Under the pieces are notes generated by a model, which saw nothing but the letters and a program-made list of their open reading frames with translations, did not search any database and had not been told where the DNA came from. A program made the position numbers and the translations under genes. This document shows, in pieces, positions 1 through 39,602 of a stretch of DNA of 39,602 nt. This stretch comes from Alphaproteobacteria bacterium. Lineage in GTDB: Bacteria > Pseudomonadota > Alphaproteobacteria > Sphingomonadales > Sphingomonadaceae. Positions within the stretch are counted from its first letter, which is position 1, and every line of letters begins with the position of its first letter. The stretch spans positions 1-39,602 of the forward strand of contig JAHJWA010000245.1 in NCBI GenBank assembly GCA_018828205.1, written 5' to 3'.

Positions 1-759
1 CCCTTGCGCGTTCAACTCGTCGAGCAGGCCGGGAAAGGTGGCACTCGGAAAGCCGACCACGGTCAGGGTGCGCAGATGCGCCGTGCCGAGGCGCGGCTCC
101 AGACCGCCGGCAAGCGGCTGGTCGGCGAGCAGCGCATCGAGATGCATCGGCGTTTCGGGGACGCGCACCTCCTGCCCGCGCGTTGAGATGCAGCCGTGCA
201 GATAGGTCAGCGTCTCGCCGTCATCGAGCCAGGCTATCTCGGGAAAGAACCCTTCGAACAGCCGGAGCAGCCGGTCGGTGCGATCGGCAAATCCATCGCG
301 CAGTTCGCGCGGGTTCACGCCCTTGTGCGTCTTGCCTTCGTAGAGCCAGCTTTCGGCGCGCGCGCCGTCTTCGACGGGCGGAAGCCACACGAATGTAAGG
401 AAATAGCGGCTTTCGAAATGCACGCCTTCCTCGGCAAACTGCTCCGCGCGCTCGCGCTCGACGAGGGCGGACGCCGGATCGGGAAAGTCGCACACTGGAT
501 AGCCCAGCGCGGGACGACGCACGGCCTCGACGAAGATGGCCCAGCCCGATCCCAGCCGGCGCAGCGCGCTGTTTAGCCGCGCAGTCGTGGCAACGAGCTC
601 GGCAGGGGTTGCGCTGTCGAGGTCCGGGCCTCGGAAGCGTGCGGTGCGCTGGAAACTGCCGTCCTTGTTGAGGACGATACCCGGCGCCACCAGCGCGGCC
701 CAGGGCAGGAAGTCGCTGAGCCGGTCGGCGTTGTTCCGATATTCGCGAAGCGAGAACAT
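1..759 (-). CDS. trbE: Conjugal transfer ATPase TrbE (VirB4 family), 5' part; runs off window
   Basis: Not in ORF track. Manual translation from ATG at 759 gives MFSLREYRNNADRLSDFLPWAALVAPGIVLNKDGSFQRTARFRGPDLDSA, a typical TrbE N-terminus. It starts 3 nt after the trbD stop. Confidence 0.93.
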   Translation of the reverse strand, partial: MFSLREYRNNADRLSDFLPWAALVAPGIVLNKDGSFQRTARFRGPDLDSATPAELVATTARLNSALRRLGSGWAIFVEAVRRPALGYPVCDFPDPASALVERERAEQFAEEGVHFESRYFLTFVWLPPVEDGARAESWLYEGKTHKGVNPRELRDGFADRTDRLLRLFEGFFPEIAWLDDGETLTYLHGCISTRGQEVRVPETPMHLDALLADQPLAGGLEPRLGTAHLRTLTVVGFPSATFPGLLDELNAQG

Positions 760-762
760 CCG

Positions 763-1038
763 TCAGACCTCGAAATGTGCGGGAAAGCGCAGGTGCCGCC
801 GCGCGACGTCGACGAACTGCGGATCGCGCCGCGCGGCCCAGACCGCGATCACGTGCCCGGCAGCGAAGACGGCAACGCCAGCGACCCACAGCTGCAAGCC
901 GACCCCGATCGCACCGGCCAGGGTCGCATTGGCGATGGCGAGACCGCGCGGCGCTCCGCCGAGCAGGATATGCTCGATCAGGGCCCGGTGGACCGGGACG
1001 GCGAAGCCGTGCGGCAGGCCGGATGCACCGTCTTCCAT
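763..1038 (-). CDS. trbD: Conjugal transfer protein TrbD (VirB3 family)
   Basis: MEDGASGLPHGFAVPVHRALIEHILLGGAPR...AARRDPQFVDVARRHLRFP; ATG overlaps the trbC stop (TGATG). Confidence 0.92.
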   Translation of the reverse strand: MEDGASGLPHGFAVPVHRALIEHILLGGAPRGLAIANATLAGAIGVGLQLWVAGVAVFAAGHVIAVWAARRDPQFVDVARRHLRFPAHFEV

Positions 1039-1370
1039 CAGACCAGAGCTCCGCCGCCGAACGAAAAGAACGACAGGAAGAAGGACGAGGCGGCAAAGGC
1101 GATCGACAAGCCGAAGACGATCTGGATCAGTCGCCGGAAGCCGCCCGAGGTATCGCCGAAGGCGAGCGCCAGCCCGGTCGCGATAATGATGATCACAGCG
1201 ACGATCTTGGCAACCGGTCCCTGGATCGATTCCAGGATCGCCTGCAGCGGCGCCTCCCACGGCATCGATGAGCCGGCGGCGTGCGCTGGAGCGGCGACTG
1301 CCAGTGCGACAATGCCACAGACAATCAAGGCAGGCAGGCGCGGGCGCGCCCGTAACAGAGTGTGGGTCAC
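1038..1370 (-). CDS. trbC: Pilin TrbC (VirB2 family)
   Basis: AHAAGSSMPWEAPLQAILESIQGPVAK...LAFGDTSGGFRRLIQIVFGLSIAFAASSFF; GTG start overlaps the trbB stop (GTGA). Confidence 0.93.
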   Translation of the reverse strand: MTHTLLRARPRLPALIVCGIVALAVAAPAHAAGSSMPWEAPLQAILESIQGPVAKIVAVIIIIATGLALAFGDTSGGFRRLIQIVFGLSIAFAASSFFLSFFSFGGGALV

Positions 1371-2347
1371 AGGGAATCTCCTTGGATTGGGCAAAGGGGC
1401 GCGAGCACATAATTGCCCCGCGCATCGAGCGGGCGGACCTCGGCCAGTTCGGCAAGCCGCCGTACCGTACCGTCGCGCACCAGCACCGCGATCACGTCGA
1501 TGGTCTCGGCGATGAGAGCGCGCGGCACGGTCACCACGCTCTCCTGGATCAGCTGCTCGAGCCGTCTCAGCGTGCCGAGCGCGGTTCCGGCGTGGATCGT
1601 GCCGATCCCGCCGGGATGACCGGTGCCCCATGCTTTCAGCAGATCGAGTGCTTCCGCGCCGCGCACCTCGCCGATGGGGATGCGATCGGGCCGCAACCGC
1701 AGCGCCGAACGAACGAGATCGGACAGCGAAGCCACGCCGTCCTTGGTCCGCAGCGACACGAGATTGGGGGCAGCGCACTGGAGCTCGCGCGTGTCCTCGA
1801 TCAGGACCACGCGGTCGGTCGAGGAAGCGACCTCGGCAAGCAGGGCGTTCGTGAGAGTCGTCTTGCCAGTCGATGTGCCACCGGCGACGAGGATATTCCT
1901 GCGCACGGCAACCGCGGCAGAGAGCGCCTCGGCTTGGCTGGAAGACATCCCCCCCGCCGCGACATAATCGTCGAGCGTGAACACGGCGACAGCGGGCTTG
2001 CGAATGGCAAAGCTTGGCGCAGCCACAACGGGCGGCAGCAAACCTTCGAAACGTTCTCCGCCTTCGGGCAATTCGGCGGAGACGCGCGGCGCTCCGCCAT
2101 GCACTTCGGCTCCCACATGGTGCGCCACCAGACGGACGATCCGCTCCCCGTCGGCAGCGCTCATCGTCCGCTCGGTGGCCGCAAGGCCTTCGCCCAGCCG
2201 ATCGATCCAGAGGCGTCCGTCCGGGTTGAGCATGACCTCGATCACCGACGGGTCTTCAAGCCAGGCCGCGATCTCCCCGCCCAGAGCGGTACGCAGCATG
2301 CGCGCGCCGCGCGACAATGCTTCGGATCGGATCGGAACTACGCTCAT
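1367..2347 (-). CDS. trbB: P-type conjugative transfer ATPase TrbB (VirB11 family)
   Basis: Walker [38 protein letters not shown]; start taken at MSVVPIRSE. Confidence 0.95.
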
Positions 2348-2596
2348 GCCAGGCCTCGGAACACCGCGACCGACGGCCGGTCGCGTTCTGAGGCACATCA
2401 AGAAGACAGGATTTCAGGGCACCGCAACAGGAAGTGGCAGGTGTCGAACGGCAGCGCGGAAAAGGTAAGCCGGGCGTAGCGAGCCGCATCCGGTGACCCC
2501 AGCGCAAGAAGGCTGACCGGCGGGCCGACCAGGTGCGTGTCCTCCCGAAACCCGGCTGCATTTTATCTATGAGAACAGGATTGCATTGAGAACACA

Positions 2597-3217
2597 ATGG
2601 CAACAGGTAGTTCAGTGCCTGACTGCGTCACACTCGCAAGAAACAAGCGTAAGGAGAGAACTTTGCGATCAAGTTTGACACGAAAATCGGCGTCCGCCTC
2701 CTGCAATGCACCTCAACAGACATACACACTTGTGAGGTTCCCGAACGGCGAGACGCGGCGAATGACCGCTGGCACGCGTACCGATATCTCCAAGGCGGTG
2801 ATCGAGGCCTTTGCCCCCACATTTCTTGCCAAGCCGAGCGTCATTTTCTGTAGACAATCTTGCAACGAGGCGATCACCGACGGCGTGGAACTCCTTAAAA
2901 CGCTAGGACTGATTTTTCCAGCCGACGTAGCTCTGCCGTACATTATCCTGGTCGATATTGGGCCGGCCCATCCGCTCCTCGTATGCGTGGATATCGGCCT
3001 TTCCGATAGGGCCATCGATGATGCGCGCGAGACAGCCTTGATAAAGATCGCCGACCAGGCAGGTTTCGCGTCGCGGAATGTCGCTCTGGTAGCGGCCTTT
3101 GTTGATCGCGAAAAGGCTCTCCCCGGGGAAGCCACGGGCAGGCTTGCTGGGGGCAGCTACGCCTGGTTCGCCTCGGAGCCCGATAATCTGATAGCGACAT
3201 GGCCGGTTCGCGGATGA
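2597..3217 (+). pseudogene. Degenerate C-terminal fragment of a BsuBI/PstI-family type II restriction endonuclease
   Basis: VRFPNGETRRM...ISKAVIEAFAPTFL...LPYIILVDIGP...AWFASEPDNLI resembles the BsuBI/PstI C-terminal domain. The N-terminal domain is absent, catalytic PD reads PY, and there is no cognate MTase. Confidence 0.7.
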
Positions 3218-3366
3218 GGGAAAGTTCGAAAACAACCTGTGCAAAGGTGTTCGCGGGAAGATGACGAAAGGAAACGCACAAGGTCAAGTCTCCGGGTGAT
3301 GACTGAACGCCCAGTCCGCCGAGCGAAACCGCAGTTTGACCGCTCGTGCGAATCTTCAACACCATC

Positions 3367-4233
3367 TCAGTCGGACGGTTCTGGACGTGCCGCCTCATCG
3401 TCGCTGTCGAGCCGATCCTCTCGCCGGATATTATCCACGAATGCCTGCAGCACGGCGTTCCTGTCGGAGAAAATCGTCGCATCCGCGAAGTGCTGGCGCA
3501 CCTTCTCCTCTATTTCCGCGACAGTCTGGTTTTCTGGGTTGCCCTCGGCCCATTTGCGACCGGGATGGACGGTGTCGAACGGTGATTTGTTATTCGCCCG
3601 AGTGGTTGCCGCATCGCCGTGCTTGCCGAGCCCGTAAAGAATGCCAGTCTCGTTGTTCCAGATGGGACGAAACATTCGGATGAGATGGCTCTCGGCGGCC
3701 GCCTGATACCCTGTCTGGACCGCCAGCGCCCGGCAATCGAAGTCCTCGATCGCGATACCATCGACCTTCTCGATGTTGCGACGATGCTCATTGAGTCGAT
3801 CGGCGAGTTTCGTGCCCTGATCGATCGCGGTCTTCGGATTTCCCTTTGGGTCCGCCTTGCCAACATAAATGGGCGTCTCGCTGCCGCTAATGGGCGCGTA
3901 GAGCGAATTATCGCCCGTGTAGTAGATCGCGTAGACACCCGAGCCATAAAAGCGCCCCAGCTCACCCAGACTCTTCCTGTCCTGAGCGACAAGAGCGAGG
4001 GCCACGAAGTTGCCGATAAGGCTAGGTTCCGCTGGATCGAAGAATGCGTCGGGCAACTCGTTGGGGTCGATCTTGCGCGTCAAACGCTCCAGCCGGTCGC
4101 GCATGTCATCGACCCGGTTAACCAGCTGCCTGCGCGCGGGATTCGTCAGACCATCGGCCTCGGTAGCGGCGAGCAGTTCCTCGATCTCCGCGAGTATGGT
4201 GCTCGCCTTCGTAACGGACGGATTGCGGGCCAT
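3367..4233 (-). CDS. Eco29kI-family (GIY-YIG) type II restriction endonuclease
   Basis: FYGSGVYAIYYTG...PIYVGKADP (GIY-YIG), RLNEH, AESHLIRMFRPIWN, GLGKHGD; lies directly downstream of a C5-MTase. Confidence 0.88.
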   Translation of the reverse strand: MARNPSVTKASTILAEIEELLAATEADGLTNPARRQLVNRVDDMRDRLERLTRKIDPNELPDAFFDPAEPSLIGNFVALALVAQDRKSLGELGRFYGSGVYAIYYTGDNSLYAPISGSETPIYVGKADPKGNPKTAIDQGTKLADRLNEHRRNIEKVDGIAIEDFDCRALAVQTGYQAAAESHLIRMFRPIWNNETGILYGLGKHGDAATTRANNKSPFDTVHPGRKWAEGNPENQTVAEIEEKVRQHFADATIFSDRNAVLQAFVDNIRREDRLDSDDEAARPEPSD

Positions 4234-4235
4234 GT

Positions 4236-5417
4236 CTATTGCTTGGTGGTGTCGGAGTTTTCGAGCGCGACGGCGACGCTGCGAGCTACACGCTCGGCCA
4301 GGGTGACCGGTACCGCGTTGCCAAGCTGCCGCATCGCTTCCGACCAAACGCCCTCGATCCGATAACTGTCGGGGAAGGTCTGGAGGCGCGCACTTTCCCG
4401 CACCGTGAAATATCGTACCGATCCATCCGCGCGCGCAAGCATGTTCTCGCCACCCGGGACGCCGTGCACGCCCGCCTTCAAGGCCTTCGCGGCGTCATCC
4501 AGGGGGCTGCCGGTATGTCCGGGGTAGCTTTTGGCGCCTGGCTGGAACCGATGCCCTGTCAGCCTCGGACTGTCTCCAATTCCATGTTCTGGATCGGGCA
4601 GGGTGGCAAGCGCGTCCCGTACTGTGACCCACGGCAGGGCAGTTGGTCGTTCGGTCATTCTTTCCGCTCGCGCCCTAATGCGCTCGGCATTGCACCACCT
4701 TTCCCGCCTGGGAACCCCATGGCGATCGAAATACTGGCCATGCGCCTGTTCCCAAAGCAAGGCATCTTGCGAATGCGTCGCTTCCGGGAACGACCATTCG
4801 ATCGCCTTGTCCTTACGGAAGCCCACGAAGAAGACTCGATGCCTCTTTTGGGGCACACCGTAATCGGCCGCATTCAGCACCTCGGCGACAAGGCTGTACT
4901 CAAGGCCTCGGTCCGCGCGAGAGCCGGTATGGTGCCGCTCCAGCCTGCGGAGATGGGCGGACCAGTCTTCCTCGCCCTTCGCCACGAGCTCAGGGTATTG
5001 CATCTGCAGCTTGATGTACTCGTAATAGGAGCTGAACCGCTCCCGGGTGAGGCCCCGCACATTCTCGAAGATGAAGGTTCTTGGCTTCGCCTCGCGCACG
5101 GCCCTCACCGCTTCCGGGAACATGTCGCGCCTGTCGGCATGCGCCAGATGGCGACCTCCAACGGAGAAAGGTTGGCAGGGCGGCCCTCCGGAAATCAGCT
5201 CGACTCTCCCCTCATGCGCGGTGAAGTCCGCGTCACGGACATCGCTCTCGATATCCAACGGCCATCCCTTTGTGTCGCGCTGGCGTGCGCGACGGTTGGC
5301 CAGAAGGGTCCGCTGACAATTGGGCTCCCACTCGACAATGCGCTCGGGCCTGAATCCAGCCCGGCCGATACCGATGCCAAGGCCACCAGCGCCCGCGAAA
5401 AGCTCGATTGCCTTCAC
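4236..5417 (-). CDS. dcm: DNA (cytosine-5)-methyltransferase of the R-M system
   Basis: Motif I ELFAGAGG, catalytic GGPPCQPFS, ENV, QKRHRVF, RESARLQTFP, GNAV. Confidence 0.95.
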   Translation of the reverse strand: MKAIELFAGAGGLGIGIGRAGFRPERIVEWEPNCQRTLLANRRARQRDTKGWPLDIESDVRDADFTAHEGRVELISGGPPCQPFSVGGRHLAHADRRDMFPEAVRAVREAKPRTFIFENVRGLTRERFSSYYEYIKLQMQYPELVAKGEEDWSAHLRRLERHHTGSRADRGLEYSLVAEVLNAADYGVPQKRHRVFFVGFRKDKAIEWSFPEATHSQDALLWEQAHGQYFDRHGVPRRERWCNAERIRARAERMTERPTALPWVTVRDALATLPDPEHGIGDSPRLTGHRFQPGAKSYPGHTGSPLDDAAKALKAGVHGVPGGENMLARADGSVRYFTVRESARLQTFPDSYRIEGVWSEAMRQLGNAVPVTLAERVARSVAVALENSDTTKQ

Positions 5418-5836
5418 GACGTGTGGTCCAGAAACTGAGTGACTAGTCGTTCCATCGTGTCATCGTTCCTAGTTTGGCACTCCCAGATTACCAAGACATC
5501 CCAACCAAGTTTCCGCAGATCAAGCACATTCCGTCGATCTCGTGCCTTGTTGGCCTCCAGCTTGGGAACCCAAAAATCCAGCCGTGACTTTGGAAGACGC
5601 GCTAGTTTGCAATCCGGATCGTCGTGCCGATGCCAAAAGCATCCATTAACGAAGATGACTTTCCTGCGAGGGCCGAAGACAAGGTCAGGGGTGCCCGGAA
5701 GTGATCTACGATGTAGACGATAGCGATAACCCAGGCGATGGACCAACCGGCGGACCCGAAGTTCGGGTTTCGTATCCTTCGCCTTAATCTTGCTCATTCG
5801 GACGGAGCGCGAGGCCGGATCCAGGATATCAACCAC
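5414..5836 (-). CDS. vsr: Very short patch repair endonuclease Vsr
   Basis: RSVRMSKIKAKDTKPE, LPGTPDLVF, FVNGCFWHRH, GWDVLVIWEC; GTG start at 5836 is inferred; stop overlaps the MTase start. Confidence 0.93.
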   Translation of the reverse strand: MVDILDPASRSVRMSKIKAKDTKPELRVRRLVHRLGYRYRLHRRSLPGTPDLVFGPRRKVIFVNGCFWHRHDDPDCKLARLPKSRLDFWVPKLEANKARDRRNVLDLRKLGWDVLVIWECQTRNDDTMERLVTQFLDHTS

Positions 5837-6148
5837 GCTTTGAGCATACTGCAACATGTCGGCGACCGTAAATGGGCCGGTAGCGGACTGGCAGCTATTG
5901 GCGTTCGAGCCGCGAAAATGCGACAATTGGAAATCAGCTCTAGACCCGCTCGAGCGCAATTGTCTGATAGTGATGCCAGCCGGGGTCGAGGCTTCGGCTG
6001 GCAGTTCGTAGTTGGGCACGCAAATTGCCTTCAGATGCCACATTCGCAAACAACAAATGTGTGCTCGGAGCAGCAGGGCCGCGCTCCTGCGAAAGCATAT
6101 GAAAGTCCTGAGGCAGCAACGCTTGAGGCACTGAGAGATGACACATCT

Positions 6149-8353
6149 TCATTGATCGGTCCGCGCTAAAGGCGTCGGTAAAGCTCTTGCCTTCTCGGCG
6201 AGTATAGTCGCGGAGAGCACTTGCGGGAGAATTTCCGGCTCTGCGCCTGGCGCGTAAAATATGTAGAATGGAATTGAATTCCGGTCATGCTGGGCGAGGA
6301 AACGCGTGATAGCCGGATCTTGACGGGTCCAATCGCCAGTCAGTGTCACAATGCCAGCCTCTGCAAACGCCTCGCGCGTCGCATCGGTGTGGATCGCAAC
6401 GCTCTCATTGACCTTGCAGATCAGGCACCAGTCGGCGGTGAAGTCAACGAACACCGGCGTGCCTGCTGCGCGCAGCTGAGCCAAACGCGCCTCGCTGAAC
6501 GGCTCGTGCCCCGCATGGCGCTTGATGTCATCCGTCGCGGTTGCGGACGGAGCCTCCGGGATTCCGACCGCAATCAAGGCGACCAGCGCGAGCGCGGCCG
6601 GGACGAGTGTCGGCCATCCGACGACCCCGCTGCGCTGGCGCAGGCCGAACCACCACAGAGATACGGCGAACAACGCCGCAACGACTAGGCCCAGCGCCAT
6701 TCCGTCCACCCCGGTCTGCCGACCGAGCAACCAAGCGAGTGCTAGCGCAGTCGCAAACATCGGAATCGACAGAACCTTGCGCAGCGTGTCCATCCATTGG
6801 CCCGGTTTGGGCAGGCGTCGCTGAATCGCGGGGATGAACGCGATGGCGAGGAAGGGTAGCGCCATGCCGAGGCCCAGCATCGCAAACACGCCCAGCGCGA
6901 TCGGCGCGGGCAGCACCAGCGCCGCACCGAGCGCCCCGGCCATGAATGGTCCGCTGCATGGCATGGCGATGACCGCGGCCAGCGCACCGGTCGAGAAGCC
7001 GCCAATCCATCCCCCACTGTGCCCACCGCGCGCAGCGAAGGCCGGCAAGGGCAATTCGAACAGCCCTGCGAGGTTGAGCGCGATGGTGCCAGTGAGCACG
7101 AGCAACACGAGGATCACGCCAGGAGACTGGAGCTGGAACGACCAGCCAATCTCCATCCCGATTGCGCGAAGGCCAATGAGCAGGCCGCCGAGGAGCAGCG
7201 CGGTGAAGATCGCGCCACCAGCGTAACCCAGCCCCTCGATCCGCGCGGCGCGCCTGCTTGCCCCACTCTTAGCGAGCGATAGCGCCTTAAGGCTGAGGAT
7301 AGGGAACACGCATGGCATCAGATTCAGTAGCAATCCGCCGGCCAGCGCGCCCAACAGCGCGATCCGGATAACGTCGCCAGATACGCCCGCAGATGGCTTG
7401 GGTGGCTCGACGGAGACTTGCTGGGTGTCTATCTGTGCGCTCTCAAAGGATATCCCGGTAGCGACTGCCGTGTCGGTGCTCGCTTCAACGCCGATCTGTG
7501 GAGTCATCGCAGAAGCGGGCGCAAACGCTGCCGCGGCATCGGATGGCGGAGTTGCACGATCAGCGGTGAAAGAACGGGAGCCACTACTGTTCGCAAGAAC
7601 GCCGCGGAAACTGCCGCTCGGCGCGTCACCTTTGGCTTTTATGCGAATAAGTCCGCGGCCGTCTTCGGTGCTCGATCGCTGGGCTGACGCCGCATCGAAC
7701 CAGCCGTCATCGATCGGGAAGAGATGCGCGGACGGCTCTTGCGCGACCGGAAGTGAGAAAACCCAGTCCGACCCGTCGCGCCAGTAACGCGTGCCTCGCA
7801 GCGGTCTTGGCATCGCGCGTTCGGCCGCCGCCACTATTTTGGCTCCGGCAGTATCGGGCGCTCCATTGCCTACGGTCAGATCGGCGGCCAAGTTCGCGCT
7901 TTCGGGCACGCACAGCGTATCGGAACACACAAGCCAATTCAGCGCAACGCGCACCGGCAGCTTCGCGCCACGAGCCAGGCCTTCAGGCATGCGCATTGTC
8001 GCAAGCAGTGTAAACGGCCCTTCGTGGACGTAACTGGCGATCCCCTGAACGTCGAGCAGATGCGGTGCCGGATGGCGCAGCGGAGTAAAGGTGACCCCGG
8101 TAGGCGCTTGCCAACGTGCTTCCACCGGTAGGCCGGCCTCACCCGGATTAGACCAGTAGCCGTGCCAGCCTGTCTCGGGCACCATTCGGATTGCGACCGT
8201 AACCTCATCACCCGCCGCTGGCTTGAGCGTCTCGAACGCCATCGAGGCTTCGACATGGCGTGCATTTTGCGCCGCTACGGAAAGCGGTAGGAACGCTGCG
8301 AGCCCGATCAAAAGCGAGGCGAGGAAAGCGAGGAGACGGGGCGCGATAGTCAT
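6149..8353 (-). CDS. dsbD: Thiol:disulfide interchange protein DsbD/ScsB-type (N-terminal domain + transmembrane domain + thioredoxin)
   Basis: Signal peptide, WHGYWSNPGEAG, CSDTLC, membrane NLMPCVFPIL and PCSGPFM, C-terminal DFTADWCLICK. Confidence 0.92.
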   Translation of the reverse strand: MTIAPRLLAFLASLLIGLAAFLPLSVAAQNARHVEASMAFETLKPAAGDEVTVAIRMVPETGWHGYWSNPGEAGLPVEARWQAPTGVTFTPLRHPAPHLLDVQGIASYVHEGPFTLLATMRMPEGLARGAKLPVRVALNWLVCSDTLCVPESANLAADLTVGNGAPDTAGAKIVAAAERAMPRPLRGTRYWRDGSDWVFSLPVAQEPSAHLFPIDDGWFDAASAQRSSTEDGRGLIRIKAKGDAPSGSFRGVLANSSGSRSFTADRATPPSDAAAAFAPASAMTPQIGVEASTDTAVATGISFESAQIDTQQVSVEPPKPSAGVSGDVIRIALLGALAGGLLLNLMPCVFPILSLKALSLAKSGASRRAARIEGLGYAGGAIFTALLLGGLLIGLRAIGMEIGWSFQLQSPGVILVLLVLTGTIALNLAGLFELPLPAFAARGGHSGGWIGGFSTGALAAVIAMPCSGPFMAGALGAALVLPAPIALGVFAMLGLGMALPFLAIAFIPAIQRRLPKPGQWMDTLRKVLSIPMFATALALAWLLGRQTGVDGMALGLVVAALFAVSLWWFGLRQRSGVVGWPTLVPAALALVALIAVGIPEAPSATATDDIKRHAGHEPFSEARLAQLRAAGTPVFVDFTADWCLICKVNESVAIHTDATREAFAEAGIVTLTGDWTRQDPAITRFLAQHDRNSIPFYIFYAPGAEPEILPQVLSATILAEKARALPTPLARTDQ

Positions 8354-8356
8354 CGG

Positions 8357-9061
8357 TTAGCCACCCTTGGTCTCGGCATTGAACTCCCGAGCCAGCGCTA
8401 CAGCCTCGGTTAGACCCTCGAAGTTGATCGCGCCTGGAACCATATATGGCCCAATCAGGAGTGCTGGCGTGCCCTGCAGACCCATCTGTGCCGCCTGCAT
8501 TTTCGTGCGTCCGATCAGTTCATCTATTTCGGATCGGCGTGCTTCCAGATCGCGCTGTAGCTGCGTCCAGTCGACGCCGGCGCGATCGGCGGCGGCGCGA
8601 ATCTTGTCGGAGTCAAGCTTGCCCTGTGTCTGCATCAATGCATCGTTGAACTCAGCATGCTTGCCCTGCCATTGCGATGCGATTGCCGCACGTGCCGACT
8701 CCTCCGACGCTGCACCGAATAGCGGCAAATCCCGATAGACGACGCGCACGCGTCCATCTTCTTCAGCCAATCGGTTTAGCTCCGGATGCACCTTTCGACA
8801 GAAGGGACATTGGTAATCGGTGTAGAACACCACCGTCACATCGTAATCCGCCGGTTCGAGTTTGGGCGCGATTGGATCGTCGGCGATGGCAGCGCGCGCA
8901 GCCATTGCTTCCTCGCTGGCGGCAAGATCGCGCTCTTGCTGTCCGTGGGGCGCGCCGGAGGACGATCCATCGCCGGCGGTAGTCTGGGCATAGACGATCG
9001 CGGCACCGCCCAGCATCAGCGCCGAAATCGCAGTTATCAGGGGCCATCGAGCCATTATCAT
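8357..9061 (-). CDS. Periplasmic DsbA/ScsC-like thioredoxin-fold oxidoreductase
   Basis: Signal peptide, DYQCPFC active site, GLQGTP cis-Pro loop; ATGA overlap with upstream gene. Confidence 0.88.
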   Translation of the reverse strand: MIMARWPLITAISALMLGGAAIVYAQTTAGDGSSSGAPHGQQERDLAASEEAMAARAAIADDPIAPKLEPADYDVTVVFYTDYQCPFCRKVHPELNRLAEEDGRVRVVYRDLPLFGAASEESARAAIASQWQGKHAEFNDALMQTQGKLDSDKIRAAADRAGVDWTQLQRDLEARRSEIDELIGRTKMQAAQMGLQGTPALLIGPYMVPGAINFEGLTEAVALAREFNAETKGG

Positions 9062-9858
9062 TCTCCTCGTAGTTCATCCATCTGAGCGGTCATCGCCGCA
9101 CGCGAAATCTCGCCGACATGCGTCGCGACCACTTGGCCGGACTCATCGACAAAGAGTGTTGCCGGCAGCGCGGTATTCTCCAATGCACGCATCATCGCAG
9201 AGGACCGGTCGAGCACGACCGCGGCGGGGGAAACCCGGTTCGCGAGCAGATAATCTTGAATGGCGCGTGGCTCCTCGCCCTGATTGACGAGGAGGATCGG
9301 GATGTCCGAGGTTGCGGCCATATCAGCCAGCATTGGCAGCTCGCGGCGGCAAGGCGGGCACCAGGTCGCCCAAAGGTTCACGACGAAAGGTTGTCCTGTC
9401 AGATCTTCCGGTGTCACGGGCGATCCGCCAAGGCGCTCCAGTTGCGGCAAGTCCGGCAATGGTCGCGGATCGGGGCGCAGCAACGCTGAGGCTGCGAACC
9501 ACACTGCGCCGAACACTGCGACCGTCGCCAGTCCCTTGCCCATCGCCGCGACCGGTCTCATCCGCCAAGCGAGTATTGCTGCCGCCACGATCAGTCCTGC
9601 CCAAGCGGAGAAGCCGCCCTGCCAGAAGGCTAGGGACGACCACCAGTCATGCGCGAACGCATCGCCATGCTGGGCTACGTAGGCAATCCGCGCTGCAATA
9701 AGCCCTCCAACGATCGCAAGCCCAGTGGCCGGAACCGCGCTCGCACCTTCGCGCGGAAGAATGCGATCCATCGCGAACATAAACCCGATCAGCAGGGCAA
9801 CCGCGAGCAGGCGATCGGTGGCCAGAGCCAAAGGGCCGAGATTGACTACGCCGTCCAT
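9058..9858 (-). CDS. TlpA/DsbE-family disulfide reductase with N-terminal membrane (Lgt-like) domain
   Basis: GVVNLGPLAL..., ARIAYV, WQGGF membrane part; VNLWATWCPPCRRELP, LPATLFVD. Confidence 0.88.
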   Translation of the reverse strand: MDGVVNLGPLALATDRLLAVALLIGFMFAMDRILPREGASAVPATGLAIVGGLIAARIAYVAQHGDAFAHDWWSSLAFWQGGFSAWAGLIVAAAILAWRMRPVAAMGKGLATVAVFGAVWFAASALLRPDPRPLPDLPQLERLGGSPVTPEDLTGQPFVVNLWATWCPPCRRELPMLADMAATSDIPILLVNQGEEPRAIQDYLLANRVSPAAVVLDRSSAMMRALENTALPATLFVDESGQVVATHVGEISRAAMTAQMDELRGE

Positions 9859-9882
9859 GAGCAGGGCAAATCGCGGACCAAT

Positions 9883-9899
9883 CTTAAATGGCGCTTACG
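9883..9899. promoter_or_regulatory. Putative response-regulator box (CTTAAA-N5-CTTACG) upstream of tlpA-dsbA-dsbD
   Basis: 11-bp-period direct repeat matching the boxes at 10470 and 12942. Confidence 0.55.
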
Positions 9900-9915
9900 T
9901 CCAAAGTGGAGCGGG

Positions 9916-10425
9916 CTAGTCGTAAACGACTGCCCAACCGCGCAGTTGCAAATTCGTAAGCGTCGTGAGCGCCGAGGCATCTATCCGCACGTTTGGCGCG
10001 AGATCGTCGGCGTTCAACTGCGCACGGTGCATTGCCTGACTGCAAATCGCTATCGTTACGCCGGCGTCTTGTAGCGCGGCAATCAGCGAGAGATTGGGGT
10101 TATTGGAGATATTCGCAACGATTGGCGTCGCAGGTCCGTGAACCACCGCAACGATGTTGGCCGCCTCTGGAAGGACGCCACCTGATGCAAGCAGGTTCAG
10201 ATAGCGCGCTACCTTTTCGAGCGAGCGATTGACCTCGCCCGGGGGGGCTGCTTCCGTGATGCTGAAGACGACCCTGTAACGCAGATCAGGATCGGGCTGC
10301 TCCGCGGAGCCATCGATCGGCGCAATATTGCCAAAGGATGGCACAGCTACGGCACGCTCCTGCGCATGTGCCGTGGAATACATCAGAATAGTGGCTGTGA
10401 GTCCTAACAGGTAGTGACGAAGCAT
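9916..10425 (-). CDS. Exported DsrE-family protein
   Basis: Signal peptide (TAHA/QE), YRVVFSI, VARYLN, VVHGPA, AICSQA with a single Cys, LQLRGW. Confidence 0.8.
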   Translation of the reverse strand: MLRHYLLGLTATILMYSTAHAQERAVAVPSFGNIAPIDGSAEQPDPDLRYRVVFSITEAAPPGEVNRSLEKVARYLNLLASGGVLPEAANIVAVVHGPATPIVANISNNPNLSLIAALQDAGVTIAICSQAMHRAQLNADDLAPNVRIDASALTTLTNLQLRGWAVVYD

Positions 10426-10469
10426 TCGAAAAGGGCCTCCAAGAATCCCGAGGTCGCTAGAAAACCAAG

Positions 10470-10497
10470 CTTACGGGCACCTTAAGCCTGCGCTAAG
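10470..10497. promoter_or_regulatory. Triple response-regulator box CTTACG-N5-CTTAAG-N5-GCTAAG in the divergent promoter
   Basis: Three hexamers at 10470, 10481 and 10492; contains TTA-N8-TTAA (10471-10485); PmrA/QseB/DsbR-type spacing. Confidence 0.7.
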
Positions 10498-10521
10498 CTC
10501 AAAGGCCGAGAAGGTTGCGAT

Positions 10522-11190
10522 ATGCGTATTCTGGTCATTGAGGACGACGATGTGCTGCGTGACGGGCTCTTCGAAGGGCTCGCACTGGAAGGCCATACGG
10601 TCGATGCGGTAGCGAATTGTGCCGATGCGCGCGAAGCGGTGGCGAGCTTCGCGCATGACGTCATCGTGCTCGATATCGGCTTGCCCGATGGCTCCGGCCT
10701 TGAATTGCTGCGCGAATGGCGCCTCGCGAGCCGCTCGACACCGGTTCTGTTGTTGACCGCGCGTAATATGACCGAAGACCGGATAGAGGGCTTGGACCTC
10801 GGCGCAGACGATTATCTCGGCAAGCCGTTCGATCTTGGCGAACTCGCCGCGAGGCTGCGGGCTTTGACACGCCGTGACCGTGGACGTGCGGATCCGACGA
10901 TACGCCTCGGGACGCTGGAGATCGATCCGGCTACACGCCGTGTCTGCGCCAAGGGCGAAACAGTATATCTCTCCCGGCGTGAATACTCAGTGTTGGAAGC
11001 GCTCACTCGGTATCCTGACCATATCGTCTCGCGCGCGCAGATCGAAGAGGCGATCTACGGTTGGAATGAAGAGGTCGGCTCGAACGCAGTCGAAGTGCAT
11101 ATCCACAAACTGCGAGCAAAACTCGGCCCTGACGTGATCGAAACGGTGCGAGGGCTCGGTTATCGGATCAGTTCGGAGCAAGGCGGATGA
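10522..11190 (+). CDS. OmpR-family response regulator (QseB/DsbR-like)
   Basis: MRILVIEDD, VLDIGLPDGSG, GADDYLGKPF, SNAVEVHIHKLRAKLG, IETVRGLGY. Confidence 0.95.
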   Translation: MRILVIEDDDVLRDGLFEGLALEGHTVDAVANCADAREAVASFAHDVIVLDIGLPDGSGLELLREWRLASRSTPVLLLTARNMTEDRIEGLDLGADDYLGKPFDLGELAARLRALTRRDRGRADPTIRLGTLEIDPATRRVCAKGETVYLSRREYSVLEALTRYPDHIVSRAQIEEAIYGWNEEVGSNAVEVHIHKLRAKLGPDVIETVRGLGYRISSEQGG

Positions 11191-12524
11191 CGTCGCTACG
11201 CCTCCGCCTTTTCCTGCTGATCGTTGCAGCGACTGCTCTGGTGTGGTCACTGGCGGCGGCTTGGACCGCCCTGAGCGCGCGAGACAATGTCGAGCGAGTG
11301 CTCGATGCAAGACTTCGTGAGGCGGCAGTGATGGTCGCTTCGCTTGGTTATGCGGACGGCGCCTCGTCGACCAATACCGTGCGTCCCGCACCAATCCCGC
11401 TGCCATCCTACGAGCGGCAGCTATCATGCCAGATCTGGTCTGTGTCCGGCAATCTACTCGGCATTTCCGAAGGAGCGCCGACGCAAGCCCTATCGGCGGG
11501 CAAGCGCGGATTCAGCGAGCCGGTGGTCGAAGGCGTCGCCTGGCGTGTCTACACTCATGTCGCGCCCGATACGGGAGTTACGATCATGGTCGGCGATACG
11601 TTGGCCGTGCGGCGGCAACTCATCACCGGCTTAGTGCAAGGTCTGTTAGTTCCCGCGATGGTCGGCCTTATTGCGCTGGCTTTCCTTCTTTGGATCGGCG
11701 TTGGACGTGGACTTGGCCCGGTGCGGCGGATCGCTGAGGCGATCGCGGCTCGCGAACCCGACGACCAGAGTCCGCTCGAAGTTAATCCAGTGCCGCGCGA
11801 ATTGGCGGCACTGACGCAGGAAATTGACCAGCTGTTCTCGCGAATCGAGCAGCTGCGGAGCGGCGAGAAGCGGTTTATGGCGAGTGCGGCGCACGAGATG
11901 CTGACGCCGCTGGCGGGTTTGCGGACCCATGCAGACATTGCGCTGCGCGCGAGAGAGGACGAAACCCGTGAGCGCGCACTCGAACGCATCCGGCAATCTG
12001 TCGACCGAACTGCGCGACTTGTCCGTCAGCTTCTCGAATGGTCGAGACATGATGCGAAGAGCTCGTCCCTCGGCGAAACCGCCGTCGTCGGCCCCGCCGC
12101 CGAAATCGTGCAGGAGGAACTGGCACACCTATTGGAGCGGCGCGACGTAAGGCTGGTCATCACCGATGCGGCACGAGCGCAGCAAGTGCCCATACCGCAA
12201 GAAGCCCTGATCATCGCATTGCGTAATCTTGTTGAAAATGCAGCATTGCATGGACCGAAGCCCGGTATGGTTACGATCGACGCCGAGCGAGAGGGCTTCG
12301 CGGTCACAGATGAGGGTGGCGGCATATCGCCTGAAGACGCTGCGGCGATGCTGGAGCCCTTTTCGCGTGGTTCGGCAACCAATCTGCCGGGCAGCGGGCT
12401 GGGACTGGCCATCGCGGCCGCGGCGCTCAAGCCGCGCATGATACTTTCTTTCGAGCAGACTGAAGGCGGCTTCCGTGTTAATGTGGAGCCCTCGTTTAGG
12501 CTAGAAAGACCAGTCACTGCCTAG
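11187..12524 (+). CDS. Sensor histidine kinase (QseC/DsbS-like)
   Basis: 2 TM segments, periplasmic YERQLSC(81)QIWS, H-box AAHEMLTPL, N-box NLVENA, G-boxes DEGGG and GSGLGLAI; ATGA overlap with the regulator. Confidence 0.93.
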   Translation: MTSLRLRLFLLIVAATALVWSLAAAWTALSARDNVERVLDARLREAAVMVASLGYADGASSTNTVRPAPIPLPSYERQLSCQIWSVSGNLLGISEGAPTQALSAGKRGFSEPVVEGVAWRVYTHVAPDTGVTIMVGDTLAVRRQLITGLVQGLLVPAMVGLIALAFLLWIGVGRGLGPVRRIAEAIAAREPDDQSPLEVNPVPRELAALTQEIDQLFSRIEQLRSGEKRFMASAAHEMLTPLAGLRTHADIALRAREDETRERALERIRQSVDRTARLVRQLLEWSRHDAKSSSLGETAVVGPAAEIVQEELAHLLERRDVRLVITDAARAQQVPIPQEALIIALRNLVENAALHGPKPGMVTIDAEREGFAVTDEGGGISPEDAAAMLEPFSRGSATNLPGSGLGLAIAAAALKPRMILSFEQTEGGFRVNVEPSFRLERPVTA

Positions 12525-12871
12525 TCGAATCGCCGAGGCCTATAAATATACCATCGGTGATGATGACCTTGTCGCCCTTGGCGGTAATAGCAAAAAGCCT
12601 GTCCCATGAACGGATCTGGCGCCACCACACAGCCGTGGCTGACATTGCCATTCTCCATTTCCGATCCTCTGTGAATGGCGATGCCGTCCCAGGTCAGGCG
12701 TAGTGTCCACGGCATGGGCGCTTCGTCGTAGATGCTCATCGGCACGCCGATACGGGGAAAAATATCGACGGGCGTGCGTGCGACCGACAGCAGCCCCGCA
12801 GCCGCGATGACGATCGCGAGCACTACATAGCTAAGTGGTTTGGCGAGCGCCGTGCGCACCAGCGCCACCAT
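12521..12871 (-). pseudogene. Chimeric relic: RND permease N-terminus fused to an L,D-transpeptidase (YkuD) fragment
   Basis: MVALVRTALAKP...RTPVDIFPRIGVP (AcrB/CzcA-type start) followed by IYDEAPMPWTLRLTWDGIAIH...SHGC (YkuD catalytic motif). Confidence 0.65.
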
Positions 12872-12941
12872 CGGTCCGACGTTGGCGGCGCGATAATCTT
12901 ACTCGGTTCGATCCTTCATAAAGCCTCAAAAGGCGCATGAT

Positions 12942-12958
12942 CTTAAGCAGAGCTTATG
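12942..12958. promoter_or_regulatory. Putative response-regulator box CTTAAG-N5-CTTATG upstream of the RND relic
   Basis: Same 11-bp-period repeat as at 9883 and 10470. Confidence 0.55.
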
Positions 12959-12977
12959 CCCTCGGCATTCAAGCAGT

Positions 12978-13110
12978 TGCACTGCTACCCAACCATTGAC
13001 CACTCGGGCCTGGAGCTTTCCGCCTTGCTCAGGTCCAGTGGGCTGGTTTCACCGGCTGAGTTTGCCAGCATGGCCGAGGGGATATTCCCGATCGCGCTAT
13101 GCGGTCGATC
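12978..13110 (-). mobile_element. IS3-family remnant (transposase C-terminus plus one terminal end)
   Basis: Minus-strand frame DRPHSAIGNIPSAMLANSAG...* (RPHSxxG motif of IS3 integrases), followed by ...GGGTAGCAGTGCA, a CA-3' end typical of IS3. Confidence 0.6.
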
Positions 13111-13167
13111 TTTGATCGGACCGCGTGCCGGGATCATGCTTTCGGCACGCGATCACCCGTCTAGACA

Positions 13168-13791
13168 CTATTGCGCCGGACCGCGAAAGGCGCACCAGCA
13201 GAATGCCTGCGAAGTGCCCCAGGGCGTGATATGGGTTTCGCGCCAGGTTTCCAGCAGTTCGAACGACGCCGGCATTTCGGCTGCAAGCTTTTCGGAGTCG
13301 TAACGAATGATCGGCAAGCCGCTGCACTTTTCCGGCCCGTCTGGTGCAAATGTCGCGATCAGGACGAGGCCATTTGGAGTCAGGCCCCGAAGCAAGGCCT
13401 GCCGATAAGCTGCCCGCTGGTCCGGTTGGACAAGAAAATGGAACACCGCGCGATCGTGCCAAACGTCATAAACGCGGGCAGGAACCCAATCCGTCATGTC
13501 GGCAACTACCCAATCGATCCGATCTGCCACACTGCCGAGCCGGGCCCGTGTCTGATCCAACGCCGAGGGAGCAATGTCGAGCACGGTGATGTCTTCCCAG
13601 CCGCTGTCGACAAGGGCATCCACCAGAGTGGAGGTGCCGCCTCCAATATCGATCACAGATGACCCAGGCGCTGCGCCGAACCGTTCTAACGCTTCGAGCG
13701 AGAGGGTTGGAACGGACTGGAACCAGCTGACTTCCGAGGACGCCTTCTCGGCATAGACACGTTGCCAATGACTCGGGCCAATATTGTCCAT
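13168..13791 (-). CDS. Class I SAM-dependent methyltransferase (TPMT/thiol-MTase-like)
   Basis: HWQRVY...VSWFQ, IDIGGG motif I, VLDIA, DVWHDRAVFHFL, GPEKCSGL; start MDNIGP. Confidence 0.85.
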   Translation of the reverse strand: MDNIGPSHWQRVYAEKASSEVSWFQSVPTLSLEALERFGAAPGSSVIDIGGGTSTLVDALVDSGWEDITVLDIAPSALDQTRARLGSVADRIDWVVADMTDWVPARVYDVWHDRAVFHFLVQPDQRAAYRQALLRGLTPNGLVLIATFAPDGPEKCSGLPIIRYDSEKLAAEMPASFELLETWRETHITPWGTSQAFCWCAFRGPAQ

Positions 13792-13826
13792 TTCACATCC
13801 TCTATTCACTCGTGAGCATAAGCCGG

Positions 13827-14450
13827 TCACGCGTTGCGCTTGCGAGCGATCAGGTCGATCAGCGCCGACTTGCCCGAATGGCCACGCCCTTCGTCGATCT
13901 CGGCGTCGTAGGCCTCCAGCAATTCGATTTCCCACGCCGAAAAGGCGCGGCGTAGACCGTCCTCCGTGTAAAGATTCTCGATATTAGGCGGCCCGCCTGT
14001 CCCGTAGACCAGCTGTTCTTCGCGGTAGCCTTCCAGCAGCAGCAAGCCGCCTGGTTTCAGCGAGCGGTGTATGCCTTCGAACATTTGCTCTCGTAATTCC
14101 GGGCCGGCAAACTGGATGAAGATGCCGACTACGGCATCGAAAGCGCTTTCGGGCCATTCCCATCCGGCGAGATCTACCCGCCGATATTCGACTTCGACGC
14201 CACGCCGCTCAGCGAGAGCTCGCGCTTTATCGAGCGCCCTTTCCGAAACGTCGGTCGCGACGACGCGATGTCCATGCTGGGCCAGGAACACGCTGTTTCG
14301 CCCTTCGCCATCGGCGATCGCCAGGACCTTCGACCCGGGAGCCAGGCGATGCACCTCGCGCGCGAGGAATGCGTTCGGTGCAGTCCCGAACAGATATTCG
14401 TCCGTCGCATAGCGCTCATCCCAGAAGGCTGCCTGATCCGGTTCAGCCAT
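13827..14450 (-). CDS. Class I SAM-dependent methyltransferase (TehB-like)
   Basis: FWDERY...YLFGTAPNAFL, ADGEGRNSVFLA, LKPGGLLLLEGY, GTGGP; overlaps the 3' end of the MBL-rhodanese gene. Confidence 0.87.
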   Translation of the reverse strand: MAEPDQAAFWDERYATDEYLFGTAPNAFLAREVHRLAPGSKVLAIADGEGRNSVFLAQHGHRVVATDVSERALDKARALAERRGVEVEYRRVDLAGWEWPESAFDAVVGIFIQFAGPELREQMFEGIHRSLKPGGLLLLEGYREEQLVYGTGGPPNIENLYTEDGLRRAFSAWEIELLEAYDAEIDEGRGHSGKSALIDLIARKRNA

Positions 14451-15795
14451 GTGCCGCTTTCCACGCACCCATGGAGCCAAGATAGACGTCCAGCTTTTCG
14501 AAGCCGCGGCTCGCAAGCCAGCCGGCAGCGACCGTGGCACGCATTCCGCTGGCGCACATCAACGTGTAGTGCTGTCCCGGATCAAGGTCGCGATATTGCT
14601 CGTTGAGTTCGCCCACGTAGATATGCTGGGAGCCTTCGATAGCGCCTTCTGCGCGTTCGTCCGCATCCCTCACATCAAGTAGCGACCAGCCACCTTCGTC
14701 GCTTTCCAGTCGTCGTTCGACTTCGTCGGTCCCGACCATGGGGATGGTTCGCATTGACTTGCCTTTGGCAGCTGCGGGAACGACGCCGACATAGCCGCCC
14801 TGGATATTGTCGAGCGCGATCCGCACGAGATGCGTCATGGCAGCTGCCAGCTGGTCCTCATCCGAAGCGACGAGCACGACGCTCTCGCCCTCACGTATGA
14901 ACCATCCCGCGAATGCCGAGATCATGCCCACCGGCAGGTTCATCGCTCCGGGCAGATGGCCAGACGCGAAGGCAAGTGGTTCGCGCACATCGACGAGGTG
15001 ATCTGCGTCGATGTTGCCAAGCTCCGACAAGGACAGGCGCCTGGGCCGCATTACGCGAGGCGCTGGCTCCCCGCCTTCTAGGTTCAGCCTTTCCATCAAT
15101 CGGAAATAGGGTGGCTGGTAGTGGTTTTCCTCCAGCTTGAAATCGATGAAGGCATCCCGGCTCCCGAACTGCAGGCGCGGGTTGTTTGCGCGCTCATGGC
15201 CGAGTGTCGAAAATTCCCGCTCCGCCATGCCCGAGCCGCAGACCGAGCCTGCCCCGTGTGCCGGATAGAGAATGACCCGATCTCCGAGGGCCAGGATCTT
15301 CTCCAGGGAATCGTAGAGAAGGCCTGCCACTTCGCGCTTGCGATCAGGATAGAAGTCCGTGCGACCGACGTCGCCGACGAATAGAGCGTCTCCGGTGAAT
15401 ACGCCGACCGGGCCATCGGGATAGGCGGTATCGTGCAGCACGAATGCAAGGTGATCGTCGGTGTGACCCGGCGTTTCCAGAACCCTGATTTTCATCTGGC
15501 CGATCTCGAACTCATCGCCTTCATGCACAGTCTCGGCATATTCGACCGTGCCGTCTGCGTTGGGACCATGCAGGACGCGCGCGCCGGTCAATTCTTTCAG
15601 GACAGGCGCGCCCGATACGAGATCCTCGTTACGGTGGGTCTCGAAAATATGGGTGATCTCCAGCCCTTCAGCGCGCGCCATTTCGACATAGCATTCGCAA
15701 TCACGGCGCGGATCGATGACGGCCGCCTTGCCGCCCGAACCGATCAGGTAGGATAGGTGGGACAGTCCCGGCGTCTTGATTTTCTCGAGCAGCAT
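14443..15795 (-). CDS. MBL-fold hydrolase with two rhodanese domains (CstB/type III persulfide dioxygenase-like fusion)
   Basis: IDPRRD, ETHRNED, TPGHT, FTGDALFVGDVGRTD, PAHGAGSVCG; Cys-less middle rhodanese; C-terminal rhodanese with CASGMRA loop. Confidence 0.87.
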   Translation of the reverse strand: MLLEKIKTPGLSHLSYLIGSGGKAAVIDPRRDCECYVEMARAEGLEITHIFETHRNEDLVSGAPVLKELTGARVLHGPNADGTVEYAETVHEGDEFEIGQMKIRVLETPGHTDDHLAFVLHDTAYPDGPVGVFTGDALFVGDVGRTDFYPDRKREVAGLLYDSLEKILALGDRVILYPAHGAGSVCGSGMAEREFSTLGHERANNPRLQFGSRDAFIDFKLEENHYQPPYFRLMERLNLEGGEPAPRVMRPRRLSLSELGNIDADHLVDVREPLAFASGHLPGAMNLPVGMISAFAGWFIREGESVVLVASDEDQLAAAMTHLVRIALDNIQGGYVGVVPAAAKGKSMRTIPMVGTDEVERRLESDEGGWSLLDVRDADERAEGAIEGSQHIYVGELNEQYRDLDPGQHYTLMCASGMRATVAAGWLASRGFEKLDVYLGSMGAWKAAHG

Positions 15796-15813
15796 AGTGC
15801 CTCCTTCATTTGG

Positions 15814-15846
15814 AAAAAGCGGGATCGGCGCGAACCGATCCCGCTT
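15814..15846 (-). terminator. Rho-independent terminator-like hairpin after peroxiredoxin
   Basis: AAGCGGGATCGG-TTCGCG-CCGATCCCGCTT followed by TTT on the minus strand. Confidence 0.8.
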
Positions 15847-15871
15847 CTAGAAATTCGATGAGGTATTTCGC

Positions 15872-16501
15872 TCAATCGATTTTTACCGTGCGTAGGTAGG
15901 GCCGAAGGGTGGTGAACCCTTGCGGGAAGCGGGTTTTTGCATCCTCATCGGAAACCGACGGGGGAATGATTGCCTCCTTGCCTTCGCGCCAATCGGCTGG
16001 AGTGGCCACGCCATGCTTGTCGCTGAATTGCAGGGCGTCGATCGCTCGCAGAATTTCGTCGAAATTACGGCCTACGCTCATCGGGTAGGTCATCGTGAGC
16101 CGGATCTTCTTGTTCGGGTCGATGATGAATACTGACCGCACTGCAGCCGTCTCGCTCTGGTCCGGATGGATCATGTCATAGAGTTTTGCGATCTTCAGAT
16201 CGGCATCGGCGACGATCGGGAACACGAGGTTCGTGTTTTGGGTGTCGTTCACGTCCTCGATCCACTTGGCGTGTTCTTCGGCCGTGTCGGTAGAGAGGCC
16301 GAGAGGCTTTACGTTGCGCTTGTCGAACTCGCTGGCGAGCTGGGCGGTGCGGCCCATCTCTGTGGTGCAGACGGGCGTGAAGTCGGCCGGGTGACTGAAG
16401 AAGAATACCCAGCTGTCGCCAGCCCAATCGTGCAGGCTGATCTCACCATTCTGGGTGTCGACGGTAAAGTCCGGGGCGGTATCACCAATGTGCAGGCTCA
16501 T
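15872..16501 (-). CDS. 1-Cys peroxiredoxin (Prx6 family)
   Basis: FSHPADFTPVCTTE, YPMSVGRNFDEILR, TPADW, YLR tail. Confidence 0.95.
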   Translation of the reverse strand: MSLHIGDTAPDFTVDTQNGEISLHDWAGDSWVFFFSHPADFTPVCTTEMGRTAQLASEFDKRNVKPLGLSTDTAEEHAKWIEDVNDTQNTNLVFPIVADADLKIAKLYDMIHPDQSETAAVRSVFIIDPNKKIRLTMTYPMSVGRNFDEILRAIDALQFSDKHGVATPADWREGKEAIIPPSVSDEDAKTRFPQGFTTLRPYLRTVKID

Positions 16502-16695
16502 GCAGATTTCCTTCCTTGGGGTTGGTGTGTCCTAAATAGAGCGTTGCAGCTAGATCAACCAATTCAAATTATCGATTGCATTAAATTATAAATCAATAAT
16601 AGGGGAAATGTCCTGAATTGACGTTGATTATCCGAGCGTGAGCCATAACAGTTTACGCTCCTATGTAAGCATGAAGTTCCTTGAACGAGCTTTGG

Positions 16696-16818
16696 TCAAA
16701 CTTTCAGCCAGAACCTGATTATGTAAGCGACCAGGCCCAGCACAGTTACACTGGCTAACCAGATCGCGGCCATCCAACCGAGCCGCTGCCAAAGCGGAAT
16801 ATCTTGGGAATCACCCAT
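16696..16818 (-). CDS. DUF2474-type small membrane protein (cytochrome bd accessory subunit)
   Basis: MGDSQDIPLWQRLGWMAAIWLASVTVLGLVAYIIRFWLKV; TGATG overlap with cydB. Confidence 0.8.
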   Translation of the reverse strand: MGDSQDIPLWQRLGWMAAIWLASVTVLGLVAYIIRFWLKV

Positions 16819-17825
16819 CAGTGATATCCTTCGTCTGCCACTTTGCCGCGGAAAACCCAGTAGGCCCATGCAGTGTAGGCAATGATGAGCGGCATAGTGA
16901 TTGCCACGCCCACCAACATGAATATCTGGCTGCGTTCGGGTGCGGCGGCGTCCCAGATCGTAAGACCCGGCGGCACGACGTAAGGCCACATTGTGACCCC
17001 TAGGCCAGCCATGCCAAAGAAGAAGAGCGCGATGCTGAGCCAGAACGGCTTGCTGTGCCTGTCCACAGAGAGAGCTCTCAGCAGCGCAATGGCGATCACA
17101 GCGGTGAGAATGGGAACCGGCGCTGCGAAGTAGATTTCCGGTGCAGTTAGCCAGCGTTCGGCATATTCTGCATTCAAAAACACGTTATAGAGGCTAACAC
17201 CGCCCATCAGGACGAGAGTTGACCAAGCTGCTTTTTTGGCGAGTGAACGCGCATGGTGCTGGCTGTCACCTTCCAGTTTCCAAACGAGCCATGTCGCGCC
17301 GAGCAATGCGTAACCGGCCACCGTGCCTAGACCGGTCAGCAATGTGTAGGGAGTGAACCAGTCGAACCAGCTTCCCGCATAGGATCGGTCGACGACTTCG
17401 ATGCCTTGTAACAGTGCGCCCAGAGTCATGCCCTGCGCCATCGCTGCCACCAGCGAACCGCCGGTAAAAGCCGCATCCCAGTATCGCCGGTGCCCTGGAT
17501 CGCGCCAGCGATATTCGAACGCCACGCCCCGGAACACCAACCCAAGCAGCATGGCGATGATCAGCGGATAAGTGGCCGGAAGGATGACGGCGTAGGCCAG
17601 CGGGAAGGCGGCAAAAAGGCCGCCGCCGCCCAAGACAAGCCAAGTTTCGTTGCCATCCCACACAGGCGCGATCGAGTTCATTGCCCGATCGCGCTCCGGC
17701 CCGACATCGAACGTCGGAAAAAGGATGCCGATGCCAAGGTCGAACCCGTCCATTACCACGTAGGCGAAGACGGCGAAGGCGATGATGAACGCCCAGATCG
17801 TCGTCAGGTCCACGTTAACGTCCAT
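16818..17825 (-). CDS. cydB: Cytochrome bd ubiquinol oxidase subunit II (CioB-type)
   Basis: YVVMDGFDLGIG, PVWDGNETWLV, FRGVAFEYR, YWVFRGKV. Confidence 0.95.
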   Translation of the reverse strand: MDVNVDLTTIWAFIIAFAVFAYVVMDGFDLGIGILFPTFDVGPERDRAMNSIAPVWDGNETWLVLGGGGLFAAFPLAYAVILPATYPLIIAMLLGLVFRGVAFEYRWRDPGHRRYWDAAFTGGSLVAAMAQGMTLGALLQGIEVVDRSYAGSWFDWFTPYTLLTGLGTVAGYALLGATWLVWKLEGDSQHHARSLAKKAAWSTLVLMGGVSLYNVFLNAEYAERWLTAPEIYFAAPVPILTAVIAIALLRALSVDRHSKPFWLSIALFFFGMAGLGVTMWPYVVPPGLTIWDAAAPERSQIFMLVGVAITMPLIIAYTAWAYWVFRGKVADEGYH

Positions 17826-19269
17826 CGGTCGCCTCCTCGTGATCCCGCGGAAGTGTATCGGGATCACCCGGGTTCTGGGACGGGCCTGGCGTGATACCAG
17901 CGGTCCGGATCGGCCCGGTGTCCCCGCGCTTGACGCCGTATTCGCCTGCATGCGGTGGCTTGTGCATGAGGTGCAGGATATACCAGACGCCTGCGCCGAA
18001 GACGACGAAGTAGACGATCACGAAGGCGAGAAGCGAGGCTGCGACTGCAGGAGCATCCAGCGGGCTTGCCGCATCAGCCGTTCGCAGCAGATTATAGATC
18101 ACGTAGGGCTGCCTGCCGACCTCGGTCGTAATCCATCCTGCGAGGACAGCAATGAATCCGCTTGGCGCCATGACCAGTGCGGCCTTGTGCAATAGCGGCC
18201 AGTCGTAGAGTTTCTTACGGAAGCGAGCGAACAAGCTCCAAGCGCCAATACCAAGCATGGCAAAACCGATCCCGACCATGATGCGGAATGACCAGAACAC
18301 GATGCCGACCGGCGGTTCCTCGTCATCAGGAATCGTGTCCAGCCCGGCAAGGGGAGCATTCAGGTCATGCTTGAGAATGAGCGATGACGCCTTGGGTATC
18401 TCAATCGCGTAATCGACTCGCTTCTCCTCGCTGTTCGGGATGCCGAACAGAATCAGTGGCGCTCCATTGGGATGGCTCTCATAATGACCTTCCATCGCCA
18501 TCACCTTTTGAGGCTGGTGCTCGAGCGTATTGAGCCCGTGCATGTCGCCAGCAAAGATCTGGATCGGCGCAACGATGGCCGCCATCCACATCGCCATCGA
18601 GAACATCTTGCGCGCGTGTAGGTTGGTCCGGTCCTTCAGCAGATGCCAGGCACCCACCCCGCCGACAACAAAGGCGGTTGTTAGATAGGCGGCGATGACC
18701 GTGTGGACGAGGCGATAGGGAAAGCTCGGGTTGAACACGATGTCCCACCAACTTTCACCTGGCAGGTATTGCCCGTTCGCGCCGATCTCATATCCAACCG
18801 GTGTCTGCATCCAACTGTTGACCGACAGGATCCAGAAGGCGCTGATGAAGGTGCCGATGGCTACCATGAGCGTCGCCGCGAAGTGCAACTTCTTGCCGAC
18901 TTTGTTCATGCCAAAGAGCATGACGCCGAGGAAGCCCGCTTCGAGGAAGAACGCGGTCAGCACCTCGTAAGCCATGAGCGGGCCGATCACTGGACCAGCT
19001 ATGTCAGAGAATTTCGACCAGTTGGTGCCGAACTGGTAGGACATCACGATGCCGGAAACGACGCCCATCGCGAAGGCGATCGCGAAGATCTTCAGCCAGT
19101 ATTTGAACAGGTCGAGATAAATCGACTTGCCGGTCTTCAGCCACAACCCTTCGAGCACTGCAAGGTAGCTCGCAAGTCCGATGGAAAATGCTGGAAAGAT
19201 GAAGTGAAAGCTTACCGTGAAGGCGAACTGGATGCGAGCAAGCAGAAGGGCGTCTAGCTGTTCGAACAT
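17815..19269 (-). CDS. cydA: Cytochrome bd ubiquinol oxidase subunit I (CioA-type, short Q-loop)
   Basis: ARIQFAFTVSFH, QFGTNW, EVLTAFFLEAGF, NSWMQTP, QPQKVMAMEG, GWITTEVGRQP. Confidence 0.96.
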   Translation of the reverse strand: MFEQLDALLLARIQFAFTVSFHFIFPAFSIGLASYLAVLEGLWLKTGKSIYLDLFKYWLKIFAIAFAMGVVSGIVMSYQFGTNWSKFSDIAGPVIGPLMAYEVLTAFFLEAGFLGVMLFGMNKVGKKLHFAATLMVAIGTFISAFWILSVNSWMQTPVGYEIGANGQYLPGESWWDIVFNPSFPYRLVHTVIAAYLTTAFVVGGVGAWHLLKDRTNLHARKMFSMAMWMAAIVAPIQIFAGDMHGLNTLEHQPQKVMAMEGHYESHPNGAPLILFGIPNSEEKRVDYAIEIPKASSLILKHDLNAPLAGLDTIPDDEEPPVGIVFWSFRIMVGIGFAMLGIGAWSLFARFRKKLYDWPLLHKAALVMAPSGFIAVLAGWITTEVGRQPYVIYNLLRTADAASPLDAPAVAASLLAFVIVYFVVFGAGVWYILHLMHKPPHAGEYGVKRGDTGPIRTAGITPGPSQNPGDPDTLPRDHEEATDGR

Positions 19270-19272
19270 TTT

Positions 19273-19428
19273 TTATCCGTCTTGCTTTTCGGCGCGTGCC
19301 GTGCGCCAGCGGTAAAAGGTCTTTTCAGAGATCCCGATTTCGCGGCAACTCTCGCAAACACCTTTCCCTGCTGCGATCAGAGCTTCGATCTCCCGGCAGC
19401 GCGCCTCCTTGTTAGGAATCGCTGGCAT
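19273..19428 (-). CDS. 51-aa helix-turn-helix microprotein (IS3 OrfA-like HTH) with CxxC
   Basis: Below the ORF-track cutoff. Manual translation: MPAIPNKEARCREIEALIAAGKGVCESCREIGISEKTFYRWRTARAEKQDG. ATG overlaps the sulP stop (TGATG); its stop is 3 nt before the cydA ATG. Confidence 0.72.
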   Translation of the reverse strand: MPAIPNKEARCREIEALIAAGKGVCESCREIGISEKTFYRWRTARAEKQDG

Positions 19429-21236
19429 CAGATCATCCCTCTCGCGGCGTCTGCTATCGGCTCGACAGGCGGACCACCATTAGCAGAGAGCTCCCGGAAG
19501 GCGCGGTTCTGCGATAGAAAGACCTGTCCATTGAGTTCCTCGACGAAATGCGTTCGCTTCAGACGGTCCATGACCGGGCCCTTTACTTCGGACAGGTGAA
19601 GGCCGATGCCCGCATCGATCATCCGGTGATTGATCGCTTCGAGGCTTTCGAGGCCGGAGGCGTCGATCTCGTTGACCGCGCTGCACATCAGGATGAGATG
19701 GCGCACGTCGGGTCGGTCGGCAATTTCCTCCAACACGTATTCCTCCAGCCAGCGCGCGTTGAGGTAGGTCAGGCTCTCATCGATCCGGATCGACAGGACA
19801 TGCGGCACGGTGAAGACCTTGTGCCGATCGACATTGCGAAAATGCTCTGTCTCGGGGACGCGCCCGACGATGGCTGCATGCGGGCGGCTGGCCCGCCACA
19901 GGTAAAGCAGCAAGCCGACGCCCACGCCGGCGATCACGCCCAGTTCGACTCCCGCGAGAAGCGTGATGGCTATCGTCGCCATGTGCGCGGCAAAATCCGC
20001 CTTGGAGTAATTCCAAAGTTGTCCGGGTGTCTTAAGATCAACGAGGCTGAGAACTGCGACGATAATCGTGGCGGCCAAGGTGGCGATGGGCAGGCTGTAT
20101 AGAAGCGGGGTGAGGAACAGGCCGGCAAGTGCGATGCCGACTGCTGTGTAGGCCCCGGCCGCTGGCGTTTCGGCCCCGGCATCGAAATTTACGACCGAGC
20201 GAGCGAAGCCGCCCGTGACGGGGTAGCCACCGGAAAAGGCGCTGGCGATGTTCGATGCGCCGAGGCCAATCAATTCCTGGTTCGGCGCGATCCTCTGCCT
20301 GCGCTTCGCAGCAAGAGTCTGCGCGACCGATACGCTTTCTACAAAGCCGATGATGGAGATGAGCAGTGCCGGAACCCACAACTGCCCAATCAAGCCAAGA
20401 TCGGTGGATGGGAGGGCGAATGGAGGTAGGCCTTGCGGGATTGCGCCTACGAGGTTTACGCCGCGGTCTTCGAGGTCGAGGCCAACTGCCGCCAAGATCG
20501 TCGCGATCACCGCGACGACCGGCCCCGCCTTGGCAGCAATGTCGGCAGCACGCGGTGTCAAGCCCAGTTTGACCAAATTTGGCTTCAAACCCTTGCGCAC
20601 CCAGAACAGGAACAGCGTTGCGGGAATACCGACTGCGAGGGTCCACGGATTGATCGTGTTGATCGTAGAAGCGAGCCCGCCGAGCATTTCGGGCCAATTG
20701 TCGCCACCCGCCGTGACGCCGAGGATGTGCTTCAATTGGCTCGTCGCGATCAGGATGCCACTGGCGGTGATGAACCCACTGATGACCGGATGCGAGAGCA
20801 AGTTAGCGAGGAAGCCCATGCGCAGGAAGCCGAGCAGGGCCAGCATCACGCCGGACAAGGCGGCGAGCGTGATTGCGGCTTCGAGATAAAGCGCGGTGCC
20901 TTGAGCCGCGACCGCTCCGGCTGCGCTTGCCGTCATCAGCGACACCACTGCCACGGGCCCCACCGCGAGGGTGCGGCTGGTGCCGAAGATCGCATAGGCA
21001 ACCAGCGGCAGTATCGATGCGTAGAGGCCCACCACCGGCGGCAGCCCCGCCAGCAGCGCATAGGCGAGGCTCTGCGGGATCAGCATGATCGTTACGATGA
21101 TCGCCGCGACGAGATCGTTCGTAAGGACCGAACCGTTATAGGTCCGGCCCCATTCGAGGATTGGCAGGTATTGCGCCACCAGTCCGAGCTTGTGCCTGCG
21201 CGGCAAGCCAGACGCTTCTGGATTGCTCTCGCTCAC
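19428..21236 (-). CDS. sulP: SulP/SLC26 inorganic anion transporter with STAS domain
   Basis: LIPQSLAYALLAG, GLYAS, FGTSRTLAVGP, NQELIGLG, GGFARS, C-terminal STAS; GTG start inferred 2 nt after the sqr stop. Confidence 0.93.
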   Translation of the reverse strand: MSESNPEASGLPRRHKLGLVAQYLPILEWGRTYNGSVLTNDLVAAIIVTIMLIPQSLAYALLAGLPPVVGLYASILPLVAYAIFGTSRTLAVGPVAVVSLMTASAAGAVAAQGTALYLEAAITLAALSGVMLALLGFLRMGFLANLLSHPVISGFITASGILIATSQLKHILGVTAGGDNWPEMLGGLASTINTINPWTLAVGIPATLFLFWVRKGLKPNLVKLGLTPRAADIAAKAGPVVAVIATILAAVGLDLEDRGVNLVGAIPQGLPPFALPSTDLGLIGQLWVPALLISIIGFVESVSVAQTLAAKRRQRIAPNQELIGLGASNIASAFSGGYPVTGGFARSVVNFDAGAETPAAGAYTAVGIALAGLFLTPLLYSLPIATLAATIIVAVLSLVDLKTPGQLWNYSKADFAAHMATIAITLLAGVELGVIAGVGVGLLLYLWRASRPHAAIVGRVPETEHFRNVDRHKVFTVPHVLSIRIDESLTYLNARWLEEYVLEEIADRPDVRHLILMCSAVNEIDASGLESLEAINHRMIDAGIGLHLSEVKGPVMDRLKRTHFVEELNGQVFLSQNRAFRELSANGGPPVEPIADAARGMI

Positions 21237-21238
21237 GA

Positions 21239-22471
21239 TCAGGCAGCTTTCTTCATTTGCGGTTTGGCCAGCCACTCATGGCCCTTGAGCATGCCGTTCC
21301 AGTAGACCCAGGGCAGAGCTTCCGATTTCAGTAGCCAGCTGAGCCGTCGCGGTCGCGTGCCGTCGATAACCCATTTCGGGAAGCTCGGGAGAAGCTTTCC
21401 GTCATATCCGAACTCGGCCAACACAATCTTTCCGCGTTCGACGGTCAGCGGGCATGAGCCGTAGCCGTCGTAGTCGGCCCAAGGCTGCTTTGCATCGAGC
21501 TGGGCGAGCGCATTGACTGCAACGATCGGGGCCTGCTTACGCGCAGCGGCCATCGTCTTGGCATTGGGTGTGGAACCGGCATCGCCGATGCCGAAAACGT
21601 TCGGATAACGAACGTGCTGGAGCGTGAACTTGTCGATATCGACAAAGCCGCTTTCGGCGTTGGCGAGCGGGCTGTCGGCAACGAATTGCGGTGCAACCTG
21701 CGGCGGCACTGCGTGAAGCATGTCGAATTCGACAGTCTCCTCACCGGCTTCGGTCTTGAAGACGGCCTTTTTGCTGGGGCCGTCAACCGCGACGAGCGTC
21801 TGGTTGAGTTTGAGGTCGATTCCGTATTTCTCGACATACTCCATTAGCGCCGGGACGTATTCCTTCACCCCGAACAGGACGCCACCGGCATTGCGGAATT
21901 CAACGTCAATATCGTCGAGCACACCGCGTTCCATCCAGGCATCGCATGAAAGATACATCGCTTTCTGCGGCGCACCTGCGCACTTGATGGGCATCGGCGG
22001 CTGGCTGAAGATCGCGCGGCCCGATTTCAGGTTGCGCACGAGGTCCCATGTGTAGGGCGCCAGATCGTAGCGGTAGTTGGAGGTAACACCGTTCTTGCCG
22101 AGCGTTTCCTCCAGACCGTCAATCTTTTCCCAGGCAAGCCGGATGCCCGGAGCGACGATCAGAAGGCGGTAGGTAATTGTCGCGCCGTCGCTGAGCGTGA
22201 CCTGATTGTTTTCGGGCTGGAAAGACGCGGCGGACTGTTTCAACCAGGTCGCCTGTTTCGGCATCACGCTCGCCGTGGTGCGCCTAGTGGCTGGCGCTTC
22301 GAAGACGCCTCCGCCGACCATCGTCCAGCCAGGCTGATAATAGTGATCCTCGCTCGGCTCGACGATCGCGATATCGAGCGATGGGCGCCGCTTCAGCATG
22401 GAAGATGCGGTTGCAATTCCTGCCGAACCTCCGCCGATGATGACGACTTCATGATTTAGGCTTCGGGCCAT
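21239..22471 (-). CDS. sqr: Sulfide:quinone oxidoreductase (type II-like)
   Basis: FAD motif IIGGGSAG, HYYQPGWTMVGGG, catalytic Cys pair KCAGAPQK and YGSCP, AEFGY. Confidence 0.92.
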   Translation of the reverse strand: MARSLNHEVVIIGGGSAGIATASSMLKRRPSLDIAIVEPSEDHYYQPGWTMVGGGVFEAPATRRTTASVMPKQATWLKQSAASFQPENNQVTLSDGATITYRLLIVAPGIRLAWEKIDGLEETLGKNGVTSNYRYDLAPYTWDLVRNLKSGRAIFSQPPMPIKCAGAPQKAMYLSCDAWMERGVLDDIDVEFRNAGGVLFGVKEYVPALMEYVEKYGIDLKLNQTLVAVDGPSKKAVFKTEAGEETVEFDMLHAVPPQVAPQFVADSPLANAESGFVDIDKFTLQHVRYPNVFGIGDAGSTPNAKTMAAARKQAPIVAVNALAQLDAKQPWADYDGYGSCPLTVERGKIVLAEFGYDGKLLPSFPKWVIDGTRPRRLSWLLKSEALPWVYWNGMLKGHEWLAKPQMKKAA

Positions 22472-22495
22472 GACAAACTCTCCAGTATCTTTTCG

Positions 22496-22909
22496 TTATT
22501 CGCCAAGCCGGTCGCGCAAACCGGACAAATCGTAGCCTGCTCGCTCGGCGCGTTCGATGCGCGCGTCGGCGGTTTCATTCTCGACGTTGGCGAGTGCATC
22601 GAGCGTAATGGAGCGCGTCCCGGTCCGGCAAAAGGCAAGCACCTTGCCATCCGCTTCTTCGCGGACCGTGGCGAAGGCCTTGATCGCAACCTGCGGAAAT
22701 TCGCCACCCGAGACCGGGATATGATGGAAGGCCAACCCAACCGCTTCGGCTGCTTCTCGCATTGATGCGACGGTGGGCTGGTTCGGCTCTTCGCCATCCG
22801 GCCTGTTGCAAATTACTGTGCCAAACCCACCATCGGCCAGTTCAGCCAGATCGCCGGGTTCAAGCTGTTGGGAGACGGCGAAAGTGTCGCTTACCTGTGT
22901 AAGCTTCAT
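22496..22909 (-). CDS. TIGR01244/DUF442 sulfurtransferase
   Basis: VICNRPDGEE, HHIPV, AFCRTGTRS active-site loop; ATGA overlap with upstream gene. Confidence 0.9.
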   Translation of the reverse strand: MKLTQVSDTFAVSQQLEPGDLAELADGGFGTVICNRPDGEEPNQPTVASMREAAEAVGLAFHHIPVSGGEFPQVAIKAFATVREEADGKVLAFCRTGTRSITLDALANVENETADARIERAERAGYDLSGLRDRLGE

Positions 22910-23325
22910 GACGATGCTCCTTCCATAAGTCGGACAACAGCCATGCCAGCGAGCATTGCGACGACGAATATCGCGGCAGATGCAGGTTCGATTACAAGCG
23001 CAGCGATGCCCGGTCCCGGACAGAGTCCGGCGATTCCCCAGCCGATACCGAACAGAGCCGCGCCGCCCACCAGGCGTGGCGTGAGATCGGATTTGGTCGG
23101 GAGGTGGAATTCTTTCGCAGCGAAGGGCTCGGCCATCCGCGGGACCAGTCGCCAAGCAACCGCCATCACAATGACGGCACCGCCCATGACAAATGCAAGC
23201 GTCGGATCCCAGTCGCCAAACACGTCAAGGAAACCGCGCACGCGCGCCGGATCGGTCATGCCACCGAGGGCAAGGCCCGCCCCGAACAGAGTTCCGGTGA
23301 CCAAAGAGATAAAGGCGGTCCGCAT
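22906..23325 (-). CDS. YeeE/YedE-family sulfur-compound transporter subunit (PmpB-like)
   Basis: GMTDPARVRGFLD, WDPTLAFVMGGA, FGIGWGIAGLCPGP. Confidence 0.9.
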   Translation of the reverse strand: MRTAFISLVTGTLFGAGLALGGMTDPARVRGFLDVFGDWDPTLAFVMGGAVIVMAVAWRLVPRMAEPFAAKEFHLPTKSDLTPRLVGGAALFGIGWGIAGLCPGPGIAALVIEPASAAIFVVAMLAGMAVVRLMEGASS

Positions 23326-23771
23326 CACAGCACCTCCAGCCCGAGCGCATTCATGATCGCGACCGTGGCAATGCCGGTAGCCATGAACGTGAGCGTGGCG
23401 ACGATCGAGCGGCCGGAAAGGCGGCTCACGCCGCAAACCCCATGCCCGCTGGTGCAGCCGCTGCCGAGACGTGTCCCGATGCCCACCACCAGTCCAGCAA
23501 TCGCAAGCGTAACCGGGTTTGCGAAGGTGGCATCAATTCCACCCGATGCCAGCATTACGATCAGCGCACCCAGAGGCAGGCCGATGACGAACATCCATGC
23601 GCCGCCCCTTGCAATGCCGCTGCCGCCGAGCCCGACTGCCTTCGCAGCAAGGCCGGAAACACCAGCGATCCTGCCAAGGCCGAGCAGCATGACCGCTGCG
23701 GCAAGGCCGATAAGCACTCCGCCAGCCAGTCCGGCGAGGGGTGCGGCTTCAGGAAAACCAGGCAACGTCAT
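23325..23771 (-). CDS. YeeE/YedE-family sulfur-compound transporter subunit (PmpA-like)
   Basis: GGVLIGLAA, GRIAGVSG, GTRLGSGCTSGHGVCG, RSIVATLTFM. Confidence 0.9.
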   Translation of the reverse strand: MTLPGFPEAAPLAGLAGGVLIGLAAAVMLLGLGRIAGVSGLAAKAVGLGGSGIARGGAWMFVIGLPLGALIVMLASGGIDATFANPVTLAIAGLVVGIGTRLGSGCTSGHGVCGVSRLSGRSIVATLTFMATGIATVAIMNALGLEVL

Positions 23772-24697
23772 ACGGCGTTGACCGGAATCTTGATGTAGCT
23801 GACGCCATTCTCTTCCGGGTCCGGCAGTCGCCCACCACGGATGTTCACCTGCACCGAAGGCATTATCAGCTTGGGCATCGAGAGCGTCCTGTCGCGGTCG
23901 GTTCGCATCGCGACGAAGTCCTCTTCGGTCACGCCATCCTTCACATGCACGTTTTCCTCGCGCTGCTGTTTGACGGTGGTCTCCCAGGCATATTCGTCGC
24001 GGCCCGGCGCCTTGTAGTCGTGACATAGGAAGAGCCGGGTCTCGTCCGGGAGCGACAGCAGCCGGCGTATCGAGCGGAACAGTTGTCCTGCGTCGCCGCC
24101 GGGGAAATCTGCGCGTGCGGTGCCGAAATCGGGCATGAAGATCGTGTCGCCGACGAAGGCCGCGTCGCCGATGATGAAAGCCATGTCGGCGGGAGTGTGA
24201 CCGGGCACATGGAGGGCGATACCTTCGAGCTCGCCGACCTTGAAGGTCTCACCATCCTCGAACAGCTTGTCGAACTGCGATCCGTCGCGTTCGAAGTCGG
24301 TGCCCGCATTGAAGAGTTTCCCGAAGACTTCCTGCACGCGGATGATATCGCGGCCGATAGCCAACTTCCCGCCAAGCCGCTCCTGAAGATAAGGGGCGGC
24401 AGATATGTGATCGGCGTGGGCGTGGGTCTCAATAAGCCATATCACTTTCAGGTTATTCGAGGTGACATACTCAATGATGCGGTCTGCTGAGCCATTCGAG
24501 GTCCGGCCGGAAGCCGCCTCGAAGTCCAACACCGAGTCGATGATCGCCGCTTCATCCGTCTTGGGGTCGTGGACGACATAGGAGACGGTATTCGTCGCTT
24601 CGTCGAAAAATCCCGCAATCGAGGGGCGCAGGCATTTGTCGGCCTGGGCACGTTCGATCTGAGAAGCGGCATTCTTGAGGTTCTGATCGTCAGCCAT
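23768..24697 (-). CDS. pdo: Persulfide dioxygenase (type II, Blh/SdoA/ETHE1-like MBL fold)
   Basis: ETHAHADH, PGHTPAD, GDTIFMPDFGTARADFPGG, LCHDY, PKLIMPSVQVN; start MADDQ has a GGAGA RBS (alternative start 24715). Confidence 0.92.
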   Translation of the reverse strand: MADDQNLKNAASQIERAQADKCLRPSIAGFFDEATNTVSYVVHDPKTDEAAIIDSVLDFEAASGRTSNGSADRIIEYVTSNNLKVIWLIETHAHADHISAAPYLQERLGGKLAIGRDIIRVQEVFGKLFNAGTDFERDGSQFDKLFEDGETFKVGELEGIALHVPGHTPADMAFIIGDAAFVGDTIFMPDFGTARADFPGGDAGQLFRSIRRLLSLPDETRLFLCHDYKAPGRDEYAWETTVKQQREENVHVKDGVTEEDFVAMRTDRDRTLSMPKLIMPSVQVNIRGGRLPDPEENGVSYIKIPVNAV

Positions 24698-24717
24698 AGC
24701 TTGATCTCCATTCATTT

Positions 24718-24755
24718 ACATAAATCGTTTATATGTGTTGCTATTGATCTGTCAA
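24718..24755 (-). promoter_or_regulatory. Sigma70-like promoter of the pdo operon overlapped by an AT-rich ArsR-type palindrome
   Basis: Minus strand TTGACA (24755-24750)-N16-TATAAA (24733-24728); imperfect inverted repeat ACATAAA-TCG-TTTATAT at 24718-24734. Confidence 0.65.
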
Positions 24756-24771
24756 GTGGTATGAAGGTCGG

Positions 24772-25440
24772 ATGACACAGATGATCAAAGCTGATGCCGA
24801 ACGAGAGGCACCCTGCGCAGGACTACGTATCGGAGATGTAGCTCCGGACTTTTCTGCGCGAAGCACGACAGGAGATGTCCGCCTTTCGGATCACCGGGGG
24901 CGGTGGTTGATCCTGTTCTCGCACCCGGCCGATTTCACGCCCGTTTGCACGACCGAGTTCGTGGCCCTGGCTGAGTCAGCAGGCGAGTTTGAGCAGCGCG
25001 ATTGCGCGCTGATGGCGCTCTCTGTCGATAGCCTGTTCTCGCATTTCGCCTGGCTGCGACTGATCCGCGATCGCTACGATATCGAGGTGCGTTTTCCGAT
25101 TGTGGAGGACCCCACGCTCGTAATCGGCCGCGCTTATGGGATGGTCGCGCCGAACGATAACGACAGCGCGACAGTGCGGACGACATTCTTCATCGACCCC
25201 GAGGGGGTGATCCGTGCGATGACCTGCTATCCTGCCAATGTCGGTCGCTCGACGCCTGAAATGCTACGGACTCTCGACGCGCTTCAGGCAGTAGACAATG
25301 GCCCCGTATTGGCACCTGCCAACTGGAAGCCGGGCGAGGCATTGCTGGCTCAGCCCGATGCTTCGCTCGACACCGTATTTTCCGCAAAAGGCCAGACCGA
25401 CTGGTTCATGAAGGAAACCAAGCGAGGGTCGAAGAGATGA
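24772..25440 (+). CDS. Peroxiredoxin (second Prx6-family paralogue)
   Basis: LFSHPADFTPVCTTE, TVRTTFFIDP, YPANVGRS, PANW. Confidence 0.92.
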   Translation: MTQMIKADAEREAPCAGLRIGDVAPDFSARSTTGDVRLSDHRGRWLILFSHPADFTPVCTTEFVALAESAGEFEQRDCALMALSVDSLFSHFAWLRLIRDRYDIEVRFPIVEDPTLVIGRAYGMVAPNDNDSATVRTTFFIDPEGVIRAMTCYPANVGRSTPEMLRTLDALQAVDNGPVLAPANWKPGEALLAQPDASLDTVFSAKGQTDWFMKETKRGSKR

Positions 25441-25799
25441 CCGACGAAGATTTGGTCGATGCCTTGAAGGCTCTCGCGCACCCCGTGCGTTTGCGGATCA
25501 TGAAGGCGCTTTCCGGCACGGAACGCAATGTCGGAGAGATCGACGACGCAGCCGAGATCGGCCAGCCGACGCTTTCGCAGCAGCTAGCGGTCCTTCGCAA
25601 TGCGGGCCTCGTTAAGACCCGGAAGGATGCCAAGCTCGTCTATTACCGGATAGATGATGACAGGCTTGCGAAGGTTGTTGATGCGGCAGGAGATCTCGGC
25701 GGATTGGCCGTTAGACCCACGCGCCATCCGCGCCAGCCCGCACCTGGGGTGGCTAATTTTGCCAAGCTTGAAGGTCTATATCCGCTTGATGGGCGATAG
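25437..25799 (+). CDS. ArsR/SmtB-family transcriptional regulator (BigR/SqrR-like scaffold, no cysteine)
   Basis: LKALAHPVRLRI, ERNVGEI, QPTLSQQLAVLRNAGLV, VYYR; ATGA overlap with Prx. Confidence 0.92.
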   Translation: MTDEDLVDALKALAHPVRLRIMKALSGTERNVGEIDDAAEIGQPTLSQQLAVLRNAGLVKTRKDAKLVYYRIDDDRLAKVVDAAGDLGGLAVRPTRHPRQPAPGVANFAKLEGLYPLDGR

Positions 25800-25955
25800 G
25801 TCCGAACCGGCCTCTTCGAATCAGCGTGAATATTATCGATCAGCGCGTGGCCGACGACTGATTTGAAATGGCCGCTTACAGGCAGTTCTAGCGGGATCCT
25901 GAATGACCGCCTTGGGGGCGCAAAGCGGACAACATGTAGCCTTGAAGAGAGACCC

Positions 25956-26876
25956 CTAGAGCGTCTCGCAGCGTAGCGCCTCAAGGCGCTCCGAACATAT
26001 CTCGTGAACGACGCGGCCGAGTTCTTCGACCTGCCTGCCCAGCCATTCGAGTTCTTCCTTCGTGATCCGGTAGTGCTTTGAGTAGCGTGCCTTGACGTAG
26101 GCTTCCTTGAGCTTCTCGAAGCGAGCGCGGTCGCGCTTCGTGTCGCGTGGCCAGATATAGGTCAGGCGCGGATCGATGCGCTCGGCTTGTGTGCGCAGGA
26201 ATCCGAGGTTGTGATTATGCGGTGTGTAGAAGGTACAAACCAGCAAGACGCTGTGATACAGACTCTCGACTGCCTGATGAAACTCGAACGCAGCGTGTTT
26301 ATTCATTCCTTCCTGTATCGCGTATAGAGCAAGCTTCACTCTGCCCTGGGCAGCTGGCATCCACTCGGCGAAATATTCCTGCGCCATCGCCAGCGCTTGT
26401 TCGGGCGTCTTGGGCTTGGGCTGGTGGAGTTCAGTGTCATCGCACTGGTAGAGCGCGATCCCGTCCTTGGCGATATCCATGAAGAAGTAGCGCCCATGCG
26501 CCAGGCCATCGTTCACTTCCTGCAGCGTATGGACGATGAAATTGACAGGCGTCCGCAGCGCACCGGTGATCGCCAGTTCCCGGTCGAGCCGCTCCTCGAG
26601 CTTGAGCCAATAGGCCACGCGATCGGCGATCCGCTTGTCGTTGACAATGATGAGCAGATCGTAGTCCGACTGGTAGCCCTTGGCGGTGTGGGGCTCGTCG
26701 ACCCATCCCCCACGCGCGTAGCTGCCATAGAGGATGATCTTGAGGATCCGGGCCTTCTTCTTCCACTCGTGTTTGGCAAGCGCCAGCGCATCGCCGAATT
26801 CGTCGAACACAATCTCGACGACGCGTTCCAGTTCGCGCTGCTTGGTGGGAGGAAGATGATCGAGATCGGTGCGCAT
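25956..26876 (-). CDS. Nucleotidyltransferase (MNT)-HEPN fusion protein
   Basis: ILYGSYARG...SDYDLLIIV (MNT) and AAFEFHQAVE...HNL...YVKARYSKHY (HEPN); start MRTDLDHLP. Confidence 0.88.
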   Translation of the reverse strand: MRTDLDHLPPTKQRELERVVEIVFDEFGDALALAKHEWKKKARILKIILYGSYARGGWVDEPHTAKGYQSDYDLLIIVNDKRIADRVAYWLKLEERLDRELAITGALRTPVNFIVHTLQEVNDGLAHGRYFFMDIAKDGIALYQCDDTELHQPKPKTPEQALAMAQEYFAEWMPAAQGRVKLALYAIQEGMNKHAAFEFHQAVESLYHSVLLVCTFYTPHNHNLGFLRTQAERIDPRLTYIWPRDTKRDRARFEKLKEAYVKARYSKHYRITKEELEWLGRQVEELGRVVHEICSERLEALRCETL

Positions 26877-27054
26877 TGATTCATCCTTAGCAAGCTGCTG
26901 GAATGGTTGCACCCTTACAATACTGCACGGTGCGATGACCGGCTCCAACAAGCGCCCTCTGCTCTTCGAAACCCGCCGAGCGGGAACTTCAAACGGCGCG
27001 GCCGACGAGAACTTCGCCAAGCCGCTACCGATCTTTCCTGTCCCGAGATCGTCT

Positions 27055-27486
27055 TCAGCCATGGTCCTCACCAAGCTCGCCCACCCGTATCAGATCGTCC
27101 GCCAGATGCGTATCGCGCTCCATGTGCCGGGCAAGCGCCTCGACAAAATTCTCGAACCGCTTCTCGACGCCTGCCCGGACCGCAGCCGAAGGCTGGCTTG
27201 CAGGCGGCGGCGTGGCGGCGAGCCATGTCCGAAGATACAGCGCGAAGGCTTCGTTGCCGACTTCCACATGATAATCGAGCTTCTGCAATTGCCGCGTGAT
27301 CCGGTCGAGGCGCCGGCTGAATGCGGCCTCCATCCGCTCGGATCCGTCAGGCGAAAGAAACGAGGCGATCGCCGCTTCAACCACCGATGCCTGCGATACC
27401 CGCTTGCGACCCGCATAGTCGGCCAGCTGCCGCGACAGGTCGGGCGGGAGCCGGAAGGTGTGCTTGATCCGGTTGCCCTTTCTCAC
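27055..27486 (-). CDS. CopG/ribbon-helix-helix protein of the traG operon
   Basis: HTFRLPPDL...VVEAAIASFLSPDGSERMEAAFSRRLDR; GTGA overlap with the traG stop; usual position in these ICEs. Confidence 0.85.
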   Translation of the reverse strand: MRKGNRIKHTFRLPPDLSRQLADYAGRKRVSQASVVEAAIASFLSPDGSERMEAAFSRRLDRITRQLQKLDYHVEVGNEAFALYLRTWLAATPPPASQPSAAVRAGVEKRFENFVEALARHMERDTHLADDLIRVGELGEDHG

Positions 27487-29480
27487 AGATCGATCCCATC
27501 GCCGGGATCGAGCGCGGCCCGCCGCGCATTGGCGCGCATCCGGTCCGTAATCTGCCTGTTTCTGACGGCATCGTCGTCATCCCGCCGATCGGTGAAATCA
27601 AACTCGTTGGGAGGCGGTGACCGGGGCGGCAACACGTCCTCGTGTTCCGGCAAGTCGGGCTCACGGCGAATGCCGCCCTCGCCCGCGGTGTCTAATGCTT
27701 CCTCCTCTTCCGGGACCACCACCGCCGCAGGATCGGGCCGGACATTCGGCGAGGCGATTACATCGCCCCAGTCGTCGCTCCGGGTGCTGTTGCCCGATTG
27801 CTTCACGACAGGTGGCCGATCGATCCGCGTCTTCAGTCTCGGATCGGCATAATAGCGCGCCTTCTTCGCGCGGATCGGATGAGCACCTGCGAGCATGACG
27901 ATCTCGTCGGTATCGGGCAGCTGCATGATCTCGCCCTGGGTGAGCAGAGCCCGGGCGGTTTCGGTCCGGGATACCATCAGGTGCCCGAGCCAGGGCGACA
28001 GGCGGTGCCCGGCATAATTCTTCATCGCGCGCAGCTCGGTGGCCGTGCCGAGCGACTCCGAGATGCGCTTGGCGGTGCGTTCGTCGTTGGTGGCGAAGCA
28101 GACGCGGACATGACAATTGTCGAGGATGGCATTGTTCTGTCCGTAGGCCTTTTCGATCTGGTTGAGCGATTGCGCGATCAGGAACGCCTTGATGCCGTAG
28201 CCCGCCATGAAGGCGAGCGCGCTTTCAAAGAAGTCGAGGCGGCCCAGCGCCGGAAACTCGTCGAGCATCAGGAGCAGGCGCCGGCGATCCGATCCTTCCT
28301 CGAGGTCTTCCGTGAGGCGGCGCCCCAGCTGGTTGAGGATCAGGCGAACGAGCGGTTTGGTCCGGCTGATGTCCGAGGGCGGAACGACGAGGTAAAGCGT
28401 CGCCGGGCGCTTCGGATCGACGAGGTCGGCAATGCGCCAGTCGCACTGCCGCGTAACACTGGCGATCACGGGGTCGCGGTACAGGCCTAGGAACGACATG
28501 GCGGTCGAGAGCACGCCAGAGCGTTCGTTCTCCGATTTGTTGAGCAGTTCGCGCGCGGCGCTCGCCACGACCGGATGAACGCCGTCCTCGCCCAGATGCG
28601 GCGTCTGCATCATCGCGGCGAGTGTCGCCTCGATCGACCGCTTCGGATCAGAAAGGAAGGACGCGACACCTGCGAGCGTCTTGTCCTCTTCGGCATAGAG
28701 AACGTGGAGGATCGCGCCGACCAGTAGCGCATGGCTGGTCTTTTCCCAGTGGTTGCGCCGCTCGAGCGAGCCTTCGGGATCGACCAGCACGTCGGCGATG
28801 TTCTGCACGTCGCGCACTTCGCCGACGCCGCGCCGCACTTCCATCAACGGGTTAAAGGCGGCCGAGGCCGCGTTGGTCGGATCGAACAGGAGGACGCGGC
28901 TGAACTTGGCGCGAAAACCAGCGGTCAGTTCCCAGTTCTCGCCCTTGATGTCGTGAACGACCGCCGAGTGGGGCCAGGTCAGCAGTGTCGGCACGACGAG
29001 GCCGACGCCCTTGCCGCTGCGCGTCGGCGCGAAGCACAGCACATGTTCGGGCCCGTCGTGACGCAAGTAGAGATTGGCGCACTGGCCGATCACCACGCCC
29101 TTGCCAGCGAGGAGGCCGGCATCGGCGATGTCGGAGCGCGTTGCCCAGCGCGCCGAGCCGTAGGTCGCGCTGTTGCGTTGTTCACGGGCGCGCCACACCG
29201 ACATGGTGATCGCGACCACCACCGAGATCAGCCCGCCCGACGCTGCGATCATGCCGCCGGTCTCGAATATGCGCGGGGCATAGGCCTCGTAGCTGAACCA
29301 CCACCAGAAGATCGCATAGGGCGGGTAGACCGGCATGCCGAAAGCGGTGAACCAGGCCCGGCCAAGCTCGGTCTGATATCCAAGCTCGGCAGCTGTCCAT
29401 TGCGTAGCGGCCCAGATGCCGCCCAGCGTCAGGGTGAACACGGCGAGGATCTGGCCCCACAGGATTCTGGTTGCCGACAT
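27483..29480 (-). CDS. traG: Type IV coupling protein TraG/VirD4
   Basis: MSATRILWGQ, YGSARWA, Walker A APTRSGKG, Walker B LMLDEFPALG, AQSLNQ. Confidence 0.96.
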   Translation of the reverse strand: MSATRILWGQILAVFTLTLGGIWAATQWTAAELGYQTELGRAWFTAFGMPVYPPYAIFWWWFSYEAYAPRIFETGGMIAASGGLISVVVAITMSVWRAREQRNSATYGSARWATRSDIADAGLLAGKGVVIGQCANLYLRHDGPEHVLCFAPTRSGKGVGLVVPTLLTWPHSAVVHDIKGENWELTAGFRAKFSRVLLFDPTNAASAAFNPLMEVRRGVGEVRDVQNIADVLVDPEGSLERRNHWEKTSHALLVGAILHVLYAEEDKTLAGVASFLSDPKRSIEATLAAMMQTPHLGEDGVHPVVASAARELLNKSENERSGVLSTAMSFLGLYRDPVIASVTRQCDWRIADLVDPKRPATLYLVVPPSDISRTKPLVRLILNQLGRRLTEDLEEGSDRRRLLLMLDEFPALGRLDFFESALAFMAGYGIKAFLIAQSLNQIEKAYGQNNAILDNCHVRVCFATNDERTAKRISESLGTATELRAMKNYAGHRLSPWLGHLMVSRTETARALLTQGEIMQLPDTDEIVMLAGAHPIRAKKARYYADPRLKTRIDRPPVVKQSGNSTRSDDWGDVIASPNVRPDPAAVVVPEEEEALDTAGEGGIRREPDLPEHEDVLPPRSPPPNEFDFTDRRDDDDAVRNRQITDRMRANARRAALDPGDGIDL

Positions 29481-29578
29481 GCTGTCTCCTTTGCAGGAGG
29501 CAGCAGGCCGAACGGGAACGTCATTTCAAGCGCGGTGCCGGGCGAATCGCGGTCTGGCGCAGGCAAAGAAGCGGGCGG

Positions 29579-30295
29579 CTAGAGAGCCTCGCAAGCGAAC
29601 GCGGGTTCCCCGGACCATGTCAGACGGTACATGTTTCCTTGGGCGACAGACTGCACGACATTGGGCCACAGGGCGGCGATGCAGGTTCCGTCCGCATGGC
29701 GGACCGAGGGATAGATGATCCCGTTATGCCCTTCGCCGCGCGCCTGGGCCGCAAGAGCATTGCCCGCCGGATAGCCCTTCGCCGTATCGTGCTCAAGGCC
29801 GGGATGATCGGGAAGACCGCGCAGATCGACGAACACGCCCGACATGCTGGCGATCATCTCGCCATATTCGACGACGGCATGTAAATCGCCCGCATCGGCC
29901 AGGGCTCTCGTCAGGTGATGGCCCACTTCGGCAATGCAGGTTTCCACCGCCAGGGCGGCGTACCAGGCACCGCGATTTGCGGGATTGAAACGGCCCGGCT
30001 CGCGCGGTTTGGCATAGGCGAAGCTCGCATTGATGAAACGGGCATGGGGCACGCCGTGAACCAGCTCATCGGCGGTCAACGCCCCAAGCCCGCGTTCCTC
30101 GGCAATCAGCCGCCCGCTGGTCGCGCCCTCGACCTCGGCCAGAAGGACAAGATCGTCATCATCGTCGGCCAAGGGTGCCATGACCGCTGCGCGCAGCCGC
30201 GCGCTCGGCACAAGCCTGATGGTCCGCTCGAAGGCCTCGCGGATCGTCGGAAGGTCGGCGAGAGGCCGGTTTGCCGGCTCCTCAGAGCCCGCCAC
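29579..30295 (-). CDS. RES-domain toxin (NAD+ phosphorylase, MbcT/ParT-like)
   Basis: R (RLVPSAR), GRFN, GAWYAA, E (AEVGHH), S (GIIYPSVRH); lies downstream of the antitoxin. Confidence 0.87.
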   Translation of the reverse strand: MAGSEEPANRPLADLPTIREAFERTIRLVPSARLRAAVMAPLADDDDDLVLLAEVEGATSGRLIAEERGLGALTADELVHGVPHARFINASFAYAKPREPGRFNPANRGAWYAALAVETCIAEVGHHLTRALADAGDLHAVVEYGEMIASMSGVFVDLRGLPDHPGLEHDTAKGYPAGNALAAQARGEGHNGIIYPSVRHADGTCIAALWPNVVQSVAQGNMYRLTWSGEPAFACEAL

Positions 30296-30713
30296 GAAGC
30301 GCGTCGATATACTGCCGGGTTTCCAGCATGCGCGGGATGCCGCCGGCGATCATCGCCTGCACCGGGGAAAGCCGGTCGAACACCGGCGCTGTGTTCGCCA
30401 GCTTCGGCCAGCGATCCGCCATGTCGTCGGCGAACAGGAGATGCAGCCCCTTGAACAGGCCGATCAGCGCCGAGGCGCGGGTCAGCTGGTCTTGGCTGAG
30501 CGTGCCTTCCCATGTTCCCGCTTTCATCCGGTCCCACGTGCTCTCGGAGACACCGAGCAATGCCGCGCCTTCCGCATTGCTGCCGTCCCAGGCATCGACG
30601 AGCCGAAGCACGGCCTTTACCGCGGCGCCGGTCAGGCGGCGACGATCGTCATCGGCGGCAAAGGTCTGCAGTCCGCGCCGGGCTTCGACTTGCTGAAAAG
30701 CTGCACTGGCCAT
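30282..30713 (-). CDS. Xre/MbcA/ParS-type antitoxin
   Basis: HTH (AALLGVSESTWDRMK), LSQDQLTRAS, C-terminal WPKLANTAPVF...SPVQAMIAGG...RQYIDALRGG. Confidence 0.87.
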   Translation of the reverse strand: MASAAFQQVEARRGLQTFAADDDRRRLTGAAVKAVLRLVDAWDGSNAEGAALLGVSESTWDRMKAGTWEGTLSQDQLTRASALIGLFKGLHLLFADDMADRWPKLANTAPVFDRLSPVQAMIAGGIPRMLETRQYIDALRGGL

Positions 30714-30724
30714 ATCGCATCTCC

Positions 30725-30761
30725 TGATGCGTTTATATGCATCACATGGTGTCATTGTCAA
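30725..30761 (-). promoter_or_regulatory. Toxin-antitoxin promoter with autoregulatory palindrome
   Basis: TTGACA (30761-30756)-N18-TATAAA on the minus strand; TGATGC-N8-GCATCA (30725-30744) straddles the -10. Confidence 0.7.
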
Positions 30762-30785
30762 GGTTTGTCTTATTGGGACCTATCC

Positions 30786-32528
30786 TCAAAGGGCTGGACC
30801 TCGCGAGCGGGCAAAGCTCCAGTCGACGCCGCCGCGTTGGTTGATACGGCCGCTCACTTCCTGACCCAGATGGCGTTCGAGGTCCTGCCGCCAGGGAACG
30901 AGCTGGAACCCCATGCCGTTGTCGATCATGGCGAAGCGGCCCGAAGCGAGGGACACGCGCTCGCGGTAGATTCCGGCCACATGATCACCGGCCTCGGTCG
31001 GCTGCGCGACTCCACCATGGCGTGCGGCCAGGGCCTTCCCTGTTTCCGCGAGTTCGCGATCGCGCAGGGTATCAAGGAGACCTCGCGCAAAGACGATGCG
31101 CTGTCCCTGTCGCCTGGCGAGCCCCTCATCGATCAGAACTTCCGCGCGCCGGGCCAGGGCATTGCGAACCTCCGAACCGAACCCGCCTGCCAGCGGATGC
31201 GGCTCAGGCGAGACGAGCTGGCGGTCGAGCCATGTCGCGCCGCGCGCCCTGATCTGGCTGGCAATCGAGAGGTCCGACCGCGTCAGCAGGCTGGCCTGCT
31301 GTCGTCCCTTGCGATCGGTCCATGTGCCGGTCTCGACGATCGCGCCGGGTGTGGCATCGCCGGTCCGCTCGAAGTCGGGAAAGCGCAGATGATGCGCGCG
31401 GCCGTCGATCCCGTCGACGATGGCATAGGCCTCGCCGGTGAGCTCGTCGTGCAGTCCGCGTTCGACCAGCCTTCCGGTCACGCGCTCGCCGCCGGATCGC
31501 GCGTGCACAGAGAAGCGTCCAGCATCGCCGCCATGCTCCTGTGTAGCCATCGCCCGGTGCATGGTTCTGATGATGTCTCCGCGATCGCCGAGCTCGCGAA
31601 GCGTCGGCTCCAGGTCATGCGCCAGCGTCCAGCTGGCGGCTCCGACTTTTTCGGCCAGCCCCATGCGTTCGAGCACCTGCGCACGGCCCAACAGGAATGT
31701 GCGATCCTTGCGCTTGCCCGATTCGCCCTCGGGCCGGAGATCGACGACACCGTGCGCGTCCCACTCTTTCTGAAGACGGCGGTCGAGACCGGTCCAGCGC
31801 TCGGCGTCGACCTCGCGGCGAAGCGCTTGTCTGATATCGCGCTCGCTGCGCGGACCCAGCTCGAGGGTCGCGCGCTCTTCGGCGCGGGCGCGCAGCCCTT
31901 CGCTGATGTAGCCACGATCGATGACGAGGTCCCTCCCATCGTCGGCTATCCCGCGGACCAGGACATGGATGTGAGGGTTGTCGGTGTTCCAGTGATCCAC
32001 CGCCACCCAGTCGAGACGCGTATCGAGGTCGCTGGCCATGTCCTCCATCAGCTCGCGGGCGAAAGTGCGCAGATCGGCCAGATCGTTCGCGTCCTCCGGC
32101 GAGACGATGAAGCGGAAGTGATGCCGGTCGTCCTCGCAGCGCTGCGCGAAGACGTCGCCATCGGCGCGTTCGGACCGCGCATCGAACATCTGTCCTGACG
32201 ATCCATCGCGGGTGACTCCGTCGCGTTCGAGATAGGTGACATGGCGGGCGAGCGGCGCCGAACGAAATCGGGCACCCCGGTGCCGCACGACCCGCGCCTT
32301 GATGACGACGCGCCTGCGAAACGCGTCGCGGCGGGACCGGAGCGCGGCGCGCCCGCCGCGTCCGAGATGCCCGGTGCCCCGGCCGGCTCTGCCGCGTCCA
32401 AGCGGCGTAAAGCCTGCCCTGCGCGAGACCTGGAGCACGCGCCCGACAAGCGAGTTGGCCTTGCGCCAGGACCCCGCTCCGCTGTCGCGCGAACGGCCCG
32501 GCCTGATATCGAAATCATCGCCCGACAC
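30786..32528 (-). CDS. rlxS: Relaxase RlxS/VirD2-like (MOBP, DUF3363 C-terminus)
   Basis: RRVVIKARVV, HVTYLERDGV (catalytic Tyr), HHFRFIVSPED, DHWNTDNPHIH, GATWLDR, LASGRFAM; start is GTG 32528 or ATG 32555. Confidence 0.92.
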   Translation of the reverse strand: MSGDDFDIRPGRSRDSGAGSWRKANSLVGRVLQVSRRAGFTPLGRGRAGRGTGHLGRGGRAALRSRRDAFRRRVVIKARVVRHRGARFRSAPLARHVTYLERDGVTRDGSSGQMFDARSERADGDVFAQRCEDDRHHFRFIVSPEDANDLADLRTFARELMEDMASDLDTRLDWVAVDHWNTDNPHIHVLVRGIADDGRDLVIDRGYISEGLRARAEERATLELGPRSERDIRQALRREVDAERWTGLDRRLQKEWDAHGVVDLRPEGESGKRKDRTFLLGRAQVLERMGLAEKVGAASWTLAHDLEPTLRELGDRGDIIRTMHRAMATQEHGGDAGRFSVHARSGGERVTGRLVERGLHDELTGEAYAIVDGIDGRAHHLRFPDFERTGDATPGAIVETGTWTDRKGRQQASLLTRSDLSIASQIRARGATWLDRQLVSPEPHPLAGGFGSEVRNALARRAEVLIDEGLARRQGQRIVFARGLLDTLRDRELAETGKALAARHGGVAQPTEAGDHVAGIYRERVSLASGRFAMIDNGMGFQLVPWRQDLERHLGQEVSGRINQRGGVDWSFARSRGPAL

Positions 32529-32559
32529 GGATGGCAGATCCGGGCGACGGCGCATTTGC

Positions 32560-32768
32560 CGCTGAATTCAGGAGGGAATTTCGGTGTGGCGACGACAGGG
32601 CCAGAGGCGCGACGGCGCTGAATGTCGAAGAAAACCAACCACCTGCAGCCCGGCCGACGGCGCTGCTTTTATCTCGCCATCCTCTCTTTCCTTTTCTGAT
32701 GGTTCCGCCTGTCCTTCGCCACGCTTCGCCAGTCGACGAAGTCGCGCGCTGCGATGCGCAAACCGGCG
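32560..32768. other. Candidate origin of transfer (oriT) region
   Basis: Intergenic region between SLT gene and relaxase, where oriT lies in related ICEs. It contains TTTTATCTCGCCATCC (32667-32682), loosely like the MOBP nic core YATCCTG/Y. Confidence 0.5.
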
Positions 32769-33449
32769 TCATCGGGCGCTTGCCGTTGAGACAGGCGCGA
32801 AAAGGTCGTGCATCGGCTCGGCCGGGCGGGCAAAGGGGTTTGCGGGCAAGTCGGTTTCGCCCTGCTCGAGCGGCAAGGGCGCCGTGCCCGCAAGGGCTAT
32901 ACGCCCGGGCAACACCGCGTCCACCTGCGGCTCCGCATCTGCCAGGAAAATGCGGTCGGCTTGCAGGAGCGGAGCAATTCTCGCGACATAATCGCGCGTT
33001 TCGCGCGGGAGCGGACGGCCTGCGGAGAGCCACTGCTCGTAACGACCGGGACCTGCATTGTAGGCCGCGAGGAAGCCCTCGCGACCGTAGCGATCGAACA
33101 TCTCGCGCAGATAGGATGTACCAGCCAGAATGTTGTCGCGCGGATCGAACGGGTCGCTGCCGAGCGCGAACCGGGCGCGCTGGCGCGCCCAGGTTCCCGG
33201 CATCAGCTGCATCAGACCCATCGCTCCGGCGGCCGAGACGGCGCGCGTGCGCCCGGCGCTTTCGAACCGAATGACCGCATAGATCCAGTGCTCGGGAAGG
33301 CCGAAGCGCTGCGCGGCCTCACGCACATGCATCGAGATGTCCATGCGTTGCGCGCCCCGGTCGTTGGTATCCGCCTGTGGGGATGCCAGTGTCGGGCAGA
33401 TTAGTGCGAGCGCCGCGAACGCGGCGAGCATGCGCCGTGAACCGCGCAC
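32769..33449 (-). CDS. Lytic transglycosylase (SLT, VirB1/TrbN-like)
   Basis: VIRFESAG (catalytic Glu), GAMGLMQLMP, AAYNAGPG; signal peptide. Confidence 0.92.
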   Translation of the reverse strand: MRGSRRMLAAFAALALICPTLASPQADTNDRGAQRMDISMHVREAAQRFGLPEHWIYAVIRFESAGRTRAVSAAGAMGLMQLMPGTWARQRARFALGSDPFDPRDNILAGTSYLREMFDRYGREGFLAAYNAGPGRYEQWLSAGRPLPRETRDYVARIAPLLQADRIFLADAEPQVDAVLPGRIALAGTAPLPLEQGETDLPANPFARPAEPMHDLFAPVSTASAR

Positions 33450-33453
33450 GGGC

Positions 33454-33786
33454 TCAGTCCTTCGCCTTGCGGCGCGCGGGCCGCGACCACATCAGGACAT
33501 GCGAACTGGAATCGGACCGGAAGAGATTGGCACGCAGCGGCTGGACCAGGGCCGGATCATCGATCACGACCGCGACAAAGGGTCCGGCCTTGTCGCCCAC
33601 GTGTTTCCAGCCGGCCCCGACCTCGCAGGCGGCATCGCCTTCGCCGGACATGATGCGGTAATCGGGCGCGTTGTCAGTATCGCCGGGCTCGGTCGCCACG
33701 ATGGTCAGCGCGCTGTCGATCGTGAGCGTCCGCAATCGCCCCTCGAAGCCATCCGGGGTCGCGACAAAGGTGCCGATGCAGTTCAT
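33454..33786 (-). CDS. DUF736 family protein
   Basis: IGTF...FEGRLRTLTI...NAPDYRI...EVGAGW...IDDP...ANLF...WSR. Confidence 0.88.
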   Translation of the reverse strand: MNCIGTFVATPDGFEGRLRTLTIDSALTIVATEPGDTDNAPDYRIMSGEGDAACEVGAGWKHVGDKAGPFVAVVIDDPALVQPLRANLFRSDSSSHVLMWSRPARRKAKD

Positions 33787-34364
33787 TGAATATCTCCTCC
33801 AGTTACGGTGGGGTGGGAATTTCGTGGGAGTCTGGCGAACCAGACGTGGTCGCCGTCAGCGGCCTCGTCGGTCCAGACCGGGCGCGCCCCGCCGATGACG
33901 TGATCACGCGGCACCGGACCGAAATAGCGTCCGTCGAAGCTGGCCGGCGCGCGCAGGTTCATCACGAATATTTCGTGCGCGGCGATGGTCCGGCATCCGT
34001 TCCAGACAGGCAGGTCTCGCCCCATCCGGTCGCGTGCGTGCGCCGATCCGGCCCGGCTTCCATTGATCGTGATCGCAAGGCCGTCGCGGCATACGGTGTC
34101 GCCGGGCAGCGCCGCGACCTCCTTGATGAGCGGAACGCCCGCAGGAAGATAGCCGCGCTTGGCGAGGTAATCGCGCAGCCCGGGTGGAGGATCGAGTGCG
34201 ACCCGCTCGCCGATCTGCAGGCCGGCTGCCTCGCCGATGTAATAGAGCCCGGTCGGGATGCTCGCCGTCACATTCCACACCAGCACGCGCGAGAGCGGCA
34301 GGACGGCGCTCAGCAGAGCCGCCGCGGCGGCCGTGCCAGCAAAAAGGATCGTGCCGCGCCTCAC
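33783..34364 (-). CDS. traF: S26-family conjugative peptidase TraF (pilin maturase)
   Basis: VWNVTASIPTGLY, RGYLP, LIKEVAALPGD, SFDGRYFGP; GTGA overlap with the DUF2840 stop. Confidence 0.9.
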   Translation of the reverse strand: MRRGTILFAGTAAAAALLSAVLPLSRVLVWNVTASIPTGLYYIGEAAGLQIGERVALDPPPGLRDYLAKRGYLPAGVPLIKEVAALPGDTVCRDGLAITINGSRAGSAHARDRMGRDLPVWNGCRTIAAHEIFVMNLRAPASFDGRYFGPVPRDHVIGGARPVWTDEAADGDHVWFARLPRNSHPTVTGGDIQ

Positions 34365-34835
34365 GGCCAGAGCTTTCGGCGCCGGAGCCAGGCGCGATGC
34401 CGTCCTGGCGCATGGGCGCGCGGCGGCAGGCCCGCTGCGAGACGATTGTGGACATGGCGCCAGTAATCGGGCGCTGCTTCGCACGGGTCGGTGGCGGCCG
34501 CTTCGACCGCATCGATCAGCGCCAGGACGCGGCGAACGCGTGTCCAGCCCCGAACCGAGAGCAGCAGTTCTCCGCCCGGATCGATCTGCGGCACGGTCGT
34601 ATAGGCCTCGTTTCGACCGACCGCGCGCACGATGTCGAGTGTCGAACGCACGGTTCCGTGATCGTTCGCCGCCCAGCGGACGAGGGCGAAGAGCTGCCCC
34701 GGCGCATAGCTTTCGATGCGGGTTCGGCGATCGACGATGCGCTCGTCGACCGGTTTGCCGAAGCGCAGCCACTCCTCGCGAATGCCCTCTCGCCATACCA
34801 GCGTGACATGGGTCAGCGGCAGGTCGTCAAGGCAT
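34361..34835 (-). CDS. DUF2840 family protein (start uncertain)
   Basis: LTHVTLVWREGIREEWLRFG, VRWAANDHGT, PGGELLL, PDYWRHVHNRL. No in-frame ATG lies near the conserved start; the frame is open upstream to 35044/35053. Confidence 0.8.
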
Positions 34836-34892
34836 GTGCTCGATCCGGTCGCGGGCGGAGCCGAACCGCCGCCCGTGCACAGGCGCAGCGAC

Positions 34893-35041
34893 GTTAGCAG
34901 GAATCCATAGGATTCCTTGTTAGGATAGTTAAGGGGCCCGGAAGCACAGCAATTCCGCCGATTCGCGCACGATTTCGGTTCCCGATAGTCCGAACTTCCG
35001 GTTCCCGATAGTCCGAATGGCGCGGTTCCTGATAGTCCGAA
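34893..35041. repeat. Iterons / putative oriV downstream of repA
   Basis: Three 19-bp direct repeats CGGTTCC(C/T)GATAGTCCGAA at 34976, 34999 and 35023; nearby AT-richer segment with the perfect palindrome AGGAATCC-ATA-GGATTCCT (34899-34917) and GTTA repeats. Confidence 0.8.
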
Positions 35042-35043
35042 CA

Positions 35044-35925
35044 TCACCCGCACTTTTCCACAGGGGCCATGCCGATCCGGCGCTTGGCGGCTTCGAAGGG
35101 ATCGACCGGCAATGGAGTGAAGTTCAGGCGTTCGCGGCCGAGTTCATGGCCGAGCGCCAGCCGATAGCCCGGGAGCGGTTGTCGCCGGACGATTTCGCGG
35201 ATGTCGAAGGCGAACCGCTTCAGCGGCGAGAGCGCGCCCGATTTGAGATGCAGATGGGCGATATCGAAGCTCCACCCGCCCTTCTGCCTGCCGCCATGCT
35301 TGCGCACGATGCGGTACAGCCAGCGCTCGAGCCCGCCGGTAAGCTGGAAGTAGGCGGGGTCGATCGTCAGCACGAGCGCCCGGTCGAGCACACCCTCATA
35401 GAACCAGTCGGGCACGATCATCTCGATGCCGAGGGCGCGGCCGTTCCCATCGAGGCATTCGCGCCACTCGTTGATCCAGGAGAAGCGATGACGCCGGCGC
35501 GCACCGCGCTGGCGGATCGATGTGGCGATGCTCGTCGATTGCAGCCGGTCGAGCGCTGCTCTCAGCCGTTCATATCCGGCCTTGCCAGTTCCGCGCCCGG
35601 TAAAGGCGAGTATCTCGTGCGGGCTTGCGGCAATCAGCCGCGAGGTCGGCCTGCCGGTATCGCGCGCCTCGACGATCTGGCTGGCCACCCAGATCAGCAC
35701 GTCGGCGTCCCAGATGGTCGCCATGCCGTGCTCGGCCGTCGCCTCAACCAGGATCGAGACCTCGCCCATGCGAAAGTCGATCGGCCTGATTCGCTTCGAC
35801 TTGGCGAGGCTGAAGAAGGGCCAGGCCATCAGGTCCTGCGCATCGCGCGCGGCGATGTCGCCTCCGACCCCCATGAAGAGGTCGAGCTGCTCGGCGGCGC
35901 GGGCGAATGTCCGGCGGGCACGCAT
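35044..35925 (-). CDS. repA: Replication initiator protein A (RPA family)
   Basis: RDAQDLMAWPFFSLAK, GMATIWDADVLIW, AALDRLQST, FSWINEW, LTGGLERWLYRIVRKHGG. Confidence 0.93.
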   Translation of the reverse strand: MRARRTFARAAEQLDLFMGVGGDIAARDAQDLMAWPFFSLAKSKRIRPIDFRMGEVSILVEATAEHGMATIWDADVLIWVASQIVEARDTGRPTSRLIAASPHEILAFTGRGTGKAGYERLRAALDRLQSTSIATSIRQRGARRRHRFSWINEWRECLDGNGRALGIEMIVPDWFYEGVLDRALVLTIDPAYFQLTGGLERWLYRIVRKHGGRQKGGWSFDIAHLHLKSGALSPLKRFAFDIREIVRRQPLPGYRLALGHELGRERLNFTPLPVDPFEAAKRRIGMAPVEKCG

Positions 35926-35931
35926 CGGGCC

Positions 35932-36204
35932 TCAGCGCCGGACCGGGCCGGTGTAGCCGTCGATCCGCTTGGCGGGATGGACGATGCCCCGGCCGGGATC
36001 GCTGGTCGAACGACGCAGGCCCTGCTCGGCCCATGCATCGAGATCCTCGCGCCGGTAGACGATGCGCCCGCCCAGCTTGTGATAGACCGGGCCGGTGCCA
36101 TAGCACCTGTGCTTCTCGAGCGTGCGGGGCGATAGCCCCAGATGTACCGCGGCATCGGGTGTGCGCAGAAACCGGGGACGGACGGGGTCGGGAACAGTTG
36201 GCAT
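35932..36204 (-). CDS. rdfS: AlpA/RdfS-like excisionase (HTH_17)
   Basis: PRFLRTPDAAVHLGLSPRTLEKHRCYGTGP...KLGGRIVY...DLDAWA...STSDPG; GGAGA RBS. Confidence 0.87.
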   Translation of the reverse strand: MPTVPDPVRPRFLRTPDAAVHLGLSPRTLEKHRCYGTGPVYHKLGGRIVYRREDLDAWAEQGLRRSTSDPGRGIVHPAKRIDGYTGPVRR

Positions 36205-36684
36205 TGGACATTCTCCGCAAGGCGTGGGCGGCCGCGGCAAGCTGCCGCCGGTTGCAGAGGGGGATGGCGCATGCGGGGGTCGGGGGAGGAGCGACAGATT
36301 CACAGATTCGTATTTGTCGCCCCCCGCGCGCGGCACTTCGGACACATCCGATCGTCGGCAGAAAAGGATTGCCGCCGCGGGCCAAACAAGGACTGCACCT
36401 GTGAGCAAGGCGTCGGCCAAGGTCCGCGTGCGAAGCAAGGGAGCGGGGCCTGTCGCTTCCGCGGCTTCGCGCCGGTCCGACCCGGCGGCGGTTCGCAAGT
36501 GCATGCGGGGCCCCGGGACCGATAAACGCCGCACCCTCAGGAGCGCATCGCCAGATGCGCGGGACAGAGTGCGTCCGAAGCCCCGCTCGAATTGCGCGGG
36601 AGCCGGTTGGATCGTCCGACCTCACTGCGGATCCGACGGGGGTCATGGTGCGTCCGGGCAGGCTGAAGACTCGGGGCGAACACG

Positions 36685-36721
36685 AAGAAAGGAGCGGGAA
36701 CCGCTAGCCGGTTCCCGCTCC
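36685..36721 (-). terminator. Rho-independent terminator after the 73-aa ORF
   Basis: GGAGCGGGAACCG-GCTAG-CGGTTCCCGCTCC then TTTCTT on the minus strand. Confidence 0.8.
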
Positions 36722-36729
36722 GCCGAGAG

Positions 36730-36951
36730 TCAGTAATCCTCGAGCATGCCTCCATGAACGGTGTGAACCACGCGCGACGCCAGATGCGCGGGCAGCGCAT
36801 TGTAGTCGCCTTCGTCGAGCGCGAAGTATCCCAGCTCCACATCCTCGACGACATGCTGGTCGAAGAAGCTGTGAAGCGCCCTTTTCTCGGCGGTTTCCAG
36901 AGCCTCGAAATAGTTGCGAGACGGCAGCGGGCAATGCGTTGAACAAGCCAT
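36730..36951 (-). CDS. Hypothetical 73-aa acidic protein
   Basis: MACSTHCPLPSRNYFEALETAEKR...GGMLEDY; strong AGGAGG RBS and its own terminator. Confidence 0.72.
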   Translation of the reverse strand: MACSTHCPLPSRNYFEALETAEKRALHSFFDQHVVEDVELGYFALDEGDYNALPAHLASRVVHTVHGGMLEDY

Positions 36952-37374
36952 GATATTCCTCCTGAAACTGTCGTGAGACGACAGGAGGTCGGCCGATGGT
37001 CCGGGGCCTTTCGGGTCACAGGATCGCTCCGCAGGAGCGACCGTGCGAGCGGCGGTGGGGGCAACGATTTTGTACGCGGCCGGATACGATCCGGCAGCGG
37101 GCAAAATGGTGGGGCCCCGCACGTCCTTGAGGCGGAAGGAACCGGGCCATCATGCTGGAATAGCCGTGAGCCAGGACCTCACACCCACCTCGCGTCAGGA
37201 ACCAACGCGCCGCGTATCGGGAAGCTAAGGAGCGCCAACGGACCAGAACAGATGTGTTCTGCTCGCTACCTGAACTGGGAACAGGGCTTCCGGTGTCGTT
37301 GCTCAACGAGGGTCTGCCGAGCTGCGGGACCGTCCATTCATCCGGCTGCAAAATTTCGAACCTGATGGATCACG

Positions 37375-37409
37375 AAAAAAGAGGCCCTGCCGCTAAAGGC
37401 AGGGCCTCT
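37375..37409 (-). terminator. Rho-independent terminator after ssb
   Basis: AGAGGCCCTGCC-TTTAGC-GGCAGGGCCTCT followed by TTTTT on the minus strand. Confidence 0.88.
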
Positions 37410-37429
37410 GAGAGGGGACGTCCGGTCGG

Positions 37430-37816
37430 TCAGTCGATCGGAGGAGCGTCCTGGTTGTCGCCGCCAGCGGCGCGGGAGAGGAAGTCGACCTTGTCGGCGA
37501 GAACCTCGCAGCCGTACCGCTTGATGCCGTCCTGGTCTTCCCACTGGGTGTAGTGCAGGCGGCCCTGGACCGAAACCAGCTGACCCTTGGAGCAATACTG
37601 GCCGACGGTCTTGGCGAGACCGTTGAAGCAGGTCACGCGGTGGAATTCGCTGTCCTTGGCGGTGTATCCGCTTTCGTCCTTGTAGGTCTTGCCGTCCTTG
37701 TCACGCGCGGGGCGGTCGGTGACCACGGTGATGCCTGTAACGCTGGTGCCGCCCTGGGTTTCGCGGGACTCCGGATCGCGGGCGATGCGGCCGGTGAGGA
37801 TTACGAGATTGGTCAT
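37430..37816 (-). CDS. ssb: Single-stranded DNA-binding protein
   Basis: MTNLVILTGRIARDPE, EFHRVTCF, KGQLVSVQGRL, RYGCEVLAD; short tail ending APPID rather than DDIPF; GAAGGAG RBS. Confidence 0.93.
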   Translation of the reverse strand: MTNLVILTGRIARDPESRETQGGTSVTGITVVTDRPARDKDGKTYKDESGYTAKDSEFHRVTCFNGLAKTVGQYCSKGQLVSVQGRLHYTQWEDQDGIKRYGCEVLADKVDFLSRAAGGDNQDAPPID

Positions 37817-37825
37817 GGTATTTCT

Positions 37826-38076
37826 CCTTCAGCTCTCAAACCGGAAACCACTTCCGGCTTGCGAACGTCGATGAGAAACAGGTCATGGGAGGGCTGCACC
37901 GCAGGCCCGCAAACTCCCGTTTGGGGGCCGAAGGGAAACCTGTTCGTGACGGGTGGTGCGGGCAGGCAGCGCAGCTGCCAACACGGCCGGAAAGGAACGG
38001 GTTGCTGCCCTCAGCTGACCTGGTTCAGGACTGTTCGCGAAAAAAGCCGGATGGGTATCTGGCGTGGGTCTGAAGG
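37826..38076. promoter_or_regulatory. Large fold-back element upstream of ssb (Frpo/ssi-like ssDNA promoter or single-strand origin candidate)
   Basis: Nested complementary arms: CCTTCAG/CTGAAGG, TCCGGCTT/AAGCCGGA, GCGAAC/GTTCGC, CAGGTCA/TGACCTG, GAGGGC/GCCCTC. Confidence 0.65.
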
Positions 38077-38095
38077 TGCCAGGACCTTGCTGCAA

Positions 38096-38365
38096 TCAAC
38101 CTACCCCATCGCCTTCCGATGCCGCCAGGAGATCCATGAAATTGCGGGCTGAATCTCGATCATCTGCCTTGTCGAACACGGCCTCGAGGTCGGGGGCAGA
38201 CCCGAGCAGGTAGAGCATGGCCCACAAGGCAAAACGCTTGCCCCGGTCCTGCTCGAGACCGAGATCGACCTGGCACCGCTCGATCCCCGATGCCAATGTC
38301 TCTGCGCCAACCATTCCGAGATCGGCAGTGCGGAAATAGCGGACGAGGAGCGTATCGAGGTCCAT
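38096..38365 (-). CDS. Hypothetical protein (89 aa)
   Basis: MDLDTLLVRYFRTADL...ARNFMDLL; protein-like composition, GAAGAG upstream. Confidence 0.7.
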   Translation of the reverse strand: MDLDTLLVRYFRTADLGMVGAETLASGIERCQVDLGLEQDRGKRFALWAMLYLLGSAPDLEAVFDKADDRDSARNFMDLLAASEGDGVG

Positions 38366-38436
38366 CGCAGTCTCTTCAGGTCAGCGATCCAGCCGCAGGC
38401 AGGAGAGCCAGGGTTCGAGGGCCGGTCATACGTCGG

Positions 38437-38790
38437 TCAATCGGCTGAAGGTTCCTCGCGAAACCGTCGAGCGCGCTCGACAAAGTGCTCCATTTGTGTG
38501 GCAGCGCGCAAGGTTAGCGGATGCTGCGTCGCGTCGGCGCGTGGGGAGATGAACTCGGCCAGTTGTTCGATCGCAGTGAGCTGATGATCGCTTGCCGTGG
38601 ACAATAAGCCTAGCACCATGTTTTCGAGCGCGATCACCCTTATGCGTAGCTGGATGATTTCGGCATCAGTGAGCGGAGGAATGTCCCATTTCTCGCAATC
38701 GGCCGCGAGGGCTTCCTGGGGCCCGCAAGGGAGCGCACCGCCTTCGTCTTCCCAGCGCGACAGCGCACCGCCCTTTCTTTTTTCGGTCAT
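38437..38790 (-). CDS. Hypothetical protein (117 aa) with RWEDEGG motif
   Basis: MTEKRKGGALSRWEDEGG...QLRIRVIALEN...ISPRADATQHPLT; AAGGA RBS. Confidence 0.72.
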   Translation of the reverse strand: MTEKRKGGALSRWEDEGGALPCGPQEALAADCEKWDIPPLTDAEIIQLRIRVIALENMVLGLLSTASDHQLTAIEQLAEFISPRADATQHPLTLRAATQMEHFVERARRFREEPSAD

Positions 38791-39076
38791 TGGCAGTTCC
38801 TTTCCATGTCCCACCAGGCGATTGGCAGCGCAATGCTTGCATAGCACGAAGCTATGCCTGAACGTGTATGACACGACGACAACGAAGGCGAAGAGACGGA
38901 ACCCCGCGCGTTGGGTTGGTCTTCACGCGGGGTTCCAGAACGGCCCCATGGGCACCTGCGACCCGCAGGGCTTCCGGGGGGAGGCGGGGCCGTCCTTTTC
39001 TGATATCCGGATTTTCGTCGCGATTGCTTGCAGACGATATCTCCTGACTATCCTGACTGATGGGCCATGCGCCGGA

Positions 39077-39484
39077 TTACATGCCTTCCATATCGTGATC
39101 GGTCATAGAGGACATGTCATGGCTGGCATGGGGATCGGCGGGCGGGGTCGCCTCGCTCTCGGGTTGCGCGCGCGGTGCCGGCGCGGCGGATGTGGCAGTT
39201 ACACGTGGTGCCGGTGAGGCGGCTCGCCGTGACGCGGGCGCGGCTGCATCGCCTGTCGAAAGAGCGTCCTGCCGCGCAGCCACTGACTCACTTTCGGAGG
39301 GAGAAGTTGCCGGGTCTGCAAGACCACCCTCGGGTGCCGTGCCGGGCATCACCGTCGCTTCGCCCATCGGCGACACCTCTGAGGTCGGTGTGCTCTCCTG
39401 CGCTTCGTTGCAAGCAGCAAGAGCGGACGCTAGTGGGACGATCGCGAGAACCCCGAACGCCGCTTTTAATCTGGAAGTACGCAT
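39077..39484 (-). CDS. Putative lipoprotein with His/Met-rich tail (candidate copper binder)
   Basis: Lipobox LAAC, Pro/Ala/Ser-rich linker, C-terminal DPHASHDMSSMTDHDMEGM; GAAGGAG RBS. Confidence 0.72.
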   Translation of the reverse strand: MRTSRLKAAFGVLAIVPLASALAACNEAQESTPTSEVSPMGEATVMPGTAPEGGLADPATSPSESESVAARQDALSTGDAAAPASRRAASPAPRVTATSAAPAPRAQPESEATPPADPHASHDMSSMTDHDMEGM

Positions 39485-39498
39485 GCTCTTCAACTCCT

Positions 39499-39602
39499 TC
39501 AGAGCCAGGAAATTCCAAGATGGTTTGGCCCATGCGCGAGCTCGCCGCCAAGGAAGCCCTGCACCAGAATAAGTGCCGCCATCGAGAAGATAGCCGTACG
39601 CA
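39499..39602 (-). CDS. 3' end of a DUF2231-like membrane protein (partial)
   Basis: Manual translation ...RTAIFSMAALILVQGFLGGELAHGPNHLGISWL*. Confidence 0.55.
   Translation of the reverse strand, partial: RTAIFSMAALILVQGFLGGELAHGPNHLGISWL

What the first reader, a model, noticed from the sequence alone, without database searches (positions are those of the whole stretch)
24700..25799. Peroxiredoxin plus cysteine-free ArsR: candidate two-protein sulfide/peroxide sensing relay
Seen: the obvious regulator of the pdo-sqr operon has no Cys in 120 aa, carries an extra C-terminal tail (...PAPGVANFAKL...), and is coupled by ATGA to a divergent Prx6 paralogue. That Prx has three Cys besides the peroxidatic one (APCAG, RDCAL, MTCYP) and lacks the YLR tail of the other Prx. 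A palindrome overlaps the pdo -10. Known: persulfide sensors of such operons (BigR, SqrR, CstR, FisR) use their own Cys. Inference: sensing is outsourced to the Prx, whose redox state would control the repressor by binding, perhaps via the tail. I know of no described bacterial Prx-ArsR relay.
Basis: partly seen in the sequence, partly recalled or inferred. Interest (0 to 1): 0.85.

Follow-up and report, generated by a model that had tools for sequence, protein, structure and literature searches.

The report
Peroxiredoxin-paired, cysteine-free sulfide repressor
A sulfide-detox gene cluster in a marine bacterium sits beside a repressor that has lost the cysteines such sensors normally use and instead carries a short tail found only when a dedicated peroxiredoxin gene lies next door, so the enzyme likely does the sensing for it, a kind of relay I did not find described in bacteria.

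Summary
The ArsR is BigR-like but Cys-free: 114 of 121 closest sequences have no Cys. Its tail is a variable linker ending in a short motif, [GS]-x-A-x-F-A-[RK]-[LIV]. The motif was in 109 of 110 ArsRs that have this peroxiredoxin directly upstream (the 110th has a variant) and in 0 of 54 that lack it. Four independent lineage contrasts all agree (p 0.125, underpowered). The partner Prxs form one clade of AhpC2/ApPrx-type Prx6 with an intact active site. All 110 lack a short C-terminal G-[FYH]-x-x-x segment that 7 of 7 solo relatives keep. A TACA-N7-TGTA box (80 of 110 loci) overlaps the pdo -10. Best model (inferred, about 0.5): the tail docks on the Prx, and the Prx persulfide, formed from peroxide plus sulfide, releases the repressor. 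All evidence is comparative; no experiment on this pair was found.

The parts
24772..25440 (+). Dedicated Prx6-type peroxiredoxin (PRK13189, AhpC2/ApPrx branch), 222 aa; His51, Cys59 and Arg136 invariant; lacks the G-[FYH]-x-x-x segment before the terminal W211-F212
25437..25799 (+). BigR-like ArsR/SmtB repressor, 120 aa, no cysteine; start overlaps the Prx stop (ATGA)
25698..25745 (+). Variable linker (residues 88-103) after the last helix; predicted disordered
25746..25769 (+). Conserved tail motif G104-V-A-N-F-A-K-L111 (F108 invariant in 110 of 110); candidate Prx-docking peptide
24717..24731 (.). Candidate operator TACA-N7-TGTA (one mismatch here), overlapping the predicted pdo -10 and just upstream of the predicted prx -35
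24728..24755 (-). Predicted pdo promoter: -35 TTGACA at 24755-24750, 16-nt spacer, -10 TATAAA at 24733-24728
   Evidence: read from the sequence; GTCAA present in 83 of 110 upstream regions, used as anchor
24738..24765 (+). Predicted prx-arsR promoter: -35 TTGCTA, extended -10 TGG-TATGAA; start codon 7 nt further on, so likely leaderless
   Evidence: read from the sequence; one RNA contig begins at 24773 (weak)
23768..24697 (-). pdo, persulfide dioxygenase (Blh SDO-domain homologue); first gene of the divergent operon
22496..23771 (-). YeeE-type sulfur transporter, DUF6691 protein and DUF442 (Blh sulfurtransferase-like) protein
21239..22471 (-). sqr, sulfide:quinone oxidoreductase homologue (below the cut-off of the best NCBIfam model)
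19428..21275 (-). sulP sulfate permease (start codon uncertain)
16818..19269 (-). cydA and the following ORF, taken to be cydB (cytochrome bd oxidase)
15872..16501 (-). Second, YLR-type 1-Cys Prx6; outside the partner clade

Best explanation
A cysteine-free BigR-like repressor and a dedicated Prx6-type peroxiredoxin are encoded as an overlapping gene pair opposite the pdo-sqr sulfide-detox operon, and the peroxiredoxin likely senses sulfide for the repressor by binding its conserved C-terminal tail. Shown here: the gene pair, the clade-wide Cys loss, the tail motif tracking the Prx, an intact Prx6 active site, and a conserved palindrome over the predicted pdo -10. Inferred steps: (1) the ArsR dimer binds TACA-N7-TGTA and represses both divergent promoters; (2) the tail F-A-K-L docks as a strand on the Prx C-terminal domain, where solo relatives have their own G-[FYH]-x-x-x segment and all partner Prxs lack it; (3) H2O2 turns Cys59 into sulfenic acid, and HS- converts that to a long-lived persulfide, so the Prx reports peroxide and sulfide together; (4) the modified Prx pulls the tethered repressor off DNA. 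In relatives whose ArsR keeps cysteines the same tether would hand the sulfur to them; in this clade release would be purely by binding. My estimates: tail function depends on the Prx 0.8, direct docking 0.65, Prx state controls repression 0.5.
For: Tail motif in 109 of 110 Prx-adjacent ArsRs (variant in the last) and in 0 of 24 plus 0 of 30 without the Prx. Paired ArsRs are not one clade (AU p 1e-5), and 4 of 4 independent starred contrasts change tail and Prx together. One contrast is a same-genus pair at the same pdo-divergent site, L144 with both and L122 with neither. Motif codons vary freely at synonymous sites, so selection is on the peptide. Linker length varies widely while F108 is invariant, as for a tethered docking motif; the tail is predicted unstructured in the monomer. 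Partner Prxs are one side of a branch (93/58) and coexist with solo or YLR Prx6 genes in the same locus (window; L088). In 151 family genomes 36 of 41 Prx hits lie directly upstream of an ArsR hit, 2 are cut by contig ends, and 3 are solo-type. 0 of 110 partner Prxs keep G-[FYH] before W[FY]; 7 of 7 solo ones do, and Aquifex AhpC2 and ApPrx have the same aromatic segment. His51 is in 110 of 110; the equivalent His is required for the >1e8 per M per s reaction of oxidised Prx6 with HS-, whose persulfide resists Trx, Grx and GSH (PMC12697902). In the same family 27 of 30 canonical two-Cys BigR loci sit next to pdo with no Prx, so the pair occupies the same regulatory slot. Operator in 80 of 110 upstream regions against 4.1 in shuffles.
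Against: All evidence is comparative; the literature searches found no experiment on this pair. Four contrasts cannot reach significance (p 0.125), and an earlier, larger quick tree gave only 2 (p 0.5). The genes travel together on mobile DNA, so linkage alone could explain co-occurrence of the genes, though less easily the tail. In R. capsulatus, deleting an SqrR-regulated peroxiredoxin did not change sulfide induction (PMC9995734); that SqrR has its own cysteines and I did not check the Prx class. This genome also has a canonical two-Cys bigR-pdo locus. The strand-complementation idea failed a side test: of Prxs paired with a different winged-helix protein, some lack the segment and at least three keep it. 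The HS- kinetics were measured on Plasmodium and human enzymes. Support for the partner-Prx branch is moderate (93/58).
Confidence: 0.5

Rival explanations
1. The tail does engage the Prx, but not to pass a redox signal. The Prx is a constant co-repressor, scaffold or shield against proteolysis (the tail being a degradation signal that the Prx masks), or the tail tunes the Prx's enzyme activity.
For: Explains the tail-Prx coupling and the translational overlap equally well. The tail is short, hydrophobic and usually within 4 residues of the C-terminus (73 of 110).
Against: The Prx active site (His51, Cys59, Arg136) is invariant in all 110. A Cys-free repressor still needs an inducer route. The motif lies 7 or more residues from the end in 17 of 110, which fits a C-terminal degron poorly.
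Confidence: 0.2
2. No relay. The Prx is simply a sulfide/peroxide-detox enzyme in the repressor's own operon. The repressor senses a small molecule without cysteines or is a fixed dampener, and the tail serves self-assembly or another partner. Co-occurrence reflects joint transfer of a cassette.
For: The cluster is cargo between conjugation genes. Peroxiredoxins are known members of sulfide regulons and RSS-detox enzymes (PMC9995734; PMC9426444 abstract). Some ArsRs lack inducer sites altogether (PMC10509353).
Against: The tail is absent whenever the Prx is absent, in separate lineages (L024, L122, L196), and present on full two-Cys BigRs only when the Prx is there. Other genes of the cassette vary around the pair.
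Confidence: 0.2
3. The pdo operon is induced by another sensor in trans, such as the canonical two-Cys BigR on contig C365, perhaps through heterodimers; the Cys-free ArsR is secondary.
For: A two-Cys bigR-pdo operon exists in this assembly.
Against: It has its own palindrome and a different recognition helix. Only 1 of the 11 closest relatives with the pair had a second BigR hit with that query at E <= 1e-12. Other sensor families (FisR, OxyR, CstR) were not searched.
Confidence: 0.1

Closest known systems
BigR (Xylella, Agrobacterium) and SqrR (Rhodobacter capsulatus), ArsR-family persulfide sensors
   Same: Nearest solved sequences (BigR 3pqj, E 9e-18); same QPTLSQQL recognition helix as BigR; same context next to pdo/blh, with a site over the -10 region (PMC5823870).
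   Different: Lacks both sensing cysteines; scores 81 bits against the 155 cut-off of the BigR model; adds a linker plus tail motif and a coupled Prx gene.
PRK13189-type Prx6: Aquifex AhpC2 (5ovq), Aeropyrum ApPrx
   Same: Passes PRK13189; best sequence and fold match is 5ovq; His-P-x-x-F-T-x-x-Cys active site intact.
   Different: Own branch; about 4 residues shorter before the terminal W-F, without the aromatic segment and without ApPrx's C207 and C213; nearly always directly upstream of the tailed ArsR.
Thiol-peroxidase relays to transcription factors: Gpx3/Orp1-Yap1, Tpx1-Pap1, Prx2-STAT3 (recalled, not from a call)
   Same: A peroxidase acts as the primary sensor for a transcription factor.
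   Different: Those are eukaryotic and pass oxidation by disulfide exchange to cysteines of the factor. Here the receiver has no cysteine, and the likely signal includes sulfide.
Prx6 as H2S sensor (Lang et al. 2025, PMC12697902)
   Same: Proposes that Prx6-type enzymes could act as H2S sensors integrating H2O2 and may need a partner; requires the active-site His that is invariant here.
   Different: The passages read name no transcriptional receiver; the work is on Plasmodium and human enzymes.
RexT (Nostoc) and other ArsR redox sensors; NolR-like ArsRs without inducer site (NolR's property recalled)
   Same: Same fold; redox-linked regulons.
   Different: RexT senses H2O2 through its own cysteines (PMC10509353); no coupled Prx or tail motif is known to me for these.

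Membership tests
ArsR/SmtB family | Winged helix-turn-helix core | tested here: met
   Pfam HTH_5 52 bits, NCBIfam NF033788 89 bits against cut-off 55; AF2 model
BigR/SqrR persulfide sensors | Cysteine pair in helices alpha2 and alpha5 | tested here: not met
   No Cys in P0002; 57 of 76 in its clade have none
BigR/SqrR persulfide sensors | Score above the BigR equivalog cut-off | tested here: not met
   81 bits against 155
BigR/SqrR persulfide sensors | Adjacent to pdo/blh, with a palindrome over the -10 region | tested here: met
   the -10 is a prediction from sequence
BigR/SqrR persulfide sensors | DNA binding lost on sulfide or persulfide treatment | not testable with these tools
   needs EMSA or a reporter
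Prx6 subfamily, PRK13189 (AhpC2/ApPrx) branch | FTPVCTTE motif, active-site His eight residues before Cp, catalytic Arg, model cut-off | tested here: met
Prx6 subfamily, PRK13189 (AhpC2/ApPrx) branch | C-terminal G-[FYH]-x-x-x-[DE]-W segment, with the C207/C213 cysteines of ApPrx | tested here: not met
   0 of 110 partner Prxs keep the aromatic segment; 23 of 110 have a W-F-C cysteine, one residue before ApPrx C213
Prx6 subfamily, YLR type | C-terminal YLR motif | tested here: not met
   P0001 ends DWFMKETKRGSKR; the YLR enzyme of the window lies on a long separate branch
Peroxidase-to-transcription-factor redox relays (Yap1, Pap1, STAT3 type; recalled) | Receiver cysteine forming a mixed disulfide with the peroxidase | tested here: not met
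   The receiver has no Cys; could hold for relatives with Cys
Peroxidase-to-transcription-factor redox relays (Yap1, Pap1, STAT3 type; recalled) | Induction of the regulon depends on the peroxidase's catalytic cysteine | not testable with these tools
   needs genetics

The most novel reading that the evidence does not exclude
Alphaproteobacteria have a two-protein sulfide sensor in which a dedicated Prx6 is the receptor: it records H2O2 plus HS- as a trapped persulfide, is tethered to a BigR-type repressor by a tail that completes the enzyme's own missing C-terminal strand, and in one large clade switches a repressor with no cysteine at all purely by binding. The relatives with two, one or no ArsR cysteines would record the move from sulfur transfer to allostery.
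Probability: 0.3. Interest if true: 0.9.

Novelty: new variant of a known kind. Interest (0 to 1): 0.7.

Why it matters
The ArsR-family persulfide sensors described in the papers read here react through their own cysteine pair. A Cys-free member with a coupled Prx would be a different wiring, and a bacterial counterpart of peroxidase relays known from yeast and animals. It would also supply a physiological receiver for the recently reported very fast Prx6-HS- reaction, which bears on the long-open question of what reduces Prx6 and what its persulfide is for. The pair is common (Prx hits in 39 of 151 family genomes) and present in cultured strains, and the key test is a small set of point mutants.

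Tried and rejected
Complex prediction (two Prx copies, residues 12-218, plus one ArsR, residues 1-112, each with a 110-row alignment) returned 'no answer', score 0.02 against a mark of 0.32, controls not folded; it is neither support nor evidence against. Inter-protein covariation was uninformative (effective depth 77, scattered pairs). A search for longer, fused forms found one unrelated ArsR-methyltransferase and no Prx-ArsR fusion, which is weak evidence. The Atlas gave only generic ArsR clusters. Earlier scan findings: none by sequence or words. Rejected: strain-specific Cys loss; a DNA-level reason for the tail motif; extra Prx cysteines as relay markers; the Prx as a decayed YLR paralogue. 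The hoped-for parallel with Prxs paired to M-x-C-L-N-P-D-G winged-helix proteins did not hold cleanly. RNA contigs cannot give levels or strands; the gap over the intergenic region is only a weak hint. Nine literature searches showed no description of a Prx-ArsR pair of this kind; the library lacks most subscription papers.

Full report
Observation. The window holds a 222-aa peroxiredoxin (24772-25440, +) whose stop overlaps the start of a 120-aa ArsR (25437-25799, +) with no cysteine. On the other strand run pdo, a YeeE-type and a DUF6691 membrane protein, a DUF442 protein, sqr, sulP and cydAB, then a second Prx6 with the YLR end. The whole cluster lies between a TrbB-like ATPase (1367-2401) and a coupling protein and relaxase (27483-32555), so it is probably cargo of an integrative conjugative element. 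The closest named relatives are Erythrobacteraceae and other Sphingomonadales.

The repressor. Its nearest solved relative is BigR, and the recognition helix is the same, but it scores well below the BigR model (81 against 155 bits). BigR senses sulfide through Cys42 and Cys108 (PMC5823870, passages), and the persulfide-sensing ArsR cluster is defined by that alpha2/alpha5 pair (PMC10509353, passages). Of the query and its 120 best homologues, 114 have no Cys and 7 have one. In the 76-row clade that holds the window protein (SH-aLRT 99), 57 have none and the rest have scattered ones. The loss is therefore old and tolerated.

The tail. After the last helix (74-87) the AF2 model is unstructured, pLDDT 55-61. 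Across 110 distinct ArsR-Prx pairs (selected by Prx adjacency, duplicates removed, one truncated and one repeated locus left out) the linker is variable in sequence and length, but it ends in [GS]-x-A-x-F-A-[RK]-[LIVM]: F108 110 of 110, A106 107, A109 104. Codons of these residues vary freely at synonymous sites. The motif was found in 109 of 110 paired ArsRs, with a G-V-F-A-R-T variant in the last, and in 0 of 24 ArsRs without the Prx. It was also absent from all 30 canonical two-Cys BigR loci fetched from the same family, 27 of which sit next to pdo. On a tree built without the tail, paired ArsRs are not one clade (AU p 1e-5), and 4 of 4 independent starred contrasts gain or lose tail and Prx together (p 0.125; 50 rows chosen by me). 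The larger quick tree gave 2 such contrasts (p 0.5). Three cases are telling: L144 (Prx, tail, both BigR cysteines) against L122 (same genus, same position opposite pdo, neither), and L024 and L196, which lie inside paired clades and lack both.

The peroxiredoxin. It belongs to PRK13189, nearest Aquifex AhpC2 by sequence and fold. His51, Cys59 and Arg136 are invariant. In 151 family genomes there were 41 hits: 36 directly upstream of an ArsR hit, 2 cut by contig ends and 3 solo-type; one further tailed ArsR had a frameshifted Prx upstream (L190). In 401 genomes of the class there were 18 hits in 16 genomes; the paired ones outside the family include two-Cys BigR types. Partner Prxs form one side of a branch with moderate support (93/58). 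Solo relatives end in G-[FYH]-x-x-x-[DE]-W (7 of 7), aligned with GYECADWY of AhpC2 and YRCLDWWFC of ApPrx; 0 of 110 partner Prxs keep that aromatic, and 76 of 110 are four residues shorter there. The tail's F-A-K-L matches that segment's aromatic-x-x-aliphatic register, which suggests docking by strand completion. That is a pattern match only, and a side test weakened it: Prxs paired with another winged-helix protein sometimes keep the segment. The extra cysteines are not diagnostic: C15 34 of 110, C152 69 of 110, and C78 is shared with 7 of 10 Prxs that have no ArsR partner. In one clade an ArsR cysteine at position 80 goes with a Prx W-F-C cysteine (22 of 23), and in another ArsR C85 goes with Prx C210 (6 of 8); each is one lineage, so these are hints, not tests.

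The operator. TACA-N7-TGTA with at most one mismatch lies upstream of the Prx in 80 of 110 loci (55 exact), against a mean of 4.1 in 15 dinucleotide shuffles; other spacings scored lower (43 at 9, 27 at 5, 11 or fewer otherwise). Here it is at 24717-24731, over a predicted pdo -10 (TATAAA, 16 nt from TTGACA) and just upstream of the predicted prx -35. The prx start follows an extended -10 by 7 nt, so the message is likely leaderless. The two-Cys BigR-type pairs mostly lack this box. RNA contigs from four studies end at 24654-24719 on the pdo side, the nearest on the prx side begins at 24773, and contigs in all four cross the prx-arsR junction; this is a weak hint, since contigs show neither strand nor level and 25 shorter pieces were not shown.

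How it would work. Oxidised Prx6-type enzymes react with HS- at over 1e8 per M per s, need the active-site His to do so, and give a persulfide that Trx, Grx and GSH do not reduce; the authors suggest they may be H2S sensors that integrate H2O2 and may need a partner (PMC12697902, abstract and passages). A BigR without cysteines should stay on DNA, since the reduced form is the bound one, so it needs outside help to be released. I therefore commit to the model that the persulfidated Prx, held by the tail, releases the repressor; translational coupling would keep the two near equal in amount. In Sphingopyxis granuli TFA a gene annotated as BigR (SGRAN_0623) and the adjacent ahpC (0624) both rise 5-fold in anoxia, with divergent trxC, ahpC2 and blh2 rising 4- to 9-fold (PMC6472365, passages, supplement search and part 16 of 105 of supplementary file 2). 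I match these to the pair by gene order only, the matching ArsR in another strain of that species has one Cys, and most neighbouring genes rose too, so this shows co-induction and no more.

Against. No experiment on this pair turned up in nine searches, which also means I found no prior description; most subscription papers are not in the library. Deleting an SqrR-regulated peroxiredoxin in R. capsulatus left induction unchanged (PMC9995734, passages). Peroxiredoxins can simply detoxify sulfane sulfur (PMC9426444, abstract). This assembly (93% complete, 4% contamination) also has a canonical bigR-pdo operon with its own palindrome, though only 1 of 11 close relatives showed a second BigR with that query. 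Other sensor families were not searched.

Verdict. A real, widespread and apparently undescribed module: a dedicated Prx6 plus a BigR-like repressor with a Prx-linked tail, Cys-free in one large clade. It works like a BigR switch by context but fails BigR's defining cysteine test. The relay is the best explanation at about 0.5. New variant of a known kind; interest 0.7.

Noticed in passing
L155:2113-2379, L156:2109-2369, L201-L210: A second partner type for the same Prx subfamily: an 80-90 aa protein with an invariant N-terminal M-x-C-[LIV]-N-x-D-G and a winged-helix-like core, no confident Pfam hit, directly downstream of the Prx in 10 of 11 metagenome loci. Its cysteine could resolve or receive from the Prx.
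   Followed up: partly
window 1367-2401 and 27055-32555: The sulfide cluster, a restriction-modification pair, dsbD and a two-component system lie between TrbB-like, coupling-protein and relaxase genes, i.e. about 24 kb of cargo in a conjugative element.
   Followed up: partly
G000:C365:1-1000 (L159): A second, canonical two-Cys bigR-pdo operon in the same assembly, with a perfect palindrome TTTAGGATATCCTAAA upstream of bigR.
   Followed up: partly
window 14443-16501 (-): The YLR-type Prx6 and a metallo-beta-lactamase/rhodanese fusion follow cydAB, extending the sulfur-handling cluster; a DsrE-family gene lies at 9916-10425.
   Followed up: no
window 25956-27074 (-): A fused nucleotidyltransferase-HEPN protein converges on the arsR 3' end.
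   Followed up: no
window 29579-30761 (-): An Xre-like antitoxin and RES-domain toxin pair between the relaxase and coupling-protein genes.
   Followed up: no
window 3367-6049 (-): Eco29kI-type endonuclease and C5 DNA methylase, with an upstream ORF that looks like a Vsr-type nuclease (by eye, not scanned).
   Followed up: no
L088:5923-8360: A solo AhpC2-type Prx, a thioredoxin and the partner Prx-ArsR pair sit side by side between pdo and cydDC-cydAB in a Sphingobium genome.
   Followed up: partly
L024:657-1004, L195: A tail-less, Prx-less ArsR of a paired clade now sits opposite a molybdopterin oxidoreductase and upstream of a cytochrome c-like ORF.
   Followed up: no
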